A stretch of DNA of 64,000 bases from Epithemia pelagica (taxonomy: Eukaryota > Protista > Bacillariophyta), in contig OX337236.1 of the NCBI GenBank assembly GCA_946965045.2, positions 3,038,001 to 3,102,000 on the forward strand, read 5' to 3'. Below are positions 1-64,000 of this stretch, piece by piece. The notes under the pieces are model-generated. The model was not told where the DNA came from. It saw nothing but the letters and a program-made list of their open reading frames with translations, and searched no databases. Both the position numbers and the translations under genes were made by a program. Positions within the stretch are counted from its first letter, which is position 1. Every line of letters begins with the position of its first letter.

Positions 1-3
1 CAA

Positions 4-826
4 TTGGATCTTTTCTTGTCGGATCCTGTTTACAACTACCTCTACCAATATCACATTGTACGTGATGACGACGGAAATATTACTGCTTCGCGTGTTGAGT
101 TTTACTTTAACAACATAGATGTCGAAGACGTCTCCGAGCAGATAGACACTCTTTTGGAACAACGGGATCTTACTGCCCGACAAACGGTCAATGTTGATTC
201 AGCGAGATTGAGCTTTTTCAACTACGAGGAATCCTACGATATTATTGAGTTCTTCCACCGAACGAGACAATAGCTGATTCTTACCAGTATCATCGGTGTT
301 ACAGCGGTGTCTGGTTTGGCGATTCTATTCATTCCACACTGGACTGCTGTATTTTTTTGTCTTGCCTGTGATATGTCTTCTCTACGTGGATCTTTTGGGG
401 GTGCTTCAATGGGCCAATGTTGATGTGAATGCCGTGACCTACGTCAGTGTCGTTATGGCGATTGGTTTGTACGTTGATTTTATCATGCACGTCCTTCCTC
501 GATACTACGAATGCGACGGAAACCGGAAAGACAAGACCGTCGAAATGCTCCGGACGATGGGATCATCTGTTCTTGCAGGTGGAATCTCTACATTTCTGGT
601 GATCTTACCGTTGGCGCTATCTACGAGCGCTGTGTTTTATACGGTCTTCATAGCCTTTGTCAGCTTGGTCACCCTAGGAACAGGTCATGGTTTGATTCTC
701 ATCCCCGCCTTGTTGGCGACGGTCGGTCCGGAGGATAGAAATAGCTTTACAAGAGAGCAACAACCCAAATGCTGTGATGGTGTTAGCCAGCTATCCGACA
801 CATCTTCGCCAAACAATGACATGTGA
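4..826 (+). pseudogene. 3' part of a Patched/NPC1-like (sterol-sensing/RND) membrane protein gene, disrupted
   Basis: Reading through the in-frame TAG at 271-273 gives ...YDIIEFFHRTRQ*LILTSIIGVTAVSGLAILFIPHW. A +1 frameshift in the T7 run near 352-358 then leads to VDVNAVTYVSVVMAIGLYVDFIMHV...MGSSVLAGGISTF...GHGLILIPALL, which matches the Patched C-terminal TM motifs. The 5' end lies outside the window. Confidence 0.75.
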
Positions 827-1289
827 TAAAGCCATCGGAAAACAAGTGAACATCGGAACGTTCTATCTGAGCATGATTAAGATAGACTGATAGTTGCTCC
901 TGTCATCAATCTCGCAGGTGACAGTCTTGCGGATGTATTTGTTTCATTTGATGACGAGATAGCCGAGTATCAATAGACCCAACAAGCGGTTGATCTGTAG
1001 TAGACTAAGAGCCACAAAACCGCTGACCAGGTAGACAGACTGTATGATTCACAATATCTCACAATGTGTCCCTGATTATAATGTTTCTACATAAGTTCTA
1101 CCCTGCATCCTCTTGAAACATTGAAACCTTTTGAAAGGTCTATTGAGGTATACAAGAAGTTGTGCCTTCTCGGACTTGGACTTTCGTCGCGGCGCTCAAC
1201 AATATAGGAGATCGGAGGACTACTGCGACTTGGCACTGGTCCATGTCGTCTGTATTCGGTTCTCACACAATGTTCGTCATGTATGGCCT

Positions 1290-2130
1290 TCTTGTTGCGA
1301 TTGGTGTTGTTGTTGTTGGTTTGGTGCTCTCGTCATGTCGTTGTTTCACCAGTGGTAGAAGCCTTTGTCACTATTGGGAACCCGGCCTGAAATCCTATGC
1401 CATTGGACGAATGGATAAACCCACACACTTGTTTTTGGGATCGCTCCAGTATCCAGCCGGGGAAGTCTCGGACATTCCGAAACATGACGATCCGAATCAG
1501 TAAAAGGAAGAATAAGGATCTACAGCCCGTGTAGAGATTTTTTATTTCCAGTGTTGTTATGTGACATGTGACACCTACCTACATACGAGTACCAGTGAAG
1601 GAGGAAGAAGGATGGTGTTTTTACATCATGTGGAAGAGACTCCCTACAAGTGGTACGAATCAGCAGAATAGACAATATGCATAGTAATAGACGTGGTGGA
1701 GTGAATAAAGTGTGGTGGTGGTACCCCAGACGGCACTGGTTGGATTGTGTGTGTTCCCAAGAATTGTTGTCGTCGTTGTCATGGTCGTCATTGGATTTTT
1801 TTTATGCCATTTGGAACAGAGTCGTGCACTAGAGCTTTTTTCACACTTGTTTTTGGGACGCCTGGCCCATCCGCCGGGAGAGAAAACGGATATTCCCAAA
1901 TAATACTAGGTAGTCCATGGCATTCCAGGGCCGCCGGTTGTCTGTGGAGGCGGCACATGGTATGGCGGGGCAGCCGTGTGGCGAAATTCCATTGGGCCTC
2001 GAGTCGACGCGACCATGCCGATAGTGGTTGCATACTTAGTTGGGAACCAAATTTTAAATCCTATGCCATTGGACGAATGAATCGCAAATCACACTTGTTT
2101 TGGGGACGCCTGGTCCATCCACCAGATTTA
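1290..2130. repeat. Three degenerate copies of a ~90-150 bp segment
   Basis: The core TATGCCATT(T)GGA...CACACTTGTTTT(T/G)GGGA...CC(A/G)TCC recurs near 1377-1465, 1800-1880 and 2040-2125. No ORF is shared by all copies. Confidence 0.6.
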
Positions 2131-2416
2131 ACAACCCCTACTTCTCTCCAATACCACTCCCACCTATAGGTAGGTGTGAGAGGTTCCATTTCATTGTGTT
2201 GGATGTTTTCCCACTCGAATACTTGCTTTGTCGCAGTTTGCTAAACTACTCCTAGGTACTCCTACGTAATCTAGAGGAGTCAGACTACCATCTGTAGGTA
2301 GTTCCACTCACAGTTTTTGTCCTGATTCCCGGCCGATTGTGAAAGGACCAAGCAGCGACCTCTTTGGTCGCAGAATTGATTCGGATCCGTTGGGCCCAAT
2401 CATGCGTTCCACGTCC

Positions 2417-2531
2417 AACCAAAGATCGGTCATGTTAAAGACTCGTAATCATAAAGAGTGACTTTTAGGATCCTCTAGCCTAGAGGTCTATGTCTCGCTA
2501 AATCCTCGCTCACAAACGCGACCATTTCTCG
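2417..2531. repeat. Left (3') LTR-like direct repeat of the copia
   Basis: Matches 8601-8715 at 114 of 115 bases. On the minus strand it is preceded by a PPT-like GCGAGGGG but starts AC rather than TG. Confidence 0.8.
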
Positions 2532-2685
2532 GTCCCCTCGCGAATCCATAGTCCGCTTACTCTAGGGTATTCGTGCTTCATCTCTTATTCTCGTTCAGCT
2601 AGCTCCAAAACCTGCTTATAGCTCGTCTTCAATCGAGTGCAGGACGTACCCGATCCCAGAGAATCCATTCTGGTGGGAAACGCAC

Positions 2686-5600
2686 TTAATAAAGGATCAT
2701 TGATGCAAGTCTCGTTCGTTCTGTACCTGTCTGAATCTTAGTCAAAAGGTCAGCAAGGTTAGTCTTAGACGGCTCAAAGGCGATACGGCAACTTCCATTC
2801 GCAACATTCTCTCTGACAAAGTGGTAAGCAATAGCATTCGACTTCTTACGCAACACCGATTCGGGTTTTGAACTGTTGAGGACCACTGACATGTTATCAA
2901 CACGAATGTGTGCATGTCCCTCAAGTCGTACTCCCATCATCCGCAACTTATACCGTAGGCCCTTTATCATCTCGATGCCCACCTTCAATGCCATGAATTC
3001 CAAACCAAACGTCGAAGTCTCAACACTGGTTTGCTTCTTGCTATACCAGTTTACTGGAGCCCGATTCAAAAAGATGAGAACTCCTGTCCTTGAACGACGA
3101 GTTGCAAGGTCACCAGCATGATCGGCGTCAACAAACGCGGTCATTTGCACAGAACGGCCAAGAGGTTCTGGAGCATCCGGTGGTAAATCTTCCTTGGCAT
3201 CCGGATAGTGTGCACTCCCATCGGCAGTCGGCTCCTCGCCATGAATGATGTAAGAGGGGTCAAGTACTAAGCGAGAATGGTCATGCGTATTGATGTATGC
3301 AAAAATGTGAAGCATCGCATGGACATGGCCTTCCCTTGGCCCTGCAAGAAAGGCTGCCAACATTGACACTTCCGCTGTGATGTCTATCCGTCCAAGCTCG
3401 ACTAGCCATCGAAGCACACCCATTTGCTGCTGGAAGAAATTCATCCAGTCACCATCACAATACGGACTAGTATCCAGTTCTGGCCTATACCCTGAAGGTA
3501 AGACTCCAGCTGTTCTCGTCTTGAATTTCATGCCGTGCTTTTCCATCCACGTGCTTACATTGCGTATGGCTTCGCTTGCATATCTTTTTGAACTCAAGGC
3601 CCAACACCTCTTTGCACTATCACCATCGATGTCGAACGTTTCAACTTGGTTTCCAAGATATAGTTTGGGAGGGCCGATCGAATTTGGTTTCAATAAATAA
3701 TGTTGATCTAACATTGTCAAGATGTCTCGTCCCCTGTGTGAGAGCACAAGGACGTCATCGATATAAATGAAAACATACTCGTAGTATTGTGTTCCATCTG
3801 GTTTTGTTGCATGGCGTAGGTAGACGTCTGGGTCTGCTCTACACGGAGACAACCCCAAGGATTCTTGTAGGGTGATAGAGAGATGCTCACGCCGTGCAAA
3901 GGCGCTTGTCTTTAATCCGTAGAGTGCCTTGGTGATGATTGCGAATCGCCATTCAAATTCTTTGCCAAATTCCAGACCACAGCGGGTGCAAATCTTTTCA
4001 TGACAAGGCGCGTTCAGGTACGCTCCTGCAATATCGGCTGCAATGATGTCTATGTCATTGAGGGCAGCCAGAAGGAAGCCGATCCTCACACTCTCTCGAC
4101 TGACGACACTCGCGTAGGTCGGGGTTTCTGGTTCCCCTGTTTTGTGTCCGCCAGCAACATACCGAGCCTTCCGAGTGAAATCCATCTTCACATCGAAAAC
4201 GATGTGGCAAGGTATAATCTGGTGGCCAACCGGCTGTGGTGAGCCTTCATCCAAAATCTTCATGGCCGGAAAAATCTTCGACATTTCAAGTTGAAGGGCC
4301 TTAGCCCAGAAGTCGGTGCCAGTTTCCTTATCGATTTCAAGTGCACGTTCGACAGTCTTTGGTAACTCGATACCATATTTCTGAAACTTCCGCATGTACC
4401 GTGTCGAAGTCGCTGCCTTGATCAATCGGTCACGTCTCTTTAAGGTGAAATGAACCCACCAATCAAATGCCGGTTCTTTATCTATCTGGTTGGCTATCGC
4501 ATATTCTGCGACCTCTAAAGGATTTGACTCCTTGAGATCTTTTAGATGCTCCCAGCTGGAAGAGCCATCTTTCCACTGAACGCACAATGACCATCCACGT
4601 GTCGTCCTTTTCTTGTGTTCTCGCCCATTGAGCATGATCGTCCCGTTGGATGAGGTGATGGCACTCCCATCTTTCTTGTGATCTATGATCTGATCGATAA
4701 TGCGGTACCGATTTCCTTCATCATCGAGTTGCTCATAAATATTCTCCGCGATCAAATTCGCAGCATATGATTCCACATGCCCGTCCTGGAATTCTACTTC
4801 ATACATGGAAGTGTCCAGTATCGGGTTGGTTGATGCTCTCCCAATGAGCTTCCCATCCGCATCTCTCTTTCTTCTCACGACTTGTCCAGGGCGTAATGAA
4901 TCGCCTAAAGGCAGCATGACTTTGGCTGAAATCAGCTTATCGTATGAGTCGGTAGTGTACTCATCCATCTCAGGTTTTGTCACGTCCTCTTGTTCGTCAT
5001 CTTCATAGGGTTGATAATGTGGGGTTTCTGTTGCATATTCGTCGTCAACGTCGTCCCCTGGAGCGAGACCCTCCATCCTCTGGCCTAGGACTTGTCTGAG
5101 ATTGTTGTCGAATTGTTCCTTTTGTGCTTGGAAACTGGGATCATGAGACTTCTCAACTGACAAGGGCCACACTGATGTTCTGTGGATGACTTTGCCTTTG
5201 TCCGTCAATATTTTGGAACTCATGGCTTGTCCTACGCTGATACTTGGACCGAGCCAGCGCCCCAATTTTCTTCCTTCAAAGCCTGGGTTCGAATACCAGA
5301 CCGGGTCATACCACTGATGCTCTATCAAGTGGGAGATATCAGGGGTGTCCCCTGTTAGAGTCTTCATTGGAGGCCCGTCCAGATGTGGACTAGAAGATAA
5401 GACGGTATGTGAACGTCGTCTTGCCACCAATTCCAAACAATGGTCCCACAGGACTGCCGGAGAATTCGCTCGCCTCATCTCTCTTCGGTACATTCTTTTA
5501 AGTTCCCGGATGTTAGCCTCAGCTAAATTTTGGTTGGGCGTCCACGCCTCTATCGGATGGATTTTGCACCCGTATTTGTATGCCGTCTTCCGAAAATTGC

Positions 5601-6666
5601 CTGTTGTGAGTTCTGGCGCATTGTCTGGGATCACGCTGTTAAAGATGCCAAATTCATCGAAGACACGCTCCAATGTCGTATACGCCTCTTTCTTCTTCTG
5701 CATAGCGTAAAATTGGACCCAGCCAAAATCCGTGGCATATACTTGGCCACAAGTATTCTGTCCCAAAGACTTGACATCCGAGAAGAGAGTGTCAGTGTAG
5801 ACATCTGCTCTTAGTCTGCGGTGCTTGAGTTGGTAAGCGGTGTGTTTGAGCCGCTTGCTCCCGATAGATTCCGAGAAATCTCGAACTCCCAACTGAGTAG
5901 TTTGTTGGTACGTTTTCTCGGCCATGGGAATCCCAATTCCCCATCGTTTTGAAAGCGTGATGGGATCAACAGTCCCCTTTCGCCCATGCCGCATGTCGGC
6001 AATGACTCTTGAGTTGACCCGGACTGTGGCTGCCATTCTCTTATGCAACTCTCTTGGTCCTTTATTTCTTATCTGGTCGGACTCAACATAGGTTCTGAGT
6101 TTCCTTTCATTGACGTCTTCCGTCAAGTCATTCGGATTCCACTCAGGATCAGAGTTGGTCATGTCGATCCGGTTTGAGGGATCAATTTCTTTGATCTCAT
6201 CCCAGCTTGGCTTACGAACCGTGAAGCCACTTATTACTCCTGTCAACTGAAAAGGGATCTTCATTTTCCCGTTTCCATCATTCAGTGGTGCGATTAGGGA
6301 ATGTGACGTTCCTGTCCTGTTTTCTTCCTTGATGTATTTCAAGGGAACGTCATTTATTTCTATCCCTGCCTCCCGCATTTGATTCGGGTTTAGAAGGCAC
6401 TTCTGCATCATTGGCAGATGCAAAGCTTGATGAAAGTAAAGCAAGTATGTTTCTCCTGATTCCGGGTCATCATATGCCACGACACCGGTCACAATTGGAG
6501 TCTCCTTGATACTTCCCAACGTATTTGTGAAACCACTAACTTTAGCATTGCCCGTTTCATGGAGTACAAGGCAAATGCTTCCGAGACAGCATGTATCTGC
6601 GTGGCTGTCAAGCTCGCATTGAGCTGTAGTGGCCACAATGTCGCTCGAGACTCCTTGGATGGAGTG
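2686..6666 (-). CDS. pol: Copia Pol polyprotein (protease-integrase-RT-RNase H)
   Basis: Motifs: ELDSHADT (protease); YTDT..., IPDNAPE and NLAE (integrase DDE); AADIAGAYLNA and YIDD (RT); FVDADHAGD and VDNMSV (RNase H). No ATG at the start; the frame directly follows the gag TGA. Some normally conserved residues look mutated (e.g. AFARREHL, STFGLEF). Confidence 0.93.
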   Translation of the reverse strand, partial: HSIQGVSSDIVATTAQCELDSHADTCCLGSICLVLHETGNAKVSGFTNTLGSIKETPIVTGVVAYDDPESGETYLLYFHQALHLPMMQKCLLNPNQMREAGIEINDVPLKYIKEENRTGTSHSLIAPLNDGNGKMKIPFQLTGVISGFTVRKPSWDEIKEIDPSNRIDMTNSDPEWNPNDLTEDVNERKLRTYVESDQIRNKGPRELHKRMAATVRVNSRVIADMRHGRKGTVDPITLSKRWGIGIPMAEKTYQQTTQLGVRDFSESIGSKRLKHTAYQLKHRRLRADVYTDTLFSDVKSLGQNTCGQVYATDFGWVQFYAMQKKKEAYTTLERVFDEFGIFNSVIPDNAPELTTGNFRKTAYKYGCKIHPIEAWTPNQNLAEANIRELKRMYRREMRRANSPAVLWDHCLELVARRRSHTVLSSSPHLDGPPMKTLTGDTPDISHLIEHQWYDPVWYSNPGFEGRKLGRWLGPSISVGQAMSSKILTDKGKVIHRTSVWPLSVEKSHDPSFQAQKEQFDNNLRQVLGQRMEGLAPGDDVDDEYATETPHYQPYEDDEQEDVTKPEMDEYTTDSYDKLISAKVMLPLGDSLRPGQVVRRKRDADGKLIGRASTNPILDTSMYEVEFQDGHVESYAANLIAENIYEQLDDEGNRYRIIDQIIDHKKDGSAITSSNGTIMLNGREHKKRTTRGWSLCVQWKDGSSSWEHLKDLKESNPLEVAEYAIANQIDKEPAFDWWVHFTLKRRDRLIKAATSTRYMRKFQKYGIELPKTVERALEIDKETGTDFWAKALQLEMSKIFPAMKILDEGSPQPVGHQIIPCHIVFDVKMDFTRKARYVAGGHKTGEPETPTYASVVSRESVRIGFLLAALNDIDIIAADIAGAYLNAPCHEKICTRCGLEFGKEFEWRFAIITKALYGLKTSAFARREHLSITLQESLGLSPCRADPDVYLRHATKPDGTQYYEYVFIYIDDVLVLSHRGRDILTMLDQHYLLKPNSIGPPKLYLGNQVETFDIDGDSAKRCWALSSKRYASEAIRNVSTWMEKHGMKFKTRTAGVLPSGYRPELDTSPYCDGDWMNFFQQQMGVLRWLVELGRIDITAEVSMLAAFLAGPREGHVHAMLHIFAYINTHDHSRLVLDPSYIIHGEEPTADGSAHYPDAKEDLPPDAPEPLGRSVQMTAFVDADHAGDLATRRSRTGVLIFLNRAPVNWYSKKQTSVETSTFGLEFMALKVGIEMIKGLRYKLRMMGVRLEGHAHIRVDNMSVVLNSSKPESVLRKKSNAIAYHFVRENVANGSCRIAFEPSKTNLADLLTKIQTGTERTRLASMILY

Positions 6667-8151
6667 TCAGATTCGTTCTTTGCCTCTATTTTTGCGTTGA
6701 CTCATGATGGCTCCAATTCCGGCATCTCTTGCTTCATTCTGGTCATCTTCACTAGATGAGTGACTTTCATCAGTCGTCGAGGTCGACGAACCATCGTTAT
6801 TCTTCTTCTTCTTGCTCCCTGACGAGACTGCTGATGCAGTACGCTTCTTTGTGCTGCTATTCTTGGCATCACGAGTTTCCCGGACAAGCTGTTGCTGTTC
6901 CTTGGACAGTTTAATCCATTCTTTATAAGGGAAGTACCGATTCGGGTTGAAGGATTTGTTACCATTCTTTCCATTCCCATTCCCGTTGTTCTTATTTCCT
7001 TTATTGTTCACGTGCACGGCTGAGATACGTGCTTTCCTGGTAGTGGCGCTATAGGAGACCTTGTTGTCAAGGACCTCGGCCATATAATTTGATGCCAATT
7101 CAAAAGATGTACGTAGATTTGGCGTTGCCAGAATTTGATTCTTGGCACTCTCCAAACGAGGGTCGTGAATTCCTGTAAGAAGCACTCGAATCTTCCTTTC
7201 AGTACTGACCAATTCTCCAGTTGATTCTAAATCAGTGAAGGCTCGCTGGAGCTGTTCGGTGTACCTTTCGTAGGTAAAGTTACGTCTGGTTCCGTCGTAA
7301 TAACTTGTTTCAAGGGTCTGGTCCGCTTTAGCACGCAACCTTGTTTGGTATGCGTCACCCAAATAGTGGCTTTTCAATGCTAAATATGCAGCACGTCCAC
7401 TTCTTGCTCGACTGTAGGATTGCACCCATCCCCATCCAGGTCCTCCATGCGTAATATGGCGGACAACATCCCATACGGCTTCATTATCTGTGAGGGCTGT
7501 CGGCCCGGAATGGGGAGCACGACGGATTTATTCATGGAGGTGAGAAGGCGTCGCATAACCTGGGTCAAGGTCGTCAGTTGGAATGGTTTGAATCATTCTG
7601 GTATAAGCAGCAAGAGGAATGCCTGTCACGCCTCTCTTCCGTTCCAAGTAGTCATCTAGATTTTCAAGGACACTTCGAATGTTCTCGACAGCTGTGAGGC
7701 GCTCAGGAAGTTCAATGTCGTTGTCATATTCCTCCTCACTTTCTTTGAATCGATAGAGGGCTTGGAGATTCTCCAGACTAGCAGAGTTGGCTGCTGGGTC
7801 AAAGGTACGTGAGATCTTGGTGAGATGCTGGATGTAATATTGCAGCATTTTGAGACGCTTCTCAATGACATGTCCAACGAGAACTCCAGGGTTTTGAATC
7901 GTCGTTGGGATGCCTGCAACTGGGTTAGCCGCATTGTAAGCAGGGTTTGGGATCGTACCCCCTGGCTTACGGGCATTGGTACAAATTTCGGCGATATCAT
8001 TTTCCGACAGGCGTTGGAAATTGCTGATGGAAGTTAGTCCTTGTCCATTCAAAGCATCCCGGACGCTCTGGTTGTTGATAAGGAGAGTGTTCTGCAAGTA
8101 ATCGTTGAGGATTTCAAGCGGAGTTGGAGGAGCTGGAGGTGCGGCGTCCAT
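6667..8151 (-). pseudogene. gag: Copia gag with one in-frame premature stop
   Basis: ORFs 7528-8151 and 6667-7425 share a frame. Reading through the TAA at 7528-7530 gives ...LHE*IRAPHSGPTALTDNEAVWDVVRHITHGGPGWGWVQSYSRARSGRAAYLALKSHYLG, typical of diatom copia Gag. Confidence 0.85.
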
Positions 8152-8600
8152 GGTTAGCTTTCAATTTGCAATACTTGTTGGTATTCTTTCAGACTTTCAC
8201 GTATTCGGAAGAGTGAACGATCCTCATCTTTTGGGATTGTCATGTGAGCGATTGAAAGGTAGAAAGCATGCACAGCTGCATTATCGTCCCGCGTCACATA
8301 AGTGATATTTGTTATCGCTGGGTCGCATGGCAGGCTTCTCTTTTCAACGGCAAAGATTGGCGCGTCCGCCATTGCCCAGGAGTGTGCGCATCGCAGACCA
8401 CACTCCTTCACTAGTCCGGTCTGGCTCCGTTGCAAGTCAGATATTCTACGAGACTAGTGGAACAACCTCAAGGTTGACCATATGGGCGGATCATAGGGAC
8501 ATACTTAGTCCGATCCAGATATTTTTACTACCTTCCCAGGCCATTGTGCAAGCTTAGCTTTCTCATCCTTTCGTCATGGCTCAGAGTCTTGGGTCTGATA

Positions 8601-8717
8601 AACCAAAGATCGGTCATGTTAAAGACTCGTAATCATAAAGAGTGACTATTAGGATCCTCTAGCCTAGAGGTCTATGTCTCGCTAAATCCTCGCTCACAAA
8701 CGCGACCATTTCTCGCA
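8601..8717. repeat. Right (5') LTR-like direct repeat of the copia
   Basis: Same repeat, ending in CA at 8716-8717. A TG...CA unit would be 8617-8717 (101 bp). Confidence 0.8.
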
Positions 8718-9146
8718 ACTTTTGTTGGTACACTGAAAAGGATGCGTTGGAGCCCCCAATAATAGACGCGCCGGGTGGTGATTCGATTCAAACACTCGCA
8801 ATCGCAACCGCAACGTTGGACGACAAGAGACAAAACGACGAGTGTGTAGCACAGTTGTGAGAAAAGAACATACCATGCCACGGGTGCAGTTATGGTGTCT
8901 CTTCTCCATCTCGCTCGCTGCTCTGTCCAAGTCACACGCCCGCTTGTCAAGTCCCCCCAACACAAAAAAGAACAACAACAAGACATTCGATGAAACTTGC
9001 CGGAAGAAGGGAACGAGAACCACAACTCTCTCTCGCAAACGACACGCACACATTTTTGGGTGTCTGCGTGTGGACTCCAAACGGTTTTATTTGGTTGTGG
9101 AGAGGTTCGAGTGTGGAACCAAAAGCGTCGGTAGGATTGATACACC

Positions 9147-9561
9147 ATGAGCTCAATGACTCAAGCTCCACAAGAACAAGAAACAACAAAGGAAGGAATC
9201 CTCATTGATTTGGAACAACAAGAACGCATGGAGGAGGACCAGCCGATCCACATGGTTCCTGCACAACTAGAACAACCAGAAGGGATCCTGATTGAGTTAC
9301 ACCAAGAAACCATTCTGGAGAAGGAGAGAAAGGAGATCCGCAATGACCCAAACGGGGACGGCGACCAGAAGAAGAAGAAACGCCATTGGAAGTTGAAAGA
9401 CCGATGCGAGTACGGTGAGCACCACCACGACCAGTCAAACCACGACTCGGTCTCCTCCTCCTGGAAGTAGTACTACTAGCATCATCAGTGCCTCCTCGCT
9501 GTCACACCACCATGCCGCAGCCGCAGTCGGCGACTACCATTGGTCCTCGGGAGGGATGTAG
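9147..9561 (+). pseudogene. Probable 5' fragment of a host gene cut by the recombinase element
   Basis: ATG-started E/Q-rich ORF followed by frameshifted low-complexity coding-like sequence. It ends at the GATGTAG repeat and continues in frame at 16991. Confidence 0.4.
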
Positions 9562-10371
9562 GATCCCTGCACGTGCCTATTTTCTATAGCCCATTTTGTA
9601 CTGTACTCGGTTTTTAATTTTAGTGTACGTATGTATTTTAGCGGTCGTGGGAAATTCCGAGCGTAAAACCAGGGTCACAAAATGGATCGAAACGCAACCG
9701 AAACAACGAGAGAAACCGTAGTGAAAGAACCAAGGAACAGAGGCAGCAAGAAACATGACAATCAAACAAGCGAGGCAATAAGCACAACAGCGAGGAAAAG
9801 CAAACATCAATCAACCAAAAAGGGCGGCCAAGGCAATAGAAGCAACAAACATCAAGAAGCAGCATGACAGAACAGCAGAGCAAAAAACAAAGGTAAAGCG
9901 ACAGCAGAAGCATCAAGAGAGACAAGCAAAGCATCAAACAAAGAATCCAAAAGCGATGCAACAATCAACCAAGACAAATAGCAAAGCAGCAATCAACCAA
10001 AGGCAAAAACCAGCGCAATAAGCCAAGAAAGGCAAGAACCAACAATAGAAACAGAGACGACGAAAATGAAACAAACAACAATCAACCAAATACAGAAACA
10101 CAGAAGCATAACCAACAACAAAACAGAATGAATCAAAGAGCAGACCGAGAGAAAAGAGAATCAAGACAAAGGTTAGAGATGCATTGGTAATGGGAATGGT
10201 TGCAACAATCAAAAAGAGCGAAGAAAACACTTACATATTGAAGCGATCTACACGAAGAGCTCAAGCAACAATCTGCAATGAAAAGGAAGTAGTGAGAACA
10301 AAGAAAAGACGAGACAACAATCAAACACAGAAAACTTACCTAGTTCAGTAGTATCGTCCACCATGGTGGTG

Positions 10372-14263
<3,892 letters not shown>

Positions 14264-14446
14264 GGTGGCAACTCAACAATCAAATGGATGAGGAAATGAC
14301 GACGACGACAACAACAACAACAACGCCTACAACGATGCCTCTCACATTTTCAAAGACAGCCCTATGTAGCACCTAAGTATTTCGTTTGCCCCTAAATAGT
14401 GAGACGCTATGTGATCTTCTGTTCCTAAATAGTGAGATCCTAAGTG

Positions 14447-14576
14447 TTGTAAGTAATTTCCCCCAATAAGTGACTACATAGACTAAGTAGAGCAACGACT
14501 TTGAAAAATCATTGTAAGTAATTTCCCCCAATAAGTGACTACATAGACTAAGTAGAGCAACGACCTTGAAAAATCA
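14447..14576. repeat. Two tandem 65-bp repeats upstream of the YR gene
   Basis: 14447-14511 and 14512-14576 differ at one base. A shorter related repeat, CCTAAATAGTGAGA, occurs near 14391 and 14424. Confidence 0.95.
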
Positions 14577-14766
14577 ACGGAGGAAAAGCCCAACAAATTT
14601 TAATTCTGTGTGACACATACATCCCCCCTCGGACGCAACGGAAGCGCACGACATCTGCTCCTTGTCGTGATTCTCGTCGGGGGCACTTCTCGGAGGCCTA
14701 ACTCCTCGGCGGGCAATAGGTCCTCGTCGTGTACTGCCCCAAATCCGCTTATAGCGGATTTGTTGG

Positions 14767-14979
14767 TGCGGTACCCGGACTCTGTCCCGCCACGACTCCA
14801 CGTAAACATGACTCGATAGGTCCCTAGTTGAATCTGTGACATCTTTGACACCGACGTTCTCAGAATTCAGTCCGTCCTTGTCCCGTGTGCAGATGGCTTC
14901 TCTGGCCATCGCTCACTTTCCTAGCCTAATTCCTAAAGATCATAATTTTTACGTCCTACCATTATGCATGGGTATGGCA
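14767..14979 (+). repeat. 5' LTR of the gypsy
   Basis: TGCGGTACC...GGTATGGCA, identical to 16682-16894. Confidence 0.96.
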
Positions 14980-14995
14980 CTCTGAGTTCCGCTCC

Positions 14996-16594
14996 ATGTT
15001 GCTTGGCTGTGCCGCCTTGCACATTCATACCGATCACAAAAATCTCACTTATTCCACTCTCAACTCCCAACGAGTCCTTCGTTGGCGTCTCTTTCTCGAA
15101 GAATACAATCCCATCTTTCATTATATTCCTGGCCAGGATAACGTCATCGCCGACGCGTTGTCGCGTCTCCCTCTTTCAGAAGAGGAGGAGAAGAGTGTCC
15201 CTTCCAAGGTCCCTTCCGACGGTCCCTCGTCTGGACCACGATCCCTTTTCGATCGTAGCGGCAAACACTCCGTGTTTCAGGTTCCTCGTGCGCCTAATGA
15301 TGACCCCCGCTTAGCGTCTCGTGACGCGGATTCTCATGAATCCCCTATTTTCATGGACGAAGAGTTGATCGATGTGTATCTTAATCATCCCGCCATTACG
15401 GCCAACCAACCCCTACCGGTTGACTATGCTACGATATCTCAGCATCAACAAAACGATGCCGCCTTAATGGCGTTGGTCCAATCCAAACCTGACTATTATC
15501 ATTTGCAACCCTTTCCTACGGAAAATCCACAATACAACCTTGTCTGTTATCGACAATCGGTTAATGCCCTCTGGCGCATTCGCATTCCTGACTCGCTTCT
15601 CGCACATACAGTCAACTGGTATCATCTCGTGCTTAACCACGCTGGTTCCACGCGACTCCGCGATACTATCGCCATGCACATGACGCATCCCCAATTGGGA
15701 CTCTACTGCGATCAAGCTGTTTCCAGCTGCCCGACCTGTCAACGGTCAAAGGTCGTTCATCGACATTACGGAGAATTGCCTCCTCGTGAGGTCCGTGGTA
15801 ATCCCTGGTCCGACATTGCCGTCGATCTTATCGGCCCCTGGACAGTCAAAGTCCATGGCATGGCCCTAACCTTTCAGGCTCTGACGGTCATTGACACTGT
15901 CACCAATTTTTGCGAGATTATCTGCATATACGACAAAACCGCTCGACATGTCGGTCTCCAACTCGAGAATTCATGGCTTTCACGATATCCTCGCCCTGTT
16001 CGTTGCCTTTTTGATCAAGGCGGCGAGTTTATCGGCCATGCGTTTACGCAAGTGCTTCGCAATCATGGTATCAAACCAGTGCCCCTAACGGTCAAAAATC
16101 CACAATCCAATGCCCTATGTGAACGTCTTCATCTGACAATCGGCAATTCATTACGCGCTATCGTTAACTACGAGCCGCCGCAAAACATTGAACAGGCCGC
16201 TCTTATGGTCGACACTGCTCTGCAAACCGCTGCATACTCTGCACGCACTGCCATCCACGGCAGCCTCAAACATTCTCCCGGCAGTCTTGCGTTCCACCGT
16301 GACATGCTGTTCGACATTCCCATCCTTGCGGACATGGAATTGATTCGTCAAAAACGCCAAATCATCGTTGACGAACGAGCTCGACTCGCAAATCGCTCTC
16401 GCGTCTTTCATGACTACAAAATTGGAGATCGCGTGCTCATCCGCGCTACCAATCCGGACAAATTGGCACTTCGTACCAGTCCCAATCCTTTCACTATCAC
16501 GCGTGTCCACTCCAATGGCACCGTGACCATTCAACGTGGTCCCCACGTTACCGAGCGCATCAATATCAGGCGTCTCATCCCTTACCGTGTGTGA
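14996..16594 (+). CDS. Gypsy RNase H C-terminal remnant plus complete integrase
   Basis: HTDHKNL...NVIADALSRL (end of RNase H); H-LVLNH...CPTC (HHCC zinc finger); VDLIGP, FDQGGEF and SNALCER (DDE core). Confidence 0.93.
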   Translation: MLLGCAALHIHTDHKNLTYSTLNSQRVLRWRLFLEEYNPIFHYIPGQDNVIADALSRLPLSEEEEKSVPSKVPSDGPSSGPRSLFDRSGKHSVFQVPRAPNDDPRLASRDADSHESPIFMDEELIDVYLNHPAITANQPLPVDYATISQHQQNDAALMALVQSKPDYYHLQPFPTENPQYNLVCYRQSVNALWRIRIPDSLLAHTVNWYHLVLNHAGSTRLRDTIAMHMTHPQLGLYCDQAVSSCPTCQRSKVVHRHYGELPPREVRGNPWSDIAVDLIGPWTVKVHGMALTFQALTVIDTVTNFCEIICIYDKTARHVGLQLENSWLSRYPRPVRCLFDQGGEFIGHAFTQVLRNHGIKPVPLTVKNPQSNALCERLHLTIGNSLRAIVNYEPPQNIEQAALMVDTALQTAAYSARTAIHGSLKHSPGSLAFHRDMLFDIPILADMELIRQKRQIIVDERARLANRSRVFHDYKIGDRVLIRATNPDKLALRTSPNPFTITRVHSNGTVTIQRGPHVTERINIRRLIPYRV

Positions 16595-16681
16595 CATGGG
16601 TTTTACTGCCGTTGGCCTCTGGCCATCAAGCTTTCCCATGGCCCGCTCGAACTTCCTAGGTCCGACCAGGGAGAGGTAGAG

Positions 16682-16894
16682 TGCGGTACCCGGACTCTGT
16701 CCCGCCACGACTCCACGTAAACATGACTCGATAGGTCCCTAGTTGAATCTGTGACATCTTTGACACCGACGTTCTCAGAATTCAGTCCGTCCTTGTCCCG
16801 TGTGCAGATGGCTTCTCTGGCCATCGCTCACTTTCCTAGCCTAATTCCTAAAGATCATAATTTTTACGTCCTACCATTATGCATGGGTATGGCA
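16682..16894 (+). repeat. 3' LTR of the gypsy
   Basis: Identical to 14767-14979. Confidence 0.96.
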
Positions 16895-16990
16895 GTTGGG
16901 CAGTACACTCCTCGGACCTATTGCCCTTCTCGGAGTTAGGCGCCCCTCGTCGTGCCCCACTCCTCGGATCACTCCGCGGAGCAGATGTAG

Positions 16991-18239
16991 AACTACGACA
17001 CGAGTACCATTGTCACCAGCACCCACCAGTCGACCGTGACCATTGCACTTTTGGAGGAGGAATCACAACAACAACAACAAGAAGATCCACAAGTCACTTC
17101 TTCTTCTTCTTCTTTGTTTTGGAATACTGGCGACGACACGGCTCCAGCAGGCTTGGATCACACGTACTACTACCAAAGATGAGGATTCCCTCATTTTGCG
17201 GCACATTCATTTGGACCATGTGGCCCTGCAATGGTTGCGGAATCAATACCAGGTCTGGTGTTTGGAACGACGACGCCAACCCTGCCTCCCTACGGCCAGC
17301 CCCACCAAACTACAACGTCTCGTATTGGATCAGTGTTCCTACAGTGGCGATTGTTCCACCCGACAGGCCTTGCTCCAGTTTTTGAATCATGTGGGACCAG
17401 AACTGGTCGAACTGGTCGTTCAGGAAACCACCATTCCTTCCCGGATTATGGGCCACCCGCAAGATGCAGAACCACAACCAAATGAGGAAGAAGACGAGGA
17501 CGAGGAGTTTCTGTCAGACGCCTCCTTGGCGGGTCCCATCTTGGCCGGCTTTCACACCATGGGTGCATCCTTGGAACGCTTGGTCTTGGATCATGCCGAT
17601 TTGCGTCGTCAGGGCTATGCCTTGAGGTGTTTTTTGGCCAAGGCTCGGAACTTGCATTCCTTGACCTTGTCGTCCTGTCACGTTTCGGACGACACCTGTC
17701 GAGCCTTGAATACGGCCCTTTGGTATCACAAGCAACTGGCCGTCCTCAACACCCGTGGCGGTACCCTGCAGCATGCCACGGATGAGTGGGTCTGCGAGTT
17801 GGCTTACACCATTCAACAAGCCTCGGCCGTATCGCCCCATTCGTGTCAATTGCAACTCTGGGACTTGTCGGATACCGTCTTGGGAGAACGGGCGGCCGAG
17901 GCCTTGCATGGATTGTGGAACAAGTGCATGGTGATTTGTTCCACGACGGACAATGACGACCACACGAAGGGCGACCACCACACGAATCCCCATGGGACTC
18001 ACCACAAACCGCGGTCGTCCGTTTTGGACCAATCGACGGTGGAAACCCAAGAAGAGTCGACTACAATGAACGACTCGCACCAGTATCCCATGCCCTTGTA
18101 TTACGACACGACAACTGCCATGGTGAACATGGACCACCACCACCACCAAGACTTGCAGCAAGACCAACCACCCTATTCTTGTCTGATGCAGATGGAAGAC
18201 ACGTGTATTTGGGCCTATTTGCTCTGTCATGCCGAGTGA
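16991..18239 (+). pseudogene. RNI-like leucine-rich-repeat protein, 3' part of an interrupted gene
   Basis: LxxLxL repeats (LERLVLDHADL, LHSLTLSSCHV, LQLWDLSDTVL). No ATG start, and a frame change near 17170-17190. Confidence 0.55.
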
Positions 18240-18243
18240 GGTG

Positions 18244-18247
<4 letters not shown>

Positions 18248-18289
<42 letters not shown>
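18248..18289. repeat. (GA)21 microsatellite
   Basis: Direct reading of the sequence. Confidence 0.95.
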
Positions 18290-18291
<2 letters not shown>

Positions 18292-19233
18292 AACCGGAAC
18301 GACAAGAGGAACGACAAGAAGAGCGGGCACCACCAGAGAAACACGGTCCTGTCCATGTGTCATTCGGGAGCAGCCATCCAGCCAGCCACCACAGACAAGG
18401 GATTGCTCCAAGGAATGATGATGATGGTACAGGCATACAAAACAAAACAAAAAACGAAACAAACAACAAAGGGACAATCCATTCTCGATTCTGCATACAC
18501 TACACTCTACTGTATCTCTACTACTAGGATCCAGTGCTGCATGGAATTTCTTTTCGTTGTATGGCGTCTACGGATCCGCTATATCGTAGAACCAACTAGC
18601 TAGATGGGTCCCTCCAGATCTTGTGGCCATGTCGAGTCGTAGGAGGAACGAGCGTGGTCTACTCTCCAATACTCGTAAAGCCACTGTGTCCGGTCCATGT
18701 CATTGGACCACCACAGACACGGGGTGGGGTTGCTCCAATGGATGTGGTGGTACAGGCAAAGCAACACACAACAACAACGGGACAATCAATTCTCTTTTCG
18801 GTATACTCACCACTCTGCTGCTGTTTCTCGACTACAGAGGATCCGTCCGTCTCGTCTTGTCTGAACGAAACAGAAACGCCATATTGCTGTACTGGGTGCA
18901 GGAGAAACTCCATTTTGTAGTAGATTGTCACGACGACGACAACAACAACATGAGAGAGAGACACAGCCGTACAATAGCTTCATTCTCGTCATGCCATCCA
19001 GTCGTATACGTCTGTCTGATCGAGATACCACACTACGACTAGGGCGTTCAAACTTGATTATCATTGTTAAATGTCAAATTCGAGAGTAACATTAATATAT
19101 ATTAGTAGTACTATGGACTGTTGTTTTTTTCTTGTTGCCTATCATTCTTCAATTCTTGTCGTGGGATATACTCGGCACGTTGTGTGTCTTGCTGGACGGG
19201 TCTCTTCCACGCCTTCTTCATCCTGGGAGTTGT

Positions 19234-20004
19234 TTAGTAACTTTTCTTTTCCTTTTCCTCGCAGGTCACGACAAAGGATGCGTGAAAGCCCTTCTCGTTG
19301 CATCCATTGAGAATCTCCATACCATTGTAGACAAAACCAGGATGGGCCACGGCGGTAACAATGACGGCACTCGATGCGGTCTTGGTAAACAAAGTACATT
19401 CCCCGGAATCATGAGTGTCGTTGCAGTCACAGCAGATATCCGAAATGGTTGGCTTTTGCGTCGCGCAGGGACAACTCACTCCCAGTTCGGCTCCAGGAGG
19501 TCCCGGCTTGATTTCTGTCATGGCCTGGTTCACGGCAAAGGTTTCGGCCACAGCCCCATCCGGAGGACCCTCCGGCATCGTCAAGGCCGCCTTGGAAATG
19601 GTCACGGGTTGAGTGGATGCCAGTGCTACCTTGAGGACATCATGCTTGGTCACTCCATCTTTGCCGAGTAGTGTCTCGCCTTTGACAATGGCATCGCCAA
19701 AGCCAAAACAAGTCTTGTGGGAACAAGAGGCAATGTTCTTGGACTCCGAGACGGCAAAGGGAACGACGGTCCCATTGATAAATTCTGTCGTCAAGGATCG
19801 ACCCACCAAACCAGGTGGTGTCAAGGGCGAATTCGGATCAATCTCGAAGTTCACGAAATAGAAGCATGGACGATCGTCCTTGGGAGGAGGAGGAGGGGGA
19901 ACCTTGTCTTCGTAGTCGTCGTAGTGGTCCTTGGCAATGGTCAACGATGTCAAATAAAAGAGGGAGACAAGAACGGATGCAACGGATTTGGAGATCATGG
20001 TCAT
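19234..20004 (-). CDS. Secreted Cys-rich protein of unknown family, paralogue 1
   Basis: Signal-peptide-like MTMISKSVASVLVSLFYLTSLTIA. Shared motifs CSHKTCFGFGDA, CPCATQ and GCxxxGFHASFxVTC. Confidence 0.85.
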   Translation of the reverse strand: MTMISKSVASVLVSLFYLTSLTIAKDHYDDYEDKVPPPPPPKDDRPCFYFVNFEIDPNSPLTPPGLVGRSLTTEFINGTVVPFAVSESKNIASCSHKTCFGFGDAIVKGETLLGKDGVTKHDVLKVALASTQPVTISKAALTMPEGPPDGAVAETFAVNQAMTEIKPGPPGAELGVSCPCATQKPTISDICCDCNDTHDSGECTLFTKTASSAVIVTAVAHPGFVYNGMEILNGCNEKGFHASFVVTCEEKEKKSY

Positions 20005-20640
20005 GTAGAAAGGATCAATGAATGGTTGGCGTCTTGGTCTGTTGCTTTGTTTGGTATCTTTTCGCGGTGTGGAAATCTGCAAATTGTGAGACCACCGACA
20101 CGACGAGGGAGAGAGAACAACTCGTTTCCTTGTTCCTTGCTTCTTCGCTTCAACGAATCTGGCGAGCGCGTCTGCGTGGTCTATTATTTTTGGCCGAATC
20201 TGGCGAGCGCGTCTACATGATCTATTATTTCCGGGTCCCTAAGCTTGCATCATGGGAACATTTGGTCTTGATTGGTTGTGCATGCTCGGACACGTGTAGG
20301 TATTTCTGTGGCATGCGCACCGGGGGATGCGCCATGACAATTAAGCGAGTGCAACGCTCACTTTTTCACAAAATCCAGAAACAAACTAGCGACGATTCTT
20401 GTTATCCTCCGTTTTCTCTAGAGTCGGCAAAACCAAGTCGCTCTCGAAAGCGCCCGTCTCCCTAAAAAGGAGAGTCGCCAGAATGGATGAATAAGATATC
20501 TTTATAGTTTATTACTACTGTTCACTTCTGGGTCCTGAATGATTATGGTTGTGACTGACTGTCTGCCTGTCTGTCTGTAGCCAGTCTTGTCCAAACACTG
20601 ACTGAAGCAGTGTCGTCTTTCGTTGCTAGATTCTTCCTAA

Positions 20641-21381
20641 TTAATAATGCGTCTTCTTCGTCTTTTCTGAGCATGTGACTCTAAAGTGTCCATGGAAACC
20701 TTGTTCATCGCAACCATCGGTAATTGAAGTCTGCTCCGTAAGTATTGTTGTTTTGGCAACGGGCGTCGCAATTACGGCACTGCCGGCCCGGTTAAAGAGG
20801 AATTGGCACACTCCATGATTATTATTGCATTGGCAATCCACATGATCCACGGTAGGAACTTGGGTGGCACAAGGACAGATGATTCCAATCTCGGCTCCAG
20901 GAGGAGTGGGCTTGGGAATGTCGTCAGCAGTTTGGCTAAGTTCATCGGCGGTTGTAAAGCCTTGGAGGCCCGACTCGTCAATGAGGACGGGTTGATAAGA
21001 AGCCACCTCAACCTTGAGAACATCGTGCTTGGATCCATCTTTGGGACTGGTAACCGTCTCGCCCTTGACAATGGCATCTCCAAATCCATAGCAAGTCTTG
21101 TGAGAACAGGACGCAATGAGTTTGGAATCGCCAGCGGCGAAGGGAACGACTTGTCCTCCTCCAAACTCGGCCGTAATCTCTCGTGCAACTTGGCCTTCAG
21201 GAGTAAAGGGAAGTCGAGGATCAATCAAAAAGTTGATGTAGTAAAAGCGAGGATGTTCAGGGGCGGGGGTGGGAGCTGCCGTCGGAGCGTACTTGTAGTC
21301 ATCCTTGTAGTCGTCTTTGGCAAGGACCACGGCTCCGAGAGAAGCAAACAGAGCGGCTTGGAGAATGTGTTGTTTGACCAT
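20641..21381 (-). CDS. Secreted Cys-rich protein of unknown family, paralogue 2
   Basis: Starts MVKQHILQAALFASLGAVVLA-KDDYKDDYKY; same Cys motifs as paralogue 1. Confidence 0.87.
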   Translation of the reverse strand: MVKQHILQAALFASLGAVVLAKDDYKDDYKYAPTAAPTPAPEHPRFYYINFLIDPRLPFTPEGQVAREITAEFGGGQVVPFAAGDSKLIASCSHKTCYGFGDAIVKGETVTSPKDGSKHDVLKVEVASYQPVLIDESGLQGFTTADELSQTADDIPKPTPPGAEIGIICPCATQVPTVDHVDCQCNNNHGVCQFLFNRAGSAVIATPVAKTTILTEQTSITDGCDEQGFHGHFRVTCSEKTKKTHY

Positions 21382-21977
21382 TGTTGACAAGAAAAGGTAT
21401 GGAAATCGTTCGTGTGATCAGCCTTGACTGGGTTTTTGAAATTATGAGACGGAGGAGAAGCAACATGGACGTTCTCTTCAGCGATAGTTGCAAATTGAGC
21501 GACGAGCTGTGTTCTTCTTTGAGTTCTTCTTTTAGCGATAGGAGAGTGAGTAATGCAAACAATCAATGATTGATGATTGATTGAATGATTGATTGCGTCT
21601 TCTCTGGTCTCTGAGCGCTGACGCATGTCTATGATGGATGCAAGCGGAGCAAAACCCTGCTGACGCACGTCAAGGATCCTTTTTGAGATTCAAACTTCAA
21701 TGCGCGATGCCTCTACCCATGCACGCGCGAAATCCATTCATGCATGTACTTTTTAAATCACGAATTCCATCGGTATGATGAATCAAAGATGTCAGGGATA
21801 GAGGGACAGAGGGACTGAATCGTACTCGTGAGGTTTCTAATTGTATGGTTGCTGGTGCGACATACATACAAGATGAAATGAGATTTGTTTTGGATTTACC
21901 TCAATTTTCGACTATTAAACATCTATTTACTTAAAATATCCTGTCAGTTCTCCATTTTTACTTGGGTCGTTCGGTTT

Positions 21978-22895
21978 TTAGTAGTCCTTCTTCATCTTGT
22001 CCACGCAAGTGACTTTGAGTGAGGCATGGAAACCTCCGTTATCACAACCAGTTCTGACAGTCAAATCCTGTTCTGCTCCAATTGGTATCGTATATCCAGT
22101 GCCAACAGCGGCACCAAAAACAGTGGATCCAAGCACTTTAGTGATAATTTTGCATTCTCCGTGATTGGAGGAACAAGCGCAGTGCACGTCATGCTCTTCA
22201 ACCATAGCCTTTTGGGTGGCGCAAGGACAGGTGATTTGAAATTCAGCTCCGGGGAAGATAGCGTGCGTGGGGGCAGCGGGCATATCTGCGGCCATTGGGT
22301 CCGTGTCAGTCGTTGGCGGTCCAAAGGCCGTCGTGTCCATAAGCTCTTGTTCGAGAATCGTGACCTCTTGGAACGAGGCAAGATTGACGTGGAGGACATC
22401 GCATGGTTGTCCATACTTGGTAACGTTGCTTGTACCAGACACCAAGGCGTCTCCAAATCCAAAGCAGGACTTGTAAGAGCAAGGTGCTGGGCACTTGGAC
22501 ATGCCGTTGGCAAAGGGGCACACTTCTCCCTTGGGGAAATCGGCTTGCAAAATACGGGACACCAACGGGGGAGCTTGGTTTTCCATGGCCGAATCACCAC
22601 CCGAACCATCCATTACAGGAGATTGACCACTACCCGGTCCATTCATTACAGGAGATTGAGTTGGAGTAATTTCGCCATCAGGGTCCATGACCATCATTAC
22701 AGGCTTGGGGGCCTCGAGGTTCTTGTAAAAAAACTTGGGATCCTTAGGCTCGGGTGTTGGAGCCGCCGTTGGGCCGCTGTATTTGTAGTCGTCGTACTTG
22801 TCACTCGACTTGCTGTTGAGTTGACGAAGGTTGCTGGTTTCTTCGGCAAAAGAACCAGTCAAGAGAAGAGCGAGGACAGAGGCTTGAACGAACAT
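21978..22895 (-). CDS. Secreted Cys-rich protein of unknown family, paralogue 3
   Basis: Starts MFVQASVLALLLTGSFA, carries the diatom-style LRQL processing-like motif and the same Cys motifs, and has a PVM-rich insert. Confidence 0.87.
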   Translation of the reverse strand: MFVQASVLALLLTGSFAEETSNLRQLNSKSSDKYDDYKYSGPTAAPTPEPKDPKFFYKNLEAPKPVMMVMDPDGEITPTQSPVMNGPGSGQSPVMDGSGGDSAMENQAPPLVSRILQADFPKGEVCPFANGMSKCPAPCSYKSCFGFGDALVSGTSNVTKYGQPCDVLHVNLASFQEVTILEQELMDTTAFGPPTTDTDPMAADMPAAPTHAIFPGAEFQITCPCATQKAMVEEHDVHCACSSNHGECKIITKVLGSTVFGAAVGTGYTIPIGAEQDLTVRTGCDNGGFHASLKVTCVDKMKKDY

Positions 22896-23718
22896 GGTTT
22901 TGGAGTTGGTTTGCTGAGAAATGTGCTTTTGACAAATTGTGAGAGATGAGAGTGAGAGTGAAAAAGGTAGAGAGAAGAGTGATCGGCGATTGGCGATTGG
23001 CGATTGGGCGCGCCTGTCGCTCGGTCTCTTTTCGCAAGGCTTAAATAATGCTTCTCTTACAGCCTCTTCTGATTCTGAATCGTGTTTGGAGTTCTTTATG
23101 AGCTGGTACTAAATGCTTCTCGAAGGTTAAATAAAAATCTTACCCTCAGCTGGTCGCATAAAATACTTAAGGAGGTCCGTGAGAAATTTTTTTGACAGGA
23201 TTGGAGTTGCGCATGGCGAGTGGCGAGAATGGCGAGTGTGGTTCGTGACATGCGAGTTGGGAATGGAACTTTATGCGATGAGAGGCATCGCTACAAGATG
23301 CTCTCTCATGCGATCATAGTATTGTTTGTGCGTCACGTAGATGTTTTTGTTCCCTGTCACGTCCAACGGAAGCAACAGAAGGAACATACCATCTGTCTGC
23401 CGTCGACGACGACTCTCCAGGACACGGAGGACTTGTACAAATAATCGCTTGCGCCGTGCCTTGGCTATCGAAATGGAGAGGATCGTCTCGCCGTTTCTTG
23501 TTTCACCATCACAAGACAGTAAGCAAGCATGAAATGAATTACACTGCCCAAGGCGCTCTGTCCAGAGCCGTTTGGCTCTACCGACCGACCGTCCGCTCTA
23601 CATGCAGGATGGCTTCATCCAAACACGAATGCTTGTCAACCTTTGGGCTCTCTGTACCAAGAAGTAACAAGACTGCTACAGCGTTTTGAATATTACATAT
23701 CACTTAAGGTTTTAACTC

Positions 23719-26700
23719 CTACAGTCTTTGACCTCGGACCGAGTGTCGTTTACCAAACGAGGTAGACGTCGACCCGCCAGATCCTTTGCTACTACTTGCA
23801 GACTTTTTCATACGACCAAACACTCCTTTTTTCTTTTGTTGAAGATGTTCATCTTCGACAAAGTCGTCATCGTCGTCGAGACTATTGGATGAAAATGATT
23901 TGCGGTGATGAGGGGGTTGCTGGTGCAAGGACCGAGACGACGAAGTCGCAGCTTCCGTGCCACCAAGCCCTGCCCCTTGTAACTGTCGTTCCATGGCTTG
24001 AGCAACTTCGGGGTTCGATTTGTCCAACCCCAGTTCTTTGAATGTACTATAGGCAGTAGTCCAACTCGATTTTGCTGCAGACTCATTGCCTTGTAGCTTG
24101 TGAATGTTTCCCATAGTGAACAAGGCATTGACATAGTCACCATCTGGTTCTGTTTCGTTCGCCTCTCTGATACTCATGAACTCACTCAATAGCTTCAAGG
24201 CACGATCCATCCGCTTTGCCTTGAACTCGACAGTTCCCATGAATTGCAACACTGAGGCAACCGATTCATCGCTACCCCCATGCAAACGAGACCGAACGGC
24301 CAAGGCCTGTTGATAGGACTCCATGGCCTTTGGAAGCTTGTCGCGATCACTGTATACGTGACCTATCGCAAGATAAACATCTCCTACGCCGTCATCATCT
24401 AGACCGCCACCCAGTGCTTGTTTCCGTATCTTCAAACATTCTTCGTATCGGTCCTTGGCCTTGTCGTAATCCTGTTTCTCGCGATAGAGATTGCCCATGT
24501 TCTCGAGAGTCGCAGATATCTTTCTCTTGTCGCCATGAAGCTTACGAATGCGAAGAGCTTCTGTGAGAATTTGCAGTGCACTGTCCGTTTCTTGTCGCTT
24601 GATTTGAATCGAGCCCATTGCGTTCAAGCAATCCCCACATTCCGCGGCATCTTCTCCTAGTTTAAACTTTCGAATGCTGTAGGATTCATCCAAGCATTCT
24701 AGCGCCTTGTCCAGAGCGCCTTGATGCACAAGTGTGAATCCCATGCTGAAAAACGTCTCGGCAACGGCAACATCTTCTGCACCGAGCTTGTCGTGTCGAA
24801 TCTTGAGTGCTTCCCGATAATACTTGGAGGCTTCCTCGTAATCACCCAATCCATCAAACATGTTTCCTAATTCTTGCATCACTTTAGCCACAGCCACATG
24901 ATTCGGTCCGTGGATGTCTTTCCGAATGCGCAAGGCTTCCATCAACGCCATTTCTGCCTTTTTGGCCTTACCAATGTCGCGCGCCACACAACCAATCTTT
25001 TCGTGTGTTGCGGCGACGGGTACACTTTCTGGTAGTCGAAGTTGTCGGATCTTGAGGGACTCTTCAAGACATTTAAGTGCCTTATCAAGTCGTTTCCTTG
25101 ACTGGTGGAGTGCAGCAGTGTCAAACAGAGTCGTGGCTACATCTAAATGAACGTATCCGAATACTTTGCGACGAGCATGCAAGCTCTCCTCCAGTAATTT
25201 GATAGCCTTTTTGGCTTCTCCCTTTTCCAGATAGACAAGGGCGATTGAATGGAGCAATGACGCCACCTTTTCCTTGCGATGTGGTACTTTGGTGACAAGT
25301 ATAGACAATGCCTTTTCATAGCATTCAATAGCCTGTTGATGGTGATCTTTGTCCTCATCATCCCGCCCTTTCTCCTTGCTCTTCTTTTTATCTTTCTTCT
25401 TTTGTGGTTGGTGTGGGTTTTGTCGAGCATCCAGACTGTGTAGAATTCCTTTTGTTGTCCACACATCCGCATCTTTTTCATGCCCGCCATGAGGATCCAG
25501 CTCACGTAGTCGGATTGATTCCTTGTATTGGACAATCGCGTTTTCCACAGTTCTGCTGTCATCGGCCAAGCAATGGCCAATTCGTTCATAGATGGTGGCA
25601 AGCTCCGCACTATCTTTTCCTAAATCGGCCATCTTCGACCGCAGTGCACCTTCAAAGCTCGTCAACGCTTTGTCCTCAAGTTCTCCTTTACAATAGTGAA
25701 TCCGTCCCATGTTTTCGAGAACATCACCGATATCAATGCGATGGTGACTTGGCTCAACGTGCATGACATCCAGAGCCCAATTATAACTTTCCATTGCCTC
25801 CCCATAGTCGCTCATTGCCCAAAATATGTCACCGATTTTCTGAATTGTTTGTGCGTAGAGAATGTGCTCTTCTCCATGAATGGCACCACGGATACGCAAA
25901 CATTGCTTCAATGCGGTGAGAGCCTGTTCAAACCCATCCACTCGTTGGGAGTACACAACGCCAACATTGAATAGCACACCAGCTACAACTTCCACCATTC
26001 CCAAAGACGAAACGAACAATTCTTGACTGCGTTCCCAGTGCTGAATGGCGGCCTCCCAGCACCGCTTCTGTGCCAATGAAAATCCAATCTCAAACTCGCA
26101 TCGAGCTACTTCCACTGCCTCAGGCGATCCTTCTTCCTTGATGTACTCTTCTTCGTCCATGGCCAAGTGGTCACCTAGTACCCGGAAAGCTTGTTTCAAG
26201 ACACTTCGTGGCTCGTGCTGTTTTTTCTTACCACTACCACTCGTCAGATGCTTCTGTTTTTGTAAGGCATCATAGAGAATTTCACAGTCATGAATGTGTC
26301 GCCGAGCACCGTTTTCTCGTCCCAGAGCAAACAATCGTCCACGGACAAATTTTTCGTTCGACAGCAGCTTAACGGCGTCAGAATACATACCACCGCGAAT
26401 CATATGCGCTGGCATCATTTCCAATGCGTAATCCAAGCCTGCATCGGGCGCTTCAGTGTCCCAGGCAATTTTTCTGACCAAGAACGTATCACAGTATGTG
26501 CGATTCCAACGTCGTTCGGCTCGCACCGTGAAGTCTTTAAGGGAAATATCCTCTTCCAGCAAGTATTCGGCATATTCTTGTTGAACCACGTGTGTTACTT
26601 GTAGATACTTCTCCGTAACTGCCTCTCCTTCTTCACCATCTTCGTCGATTCCTGGTTGGGAAACCGTCTCAATTTGCATTAGAACACCCAAAGAAGTCAA

Positions 26701-29700
26701 AGCTTCAGGAATCAAGGCTGCAGCCTCTTTTTTGTCATCATGAAGCAGGCTTCCTTCTTCGCGAAGGCTCCGTTCTTCCAGACGGAGCAGCCCTTCGAAG
26801 AGAGTTTCAGCTGTCATCAACGGGACAATTGGGCTAGCGTCGGCAAGAGCAAAGTCAGATATGAACTCCCTGTCGCAGAAGACTCGGACAAAGGCAGCAA
26901 AACAGAACTTGATAATTGTCGTTGGTTCTCCATTGATGGCCGGTGAAAGACTCATATTCAGAATCTCGTACATCATATCATCGCCTTCGTCACTAAGAGT
27001 AGATGTTCCGCTGCGCAATATCTTTTCCATGGAGGTAAGCACGTCATCTTCGGGATTGGCATCTTCGTCCTCGGATTCTCCGTTGTTTCCCGCAGCGGTG
27101 GCATGCTTTAGGTTCAGCCATCGTCCTACACTCTTAACAGCAAGGGGGTGATTCGCACATTCCCGGACGACCGCCTGGGTCTTGGAGGGTGATTCCGTCA
27201 GAATCCCACACAAATTTTCTCCAGATTCTTGAATAAGCAATTGAACCGCTTCTTGCTCTTCCAAGACCTCAACCTCGACAGTGTCATTGGAAGGAAGCAA
27301 ATCTCGACGACGTGTGGTCAAGAGAACAAAGCAACCACCCTCTAGAGGTCCACCATTGTCATCTTCAGCTGGGCCACCAAAATCGAACCAATCCAAATCG
27401 GCATCCAACCAGACATCATCTAGAACCAACAAGACATTGAATTCTTGCAAGAAATCAGCCATACTCTCTCTGACAAACATCATGAATCCTTCTTCTCTTC
27501 GACGACTTCGTGACCCGGGTTCACCGGGCGTCGGTAACATTTCTGGGAAGAGGGGTTCATTGTCAATATCGGGTAAATCCAACTGTGCAAGAACGTCCTT
27601 GAGGATCTGAACGTATCGAGTATAGTTCAGTTCTCGATTTCCGATATAGATCCAGGCAATGCCATCGGAAAACTGTCTTCGGACATCCGGATGAGTCGCC
27701 ACCATGGCTGCCAAGGTAGATTTACCCACACCGGCAACACCGAGATTGGCTTCCCCATCGGGTTCTTGTTTTTCAGAGCTTCGTTCGGGAATGGATGAAA
27801 TTGCAATCATGTTCGATGCCACTACCACTGGTTTCTTGTTGTTTTTGAGACTATCTCGACTGAGGGTCGGATCCGTAATTTTGTCCCCCGGCAAGAGACG
27901 TCTCAGGATACAAGACAATGTGTGTCGTCGCGGAATCGGCGGTCCTCCGTGAATCTTTTCCAGTACCTGTTGGGCTCCTTCGGGTGCGGCGGCCAGTCCT
28001 TCTTGATTTTGCGCTGCAGCGACAAAGGCTGCAGCTGCTGCCGCATCGGCCCGCGGGCGGAAATGACCCTCGGCCAACATGGATTCATCAATGCTACAAA
28101 TATCCATGAGTGTTTCCACGTTGGTGCACCACTGATCACAACTCAAAATGACTTGATAGGCAATTTGTCGAAAGACGGTGAGATCTTGTGTCTGTTTGGA
28201 CAAACTCTTGTACTCTTTCAAATGCCCCGTGGCAGTCCAGGCTTCGTGCAAAAGATTGGATAATTTGTATTTGGGAGTATCAACGTCGTTGAAGATAGAG
28301 GTGACTTCCACAGTGTCACGTGCAAGCAACTCCAACAAGGTCGTCCAAGAGGTACAGGCGCGGGGTGTCCATTCTTGTCGCTCTCCCACTCGTTGACCGA
28401 TTTCCGACAAGAGTTCCAACATGAGAGTCATACCATAGAACAAATCACCCATTTCTTCATCCACCGTGTTGGAGGCGGAAGTGAGGTAGTGTTTCAGAAC
28501 GGGCTCGAGTTGGACAAAGGTTTGATCGATTATGGGTGCAAAGTCCAAGAGGGAATTGAGGGCGGCACTAGCAGCCTTGTCCTTGGCGTTGGCAAACGTG
28601 GACACTAATTCCACTTCATCGGATAGTTGCAACAAAATTCCAATAAAGGTCTCAAATCCATTCATGAGGTTTTGACAATCGTCCTCTTGTTCTTCTTCAC
28701 TGTTGTTCTTTTTGCTCTTTTTCTTTTTCTTTTTGGTCTGCGCCGCATCCTCAATTTCCTGCAAAGTATCATTGACATGGGCCACCAGACCCAGTAAGGC
28801 TTCGCTCTTGACCACTTGATGTCGTCGACTCTTTTTCTTTTTGCCAGCCGCCTTCTTTTTGGAACTGTTCTTGTTGTTTCCCTCGTCACCCAGCGGCTCT
28901 CCTTCTTCGTCTTCGACCAAGGGTGGATCGTCGGCCATGGACGACGAAGCACTCGAGTGAACAGAAGACGACTTTTTCTTGCGCCCCGCACTATTTGTAT
29001 TGATAGTCCCCGAGCTACTCTTGCGGTCTCTTCGTTTCGTCGTCGCTCCTGACTTTTTGCCCTTGCTTCGTTTGGTTTTGGATCCTTCCACGGCAGCGTC
29101 ATCCACAGGTTGCTGGTCCTCCATATCCTCCTCTCCTCCCTCCGTCACTAGCTGTGAATCACTCATGACTTGATTGGCATCGTCCAGATCCATGGCATTC
29201 TCCGTGTCCTCTCCATGAGAAGAAGAAGAAGTCGATGACTTTTTCTTTTTGTGCGTCGTCTTGGCATGATTGCTGGTGTCCTCTTCCACGTCCATCATTC
29301 CATCCTTATCTTTGCTCTTGCTGCGTTTGGAGGCACTCTTGGCCAATTTTCGAATTTGATCACGAGGGCTGCCATGTCCTCCGGACCGTTTTGATTTGGG
29401 ACTCCGGGGATTGTGATGATGGTGATGGTGGTGCTTTTTGGGACTCTGAGGCGCCTCCTCGCCTCTATCCTCATGTTTCTTGCTGGTCGCTCGTTGATGA
29501 TTGCTATCTTGATGGTTGGCTGTTGCCGCTGCGGCAGCCGCAAATCCCTTGCCCTTATTGTGATGATGCTTCTTGTTGTGTTTCTTCTTCTTCGTCTTGG
29601 CAGTGTCATTGTTATTGGTATCTTCAGCCTCCTCCAAGGCATCTTCCATTGGATGATCGTCGTCGCCATCAACGTCCTCCTTCTCTGCCATTTCTTCCTC

Positions 29701-31236
29701 GTCGGCGAATGCTACAGGTTGCTCATCTTCTCCGTGATTTTCCTCATGCTCGTTTTCATCATGGATCAAATGCTCGTCCTCCGAATCCTGTTTCTTGGAT
29801 TTGCGGTGATGATGTTTGTGGTGATGATGATGCTTGTGATGATGATGTTTGTGATGATGCTTGCTGTTGCTATGATCCTCATTGTCTAGTGGAGTCGGTT
29901 CTTCGGGGTCCTGCACTACCAGGTCGTCGTCGTCGTCGTCATGCGCCGAAAAGCTATCCATTTTGGATTTCTGGGGGGCATCCATCATGGTAGTGCCATC
30001 CGTGGTGGCCGGAGTATTGTTTCGACTGGTATTGGTAGTAGTTTGGTGATCATGATCGTCGTCCGATAAGGAATCCAACTCATCCTCTCCTTCCGTGTGT
30101 TGTTGGGGGTCCTGCGCATCTTGTTCGTCTTGGTGGTCTAAAAACAAGTCTCCATCATTGACACTACTCCCATCAATGGTGGAATCTTCTTCCATGGGTA
30201 TCATTTTGTCCGGATCATCATCATAATCCTCTTCGTCATCGTCGTCAATCATGACATTGTCGGGAGACGACGACCCAACACCAAAGGGTGATGAGGAGGA
30301 CACGGCATCCACTGTTTCGGAGACCAGCATGACGGGCTCTTCTTCGTCGTCGTCATTATCGTCATCGTCATCCAAATTAAAGGTATAGGGTTGTTCTTCT
30401 TCTTCTTTTTCTTCTTCTTCTTCTTCTTGTGATTGCACAGCCTTTGGAGGCCTCTTTTTATGGGTCTTTTTCGGGGAACAGGATGCGGCCGCAAACAAGT
30501 CTTCGTGACTCGACACCTCCATGAGGGAATCCTCTCCTCCTTCTCCTTGAGAATGGTGGTCGTCGTCATTAAAGGAATGGTGGTTGTTGGTGGTTCCAAA
30601 CAAGGTTTCAGCTTCGTCATTGTCTGTTTCATGAATCGTAGTGGCATCAAACCCCCCAAAGTCATTGGAATGGGGTGGTTCGTGGTGCGTGGATGTACTA
30701 AACCCAATCGTTTCATCCGCATCGTCATCGTCATCGTCCTCCACAGTGGCTGCCGCCGACGGAAACAAGGGGGATTCCGTGTGGTGGTTAGTGTTGTGGT
30801 TGGGAAGGGGATGATTGCTTTCCTTCCAGACTTCGTTATGACCCGAGGTATCCCAAGCCATCAGGTTGTTGTGGTTGTGGTGGTTGGAATTTTGGTCACT
30901 GTCGTCGGCTTCGGCAAAGGCCGGTACTTGGGACGATGATGATGGAGCCGCTGGAATATTCGCAGTATCGTCGTCCGTGACAAAAAAGGATTCGGCATCG
31001 TCCGTGGCCATGGAACGAGGAGATTCTTCTTGTGTTGGAGGTGCTGCCGCCGCCGTAGTACGGCGTTGGGAGGATTCCACGGATGAATCATCATCACTGC
31101 TACTACTGTCATGGACTACCACGGCTGGTTTAGCGACAGGAGGAGCCTTCCAAAAGTTGTCATCTTGATCTCCCATGGACGAATCCGCATCACTGCTATC
31201 ATCATCATCTTCTTCACTACTGGAATACCGACCCAT
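23719..31236 (-). CDS. STAND NTPase of NB-ARC type with C-terminal TPR array (NLR-like), 2505 aa, apparently intronless
   Basis: GVAGVGKST (Walker A), LLVLDDVW (Walker B), VLLTTRR (sensor 1) and CANHPLAV (GxP), followed by many TPR units (e.g. ALKCLEESLKIRQLRL). About 830 aa of acidic/His/Lys low-complexity sequence at the N-terminus. Confidence 0.9.
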   Translation of the reverse strand: MGRYSSSEEDDDDSSDADSSMGDQDDNFWKAPPVAKPAVVVHDSSSSDDDSSVESSQRRTTAAAAPPTQEESPRSMATDDAESFFVTDDDTANIPAAPSSSSQVPAFAEADDSDQNSNHHNHNNLMAWDTSGHNEVWKESNHPLPNHNTNHHTESPLFPSAAATVEDDDDDDADETIGFSTSTHHEPPHSNDFGGFDATTIHETDNDEAETLFGTTNNHHSFNDDDHHSQGEGGEDSLMEVSSHEDLFAAASCSPKKTHKKRPPKAVQSQEEEEEEKEEEEQPYTFNLDDDDDNDDDEEEPVMLVSETVDAVSSSSPFGVGSSSPDNVMIDDDDEEDYDDDPDKMIPMEEDSTIDGSSVNDGDLFLDHQDEQDAQDPQQHTEGEDELDSLSDDDHDHQTTTNTSRNNTPATTDGTTMMDAPQKSKMDSFSAHDDDDDDLVVQDPEEPTPLDNEDHSNSKHHHKHHHHKHHHHHKHHHRKSKKQDSEDEHLIHDENEHEENHGEDEQPVAFADEEEMAEKEDVDGDDDHPMEDALEEAEDTNNNDTAKTKKKKHNKKHHHNKGKGFAAAAAATANHQDSNHQRATSKKHEDRGEEAPQSPKKHHHHHHHNPRSPKSKRSGGHGSPRDQIRKLAKSASKRSKSKDKDGMMDVEEDTSNHAKTTHKKKKSSTSSSSHGEDTENAMDLDDANQVMSDSQLVTEGGEEDMEDQQPVDDAAVEGSKTKRSKGKKSGATTKRRDRKSSSGTINTNSAGRKKKSSSVHSSASSSMADDPPLVEDEEGEPLGDEGNNKNSSKKKAAGKKKKSRRHQVVKSEALLGLVAHVNDTLQEIEDAAQTKKKKKKSKKNNSEEEQEDDCQNLMNGFETFIGILLQLSDEVELVSTFANAKDKAASAALNSLLDFAPIIDQTFVQLEPVLKHYLTSASNTVDEEMGDLFYGMTLMLELLSEIGQRVGERQEWTPRACTSWTTLLELLARDTVEVTSIFNDVDTPKYKLSNLLHEAWTATGHLKEYKSLSKQTQDLTVFRQIAYQVILSCDQWCTNVETLMDICSIDESMLAEGHFRPRADAAAAAAFVAAAQNQEGLAAAPEGAQQVLEKIHGGPPIPRRHTLSCILRRLLPGDKITDPTLSRDSLKNNKKPVVVASNMIAISSIPERSSEKQEPDGEANLGVAGVGKSTLAAMVATHPDVRRQFSDGIAWIYIGNRELNYTRYVQILKDVLAQLDLPDIDNEPLFPEMLPTPGEPGSRSRRREEGFMMFVRESMADFLQEFNVLLVLDDVWLDADLDWFDFGGPAEDDNGGPLEGGCFVLLTTRRRDLLPSNDTVEVEVLEEQEAVQLLIQESGENLCGILTESPSKTQAVVRECANHPLAVKSVGRWLNLKHATAAGNNGESEDEDANPEDDVLTSMEKILRSGTSTLSDEGDDMMYEILNMSLSPAINGEPTTIIKFCFAAFVRVFCDREFISDFALADASPIVPLMTAETLFEGLLRLEERSLREEGSLLHDDKKEAAALIPEALTSLGVLMQIETVSQPGIDEDGEEGEAVTEKYLQVTHVVQQEYAEYLLEEDISLKDFTVRAERRWNRTYCDTFLVRKIAWDTEAPDAGLDYALEMMPAHMIRGGMYSDAVKLLSNEKFVRGRLFALGRENGARRHIHDCEILYDALQKQKHLTSGSGKKKQHEPRSVLKQAFRVLGDHLAMDEEEYIKEEGSPEAVEVARCEFEIGFSLAQKRCWEAAIQHWERSQELFVSSLGMVEVVAGVLFNVGVVYSQRVDGFEQALTALKQCLRIRGAIHGEEHILYAQTIQKIGDIFWAMSDYGEAMESYNWALDVMHVEPSHHRIDIGDVLENMGRIHYCKGELEDKALTSFEGALRSKMADLGKDSAELATIYERIGHCLADDSRTVENAIVQYKESIRLRELDPHGGHEKDADVWTTKGILHSLDARQNPHQPQKKKDKKKSKEKGRDDEDKDHHQQAIECYEKALSILVTKVPHRKEKVASLLHSIALVYLEKGEAKKAIKLLEESLHARRKVFGYVHLDVATTLFDTAALHQSRKRLDKALKCLEESLKIRQLRLPESVPVAATHEKIGCVARDIGKAKKAEMALMEALRIRKDIHGPNHVAVAKVMQELGNMFDGLGDYEEASKYYREALKIRHDKLGAEDVAVAETFFSMGFTLVHQGALDKALECLDESYSIRKFKLGEDAAECGDCLNAMGSIQIKRQETDSALQILTEALRIRKLHGDKRKISATLENMGNLYREKQDYDKAKDRYEECLKIRKQALGGGLDDDGVGDVYLAIGHVYSDRDKLPKAMESYQQALAVRSRLHGGSDESVASVLQFMGTVEFKAKRMDRALKLLSEFMSIREANETEPDGDYVNALFTMGNIHKLQGNESAAKSSWTTAYSTFKELGLDKSNPEVAQAMERQLQGAGLGGTEAATSSSRSLHQQPPHHRKSFSSNSLDDDDDFVEDEHLQQKKKGVFGRMKKSASSSKGSGGSTSTSFGKRHSVRGQRL

Positions 31237-32458
31237 GATAATTATGATGCAACGTGTGGTTGCTGTTGTGGTGGTGGTGGTGGATTGAGGATGCTATTTA
31301 CACAGCGTCTAGAGGGGTTCTTTCAGATGTGTGGAATACTAGAGAGTTCGAGTCTTTTTCGAATGATTGTTGTGGTTGGTTTTTGGTGGTGGAAGGAATG
31401 TCAACAATAACCGGTACAATGGAGTGACTCTCTTTTCACAAATCCACAAACACTGACGGCACAGGAGCAATAATGAATTGGGAGAGTGAATGCCAGGAGA
31501 GAGAGAGAGACTACGAGACACGAGACAACGTGGATTGGTGTTGTTGGTTGTCTTGCTTTTGTTTCTCCCTTTTCTTGGTTGGTTGGTTGTTTGTTTCAAC
31601 ACAAAAAAAGGGGAAGTCTTTGAACTCTACAGTGTACAGTCGGTTCTTTTTGGCGTGTGGAGTGTGGCTTCCAAGTTCCAAGGGAAACTGAAATTTTGAG
31701 TGGATTTTTTCTTTTTTCTTTGGTGGGGTTGCGGGGATGAACCGCGTTGTGGTTATATTTTGTTCATTTCTGGTGTGGCAATTTCCGATTCGATCGGTCA
31801 TTTTCAGACCAAAGCATTGGGCCTGTGTGACGCGTGACTCTCTCCTTTTGTCTTTTGGACTTATGCAGATGCGAAAGTTTTACTTAGACCCAACCAGCCA
31901 CGAAACCTACCCAACACATTTCTACTACAGCGGTGGAATGTTTGGAACTTCTTGGGAAGTCTGCGCCGGAGGAAAAGGCTATCCCTTCTACACAATAACA
32001 GAGAAGCGACGATACAACGAGGCCTCTCTATTTCTAGGACTATACCTTTACTAGAGATTGTGCTCTTCTCGAGGGAAAATGATTCGATCAATCCACAAAG
32101 TCTCTACTAGAGCTAGTAGATAGTTAAGAGGAGAACACAACAAGAATCCACAGAGTTCGTCCATATGTGATGATTCTAATAGACCTCGGTATGTGCTTGT
32201 CTTTGGATTCGATCGCCTCTCTTTGACTATACCAAAGGAAAGGAGTCCTCAATGGCTTACTTTTCAGTCTCCCTCTCTCTCTATTGATACCAAGCCTTGT
32301 TGTCAGGGGTGAACGAGACCAAGAAAAGGGTCCGATCTAAAGAGAACACAGCAACAGACAAAAACAACAACCAACGACAGTCCAAGGACCCGTGTTTTCG
32401 AATTCGTTTCTCATGGATGGTGGTGGTGATGGAAATTGTGAGATGATCTCGAGGCTGT

Positions 32459-33171
32459 CTAAAATTCCGGTTCTTCGTCTCCTGCTCCTTCCTCCCCCAT
32501 GACAGTCGTTGTTGTGGTTGTCTCCATACCAAGAGAGGCTTCTTCTTCAATCGTGGTTTCCGACAGGGCACCTTTTGTCAGGACGGCTGCACTGGCCAAC
32601 AACAGTCGCAACTGCTCTTCACTCGATTCATGAGCCAGTGTATAGCAGTAGGTCCAAATCAACAGGCAGAGTGCCATGGCATGGACCAAGCCGGCAAAAA
32701 TCACTTGTTGGGCAAACACGTCCGTGGGGACAAAGAGATAAAATTTGCAATACATGGTCGGAACAAAGGTAATCACATTCAAGGCTTGCAGCAAATAGGG
32801 CGCCGAACGAATCAAATTGCTGCCGACATAGGTACCATAGGCCACGGCCAAGCAAAAGCGAAACCAAATCTACACAATTCAATGGGAATCGTACAATGAC
32901 ATAACAACAACAACAACAATGAGACAGTCCAGCATGCAACAGCAATACAAAACCAAAACAATGGTCAGTTTTTCAACACAACAATACCGCACCACACAGT
33001 CCTTGTGGGGAGAGCAACGACGCACATGACAGGGCCATTCTTGGTACCGGCAAAACTACAACGTACCAAAACAGTGGGCAGTTCGGGGAAGGATTCTTCC
33101 GTGGGTTTCAAATTGTAAGTGGTAGCCTTTTGGAGAATGGCACGAATGCGAGGCCACGAAAGCGAAATCAT
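32459..33171 (-). CDS. Rab5ip/EMC6-family (RAB5IF-like) small membrane protein, two exons
   Basis: Exons 33171-33067 and 32869-32459, separated by a GTACGT...TGTAG phase-0 intron. The segments IWFRFCLAVAYG and GLVHAMALCLLIWTYCYTLAH resemble the family pattern. Assignment is by recall only. Confidence 0.65.
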
Positions 33172-33980
33172 GGTATTGTAGGTCTGTGGTTATTGTTGTC
33201 GTTTGTGGTGTGGTGTGGGAGGCAATGCAATTCTTGTTCCCAAGCCTATCTATGGTTCGAGATACCACGCACCAAACAGGAGAAGGAGGAGGAGGTGGGA
33301 CTGCCAACTGCAACAACAAACGTACACAACAACGAGAAACACACAAGAAGAGATGCCGGTGTCCATGGAATGGTCCTTGTCGTCTCGTCTCTTTGGCATT
33401 ACATCCACATATCCCACCTTCCACCAGCGCACACGTCAAAAATCTTTCTCCGAACGAATCTCAAGCGTTTGTAAAGTTTATAACAAGACAGAAATCAGTA
33501 GCTTTTGGAATCGGAGCGCGGGGCAGTATGGTGCGCACATACTACTTGCCTCTAGCGCTATCTATCTAGGTAGGTAGGTACTCCTATGTCGACTTACATG
33601 CTTCTCTATGACCCCCCCAGCATGGTATATGGTCACCATGCCTTCTCCACGAGACCGAAACAACCTCCGAATACACAACACACCCTTTCCATCGTTTGGA
33701 CATGGTTGGAACTACAATAGCTAGGAACAGCACTATCTACAAGACACTACCAAAATATCGAATGCCTCTCCACACACACCTTTAGAAACGGTCTCTCTCA
33801 CAGACGCCAGCAGTTTCCGGTCCCGACCGCCTTGATACGACGTAACAGTTTTTGGTGGGTCGTTCTACAAGGGGGAGGATCCATCCTGTATGGATGGATG
33901 GATGGGTGTGTCCATATCCAGAGGACAGCCCCTGCCATCATCCACAATGGCACCACGAATCAATGAATGTCTTTTTCTTG

Positions 33981-35468
<1,488 letters not shown>

Positions 35469-35533
35469 TTAGCTCAAAAGTTGTCCTCGCCTGCTCTCCG
35501 TGCTCCCATTGTCACAAAAACGCCGCACGCACC

Positions 35534-36751
35534 ATGACACGGCATGAACAAGCATGGCAGTCAGGCCTTGTCCTTTTGGACGAGACAGCAGATGAATGGA
35601 ATACTAACGACTGGCCTCCTCTTGTCGGTGGGTGGCGTGACGAATATGTTACGGTCATACTTGATCATCCCCATCCGAACGACACCAAAACGAGACAAAC
35701 CGTCGTCGTGTTGGGCGGATGTCAACAAGGCCAGGGTACCACCAATTCTGTTCTTGTATTGAATTTAGCAGAATCCCACAAGCAGTGGCGAGAAGGGTCA
35801 CCCATGAACAAGAGTCGTCAAGGACATGCCGCTGTTGTGTGCAATGGCGGCGTTTACGTGATAGGAGGATACAATGGACGAGTAGAAGGATATTCGGATT
35901 GTATCGAACAAATTGATGTCAGTGAATTGCTGCAATCATCTTTAACAGCAAGCACCGAATATGAGAGTCATTGGAAGACATTGACATGTCGATTATCCAC
36001 ACTACTTTTTGGATGTTGTGCTGTCGCGGTTCACAATCGATACATTGTGGTCATGGGCGGCTACAACAGTCGTTATTTGTCGTCGGTGGATATTGTTGAT
36101 ACGAGCAACGGCACTGTCATTGCGGGACCATCGATGACTGTTCCACGAGTATGGTGTGCAAGTGCGGTCATTGGCCATCGCATCTTTGTCGCTGGAGGCT
36201 ATAAAGAGCATGGCAATCTGGAGTCGGTGGAATACTTGGACTTTGCAAGGCCATGTGAGAATGAAAAGACAGAAAAGGAGACTGGTTCCTCTGTTATTAC
36301 CTTCTCGTCCAGTTGGATCACTCACTCTGATTTGTTACTTTCCGTCGCACGACATTCTTGTGCAGCGGTTGCAATGGGATCTTGTCTGGTGGTGACCGGA
36401 GGAAGCAGTCCAACCGTGGACGTCTTGGATACGCGCCGCAACCGCATATGCAATCTCCCACCTGTCGGAAATGGCCTTCATTCTGGTGGCTGCAGTCTAG
36501 TGAACGTTGCCAATCAAGTTGCCGTGATTGGTGGGTTTGGCAATCCTTCCTGTGCGACATTCCCACTAATGGACAAAAATTCGTGGTGTTTTCGTCAACT
36601 CTGTGAACAGCAGCCCAACGGATGGTATCATTCTCTGGAAGAAATGGGTTTCCAAGATGCTGATATCTCACCCTTCTCGACCTCGACATCAGCTCGTAAA
36701 CGAGCTAGGTCCAATACGCACCGTGGTAATAAAGGAAATGATGAAGCTTGA
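35534..36751 (+). CDS. Kelch-repeat protein (copy 1)
   Basis: GG-containing Kelch repeats (VYVIGGY, IVVMGGY, IFVAGGY); tail ARKRARS. Confidence 0.92.
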   Translation: MTRHEQAWQSGLVLLDETADEWNTNDWPPLVGGWRDEYVTVILDHPHPNDTKTRQTVVVLGGCQQGQGTTNSVLVLNLAESHKQWREGSPMNKSRQGHAAVVCNGGVYVIGGYNGRVEGYSDCIEQIDVSELLQSSLTASTEYESHWKTLTCRLSTLLFGCCAVAVHNRYIVVMGGYNSRYLSSVDIVDTSNGTVIAGPSMTVPRVWCASAVIGHRIFVAGGYKEHGNLESVEYLDFARPCENEKTEKETGSSVITFSSSWITHSDLLLSVARHSCAAVAMGSCLVVTGGSSPTVDVLDTRRNRICNLPPVGNGLHSGGCSLVNVANQVAVIGGFGNPSCATFPLMDKNSWCFRQLCEQQPNGWYHSLEEMGFQDADISPFSTSTSARKRARSNTHRGNKGNDEA

Positions 36752-37510
36752 AATGTGCAACAGGTTTCATAGTATCACGTCAAAAATTGAGGAAGCAATA
36801 TCATGGAAATTATCATGTAAACATCACGTCATTTATGCTGTTATTTTGATCATGTCACTCATTAGATATGTTGTGAATCCTTTTAGTTAATGAAAAGCTC
36901 GAACTCACTTAACAGGACTGGAGATCATCTTCACTCCTACACGACTGCACGTGAATTTCCTTCTAATTTCATGACGTTTGAGGCAATCGGATAGAACTAT
37001 GATAAAAGATTCATTGCGATCGTCATACTTCATCCATCCGCCACGACCAGTTATTAGCAGTATTTTGCTTGGTGCACAGCAACAAGTAAGCTCGACGACA
37101 AGGGGTCCGCCAGGATCCAGGATGGTCCAATCGTTTGGTGGAACGTGGATGGTCCTCTGCGGTACGACGACACATGGTGGTGAATAAAGTGCGAGGCCGG
37201 TGTTTCCGGCAGTATACTTGTGGCATATCGCAACTTGTTTTGGAACGACTTGATGGAGTATGAGGAATGGAATGAGAGAGAGCCTCTTCGACTTCGACGT
37301 CATCACACCTCTTGTTGGGATGGATGCGGTCATGTAATCTATGTGCGACCTGCTTCCACGCTCAGTAAAGCGTACGTACGACAGACACTCCGATGGCCTG
37401 TCAGTCCGAATCCATCACAGCAATCTCAGCAGAGCCGCAAAAAAGCATTGCAATTTGCAATCTCTGCATGTTAGTCTCTCGCGATCCTCATAAATTCTGC
37501 AGTCAAAACC

Positions 37511-38728
37511 ATGAGCATGACACTGAAAGAACAAGCAGGGCAGTCGGGCCTTGTCCTTTTTGATGCGATATGGAATCATAACGACTGGCCTCCTCTTGAG
37601 GGTGGATGGCGTGAAGAACATGCTACGGTCGTACTGGATCATCCCGATAAAGACGACAATCACAAGAACAACAAGAGACAAACGGTCGTTGTGTTGGGCG
37701 GACGGCTACACTGCCAATGTGTCACCAAGTCCGTGCTTGTATTGAATTTAGCAGAATCAAACAAGCAGTGGCAAGGAGGGCCACCCATGAACAAGAGTCG
37801 TCGTGGACATGGCGCTGTCGTGTGCAATGGCGGCGTTTACGTGATGGGAGGAAGCAATGGATATTCGTGGTTGGATTGCATGGAAAGAATTGACGTCAAT
37901 GATTTGCTGCAATCATCTTCGACATCAAGCACCACATATGAGAGTCATTGGACGACATTGACATGTCGATTATCAACGCAACGATGGGGATGTTGTGCTG
38001 TTGCGGTTCACAACCGATACATTGTGGTAATGGGTGGCTCTGATGGTGCCTTTGACTTGTCGTCGGTGGATATTATTGATACCAGCAACGACAGTGTCAC
38101 TGCGGGACCATGCCTTAACGTTCCACGATTTTGGGCTACCAGTGTGGTCGTTGGTCACCGCATCTTTGTCGTTGGAGGTCGTAACGAGCATGGCAATCTT
38201 GACTCGGTAGAGTACATTGACTTTGCAATGCCTTGTGATAATGAGAAGACAAAAAAGGAGACGGGTTCCTCTCTCATTTCCTCCTCGTCCGCTTGGATCA
38301 CTCATTCGGAGTTGGTGCTTTCCAATGCACGAAGTTCTTGTGCAGTGGTTGCCGTGGGATCTTGTCTGGTGGTGGCGGGAGGACTAGACAATCCAACTGT
38401 GGAAGTCTTGGAAACGAGCCGCAACCGCGTTTGGAATCTCCCACGATTCGGGAATCACCGCTGTAACTGCAGTCTAGTTACTCTTGCGGATCAAATTACC
38501 GTGATTGGTGGGTTTCTCAATCCTTCCTGTGCGACATTACCACTACTGGACAAGAATTCGTGGTGTTTTCGTCAACTCTGTGAACAGCAACCCAACGGAT
38601 GGTATCATTTCCGGGAAGGAATGGGTATCCGAGATGCTGATATTTCACCCTTTCTCACCTCGGTGTCCATTCGTAAACGAGTGAGGACCAATACATGTCA
38701 TGGTGGGAAAGAGGAGGATTGTACTTAA
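37511..38728 (+). CDS. Kelch-repeat protein (copy 2)
   Basis: Paralogue of copy 1 with an intact ORF. Confidence 0.92.
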   Translation: MSMTLKEQAGQSGLVLFDAIWNHNDWPPLEGGWREEHATVVLDHPDKDDNHKNNKRQTVVVLGGRLHCQCVTKSVLVLNLAESNKQWQGGPPMNKSRRGHGAVVCNGGVYVMGGSNGYSWLDCMERIDVNDLLQSSSTSSTTYESHWTTLTCRLSTQRWGCCAVAVHNRYIVVMGGSDGAFDLSSVDIIDTSNDSVTAGPCLNVPRFWATSVVVGHRIFVVGGRNEHGNLDSVEYIDFAMPCDNEKTKKETGSSLISSSSAWITHSELVLSNARSSCAVVAVGSCLVVAGGLDNPTVEVLETSRNRVWNLPRFGNHRCNCSLVTLADQITVIGGFLNPSCATLPLLDKNSWCFRQLCEQQPNGWYHFREGMGIRDADISPFLTSVSIRKRVRTNTCHGGKEEDCT

Positions 38729-39740
38729 AGTGCAACATGTTGTATGATACGTGACAAACTGAGGAAACAGTATCATGGAATAGTATATACTCTCAAACAG
38801 TTACCATGCGTCCATGACGAGATTTGAAGCTTTTATGACGATCATTGTGAATCCTATAAAAAGTTAATGAAAAGCTACAACGCACTATACAGATTAAAAT
38901 GGACATGGATCAAAGAGCAACTCTCGTAGCATGTTTAGAGGGTATCCACCTATATAGCATATGACACAAGAATTTTGCTTCTCATGTGATAACGTTTGTC
39001 GCAGTCGGATAGAGCTATCATAGTAGATTCATCAACGTGGTACTAGCCATCGTCATGATGTATGCATCCGCCATGATCAGCGTTCAAAATTCTTCAAGAC
39101 TAGGGGGTAGCAGCAGGGGAGGCTTGAAGCAGTTTCGACGCCACTTTTATTCCATATCTGTCGGACGTTTCCACCCGGTGCAAAAGGTTTCCATGTCTCG
39201 GATCCAGCCATTCGCGAACCTCCTGTGGATACACACTTGTCGTCCCAATGTCCGTGGAAGCAGTCCCCATTCGGCACTCTCGTCGTGCCCGGTCCCCCCT
39301 ATCGGTCCATTGTCGTCGCGTTGCTTGGGAACCGCCGTGTGATGGGCACCGGCATCTTTGGATTGTTATAGTGGCCGCAACGAGGACTCGACCAATACTT
39401 TTGCGTGTGTGGAACTTCATGCCACATGAAAGACTGCTGAGGGTGCGTCGTCGTCTCACTTCCTTGTCGTCTTCTCCTTCTCCTCTTGGATAATGATCTT
39501 GTTCCCTCGTGTTGTTAGCAGAGACTCGAGACATTTTTTTTGGGTCGTTGAGAGAAACCGCCATTTTGGGAGCCGCCCCAAACACAGTCTTGTTCTTGTC
39601 AACGACGACAAGGACTGCGTCTCTCGTGGAGTCTGCCAACGGTAATATCGCACCACCAGTACGAGAATGCCCCTCCACACACACACATGCACACATGCAC
39701 ACAGAGTTTTGCGTGTGGCTGGTGTGGCGCCAGGACCGTG

Positions 39741-40952
39741 TTAGTCCGAGGGCGTAGGGCCAGTCGTACTGGTTGTGGTGGTGGTGGTGGTGGTTGGGAC
39801 CGTCCTGGGTTCCGCGGTGGAGAATGGTGGTTCGGAAACGGTTGGATGGACTGCTGTGGCTGTTCCTGTTGTAGTTGGTGGTGGTGGTGGTGCTGGTTGT
39901 TGGGCCTTTTGTTTCTTGTGGCGATGGGTTTGCTTTTTGGAAACAATGGTGGTAAAGCCATCGTCATCCAGCATGGGTGCGGCTTGTGGTGGTGGTTCGG
40001 AGACGGATGATTGTCCCAATTGACGAATGGGTACAGTCGTTGTCGTTGTCTTGGTGGGTTTGGTCGGAGGCCCAAACAAGGAGTGGGAGGCATAGTCGGC
40101 ACTCGACAAGAGTGTAGCAGCATCTTTTGTTGTGGTGGTTGGTTCTTGGTCCATGGGTGCCGTTCCAGGAGAGGATTGGGCCACTAATTTCATGGACTCG
40201 TGGTAGTGATCGTCGTCGTCGTCATCATCATCCTGGGCATTGACAAATTGAGACGCTTGCGCCACAGAGGCGGCCGCCGCTTGGGTTTGTTGTTGGTGTC
40301 GCATCAAGGCGTGGGCGGCCGTCGCATCGCCTTGCACCAAGCATGTTTCGTACAAGTGCCAAATGGTCTGTGCGACTTGTCGTTCCGAATCGTCTTCGAG
40401 TTGCACGGAAAATTCTTCTTCCATGTAAATGGCCAAGACATCTTCCAATTCGTGTGCCGATGACAATAATGGATACTGCGACTCGTCGTGCAAGCGTTTC
40501 TTGGGATTGTCTGTGGGAGTTGTCGCATTCGGGGATGCTGGCACAAAGTAGTCAATTATAGTTTGTCGTAAAAAGTCGGCCTTGGCATGCGATTCGACAC
40601 CACCCCACCCGCCTTGCACGGCGGTCGCCAAGGCCGACCAGGATCGCAAACAGGCCGTGACACCGGCTTGAAAGTCTGGAATCAAGGCCGAACAAGACGA
40701 AGTGGTGGTCGTCGTTGTCGTCCCACGAGTCTTGTTCTGGTTGTGGACCAACGGTGCGGCTGCGACCGGAGGAGTTGGAGTGGTATTAGTGGCCGCGGCG
40801 GCGGATGCCCACGACTTTTTGGTGTTCCAAACCGATGGTGGTTGTGAGACAGAAGTTACTTGCGGCAAAGCACCGGAAGATTTTGGTTCCGTTTCATCCA
40901 TGGTGGTCAGGTGGTCGGTGGATGGTATGGACGACGAAAAAGCTTCTGCCAT
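39741..40952 (-). CDS. TSR2: Pre-rRNA-processing protein TSR2 with long low-complexity extensions
   Basis: FQAGVTACLRSWSALATAVQGGWGG (WGG motif) and EEFSVQLEDDSERQVAQ. Confidence 0.9.
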   Translation of the reverse strand: MAEAFSSSIPSTDHLTTMDETEPKSSGALPQVTSVSQPPSVWNTKKSWASAAAATNTTPTPPVAAAPLVHNQNKTRGTTTTTTTSSCSALIPDFQAGVTACLRSWSALATAVQGGWGGVESHAKADFLRQTIIDYFVPASPNATTPTDNPKKRLHDESQYPLLSSAHELEDVLAIYMEEEFSVQLEDDSERQVAQTIWHLYETCLVQGDATAAHALMRHQQQTQAAAASVAQASQFVNAQDDDDDDDDHYHESMKLVAQSSPGTAPMDQEPTTTTKDAATLLSSADYASHSLFGPPTKPTKTTTTTVPIRQLGQSSVSEPPPQAAPMLDDDGFTTIVSKKQTHRHKKQKAQQPAPPPPPTTTGTATAVHPTVSEPPFSTAEPRTVPTTTTTTTTSTTGPTPSD

Positions 40953-41290
40953 GGTCCAGAATACACACAGTGTTCAGTTCAGAGTGTGATGACGGATGGA
41001 GAGGACGTTTTCTGTGGTCTGTGGTGCGACGACAGAGCGTGGTGAATAAAGTGCGACCTGATCAGTCGCATTAGCAAGTCGCGCATATAGTTCGTGCCCC
41101 CTGTGCCGAAATTGAGGAACGTATCTTTTGTTGCAGAGATTGCGCATACATCGTTTGTGGTCTCTCCTCGAGTAGCGAAATATAGGAGAGGGATACACAG
41201 CGAGCCTGGAATACACTCTCCCAATCCTCAAAATCACAAGCTGCTAGCTACGGTGAAAGACGAGTGGCGTATCAACTAGTCGTCTGTCTC

Positions 41291-43231
41291 ATGATTTCGA
41301 ACCGAACCGACGACGACGACATGACAACTCTGCAGAACCACGCCATCCAAAGGAGGAGGAGGAGGGCCCGAAACGAATGCTTCCTCTGTTCTTCTTCTTC
41401 TTCTTCTTCTTTTTGGTGTAGTAGGATCCTCGCCTGGAGCCTCATGGTTGCTACTGTATCATGCTGGTTGCCGGTCCCCCTAGTTCATGGCTGGATCATG
41501 GTTCCTTCATGGTCTTCTTGTTCTTCTTCTTTGGCGAGACCTTCCGTCCTGACACTGTCTTCCTCTTCGTCTTCGGTGGAACCCACCACAAGCACCACCA
41601 ACAACAACAAGGACGACGACACGACACTTTACGACGCCCTCTTCCAGGGTGGCGATGCCACAGTGGAGGCTCCCTTACCACCCGCCTATACGGCCTGTCC
41701 CTTTTCGGGCATTTTGGCCGGTCCCACATCCTTTTATCGACAAGCCAGTGCCGCCTTGCAAGCTCCGACGGCCTTTTCCTTTGTGCACAAGCATCGACCC
41801 ATGGTGGAAGTCTGTGAGGGACGCGCCATTCGACACGTGTTGCGGCAGGAATTTGACTCGCTCACCTCCAATGTCGTGGCCGGTGTCTCCCAAGTCATTT
41901 GTGGGACACAATCCTTGCGGACGATTGCGAGTCGACCGGACCATCAAGCCGTTCGACACCTCGTTAGTGTCCCCCTGTCGAAACCCGCCGTTCATCAAGC
42001 CTTGCCGCAACTGCAAGCGATTGGAGAAAGACGATTGCACGAACATTTTGGGAGATCCTCCTCTTCGGCGACGACTCCTACCAATACCACCACAACGGTA
42101 CGCATGGGCGATGTGGCCTTGTCCTTGGCCACGGATGTGACACGCCAAGTCATTTTGGGATGGACCGACGACGACAAGGCAAAAACGCACGAATTGAACG
42201 ACCAAATTGCCACGTGGTTGCATGGCATGTGGTATCCCCCCGGATCGGCCGAACTCAATGCCACGTTGCACGCCAAGGCCTATTTGGAAGGCGTCTTGGA
42301 ACAAAAATTGAACGACTTGGAACAACTCGGTCACAGCGATGGATCTGTCGTCGGTGGTATGCTCTATGCGACCACGACCGACAAGGACGCGGAAGACAAC
42401 GACGACTCGGAATCTTCTTCTGCATCGACCAATCATCAAACCTTGACCCGGACCCAAGTGATTCACAATACCTTGTTGCTCATTTTGGCGGGTACCGAAA
42501 CCACCTCCAGTTCCTTGGCCAATGTCATGCTCTGCATGGGCTTGCATCCCGATCTTTGGCAACGTCTTGTGGACGAACAAGCCGCCGTTGTGGCCCAGCA
42601 TGGAACGGCCGTGACACCGGCCGCCTTGCAAGACAGTCCGTGGTTGCAAGCCGTGGTCTGGGAAACCCTACGGATTTTACCCGTCACCCTGGTTTCGCGA
42701 CGCGTCACGCAAGAGACTTTGGTCGTTCCACCCGCCTCCACTACGGACAAGGACAACAACAAGAAGGACGATTCCTTTCACATTCCTCCCGGATGGGGTG
42801 TCAGTTACAATATTTATTTGGCCCATCAAAATGATCCCATGTGGAAAACTGGGGACGGCACTACCAATTGTATGGATTTGAAAACGGGATTTTGTCCCGA
42901 ACGATGGTTGCAGTTTCCGGACAATGACCCAACCAAACCACCAACTGTCACTCCCCCGACGGTTCAAAGTCATGCCAATTATTTGGGCTTTGGCTATGGG
43001 CCCCGGCATTGTCCCGGCAGTTTCTTGGCCGTGACAGAACTGAGTGTCTTTACCGCCCTCGTGGCTCGTACCCTTCCCACCTTTTGCCTGGCGTCGCCCG
43101 TGTTTTCTACCAATACTGACGACAAGGACCCGCGACCCTTGGACGAACGCATTGAATGGCACAAGGTCGGAGCCATGTTGACACCGGTCGACAAGGTTCC
43201 CATTGTCGTGCCAGCGTCCAACCAGCTATAA
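41291..43231 (+). CDS. Cytochrome P450
   Basis: AGTETTS (I-helix), ETLR (ExxR), FCPERW, and FGYGPRHCPG (heme Cys). The start codon is uncertain (41291, 41321 or later). Confidence 0.95.
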   Translation: MISNRTDDDDMTTLQNHAIQRRRRRARNECFLCSSSSSSSFWCSRILAWSLMVATVSCWLPVPLVHGWIMVPSWSSCSSSLARPSVLTLSSSSSSVEPTTSTTNNNKDDDTTLYDALFQGGDATVEAPLPPAYTACPFSGILAGPTSFYRQASAALQAPTAFSFVHKHRPMVEVCEGRAIRHVLRQEFDSLTSNVVAGVSQVICGTQSLRTIASRPDHQAVRHLVSVPLSKPAVHQALPQLQAIGERRLHEHFGRSSSSATTPTNTTTTVRMGDVALSLATDVTRQVILGWTDDDKAKTHELNDQIATWLHGMWYPPGSAELNATLHAKAYLEGVLEQKLNDLEQLGHSDGSVVGGMLYATTTDKDAEDNDDSESSSASTNHQTLTRTQVIHNTLLLILAGTETTSSSLANVMLCMGLHPDLWQRLVDEQAAVVAQHGTAVTPAALQDSPWLQAVVWETLRILPVTLVSRRVTQETLVVPPASTTDKDNNKKDDSFHIPPGWGVSYNIYLAHQNDPMWKTGDGTTNCMDLKTGFCPERWLQFPDNDPTKPPTVTPPTVQSHANYLGFGYGPRHCPGSFLAVTELSVFTALVARTLPTFCLASPVFSTNTDDKDPRPLDERIEWHKVGAMLTPVDKVPIVVPASNQL

Positions 43232-43657
43232 GTAATACGAGACCAACCACAGAAGAAATACCACGAGCTAGAGACTGTGCTTTCGTCCCAGTGTCTCCCT
43301 CTACTATATTTCCTAGCTAATCTATCGTCTCCTAATGCCAAGTGCCACTAGCTCGAGTAGGTGTTTCCTCATAAAACCGCGACCGCTCTGCGAATCGTAA
43401 AAGGGCACTATTTGAATGATAGGAACTCAACGGAAGACAATGCCAAGACGGCACGCGCAGGGCAGTAACCCTATAAAGCGCGGTGGCAAGCCCAATTTGG
43501 ATCGTGTGGAGAGGCGCCAAACAAATTTGGCAGCATCTCTATTACATGCAGAAGACAAACACAACAATATAAAAAAGAGATCGAGTCCGAGATATTGATC
43601 TTTCTTCTTTCTGGAGATTGTTTCCTTTTGTTTTCTCTTTTTGATTGATTCCAAACC

Positions 43658-44737
43658 ATGCCAGCCAAGGTTCACAGTAGTACGAGCAGCAAATCCAGTG
43701 CGCTTCTGGGGGCATCCTCCAACTACAATACTACCGTCAAGGGTCGTCATCGGGGACATGGTCCATCCTCGTCTTCTTCCCACAATGCCGCCCGCAGTGG
43801 CGGCCGGATTCCCTGGACTCAAGATGTCATTGTTCCCCTCTTGGCGCGTCGGTCCTATCATTTACCGGGCAATACGTGGTGGGGCGACTGGTGTCAATGG
43901 TTTGGCAACAATCACATTTTCTTTGGCATTTGTTTGCATCACAAGTGGCATCCCTTGGAATGGTGGGAACGCAGTTTGGCCTTGACGGCCTCGATATCGT
44001 TTGGATTGGTGGCCATTCAAGTGGTTTATTATTATTACACCAATCCGGAAAACGCGCACTATCGCGATCAAGTCTTGTGGAGTTATGGGGATTCCACAAC
44101 GATTGCCGTGACCCGCGGCATGGTCTGGTTGTGGACCGTCGGTGGTGTCTTTCATTCCCTCTTTGACATGCTCGTGTGGAATATCATGGCCTGTGCCTGT
44201 TGTCAACCGGGTGGACGGTTTGGCAAGAATCGGCTGAGCACACGGTGTCGTGATGTGGGCAGTTATACCCTCATTCCCGTCATTCTCGTCTTGCTTGCCA
44301 TGGCCATTTATCTCGTCTTGTTGCGCGCCTCGCAAGAAGGCGACGGTCAAGCAGAAGACAATGCCAACAATAACAACAACAACCAACAAAATGGCCAGAA
44401 CCAAGGCAATAACAACAATAACAATAATTATTGGTGGAACGGCGGCGGTGGTGCCACGGACGATGCGGTCAATGGCGTTGACGTGAATCAAATTCAAGGA
44501 TTGGAATCCTTTTCCTTTTTGCAAGGTTATGCCATGGAAGTGGCCTTGGCCTGGTGCGTCTACTTTCCCTTGCTTGGAACAATCTTGTTTTCGGGTTGTT
44601 TGGGCTGTGGCGGACGCTTGCCCCTCTTGGGCGGCCGGCCGCGCGACATTCAACTCGTCGCCCAAGAAGCATCCCAACCACCACAACAACAAGGCACTCG
44701 GTCCAGCAACAGTGGGTATTTTGCGACCCATGTGTAG
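43658..44737 (+). CDS. Multi-pass membrane protein of unknown function
   Basis: Intact 359-aa ORF with several hydrophobic segments, W/H/C-rich motifs (HLPGNTWW...NNHIFFGICLHH...HP), an N-rich loop and C-terminal CGGRLPLLGGRP. Confidence 0.8.
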   Translation: MPAKVHSSTSSKSSALLGASSNYNTTVKGRHRGHGPSSSSSHNAARSGGRIPWTQDVIVPLLARRSYHLPGNTWWGDWCQWFGNNHIFFGICLHHKWHPLEWWERSLALTASISFGLVAIQVVYYYYTNPENAHYRDQVLWSYGDSTTIAVTRGMVWLWTVGGVFHSLFDMLVWNIMACACCQPGGRFGKNRLSTRCRDVGSYTLIPVILVLLAMAIYLVLLRASQEGDGQAEDNANNNNNNQQNGQNQGNNNNNNNYWWNGGGGATDDAVNGVDVNQIQGLESFSFLQGYAMEVALAWCVYFPLLGTILFSGCLGCGGRLPLLGGRPRDIQLVAQEASQPPQQQGTRSSNSGYFATHV

Positions 44738-44819
44738 AAACAAGAAAAAAGAAGAAGCGTGAAAACGAGATCAAGACGACAAGAAGGGCAAGAAGGACAA
44801 GAAACATAATACGAATCCA

Positions 44820-45660
44820 GTAGTCGGTGGAACTACGGAAACGCTTTCTTCTCGAATGGGTCGGCAACCACAACCACAACAACCTCACTCCGCGACAACC
44901 AACGTTTCTCGTTCCATGGACCGTTCTCTCTCTTAAGCGCAACGAAACCAAAACACAACAGAAGAAGAAGAAGAAGAAGAAGGCGTCCAGTTTTCCTGCA
45001 GTGCGCGTTCCAGAGGTTTGTGGGGTCGACACGTGACAGTCCTTCACGAACGGTTTGTCGTCCCAGTCGGTTTTCAATGGACGATTATCACGAGAACAGC
45101 ATTGCCAATGCCATCTCGAGAGACACGCACACAAGTCCACATCATGTACGCAAATGGGCCATCCAACTCTGTGTGTCGCTGTTTCTCAACTACCAAAACA
45201 TCTCATGTCTCTGAGATGGAACAAAGCATCATCATCAAAGAAAAGGAGGAGGACAATGAATGTTAAGCGAATCCAAAGCAGTGGAGCCTGTGGTACTATG
45301 GCATGAGATTCCAAAGTCGCCAAACTGTTGGTAGAGTCCTCCTTGCGAACAATCCAAAGATGCTGTTGAACACCATTCCATCGCAACGCGTGCCGAATGG
45401 GGACTGCTTCCACTGCCGACACTGACAAGTGTATCCACATAAGGTTCACAGATGGCTCGATCAGAGGCACCGAAACCTTTGCACCAGCAGGTGGAAACGT
45501 CCTACCTGTCGAGGCGTCGAACATGCTTCAAGCCTCGTGCTACCACCCAAGTCTCCAAGAAGGCGAAAAACTGGCCATGGGGATACAGTAGGACGATCGC
45601 AACGACGACAAGGAGGAATCTTGTATCATAGTTCTATCCAATTGCCTCAAACGTCATGAA
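44820..45660 (+). repeat. Degenerate repeated sequence family X (copy)
   Basis: Shares blocks such as GGCACCGAAACCTTTGCACCAGCAGGTGGAAACGTCCTACCTGTCGAGGCGTCGAA with 47860-48730 and 50990-51950, more partially with 58550-59270, and in inverted orientation with 36960-37130 and 38990-39470. No conserved ORF. Confidence 0.75.
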
Positions 45661-45776
45661 CTGAGAAGGAAAGTCATGTGCGGTCGTATATGCTAAACAA
45701 GATGGATGCCTTCTTCACTCCTGTTAAGTGAGTTAGAGCTTTTCATTAACTTATATCATATCACTTGTTGCACATT

Positions 45777-46952
45777 TCAAGCTTTTTCGTTTCCTTTATC
45801 ACCACGGTGTGCATCGGACCTTGCTCGTTTACGAGCTGATGTCGAGGTCGAGGAGGGTGAGAGATCAGCATCTCGAAAACCCACTTTTTCAAAAGAATGA
45901 CACCATCCGCTAGGCTGATGCTCACAGAGTCGACGAAAACACCACGAATTCTTGTCCAGTAGTGGCAATGTCGCACAGGTAGGATCGCCCCATCCACCAA
46001 TCACGGCAATTTGATCCGCAAGAGTCACCATACTGCAGTGAAAGCGGAGATTCCGACCAGGTGGGAGATTCCACAGACGGTTGCGGCTCGTATCCAAAAC
46101 GTCCACACTTCGATTGTCTAGTCCTCCTGTTACAACCAAACAAGATCCCACTGCAACCACTGCACATGAACTTCGTGCATTGGAAAGCACCAAATCAGAA
46201 TGAGTGGTCCAACTGGACGAGAAGAAAATGACTGTAGCAGCCGTTTCCTCCTGTGTCTTCTCATTATCACAAGGCATTGCAAAGTCAATGTACTCCACCG
46301 AGTCAAGTTGTCTGTTGTGCGCGTTGTGGCCTCCAACGACGTAGATGCGGTGGCCAATGACCGCACTGGTAAAGTATGATCGAGGAATAGTCATGGATGG
46401 CCCTGCAATGACAGTGTGGTTGCTGGCATCAATAATATCCACCGACTTGCTGTAGCCACCCATTACAACGATATATCGGTTGTGAACCGCAACAGCACAA
46501 CATCCACATCGTTGCGTTGATAATCGACATGTCAATGTCGTCCAATGGCTCTCATGTGCACTCAAATCATTACAGTCAATCCGTTCCATACAATCCAAAA
46601 ATTCTCCACTGTATCCTCCCATCACGTAGACGCCTCCGTTGCACACAACAGCGGCATGTGCACGGCGTCTCTTGTTCATGGTTGGTCCTTCTCGCCACTG
46701 TTTGTCTGATTCTGATAAATTCAATACAAGCACGGAAGTAGTGGTACCCTGACCTTGTTGATATCCGCCCAACACGACGACCGTCTGCCCCCTGTTGTTG
46801 CTATCGTTGTCCGTATCCGGATGATCCAGTACGACCGAGGCATGTTCTTCACGCCATCCTCCCTCAAGAGGAGGCCAATCGTTGTCATTCCATTCTGAAT
46901 TTTCGTCCAAAAGGACAAGGCCCGACTGCCCTGCTTTTTCTTGCAGTGTCAT
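45777..46952 (-). CDS. Kelch-repeat protein (copy 3)
   Basis: ATG at 46952 (MTLQEKAGQ); intact ORF. Confidence 0.92.
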   Translation of the reverse strand: MTLQEKAGQSGLVLLDENSEWNDNDWPPLEGGWREEHASVVLDHPDTDNDSNNRGQTVVVLGGYQQGQGTTTSVLVLNLSESDKQWREGPTMNKRRRAHAAVVCNGGVYVMGGYSGEFLDCMERIDCNDLSAHESHWTTLTCRLSTQRCGCCAVAVHNRYIVVMGGYSKSVDIIDASNHTVIAGPSMTIPRSYFTSAVIGHRIYVVGGHNAHNRQLDSVEYIDFAMPCDNEKTQEETAATVIFFSSSWTTHSDLVLSNARSSCAVVAVGSCLVVTGGLDNRSVDVLDTSRNRLWNLPPGRNLRFHCSMVTLADQIAVIGGWGDPTCATLPLLDKNSWCFRRLCEHQPSGWCHSFEKVGFRDADLSPSSTSTSARKRARSDAHRGDKGNEKA

Positions 46953-47379
46953 GGTCCCTTGCAGTGTGATGGTCGTCCTATTATTCACTTTTTCGGCTTT
47001 TGTTGTGAAATGAGGAGACTGTGGTTGTGAGTCTCAGTGAGTGGCTGTGACAACAACGCGTGGAAGCTTTTGAGCGAAAGTGTCTGTCGTATGTACGTAT
47101 GTACGGTCTAACGCTGTGTAAGTGAATCGCACATATAGTTCATGACACGACACTCACCCACGCAGGATCGTTTTCCGATCCAATGTTTTTGACGGAATCC
47201 AAGTGCACGGTGTAAGTGTGTGTGTTCTCTACTTGGCATTCTTTCTCTTCTCCTGGAGAGAAGAACGACGACCTTTCCGACCGCTGTTGTCATCTCCATC
47301 TCTTGGGGGGAGTTGGATCGGATCTCCGAACGTTGCAATTATTTTCGTGCTCCCACAAAGAGGACGCCGACCATCATGG

Positions 47380-47799
47380 TCCGCAGCAGCAGCCGGCAAT
47401 GGCCGGTGGTCGTTCCTTTTTCTTGTTCCAAGAACGACACGACGACCATGGTGGGGGAAACAACCAGTCGGTTGTCACCACCAATCCGTAGTGTTGTTGC
47501 ACGCCATGACCCTGATTCGAGACGTGCCCGATTCTTTTGAGGACTCACTGTCCCCCTTTTACCGCACACAACAACACAACGGCGGTGGCGGTATGGATGA
47601 CGATACGGCTGGCGGTGTCCACGTTCAAGGATTGAAATCCTTTTCCACTCTCTTGTTTTCGGGCTGTTTGGGCTGTGGCGGACGCTTGCCCCTCTTGGGC
47701 GGCCGACCACGCGACATTCAACTCGTCGCCCAAGAAGCATCACAACAAGAACAAGGCACTCGATCCAACAGCAGTGGCTATTTTGCGGCTCATGTGTAG
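47380..47799 (+). pseudogene. Chimera of the DDAH 5' end and the membrane-protein 3' end
   Basis: HAMTLIRDVPDSFEDSL (DDAH-like) joins GGGGMDDD...CGGRLPLLGGRPRD...GYFAAHV at a CAA run (47569-47580). Confidence 0.75.
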
Positions 47800-49017
47800 G
47801 ACGAGGAAGCGTGAAAAACGACCCAAACGACCAGAAGGACAAGAACCACAATACGAATCCAGAATACGGTGGAATAACGGAATCATTCTGTTCTCACTTG
47901 GGTCGGCAACAACCACAACCACAACAACCTCACTCCGTGACAACCATCGTGTCCTGCGCGCGAGAGAAGACACAAAAGAAGGAGAGAAGAAGAAGAAAAG
48001 AGGGCAAAGTGTTCGTTGCGTGAGACTGTGTGTTCCAGAGGTGTTTGTGTGGTCGACAGTCTTTCAGAAACTGGGGAACGGAATGCTCTGAAGGGGGGTT
48101 CATGGACAAAAGACCAAAATTGTCACGAGTGCAGCATTACCAATGCCATCTCCGGACACACAGACACACAGACTACATTATGTACGCAAATGGACCATCC
48201 AACACTGTGGGTCGCTGTTTCTCAACTACCAACACGTCTGAACAGTCGCTGAGATGGAACAAAACATCATCATCCATGAGGAGGACAATGAATTCTGACA
48301 ACGCACCCTAAGCAGTGGAATATTTGTTACTGTGGCATGAAATTCCCAAGTCGCCAAAGTGTTGGTAGAGTCCTTATTGCGAACAATCCAAAGATGCCGT
48401 TGACCACCATTCCAACGCAACGACGATGGACCAACAGGGGGGACCCGGCAAGACGAGAGTGCCGAATAGGGACTGCTTCCACTGCCGGCACAAACATTGG
48501 AACAAGCGTAAAAGGTTCACAAATGGCTGGATCCAAGGCACCGAAACCTTTGCACCAGCAGGTGGAAACGTCCTACCTGTCGAGGCGTCGAAAATGCTCC
48601 AAGCCTCGTGCTACCACCCAAGTCGTCAATAATGCTAATAATAACTGGCCGTGGCGGATGGATGGAGTATGACGATCGCAACGACGACAAGGAGGAATCT
48701 TGTATCATAGTTTATCCGATTGCCTCAAACGTCATGAAATAAAGAGGAAATTCATGTGCGGCCGTATATGCTATACAAGGTGGATGCATTGTTCACTCCT
48801 GTTAAGTGAGTTAGAGCTTTTTATTAACTACAATAGGATTCACAACCTAACTAAGGAGTGACATGATCTTCAGAACAGCACAAAATGACGACGTTATTTC
48901 CATTATATTGTGTCCTAAACTTTTGACGTGATATGCATCCTGTTGCACATTTCAAGCGTAATCATTTGCTTTTTCACCACGGTATGCATCGGACCTTGCT
49001 CGTTTAAGAGCTAATGT

Positions 49018-50184
49018 CTAGGTCGAGAAGGGTGAGATATCAGCATCTCGGATGCCCATTTTTTCAAAAGAAAGATACCATCCGTTTGGTTGCTGCTCAC
49101 AGAGTCGACGAAAACACCACGAATTCTTGTCCAGTAGTGGCAATGTCGCACAGGTAGGATGTTCCCCCCCACCAATCACGGCAATTTGATCTGCAGAAGT
49201 CACCATACTGCAGTGATATCGGCGATTCCCAAATGGTGGGAGATTCCACAGGCGGTTGTTGTGCGTATCCAAGACTTCCACGGTTGGATTGTCTACCGTA
49301 AATAGTCCTTCTGCTACAACCAAACAAGATCCCACGGCAACCACTGCACATGAACTTCGTGCATTGGACAGCACCAGATCAGAATGAGTGGTCCAACTCG
49401 ACGAGAAGGAAGTTACTGTAGCAGCCGTTTCCTCCTTTGTCTTGTCATTATCACAAGGCATTGCAAAGTCAATGTACTCCACCGAGTCAAGTCGGCTGTT
49501 GTGCCCGTTTCGGCCTCCAACGATAAAGATTCGGTGGCCAACGACCGCACTGGCACACCATGCTCGCGGAACGTTCATGGATGGCCCTGCAGTGACACTG
49601 TGGTTGCTGGTATCAATAATATCAACCGACGACAAGCCAAAGCCACCCATTACCACAATGTATCGGTTGAGAACCGCAACAGCACAACATCCTCCTCGTT
49701 TTGTTGACAATCGACATGTCAATGTCGTCCAATGACTCTCATGTGTGGTGCTTGTCGTTGAAGATGGTTGTACCATATTGTTTGCATCACTTCGTTCGAT
49801 AGAATGGAAATATTCCAGAGTTGGACCTTCACTGTATCCTCCCACTACATAAATGCCTCCGTTGCACACAACAGCGCCATGTCCTTGACGACCCTTGTTC
49901 ATGGGCGGTCCTTCTCGCCACTGTTTGTTTGATTCTAACAAATTCAATACAAGAACGGAATTGGTGGTACCCTCGTCTTGTTGATTTCCGCCCATCACCA
50001 CGACGGTTTGTCTCTCTTTAGTGTCCTCATCGGGATGATTGAGTACGACCGAGGCATGAAACTCTCGCCATCCACCCACAAGAGGAGGCCATTCGTACGT
50101 ATTCCACTGTGCTGTCTCGTCCAAAAGGACAAGGCCCGACTGACGTGCTTGTTCTTGCAGTGTCATGGTCCCTTGCAGTGTCAT
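49018..50184 (-). CDS. Kelch-repeat protein (copy 4), C-terminally truncated
   Basis: ATG at 50184 or 50166. A TAG after ISPFST removes the ARKRARS tail present in its paralogues. Confidence 0.88.
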   Translation of the reverse strand: MTLQGTMTLQEQARQSGLVLLDETAQWNTYEWPPLVGGWREFHASVVLNHPDEDTKERQTVVVMGGNQQDEGTTNSVLVLNLLESNKQWREGPPMNKGRQGHGAVVCNGGIYVVGGYSEGPTLEYFHSIERSDANNMVQPSSTTSTTHESHWTTLTCRLSTKRGGCCAVAVLNRYIVVMGGFGLSSVDIIDTSNHSVTAGPSMNVPRAWCASAVVGHRIFIVGGRNGHNSRLDSVEYIDFAMPCDNDKTKEETAATVTSFSSSWTTHSDLVLSNARSSCAVVAVGSCLVVAEGLFTVDNPTVEVLDTHNNRLWNLPPFGNRRYHCSMVTSADQIAVIGGGEHPTCATLPLLDKNSWCFRRLCEQQPNGWYLSFEKMGIRDADISPFST

Positions 50185-52222
50185 ATGGTCGTCCTTCGGC
50201 GTTGTTGTGAAAATATACCACGACGAAAGGACAACGCGTGGAAGCTGTTGAGCCGAAGTGTCTGTCCTGCGTACGGTGTAACGAGCGCAGACAGAACATA
50301 GACTAATAACCTTACACTTACACACCACAGTCTCCTGGTTCCTTCTACCAGCACAATTGGACCAAATTCGAGCTCTGGGTCGTGCCATGTGAGTTGTCCT
50401 TTCCGTCCGACCTCTGCTCTCATCATGGTGTGGTTGGTACAATCGGCTGGAATGGTAGTAGCACGGAAGAGCCGCAGGAGGCAATGACCGGTGATCGTTC
50501 CTTCCGGAGAACCATGTGGAACACACCCTCCAAAGAAACACGAGAAGAAAAGATAGATTCCAGGAGCTTTTGTGGTGGAAATTCTTTGTGTTGGTACCCA
50601 CCAGGACAAGCAACAAAGCTTGTCTACAGCTACACGAAGGACCATACACCCAAGAACAAAGAGTGTTTTACAAAGGAATGCCAGTAGTGTAATAGGGAGG
50701 AACGAAATGGACTACGGTATTTCTGGGTTAACTCTCGTCGTACGGAAAGCGGAAACTCCTGAGATTGGGCGGGTGGTGGTTCTCGTTTTGGTATAGATCG
50801 TCGCTGTTGGCTTATATTATCTCTGCTGGATGCCCTTCCTTCTACGGCCGACGCAACCAAGCAATCCGTTGTTCGATGCGTCGTCTTTCTTGCTCGGTCT
50901 ATTCGAGTTCCCTTCACAATTGCTGGTATAGAAAAAGAAGAGTGGAAACGACCAAGACGAGAACGACAAGAACAAGAATACGAATTACGAATCCAGTAGG
51001 TGGTATGTGGTATTACAGAAAAACTCTCTTCTCTATTGGGTCGGCAACCTTAACCACAGCAACATCACTCCGCGACGACCAACGTGTCTCGTTCCATGGA
51101 CCGGTCTCTCTCGCCTGCGAAGAAACCCAAACACAAGAGAAGAAGAAAAGGAGGTCCAGTTTTCCTTGCGTGAGGCTGTGCGCGTTCCAGAGGTTTGTGG
51201 GGTCGACCCTTGACAGTCCTTCACAAACGGAATGCGCGGTTCGTCGTTCCAGTCGGTTCCCAATGGACCAATGCCTGCGGATATACTCACAAGAGAGGTC
51301 CATGGACAAGACCAAAGAAGTCACGAGTGCTGCATTGCCAATGCAATCTCCAGAGGCACACACACACATGTCCTCCAACACTGTGTGTCGCTGGTTCTCA
51401 ACTACCAAAACGTCTCAACAGTTGCCGAGATGGAACAAACCATCCTCATCCAAAAAGAGGAGGAGGAGGACAATGAATTGTCACGACGCACCCTCAGCAG
51501 AGGAACCTGTGGTACTGTGGCATGAAATTCCAAAGTCGCCAAAGTGTTATTCCAAAGTCGCCAAAGTGTTGGCAGAGTCCTTGTTGCGAACAATCCAAAG
51601 ATGCCGTTGACCACCATTCCAACGCAACGACGATGGACCGACAGCGGGGACCCGGCAAGACGAGAGTGCCGAATGGGGACTGCTTCCAGTGCCGGCACGG
51701 ACAAGCGTATCCACAAAAATTCACAAATGGCTGGATCCGAGGCACCGAAACCTTTGCACCAGCAGGTGGAAACGTCCTACCTGTCGAGGCGTCGAAAATG
51801 CTCCAAGCCTCGTGCTACCACCCAAGTCGTCAATAATGCTAATAATAACTGGCCGTGGCGGATGGATGGAGTAGGACGATCGCAACGACGACAGGGAGGA
51901 ATCTTGTATAATAGTTCTATCTGATTGCCTTAACGTCATGAAACTAGAAGGAAATTCCTGTGCGGTCGTATATTCACTATCTCCACTCCTGTTAAGTGAG
52001 CTATAATAGAGCTTTTCATTAACTAAAATAGGATTCACAACATAACTACGGAGTCATAACAGCACAAAATGACTAAGTTATTTCCATTATATTGCGGCCT
52101 AAAATTTGACGTGATATGCAACCTGTTGCACATTTCAACCTTGATCATTTCCTTCATCACCACGGTGCGCATCGGACCTTGCTCGTTTACGAGCTGATGT
52201 CGAGCTCGAGAAGGATAAGGTA

Positions 52223-53371
52223 TCAGCATCTCGGATACCCATTTTTTGCAAAAGAATGATACCATCGGTTTGGTTGCTGCTCACAGAGTTGACGAAAACA
52301 CCACGAATTCTTGTCCAGGAGTGGCAATGTCGTACAGGAAGGGTTGCCCGATCCACCAATCACAGCAACTTGATTGGCAGCAGTGACCATACTGAAGTCA
52401 TAGCGGAAATTCCCGAATGGTGGGAGATTCCACACGCGGTTGCGGCTCATATCCAAAACGTCCACACTTCGATTGTCTAGTCCTCCTGCTACAACCAAAC
52501 AAGATCCCACTGCAACCACTGCACATGAACTTCGTGCATTGGGAAGCTCCAGCTCAGAATGAGTGGTCCAACTGGACGAGGAGGAAATGACTGAAGCAGC
52601 CGTTTCCTCCTTTGTCTTTTCATTATCACAAGGCATTGCAAAGTCAATGTACTCCACCGAGTCAAGTTGTCTGTTGTGCGCGTTGTGGCCTCCAACGACG
52701 TAGATGCGGTGGCCAACGACCGCACTGGTAAAGTATGATCGAGGAATAGTCATGGATGGCCCTGCAATGACAGTGTGGTTGTTTGTATCAATAATATCGA
52801 CTGACGACAAATAACGATCGCTGTAGCCACCCATTACAACGATATATCGGTTGTGAACCGCAACAGCACAACATCCATACTTTCGCGTCGATAAGCGACA
52901 ATTCAATATCGTCCAATGACTCTCATATTCGGTGCTTGCTGTTAAAGATGATTGCAGCAATTCACTGACATCAATTTGTTCGATACAATCCAAGTATCCT
53001 TCTACTCCTCCATTGTATCCTCCCATCACGTAGATGCCTCCGTTGCACACAACAGCAGCATGTTGAGAATGTATCTTGTTCATGGGTGGTCCTTCTCGCC
53101 ACTGCTTGTCTGGGTCTGATAAATTCAATAGAAGGATGGAATTGACATCGCCTTGGCCTTGTTGATATCCACCCAACACGACGACCGTTTGCCCCCTGTT
53201 GTTGTTGTTGTTGTGATTGTCGTCTTCATCGGGGTGATCAAGTACGACCGAAGCATGTTCGTCACGCCATCCACCCTCGAGAGGAGGCCAATCGTCTTCA
53301 TTCCATTGTGCTGCCTCGTCCAAAATTACAAGGCTCGACTGCCATGCTTGTTCTTTCAGTGTCAGGCTCAT
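52223..53371 (-). CDS. Kelch-repeat protein (copy 5), frameshifted near the C-terminus
   Basis: ATG at 53371 (MSLTLKEQ). An extra base near 52241-52250 moves the MGIRDAD...ARKRARS tail into another frame. Confidence 0.85.
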   Translation of the reverse strand: MSLTLKEQAWQSSLVILDEAAQWNEDDWPPLEGGWRDEHASVVLDHPDEDDNHNNNNNRGQTVVVLGGYQQGQGDVNSILLLNLSDPDKQWREGPPMNKIHSQHAAVVCNGGIYVMGGYNGGVEGYLDCIEQIDVSELLQSSLTASTEYESHWTILNCRLSTRKYGCCAVAVHNRYIVVMGGYSDRYLSSVDIIDTNNHTVIAGPSMTIPRSYFTSAVVGHRIYVVGGHNAHNRQLDSVEYIDFAMPCDNEKTKEETAASVISSSSSWTTHSELELPNARSSCAVVAVGSCLVVAGGLDNRSVDVLDMSRNRVWNLPPFGNFRYDFSMVTAANQVAVIGGSGNPSCTTLPLLDKNSWCFRQLCEQQPNRWYHSFAKNGYPRC

Positions 53372-53875
53372 GGTGATTTCACGTAACGACGTTGAGTATG
53401 AATGCGCATGAGATTTTTTATTGGTTGTGAACGGGGATGTCTGTCGTTCGTAGGAGTGTAACCTGTGAGCCGTTAATCGCACATAGACTACATGAACAGC
53501 CCCACAGTATCTTTTGTAGGAGTAAAACATTTTTTATTCGCCACATCTCCACAAGAAGAAGAGAATCCTAGACTCTCTTAAATATAAAATATTAACGCCA
53601 ATCGTAAAGAACGGGTTTTAAGCTTATCGGAGTATCAAATAGCTGTGTCCCATAAATTTTATGGGAGTCAGCCAGATGCTCGAATTTGCTGTCTCCCATG
53701 CGAGCGCCTTAACAGAGGCTGTTTTAACCTTAAAACGCAGGTCTCATTTTTGTGACATTCAACACAGCCAAGAACATCGATCCATGTCAACAATGGCACA
53801 AGTAACCTATGAATGACCTGTCCAAGGTGAGTCTGTGTCGTCTGTGTTTACTATGTCTCTTATATAATGCTGCTT

Positions 53876-56800
53876 CTACAATTCATGGATTTCCTCACCA
53901 CTTTCATTCTCACTCTCGTTGTCTTCTTCCATAGGGGCCGAGGCTTCAATCCGTCTTCTCTTTCTTGAGAACTCCAGCGGCAGACCATGTTTCTCTCTCA
54001 AACCCAATACAAGAGGGTGATTTTTCTTTGTTGTGTACTTATATCTGCTGTCCCCTCCATCAGCCGGACGGCACATGAATATCTCCCTGCCGTGAATTGA
54101 GTGCAGAATCTCGAAACAGGTTTTACCTGCGAATTGTGGTAGCTTATGAATCTTCCAACCATCCTCTCTATCATCTGTGGAATTCACCAAATGTGTGACA
54201 ATTCCACATTTGGCACATTGACCGACATTCGAGTACAATCCTTTCATCCCCAATGTTTTCTTCTTCCAACGGTGCTCCAACAAACAAACAGCACACCCCA
54301 ACCGTTTGTTGCCCTCCAAAGGGATTGGAAAGTGTCCATCTTCACAACTTGGTTGTGAAGGTTGTTGGGTCCGCCGCGCCAAGGCATCAACCTCTTCTGT
54401 ATCTTCGTAACTGCACATAGCTTGTGCGACACACGTGTAGAAAGCATGTCTTGAAAGCTTTGTACGCCTTGAACGAATTCTATCCCCAGCGGACATGTTC
54501 CAGGCTATGAGAGCATTGAGCAACATAATATCCATGATACCGAGGGCAGTTTTTTTATACCATTTCTTGAAATGGCCATGTGTGGCAAATCCGCCCATTT
54601 GTGACCGCATTTGGTCGCCACGGTCAATCCCCCCCATGTTGTCTTGGTATCGTATCAATGCTTGGGGGCACCTGAAGTCTTTCTTCGTTTGACCAACTTG
54701 GCGTTGTAGTTGCCCGGTCCCAACATTCTCGTAACTTGAAACAAAATTAACCACCTTAGAGTCTACCCATTGCCCGATTAGGATTCCGTTCACTTCATCA
54801 TGTCCAAGTTTCATCGTTCCACGATTGGTCTTTGTTTTTTTCAAATCCATGAGAACCTTGTTCCATCCAACACGGTTCACACGAACAGTACCAGTAGCAA
54901 GGACTTTCAGTCGATCTCGCAAGATCACCAGGAGTTGTGGAGCGGCATACCTATTATCCATGGATAAGTGGCGGAATCCACGGGTTTCCTTGTTCAATTC
55001 CAGCGCGTAACACGCATTCACAACAGCCTTCATTGTTGTAGGAAGACGTTGTGCCTCGTGTCGGATGTATGAATTAGTAGCATTCTTTCCCTGATATACG
55101 TCCAAATGCAAGATTGCATAGCTAGTGGACGAAGCCAGGATGAAGAAATCAACGCGGAACTTGGCTGGTTTATCCTTGTTGTACTGCCTGACCGGGCAGT
55201 ACCTCGAACGGCATCCAATACCTCCTTCGTCGAATGCCAAATCTTGTGGAATTTTGAAAGATCGTCTTGACGCAGAATTTACAGCCTGGATGAGTCTTCG
55301 CAGTTGGTAACATTTGTCACCTCCCCGTCCAGCTTCTTTCGATTCGGGGTGGAATGCTCCTCTGATTTGTCGGAATCGAGCAAGGCGCATGTATTTCGAT
55401 GCCCAACCAGCACTATCTGCAATTTCCATTGTTGGAATTGCAGTTCCCAGGCTGTACATCATGTTGGAGTTGGTAAAGTAAGCTGCGTAACCACCACCAT
55501 CAATGGGTCTCAAGGACATCATCAAGATGATACCAAGAAACCGAGTCATTTCTTGCATTGTCACGTCTCTCCATTTCTGAGAATGAAAATATCCTCGTCG
55601 TCCCATTAGGTTTGGACGGATTTTGTTGCGGAAATATTGATTCGTTGCCGCAGCCATGTCCGAAATGATGGATTTAGACAATCCTCCAACAACTCGAAGA
55701 CAGTCAAAGGGAGTATGAAATACATCTGCAATCCCCACTTTTAGACCGTCGCCACCACGAAACATCGATCTGTTGTTGCGCTCCTGCCCAACCCATGAGA
55801 AAGCATTATCAGACGAATCAACTTCCTTGAAGTGGAAGTGCAAATTATCGATCAACACCTTCAAATTTGTTGAATTGTTGGGATCTTCGTTGTCCGATTC
55901 TAAGGAAGCATCGTCTTCGTCAGGGTTATCCTCGTCGTCACTGTCATTGTATTCCAACAATGGATCGCTATCCCTGTGCACAGTTTCGTTTACATCTAAA
56001 TCATAGCCACCAGATTCATCTTCGTCTGATGAAGAGTTGTCATTATTTGTTTCGTCGTCGGAGGCCTCGGTGGAATTGTTGTTGTTATTTACCCGCTGCT
56101 GTCGTGTCGTCCTGGAGGAGCCACCAGTACTAGCACTTCCGAAGAGACGAGTTGCAACTTCGTTAGTTGGAGTACCTCCTTGAGTACTTGGAGATAGCAC
56201 TCCTTCTGGTGCAGTCATGAGTGCAGCACGACCCTGTGCACGCTCTTGAGTCGATGGCATGTTCGATGTAGAAGTCGAATGACGACGAGGAGATCGCCTC
56301 AAAGACGCATCTGGTACATTCCTAATGGCGGCTCGGCGGCGTGCACGCTCTGCTGTGGAAGGAGGTTGAGGAGGTTCTTGTGCATTCCTGTTGTTGGTAG
56401 GATTGTTGTCGTCTACAGTGCTGTTGTTGGTTGGATTGTTGTCGTCTACAGTGCTGTTGTTGGTAGGATTGTTGTCGTCTTGAGTGTGATTGTTCTGTTG
56501 AGATGCCGTCGTAGAGGTGTTGTTTGTTTGTTGTGAAGCCGACTGACCTGTTGGTTGCAACTGTTGGGATTGGGATGGTTGGGTCGATTGTGATGGTTGA
56601 AATGGCAGATTGGCGGGATTGTAGACTTCGATGAAGTGACGAAGTTTGGCTTTGACTGCTTTCGACGAGGTGAACTGTGTCTTGATCCAATTGTCGGGAA
56701 TGTTCAAACTCGAAATACTGCGTTTGTCCCAGACAATAGCATATATATTGTCATTCTTCTTCGAGGGACATTCCACAATTTTTCCAACAAGATGAATGTG

Positions 56801-57157
56801 ACTGTCCGTAGGATTGGGTCGAAACCGACGACGGAAATCATCCCTGAAATTTTCATGGATCCAGAAGTTGTCCATCGCAACGAAACTCCGCTTAGCGTAT
56901 GAAAATCTTGATCTCGGGCGGGAAGATTGTCGTCGTCCAGGCAAATGTGCGACAAGACTCTCTAGCTCCGGTGGGAGCTCCATCGGGGCATTAGGCTCTC
57001 CGGCTGTTGAATTGTCGACTGGAGGTGCTGCGGTTTGAGTGTCACTGGCTTGAGTTACGACGGGTTGGTCTGCGTCTTGATCGATGAGCGGTTGCGATAA
57101 ATCGGGTGGTGTCGACTCATGGTCGTCGCACTCAATGGGAAAAGGTTGAGACGACAT
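53876..57157 (-). CDS. piggyBac transposase, 1093 aa
   Basis: DDD triad contexts LAFDEGG, SMDNRY and GGIDRGDQ; YNKDKPAKF; Cys-rich C-terminus (CAVC...CAKC...H). Confidence 0.93.
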   Translation of the reverse strand: MSSQPFPIECDDHESTPPDLSQPLIDQDADQPVVTQASDTQTAAPPVDNSTAGEPNAPMELPPELESLVAHLPGRRQSSRPRSRFSYAKRSFVAMDNFWIHENFRDDFRRRFRPNPTDSHIHLVGKIVECPSKKNDNIYAIVWDKRSISSLNIPDNWIKTQFTSSKAVKAKLRHFIEVYNPANLPFQPSQSTQPSQSQQLQPTGQSASQQTNNTSTTASQQNNHTQDDNNPTNNSTVDDNNPTNNSTVDDNNPTNNRNAQEPPQPPSTAERARRRAAIRNVPDASLRRSPRRHSTSTSNMPSTQERAQGRAALMTAPEGVLSPSTQGGTPTNEVATRLFGSASTGGSSRTTRQQRVNNNNNSTEASDDETNNDNSSSDEDESGGYDLDVNETVHRDSDPLLEYNDSDDEDNPDEDDASLESDNEDPNNSTNLKVLIDNLHFHFKEVDSSDNAFSWVGQERNNRSMFRGGDGLKVGIADVFHTPFDCLRVVGGLSKSIISDMAAATNQYFRNKIRPNLMGRRGYFHSQKWRDVTMQEMTRFLGIILMMSLRPIDGGGYAAYFTNSNMMYSLGTAIPTMEIADSAGWASKYMRLARFRQIRGAFHPESKEAGRGGDKCYQLRRLIQAVNSASRRSFKIPQDLAFDEGGIGCRSRYCPVRQYNKDKPAKFRVDFFILASSTSYAILHLDVYQGKNATNSYIRHEAQRLPTTMKAVVNACYALELNKETRGFRHLSMDNRYAAPQLLVILRDRLKVLATGTVRVNRVGWNKVLMDLKKTKTNRGTMKLGHDEVNGILIGQWVDSKVVNFVSSYENVGTGQLQRQVGQTKKDFRCPQALIRYQDNMGGIDRGDQMRSQMGGFATHGHFKKWYKKTALGIMDIMLLNALIAWNMSAGDRIRSRRTKLSRHAFYTCVAQAMCSYEDTEEVDALARRTQQPSQPSCEDGHFPIPLEGNKRLGCAVCLLEHRWKKKTLGMKGLYSNVGQCAKCGIVTHLVNSTDDREDGWKIHKLPQFAGKTCFEILHSIHGREIFMCRPADGGDSRYKYTTKKNHPLVLGLREKHGLPLEFSRKRRRIEASAPMEEDNESENESGEEIHEL
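56388..56480. repeat. 33-bp coding tandem repeat, about three copies (DDNNPTNNSTV)
   Basis: Copies start at 56388, 56421 and 56454. Confidence 0.9.
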
Positions 57158-57458
57158 TTCCTTGCGTCCAAGTCTTCTTCACTATATAGACTTCCAGAAT
57201 GGAGAGTCCTGCAACGATCGGTTCAGAGAGACAGAATATATAAGGGCACCAAGTTGGGCTTCGGGCGAAGGAAACTGAAAATGGACAAAAATGAGGGAAA
57301 TCGCCAATTTTTCAAAGCGAAATATCGCCGTTATGACTTCATTTCTACTGTAGAGTATCATATATGAAGTTGTTCAGAATTGTAAGATCTATCGAACGAT
57401 GAAGTTAGATTTGGATGAAAATGGATTTTGATGAAGTTATTTGAAGTGAAAGTTAAGG

Positions 57459-57508
57459 GAGTAGCGCATAGCTGTCTCCCATATATGGGAGACAGCTATG
57501 CGCTACTC
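57459..57508. promoter_or_regulatory. Perfect 50-bp subterminal palindrome of the piggyBac
   Basis: GAGTAGCGCATAGCTGTCTCCCATA|TATGGGAGACAGCTATGCGCTACTC. An imperfect counterpart lies near 53642-53672 and a single motif copy near 53688. Confidence 0.85.
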
Positions 57509-58094
57509 GATTACGATTGGCGTTAAACAAGCATCGGTTCGAAGTATCGCCACAGCGACCGATCGTTGAACAACGGTCTGTGTCGCACCGAATCGAAACT
57601 TGTCGTCAACACAGTATTCCCATTCTTCCTGCAACTTATGCTGTGTCGTTCCAGATCTTGACCATGATGATGACGATGGCAGTCTTGATTGAGGAGCAGC
57701 AACAAAGAACCAGAGCACATCTCAGATCGCCATCAGCAGAACAGCTATACGATAATGAGGATGGATCAAAGAGTGTCTGTGTCTTGCTTGATTCACCCGA
57801 CTTTGTCCAGTGACATTAATGGCAACTGGCAACACTAGTGCTACCGATACGACGACCAATCCAGCCGACTTGTATGCAGCCAATTAGACTCGTCTTTATC
57901 GAACAGAGAAGCAACGAGACAACCGTAAGGACCATTGCTTGTAGAATCTTCGGGAAACGCGACGCAACCAACAGCAGACAAAAAGACCGTTGCTCTATAT
58001 ATTGCAGTTGTCAAACCACCACAAATGACGAAAGGCATCATTGAAACAAAAGAGGCCCTTGGAAATTGCAGGCTGTGACTGACAGATTCGGGAG

Positions 58095-58475
58095 TTGCCT
58101 TGTTCCAAGCAGGACACGACGACCATGGTGGGGGAACAACCTCACCACCAATCCGTTGTGTTGTTGCACACCATGGCCCTGGTTCGACACGTGCCCGTTT
58201 CCTTTGAGGATGCACTGTCCCACTATTACCGCCAACAACAACAACAACAACACAACAATAATAACAATTATTGGTGGAACGTCGGTGGCGGTATGGATGA
58301 CAATACGGCTGGCGTCGTCGACGTTCAAGGATTGAAATCCTTTTCCACTCTTGTTTTCGGGCTGTTTGGGCTGTGGCGGACTCTTGGACGGCCGACCGCG
58401 CGACATTCAACTCGTCGCCCAAGAAGCCCAAGGCACTCGGTCCAGCAACAGTGGGTATTTTGCGGCCCATGTGAA
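58095..58475 (+). pseudogene. Second DDAH::membrane-protein chimera, frameshifted
   Basis: HTMALVRHVPVSFEDALSHYYR-QQQQQQHNNNNNYWWNVGGG; junction in the CAA run at 58233-58250. Confidence 0.75.
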
Positions 58476-59498
58476 GAAACAAGAAAAAAGAAGAAGCGTG
58501 AAAACGAGACCAAGGCGACCAGAACGACAAGAACGAGAATACGAATCCAGTAGGTGAACTTACGGAAAAACTCTCTTCTCTCTTGGGTCGGCAAACACAA
58601 CCAAACTCCGCGACGACCAATGTGCAAGAGACACAAAAGAAGAAGAAGAAGAAGAAGTAGAAGAAAAGGGGTACAATGTTCGTTGCGTGAGACTGTGTGT
58701 TCCAGAGGTTTGTGTGGTCAACAGTCCTTCACGAAAACGGGGAACGGAATGCTCTGAAGAGAGGTCCAAGCACAAAAGACCAAAACAGTCACGAGGTCAG
58801 CATTGCCAATGCCATCTCCAGAGACACACACACAAGTCCACATTATTATCATGCGTGCGCAAATGGACCATCCAACACTGTGGGTCGCTGTTTCTCTACT
58901 ACCATGTCTCTGAGACGGAACAAACCATCATCATCCAGAAAGAGGAGGACGACGATGAATTTTGGGGGCGATTCCAAAGCAGTGGAAACTGTGGTACTGT
59001 GGCATGAAATTCCCAAGTCGCCAAAGTGTTGGTAGACTCCTCCTTGCGAACGATCCAAAGATGCCGGTGCTGACAGGGAGACCCGACAAGGAGAGAGTGC
59101 CGAAGGGGGACTACTTCCACGGCCAACACGGACAAGCGTACCCATATAAGGTTCACAAATGGCTGGACCAGAGGCACCGAAACCTTTGCACGTGGCGGAT
59201 GAATGCAGAAGGACAACGACGAGGAGGAATCTTGTATCATAGTTCTATCCGATTGCCTCAAACGTCATGAAATAAGAAGGGAATTCATGTGCTTCATGAA
59301 ATAAGAAGGGAATTCATGTGCGGTCGTATATGCTAAACAAGGTGGATGCCTTCTTCACTCCTGTTAAGTGAGTTAGAGCTTTTCATTAACTTATATCCGT
59401 AGGATTCACAACAAAACTAAGGAATGACATGATCTTCATAACAGCACAAAATGACGACGTCCTCAGCTTTTGACGTGATATGCAACTTGTTGCACATT

Positions 59499-60686
59499 TC
59501 AAGCTTTTTCGTTTCCTTTATCACCACGGTGTGCATCGGACCTTGCTCGTTTACGAGCTGATGTCGAGGTCGAGGAGGGTGAGAGATCAGCATCTCGAAA
59601 ACCCACTTTTTCAAAAGAATGATACCATCCGCTAGGCTGCTGCTCACAGAGTCGACGAAAACACCACGAATTCTTGTCCAGAAGTGGTAACGTCGCACAG
59701 GTAGGATCACCCCATCCACCAATCACGGCAACTTGATTGGCAGCAGTGACCATACTGTAGTTATAGCGGTGATTCCCGAATGGTGGGAGATTCCACAGGC
59801 GGTTGCGGCTCGTATCCAATACTTCCACGGTGAGTATGCCTCCTCCCGCCACAACCAGACAGGATCCCACGGCAACCATTGCACGACACGTTGGTGCATT
59901 GGAGAGTACCAGATCAGAGTAAGTGATCCAAGCGGTCGAGAAGGAAATGAATGTCGAGCCAGTCGCCTTTTTCGTCTCACAAGGCACTGCAAACTCCAAA
60001 TATTCCACCGAGTTAGAACGGCCACCAACGACGAAGATACGATGGCCAATGACCGCACTGGCACATAAATGTCGAGGAACATTCATGGATGGTCTCTCAG
60101 TGACAGTGTGGTTCCTGGTATCAATAATATCCACAGACGACAAATAGTGCACGTTCACTCCACCCATTACAACGATGTATCGGTTGTGAACCGCAACAGC
60201 ACAACATCCCACTCGTAGTGTTGATAAGCGACATGTCAATGTCGTCCAATGGCTCTCATGTGCACTCAAATCATTACAATCAATCCGTTCCATACAATCA
60301 AAACCTACAAAATCATTGCATCCTCCCATAACGTAGACGGCTCCATTGCACACAACAGCGGCATGTTGAAGACGTTTCTTGTTCATGGGTGATCCTTCTC
60401 GCCACTGCTTGTCTGGGTCTTCTAAGTTCAATACAAGAACGGAGTTGACACATCGGGAGCCTTGACGACATCCACCCATCACCACGACGGTTTGTCCCTT
60501 GTGGTTGTTATTGTCGTCGGCTTCATGGGGGTGATGAATTACGACCGAGGCATGATAGTGTCGCCATCCTCCCTCAAGAGGAGGCCAGTCGTTAGTATTC
60601 CATTCGCCTGCTGTTTCATTCAAAAGGACAAGGCCCGACTGACGTGCTTGTTCTTGCAGTGTCATGGTCGTCCCTTGCAGTGTCAT
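59499..60686 (-). CDS. Kelch-repeat protein (copy 6)
   Basis: ATG at 60686 or 60665; intact ORF with a tail nearly identical to copy 3. Confidence 0.92.
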   Translation of the reverse strand: MTLQGTTMTLQEQARQSGLVLLNETAGEWNTNDWPPLEGGWRHYHASVVIHHPHEADDNNNHKGQTVVVMGGCRQGSRCVNSVLVLNLEDPDKQWREGSPMNKKRLQHAAVVCNGAVYVMGGCNDFVGFDCMERIDCNDLSAHESHWTTLTCRLSTLRVGCCAVAVHNRYIVVMGGVNVHYLSSVDIIDTRNHTVTERPSMNVPRHLCASAVIGHRIFVVGGRSNSVEYLEFAVPCETKKATGSTFISFSTAWITYSDLVLSNAPTCRAMVAVGSCLVVAGGGILTVEVLDTSRNRLWNLPPFGNHRYNYSMVTAANQVAVIGGWGDPTCATLPLLDKNSWCFRRLCEQQPSGWYHSFEKVGFRDADLSPSSTSTSARKRARSDAHRGDKGNEKA

Positions 60687-61031
60687 GGTCGTCCTATTAT
60701 ACGGCGTATGAGGAGATTGTGAACGTGGAAGCTTTTGAGCGAAAGTGTCTGTCGTGCGTGCGGTCAAACGCGGGGCAGCCAATCGCACATAAACTTCATG
60801 ACAGTACCACTACCCACTCTAAGCACGCACCACGCACCCACATCATGATCGTTTCGATTGTTCGGAAATCCAAATTTCGGTGTGGGTGTGGGTGTGTTCT
60901 ATTTGGTATTCTCTTTTCTCCGGGAGAGAACGACGAAGAGTCCTTTCCGATCCGACCGCTGCTGCCATCTCCGAAGCGTTACAACTCTTGGTTGAATTCG
61001 TCGTTCCACAACCGAAAGAAGGACGAGCACT

Positions 61032-62207
61032 ATGGTGTGGTTGGGACCATCGGCTTCAAGGAGTATGGTAGCAGCAGCACGGATCAGCAGGAAGAGGCAA
61101 TGGCCGGTGCTCGTTCCATCCCTTCTTCTTACAAGAACGACACGACGACCATTGTTGCTGCACACCATGGCCCTGGTTCGACACCTGCCCGATTCCTTTG
61201 AGGATGCACTGTCCCACTATTACGGCAAACAACAACAAGATGCAGAAAAAGAAGCACTGTCGGACGTGAATCTGGCTGTTGCACGAGCCCAACATGCAAC
61301 ATATGTACAAGCTTTGCAACAGGCATTTTCATCTGGTCGTCGTGGTGGAACCACCACCGCCGTCTATACATTGCCACAAGTGTCCAATTGTCCCGATTCT
61401 GTCTTTGTCGAAGACGTTGTCGTGTCCCTGCCACCGATTCCCGGCCAGTGTCGGGGCGGCCTCCTCTTTACGACACCAGGACATGACAGTCGTCAAGGGG
61501 AAGTACAGTCCGTGCAAGACTTTGTCCAACAACACCCAAAAATTTGCCAAGACGATCGGCTGGTGCACTCCATGGCCGACTTCTCGTCAACGGCGCGATG
61601 CGATGGCGGCGATGTCGTGGTGACGGATCGTCACGTCTTTGTGGGAATCAACAATGACCGGACCAATCAGGAGGCCGTGTCGGTGCTTCAAGACTTTGTG
61701 AATCACTGTTACGACAAGTCGAGTCGTCGGGTTCCCGAGGTGGTGCCCGTAAATCTGGCCACCAGTGGATCGTCTACGTCGCCCGTCTTGCATTTGAAAT
61801 CGGCCGTGACCTATCTCACCACCAATACCTTGTTGACCACGACCACTGCTACCAATCAAGAATGGAATGTCGTGGGACACGAGGGCATGAATGCCGTGGC
61901 TCGAGGCTATCGTGTCGTGCGGGTTCCCGATGCCCGTGCCTGCAATGCCGTGGCCGTCGTGGTCAAGGACGATGACCCTGCTACTACTACTACTACTACA
62001 ACCACAATTTTGGCGCAAGAGTCGCCGTGTGAGGAAACGCGCCAAATTTTGGGACGGACTGTTCACGAGGACTTGCCTCGGTGGCAAAACCAGGATGACG
62101 CCAACAAGGATTCCACCACGAATACTCACTTTGAGTTGCAATGGATCAACACGTCGGAATTGGCCAAAAAGGATGGGGCTCTCACTTGTTGCAGTGTCTT
62201 GCTCTAA
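61032..62207 (+). CDS. Amidinotransferase-superfamily enzyme, DDAH (dimethylargininase)-like
   Basis: ALVRHLPDSF, ARAQHATYV, PDSVFVED, DGGDV, LHLKS, and DGALTCCS (catalytic Cys). The N-terminus is rich in R/S/A. Confidence 0.9.
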   Translation: MVWLGPSASRSMVAAARISRKRQWPVLVPSLLLTRTTRRPLLLHTMALVRHLPDSFEDALSHYYGKQQQDAEKEALSDVNLAVARAQHATYVQALQQAFSSGRRGGTTTAVYTLPQVSNCPDSVFVEDVVVSLPPIPGQCRGGLLFTTPGHDSRQGEVQSVQDFVQQHPKICQDDRLVHSMADFSSTARCDGGDVVVTDRHVFVGINNDRTNQEAVSVLQDFVNHCYDKSSRRVPEVVPVNLATSGSSTSPVLHLKSAVTYLTTNTLLTTTTATNQEWNVVGHEGMNAVARGYRVVRVPDARACNAVAVVVKDDDPATTTTTTTTILAQESPCEETRQILGRTVHEDLPRWQNQDDANKDSTTNTHFELQWINTSELAKKDGALTCCSVLL

Positions 62208-64000
62208 CTGCACGGTACTGTACGGAAGGAATCTGAATGCTCCAGGAAAGAGAGAACCAGCAGTCTCTTGTGTGTGTTTGTGCTTTCGACAAAGGGTTGG
62301 TGCGCTCCGTGACGGTGTGGTTCTGTAGAATGATTGCCCTCTCTCATGACTCTACAACAACCACAAGAACAACAAGAACAAGGGAAAGGGTCCGTTCGTT
62401 GCAATTCGCGCCAAGAGCACACAGTGTTGGGGCAGGCACCCGGGACAACACTAGAAGAGGGGTCGTTGGTATTTTCTTGTTTGGTGTGTGTGTGCTCCAA
62501 CGCGCCAAACGAACGAGTCGAGGCGCTGGACCATGGTGGTCGAATGACAGAGAGTGGGTGGAAACGAACGAACCATCATCCCAGGCGACAAACTGCCAGA
62601 GTACAGAGAGACGACATCCAGTGTCGGCGTTTATGGATGTGGGGGACCAAGATTCGAACTTTTGGAATCGGACGGGTTTCTGAGTGCATGATAGATTAGC
62701 TACGAGTAAGAGTGACGATGAACAAAAGATTCTAACAGAAACGGTTCGCACAGACAGTGTGGCGATTATTGACAGTAGTGTTTGGAAGGCGTCTATGCGA
62801 GTTCCTTATTATTAGTACAGACATTTTTGTGTAATCCATCGACCATAATGGATACCATGATGTGTCCCCGATACCCATCAATCCTGACACAACAGAAATA
62901 GGTAATCATGGGACAAGCGCAATGTCATCTCCAAATTGTGCGCATCGACTGGCGCGTAGTCTTGGGCGCATTCCGTCCTTCTGGATCGGGACTGAGTGGG
63001 TCACGCTCGTCGGTCCCGGAAGTCTGGCACATACACTGTCTGTCTGTCTACGGATTACAAGTACATAGATGTCGATTTCCACCAACGGTCCTCCTTTGGT
63101 CGTGGGTGGTACAGTACTATCACGCCTGTGCATCACGACACGACTGAGGAGTCGCGCCTGCCGAGCCTTTCGGAGTAGGTGAGACGGGCGTGCGAGGCGA
63201 CCGATACCCAAAGAACAAAGGAAACAAGACGGTGTGTGGGAATCGGACGGACTGAAACGACTGACAGACGGACGGAGCGCGGAACAGGACGAGGATTACC
63301 TAGGAAGATTTGGTCGTGCTGCGGAGAGCGCATGCTTTGCTTCCTCCCCAAACGATCGAAGAGAGATGCGCAACAACAACAAACTACACAATAGAGAAGA
63401 CGAGCTTCATTGCATCCCACTGGTTCCTTCCGAAACGGGAAACAAACACACACATTCACACGATTGCGTTCATCATCGACTACACTAGATTGCTATTGTC
63501 CGCAAAACACGACGACGTTGGTTCCAACGCTTCCAAACGAGCGATTGTTGGTTCCTATACTTGCTTCCAGGAAGTGTGTGTGACGACGACACCAACGACA
63601 AACGCAGTGGGAACAGTGAAATAATAATTTGGTTTGGCGCACCGCAGGCTTTCCTGTTTGGCATACACATACACACACGCCCATACATTCCAACAGTCTT
63701 CTCGGAAAGACCTTCCAACCACTACAACGCCGTCCATTCCTCCTTTGGCGTGTTGTTGCAGTTTTGTTTCGTGGTTCGCTCTCTCTCAGGCACAAGTCTT
63801 CTTCTTCTTCTTCTTCTTCGAGAACCTTCTCTGTCGGTGATTGGCACAAGGTTGTTTGGAGTGGGAAAGGAAGAACGCTTGTCTGGAAAGGAATACGATT
63901 TGTTACATGACAACGTACTACTAGCAGCAGGAACATCTTTTGGTTTGGTGGTGGCGTTGTGTTTTGTTCCATGACAAGGTGCTACTAGCAGCAGTTGTGT

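Follow-up and report, generated by a model that had tools for sequence, protein, structure and literature searches.

A rod-shaped palindrome at one end of Crypton-type elements in the diatom Epithemia pelagica and its possible role as a folded attachment site

Cryptons have been described as elements without structural hallmarks, and the ends of CryptonS are 5-6-bp repeats, mostly TATGG (Kojima and Jurka 2011, PMC3212892). This lack of hallmarks makes the non-autonomous relatives of Cryptons nearly impossible to annotate. In a 64,000-nucleotide stretch of Epithemia pelagica DNA (contig OX337236.1; hereafter the window), a tyrosine-recombinase gene lies in an element that also holds two complementary blocks of sequence separated by a retroelement. 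The locus raises the questions of whether the two blocks form one hairpin, whether that hairpin is under selection, and what it might do for a recombinase element.

A hairpin split by a retroelement

The element and its parts lie in the window as follows.

9534-9537, plus strand: left terminal CTAC; TAC 9535-9537 is the direct repeat and putative crossover trinucleotide
9538-9562, plus strand: left-end arm, pairing with 14616-14640 once the ends are joined
10372-13544, minus strand: tyrosine-recombinase gene in pieces (ORF 12276-13544; catalytic ORF 11584-12345; Asn/Pro-rich tail ORF 10372-11484)
14616-14640, plus strand: pre-hairpin box, outer left arm of the extended palindrome, kept beside the hairpin in all families
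14640-14650, plus strand: GGAAGC-containing bubble strand, opposite the putative crossover site when the ends are joined and folded
14651-14766, plus strand: left arm and apex of the 205-nt hairpin
14767-16894, plus strand: internally deleted Ty3/gypsy-type LTR element splitting the hairpin, with the target-site duplication GTTGG at 14762-14766 and 16895-16899
16900-16988, plus strand: right arm of the 205-nt hairpin
16989-16996, plus strand: AGAAC spacer and right terminal TAC (putative crossover TAC 16994-16996; GAC 16997-16999 is flank)

The two LTRs of the inserted element (14767-14979 and 16682-16894) show no differences over 213-214 nt, and the ORF between them encodes RNaseH, an integrase zinc finger and rve, in the order of Ty3/gypsy. 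Two duplicated sister loci on the same contig lack the insertion. When 14651-14766 and 16900-16988 are joined, the resulting 205 nt folds as a single rod. The initial annotation had proposed that removal of the gypsy element and one GTTGG leaves one long stem, and this is borne out both by the LTR and duplication structure and by ten uninterrupted copies elsewhere in the genome, in which the two halves are contiguous at 90-99% identity (C9:3011404-3011620, C9:2969267-2969483, C17:1092261-1092477, C8:2160571-2160786 and six more loci). A longer palindrome, completed with the element's left end, has these 205 nt at its core.

To classify the element, we compared the recombinase with 32 relatives collected by an exhaustive protein search (a word-indexed search gave only four close ones). 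Residues R122, R182, R185, R207-H208 and Y217 are near-invariant, and by this conservation the R-H-R-Y catalytic set of a tyrosine recombinase is present, with the usual His of the HxxR box apparently replaced by Arg. Neighbours in the protein atlas are annotated as Tyr recombinase/DUF3504. The top Foldseek matches are Tn1549 Int, Cre, Flp, XerH and IntI, all weak (E 0.05-4, TM about 0.4), and the first 32 are all recombinases except QRICH1, a DUF3504-type protein. Pfam gave no match to the recombinase ORFs even at E 10. No ORF of the element itself matched any Pfam family: Pfam found neither a reverse transcriptase nor another transposase, the sole rve/RNaseH ORF being that of the inserted LTR fragment, and no Rep, primase, polymerase or HUH nuclease domain in any of them. 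A search of an intact 5.9-kb copy against Rfam 15, with E up to 1, gave no match. The best reading of these sequence features is a Crypton-type DNA transposon carrying only a tyrosine recombinase.

Folding, covariation and distribution of the hairpin

We folded an intact copy as DNA and as RNA, on both strands, against 200 dinucleotide shuffles. The DNA folds reached -70.0 kcal/mol on the minus strand (z -12.8) and -66.9 kcal/mol on the plus strand (z -12.3), and the RNA folds reached -144.1 kcal/mol on the minus strand (z -17.6, the minimum-energy fold making up 19% of the ensemble) and -133.2 kcal/mol on the plus strand (z -15.5). None of the 200 shuffles folded as well, and the hairpin is thus beyond chance on either strand and in either chemistry (z -12 to -18).

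The five symmetric 5x5 loops of the initial annotation are all present as listed, but the second has an extra bulged base. Arm against arm, the loop pattern is two mismatches, one pair and two mismatches; four of the loops have a central G-C pair, the fifth a C-G pair. The loops had been described as G.A-type on the minus strand; in this copy, 19 of the 22 mismatches are T.C, C.T or T.T on the plus strand, and the remaining three are G.T wobbles. Across 10 representative hairpins, 221 of 263 mismatches (84%) are pyrimidine-pyrimidine on the plus strand, corresponding to G.A/A.G on the recombinase-sense strand. The mismatch modules read TCNTC on both plus-strand arms, or GANGA on the recombinase-sense strand, and keep both sequence and register. 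Wobble pairs number 8 G.T versus 18 A.C, a count that singles out neither strand. The purine-loop strand is always the recombinase-sense strand, as had been noted at this locus.

The initial annotation had further argued that stems which vary around a constant loop motif indicate a selected structure, and both stem covariation and loop conservation were found in other copies. In the hairpin alignment, 98.2% of cells are paired. Compensatory change on both sides occurred in 15 of 52 pairs, as against 0-3 when the partners were slid, and 0 of 500 shuffles matched the covariation score. The central loop pair itself switches, being C-G in 11 sequences and G-C in 10, and the loops remain opposite each other despite differences in stem length between families. 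The loop motif is conserved across at least 8 subfamilies and two assemblies, and no DNA is better conserved between elements than the hairpin (74% over 214 nt versus 69% over 190 nt of coding region). In occasional copies, one arm has been recopied from the other, and because such arm-to-arm conversion happens, the covariation could be partly mechanical. Taken together with the retention of the hairpin in non-autonomous derivatives, the alignments support the view that the stems are kept by compensatory change and that the structure is selected.

Which element does the hairpin belong to? At 17 of 17 recombinase genes (44-100% identity), model R1 gave an antisense match, in one orientation, some 2.3-2.5 kb upstream of the catalytic exon. 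Its scores in the two orientations were 239 and 123 bits, and 136 and 72 bits in a family left out of model building. A second, related assembly, with host DNA 84% identical, has the same arrangement for recombinases of 61%, 44% and 40% identity; beside a copy with a 48% recombinase, the hairpin lies at the same distance, but as a flip isomer whose orientation is not callable. The hairpin is thus linked to every recombinase lineage examined, as proposed for the single locus. About 90 hairpin loci were counted in this genome, a lower bound since 150 of 13,065 candidates were scored, and most have no recombinase gene nearby. Gene-less derivatives with both termini and the hairpin measure 385 bp in family C, about 510-780 bp in family E and about 450-960 bp in family D; half the length of the 385-bp derivative is hairpin. 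These short non-autonomous derivatives have recently multiplied. A metagenome scan with a 24-mer from the conserved inner stem gave no match, and a looser 19-mer gave 39 contigs, 0 of which matched model R1, and these are chance matches.

Element termini and a palindrome across the joined ends

The limits of the element were set by comparison of copies. CTAC at 9534-9537 is the start of homology with a copy on C8, and family comparison places the border between flank and CTAC at the start of every family. On the right, homology among independent copies stops at TAC 16994-16996. TAC is found once in the empty site and on both sides of the filled site. The initial annotation had let the hairpin and element end in a GATGTAG repeat; the empty site shows instead that the element ends at CTAC 16993-16996. 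The terminal repeats are CTAC...CTAC in family A and (C)TAC...TAC in other families, and its invariance across all copies is what a crossover core would show, with a TAC-specific 3-bp duplication as a possible alternative. The base of the hairpin is 5 nt from the right TAC, always so across copies, and the target flanks resemble the element's own right tip. The element has no terminal inverted repeats or long direct repeats; it has the palindrome at one end and a short complementary stretch at the other.

That stretch is the left-end arm, which holds one TCCTCG motif and a GATGTAG (9555-9561). Across the joint, the left end of family A pairs with the pre-hairpin box at 24 of 26 positions, leaving one tandem TC/TC mismatch; 23 of 2000 shuffles were as good. 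In a family of the second species, 42 nt pair across the joint, and 0 of 2000 shuffles were as good. By a crude score, the junction-spanning extension was not significant in families C, D and E. With the ends joined in silico, the palindrome grows to about 270-290 nt and TAC lies in an unpaired bubble; GGAAGC or a near variant occupies the place equivalent to 14640-14650 in families A-G. The stems flanking the bubble are no clear inverted repeats of each other. A pattern search of the assembly found no head-to-tail joint, and genomic contig sets yielded copy variants and the right boundary but no circle joint, transcript or single-stranded form.

That TAC is unpaired in the folded form counts against a folded site. 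To our knowledge, known tyrosine recombinases cleave duplex DNA.

Possible functions and comparison with known systems

We consider it somewhat probable (roughly 0.55) that the hairpin is the main part of a cis-acting, folded attachment-site architecture of Cryptons, and we infer that it would fold in vivo, offer a choice of strand and bind the recombinase. In the mechanism we propose, the recombinase would release the element through recombination between its two TAC repeats. Once the ends are joined, the box preceding the hairpin would pair with the outermost 25-45 nt of the left end, giving a complete rod of about 270-290 nt; TAC would then be unpaired, in a bubble of 8-11 nt that faces the conserved GGAAGC. 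The rod could form either within the circle, as a cruciform, or on single-stranded DNA, as a hairpin. One of its strands would show a stack of tandem G.A pairs, the other open bubbles of pyrimidines. This asymmetry may mark strand and orientation, and the recombinase, or a protein acting with it, may bind the repeated modules. The resulting complex would then recombine with GT-N-(C)TAC-like targets resembling the element's right tip.

The loop modules could instead be recognised as duplex DNA, in the manner of iterons or arm-type sites (TYCTCGKS), by either the recombinase or some host protein; the spacers would then have stayed palindromic only as a historical leftover, through arm-to-arm conversion. 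A 6-8-nt motif is indeed conserved, always in one direction, 10-12 times per hairpin, once more before the hairpin and once at the left end, and conversion events exist. We regard this explanation as unlikely: the 7-14 bp stems between heterologous loops are poor conversion tracts, converted copies (perfect palindromes) are rare singletons, the 15 compensatory pairs come with compensatory length changes that keep the loops exactly opposite, and pairing of the left end with the pre-hairpin box arises only when the ends are joined.

Tandem G.A pairs are a well-known motif in RNA, and of the two strands it is the gene-sense one, with the purine loops, that gives the best RNA fold (-144 kcal/mol). 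An RNA-level element on that strand, either a structured leader or a long hairpin RNA giving rise to regulatory small RNAs, is nevertheless quite unlikely, given its retention by gene-less derivatives and the lack of an Rfam match. With the hairpin 5 nt from the element end, a promoter would be needed in host DNA or across a circle joint. The 5' RNA leader suggested initially is unlikely because ribosomes could not scan past a hairpin of about -140 kcal/mol, and because the hairpin begins so close to that end.

About 90 copies need some replicative step, many viral origins are palindromes, and the flip isomers and arm-recopied variants resemble products of hairpin transfer. An origin or priming hairpin of an excised circle or single-stranded copy would explain the gain in copy number, but we hold it to be improbable: the element encodes no Rep, primase or polymerase, the hairpin is at one end only, and nothing links replication to a structure positioned precisely at the crossover. 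An independent foldback MITE that landed in a Crypton, or a neutral palindrome without function, is very improbable even though most hairpin loci are gene-less: the hairpin is internal to the right end, lies between asymmetric ends and is not flanked by a target duplication specific to it; the gene-less copies have both Crypton termini and derive from the element by internal deletion; and the hairpin, as the best-conserved DNA, is present in recombinase lineages diverged to 40-44% identity in two assemblies.

Two further candidates were dropped. A guide RNA (Fanzor/TnpB omega-RNA) has no such gene here, and the loops are constant, not target-matched; a hairpin telomere (protelomerase-like) was rejected because the junctions lie outside the palindrome.

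Returning to the attachment-site reading, the element is like CryptonS of stramenopiles in its diatom host, its intron-containing gene, a tyrosine recombinase as sole enzyme, the absence of reverse transcriptase and terminal inverted repeats, and short direct repeats at its ends that are taken as the recombination substrate. Unlike published Cryptons, it has a (C)TAC repeat and a conserved 205-nt rod palindrome at one end that continues into the other, and its non-autonomous families are recognisable by that palindrome. As the initial annotation had supposed, no such structure for Cryptons was found in the searchable literature. We know of no experiment that shows the mechanism of Crypton mobility. 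The rod palindrome, 5 nt from the putative crossover and kept in recently spread 385-bp derivatives, offers a cis-element that can be mutated; the 385-bp derivative is a natural mini-transposon for assays, and the search model for Crypton palindromes found about 90 copies in one genome.

Starships and their Captains are also eukaryotic recombinase elements (10.1101/2022.08.04.502770). They share with the present element a recombinase gene at one end reading inwards, a 4-bp TTAC-type direct repeat and target, extra conserved target positions and clean excision. Starships are giant fungal cargo carriers with DUF3435 recombinases, some with short terminal inverted repeats, and no long mismatch-bearing palindrome is reported for them; unlike Captains, the protein here has no Pfam match. 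IS200/IS605, Helitron2 and Replitrons likewise have an imperfect subterminal palindrome, needed in cis and kept by compensatory mutation, but theirs are 20-40 nt hairpins of HUH nucleases, and the present element has no HUH gene. Parvovirus terminal hairpins are long palindromes in which conserved purine mismatches give asymmetry and flip-type isomers; unlike the element here, parvoviruses are linear single-stranded viruses with Rep and hairpins at both ends.

Integron attC and the CTX-phage attP(+) hairpin are folded single-stranded substrates of tyrosine recombinases (PMC5027507, PMC4792948). The Crypton palindrome resembles them as an imperfect palindrome at the crossover with compensatory conservation, strands made unequal by unpaired features and an unpaired central region. 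Those sites are bacterial, 60-150 nt long, with extrahelical bases and demonstrated single-strand recombination; the Crypton structure is a 205-290 nt rod in a eukaryotic host, known from sequence, with symmetric purine/pyrimidine loops of conserved sequence creating the strand asymmetry in place of the extrahelical bases of attC. Tentatively, and as a possibility rather than an expectation, we propose that eukaryotic Cryptons use a structured, not a plain duplex, attachment site, a rod of about 290 nt (cruciform or single strand) whose tandem G.A modules would tell the recombinase strand and orientation, as a counterpart of integron attC and CTX-phage recombination. Structure-specific tyrosine recombination is so far known to us only in integrons and some filamentous phages; should the Crypton fold operate in vivo, the phenomenon would be extended from bacteria to eukaryotes.

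Reconstruction and loop pattern of the hairpin

It had been proposed from the window that a 205-nt hairpin lies hidden at the end of a tyrosine-recombinase element and appears once a gypsy insert and one GTTGG are removed. The features concerned are:

9534-16996, the element in the window
14767-16894, internally deleted LTR retroelement that splits the hairpin, with two identical 213-nt LTRs (TG...CA) and the target duplication GTTGG

One ORF in the insert encodes what is left of RNaseH, followed by an integrase zinc finger and the rve core, in the order of Ty3/gypsy elements. Without the insert and one GTTGG, 14651-14766 joins 16900-16988 to give 205 nt folding as one rod. The proposal was borne out: both halves are contiguous at 10 other loci in the genome (90-99% identity), which proves the reconstruction. 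Two copies, C9:2969267 and C9:3011404, have flanks in common with the window and lack the retroelement; they are sister copies of a ~42-kb segmental repeat. Since the window's copy alone among the three sisters carries the LTR element, the duplication came before the insertion. The three element copies (the third is window 14651, or C9:3052651) have identical flanks and lie ~42 kb apart, an arrangement that points to a tandem segmental triplication.

An intact copy was folded on both strands, as DNA and as RNA, against 200 dinucleotide shuffles. The z scores were -12.8 (- strand) and -12.3 (+ strand) as DNA and -17.6 (- strand) and -15.5 (+ strand) as RNA, and no shuffle (0/200) folded as well, placing the hairpin beyond chance. 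Aligning arm against arm revealed a strict unit of two mismatches, one pair and two mismatches, five times over. The initial annotation's list of five loops with G-C centres and one C-G swap proved correct, apart from a further, bulged base in the second loop. Read on the + strand, 19 of the 22 mismatches in the window's hairpin oppose two pyrimidines (T.C, C.T or T.T), and so do 221/263 across ten representative hairpins. A palindrome decaying at random would have no more than one third of its mismatches of the pyrimidine-pyrimidine type. The loop motif is TCNTC (longer form TYCTCGKS), and the opposite strand reads GANGA. On that strand the mismatches stand as 5'-GA-3' over 3'-AG-5', the arrangement in which stacked sheared pairs are known to form.

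Families, covariation and the recombinase gene

At least six hairpin subfamilies (A-F; the window's element is family A) are present in this genome, with more in a related assembly (ENA ERZ21939226) that was reached via exhaustive protein search and whose host DNA shares 84% identity with this genome. Stem lengths vary by family from 7 to 15 bp; the arms change jointly and the loops always stand opposite each other. Four subfamilies contributed 21 copies to an alignment with 52 pairs, in which 98.2% of cells are paired. Double-sided changes with pairing kept were found in 15/52 pairs, versus 0-3 with partners slid by 1-3 columns, and 0/500 shuffles matched the covariation score. Stem covariation together with loop conservation, the combination to be tested according to the initial annotation, was found. 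The single pair in mid-loop switches between C-G (11 sequences) and G-C (10 sequences). The most divergent family alternates 8-bp stems with 8x8 loops of GANGA-type and has little structure by the standard energy model (z -2.75), which suggests that its rod needs purine pairs, or a protein, to hold together. All families are nearly alike in the inner half of the hairpin. Between the window's element and those of the second assembly, no DNA is better conserved than the hairpin (74% over 214 nt vs 69% over 190 nt for the coding region).

The catalytic ORF (11584-12345, - strand) has 38 matches in the genome. Its homologues are near-invariant at the R, R..R, RH and Y positions, and its language-model neighbours are labelled Tyr recombinase/DUF3504. 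The AlphaFold model (pLDDT 77) has as its first 32 Foldseek matches, with weak E-values, Tn1549 Int, Cre, Flp, Xer, IntI or SSV integrase, but for one QRICH1 (DUF3504-type) chain. These residues, neighbours and structural matches identify the protein as a tyrosine recombinase; a Pfam search of the recombinase ORFs gave no match. By the membership tests run, the element is a Crypton.

R1, a covariance model built for the hairpin, matches at least ~94 distinct loci in the genome, a lower bound with 150 of 13,065 candidates scored. In 17/17 recombinase genes (44-100% identity) an R1 match is found upstream, ~2.3-2.5 kb from the catalytic exon, with the pyrimidine-loop strand antisense to the gene in every case. 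R1 separates the two orientations by 239 vs 123 bits, and by 136 vs 72 bits in a family left out of model building. In the second assembly, recombinases at 61%, 44% and 40% identity are accompanied by this hairpin at the corresponding position and in the matching orientation. Across one genome and one related assembly, the link in fixed orientation held for the 17 genes of this genome and for these three recombinases; a 48% copy in the second assembly has at the same distance a hairpin that is a flip isomer and scores alike both ways.

Several observations concern the surroundings. Between gene and hairpin, a 33-nt repeat occurs in two tandem copies (14382-14446), as does a 65-nt repeat whose copies are 98% identical (14447-14576); these could be promoter repeats or extra binding repeats. 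The C8 copy apparently has only one 65-nt unit, as its two blast pieces overlap at this point. Downstream of the catalytic exon, an ORF (10372-11484, - strand) encodes a run of ~84 Asn, then RPPYE-type repeats and poly-Pro. Summed contig depth in run X3 (1.6 million short contigs) reaches 27,000-44,000 over the catalytic exon (L063:2276-2653, window about 11570-11950) vs ~1,000 elsewhere, and is flat in runs X1 and X2; the peak may reflect a different library type or a sum over many recombinase paralogues. Three recombinase copies with internal stop codons (C8:413076, C8:436095 and C8:479921; 62-64% identity) lie within 70 kb and form a cluster of decayed elements, and no hairpin near them is among the R1 matches listed (150 of 13,065 candidates scored). 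Elsewhere in the window, three diverged tandem paralogues at ~1.4 kb spacing (19243-22523; repeat families D3, D6, D13) are probably a small tandem gene family, and 23719-31236 (- strand) is one 2505-aa open reading frame without stops.

Termini, joined ends and gene-less derivatives

Among independent copies, similarity starts on the left with CTAC directly after the flank and stops on the right just past ...GTAG-AAC-TAC; the variable NAC past the right end is flank. One element of the second assembly has an empty counterpart at the orthologous site here:

C17 about 116000, empty site, GTACTA-TAC-AACAC
second assembly, left junction of the filled site, GTACTA-TAC-TACCGTTGG
second assembly, right junction of the filled site, ...TAGTAT-TAC-AACAC

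Comparison of the empty site with both junctions marks TAC as the probable repeated crossover core. GATGTAG (9555-9561 and 16984-16990), first read as the element boundary, is instead a subterminal motif. Left flanks are often GT(C/A)-N5-CTAC and resemble the element's right tip GTAG-N3-5-TAC, as would be expected if a site-specific recombinase recognised similar cores in the two partners. At 9571-9580, ~35 nt inside the left end, is the perfect 10-bp palindrome GGCACGTGCC (G-box/E-box core CACGTG), which family A and the second-assembly family (L115 near 7785) both conserve.

The right and left ends were joined in silico and their pairing scored against 2000 shuffles by a crude score. For family A, 24/26 positions pair between 14616-14640 and 9538-9562, with one tandem TC/TC mismatch, and 23/2000 shuffles reach that score. 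In the second-assembly family 42 nt pair across the joint (0/2000). Shorter stems with TC-type loops are visible across the joint in families C, D and E, with no significance by the crude score. The integrated right flank showed no pairing (14.5, the shuffle mean). In the predicted joined fold, a bubble (GGAAGCGCACG / AGAACTAC) that contains TAC separates the outer stem from the 205-nt hairpin. GGAAGC is kept in all families.

Family C is a 379-385-bp element with at least 16 different insertions sampled (93-99% identity) and ~28 R1 matches of its hairpin type. From the left end it retains ~70 nt; then come a short middle segment, the pre-hairpin box, the hairpin, which makes up half of the element, and the right tip. 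Derivatives of family D (~450-960 bp) and family E (~510-780 bp) have the same ends. Hairpins independent of the gene, as in a separate MITE, had been named as evidence against the recombinase link; gene-less hairpins do exist, but each such family has its outer stem and tip in common with a gene-bearing family. On sequence grounds the copies that lack the gene derive from the element and do not make up a MITE of their own.

Proposed role and comparison with known Cryptons

The structure, its selection, its linkage to the recombinase, its termini and its retention in derivatives are established. We propose that the recombinase would join the two TAC repeats, completing the palindrome in the joined product, and that the rod, as a cruciform or single-strand hairpin, would serve as attachment site. 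Its purine-paired and pyrimidine-open faces may provide orientation and putative repeated binding sites. Because the palindrome is incomplete when integrated, it could also tell integrated from excised DNA. Less probably, the rod would be an array of iterons read on duplex DNA, an element acting as RNA or a replication origin, or, lastly, a palindrome that is neutral or of foreign origin.

Rearranged hairpins are at C16:1054818-1055022 (L011), C13:2979800-2980180 (L070), L116:3442-3651 and L075. Copies in which one arm was rewritten after its partner are rare; they include C16:1054818 and also C13:2979800, where a perfect palindrome resulted. In two of the rearranged hairpins the rewritten arm is the exact complement of the other and the loops are lost; in one second-assembly copy the inner ~100 nt are inverted relative to the outer part, making it a flip isomer. 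Rewritten arms and the flip isomer show that the arms physically interact. The rearranged copies remain singletons, which fits selection for the mismatches.

Cryptons have been described as having no inverted repeats or other hallmarks, only short direct repeats (PMC3212892), and have been contrasted with hairpin-bearing IS200/IS605 elements (PMC3627910); according to a 2025 survey, lack of structural features makes them hard to classify (PMC12130899). A full-text literature search for Crypton with hairpin or palindrome found nothing relevant. Unlike Cryptons as published, which are without structural hallmarks, the window's element carries a terminal rod palindrome, which, measured against the literature searched, is a new variant feature of a Crypton.
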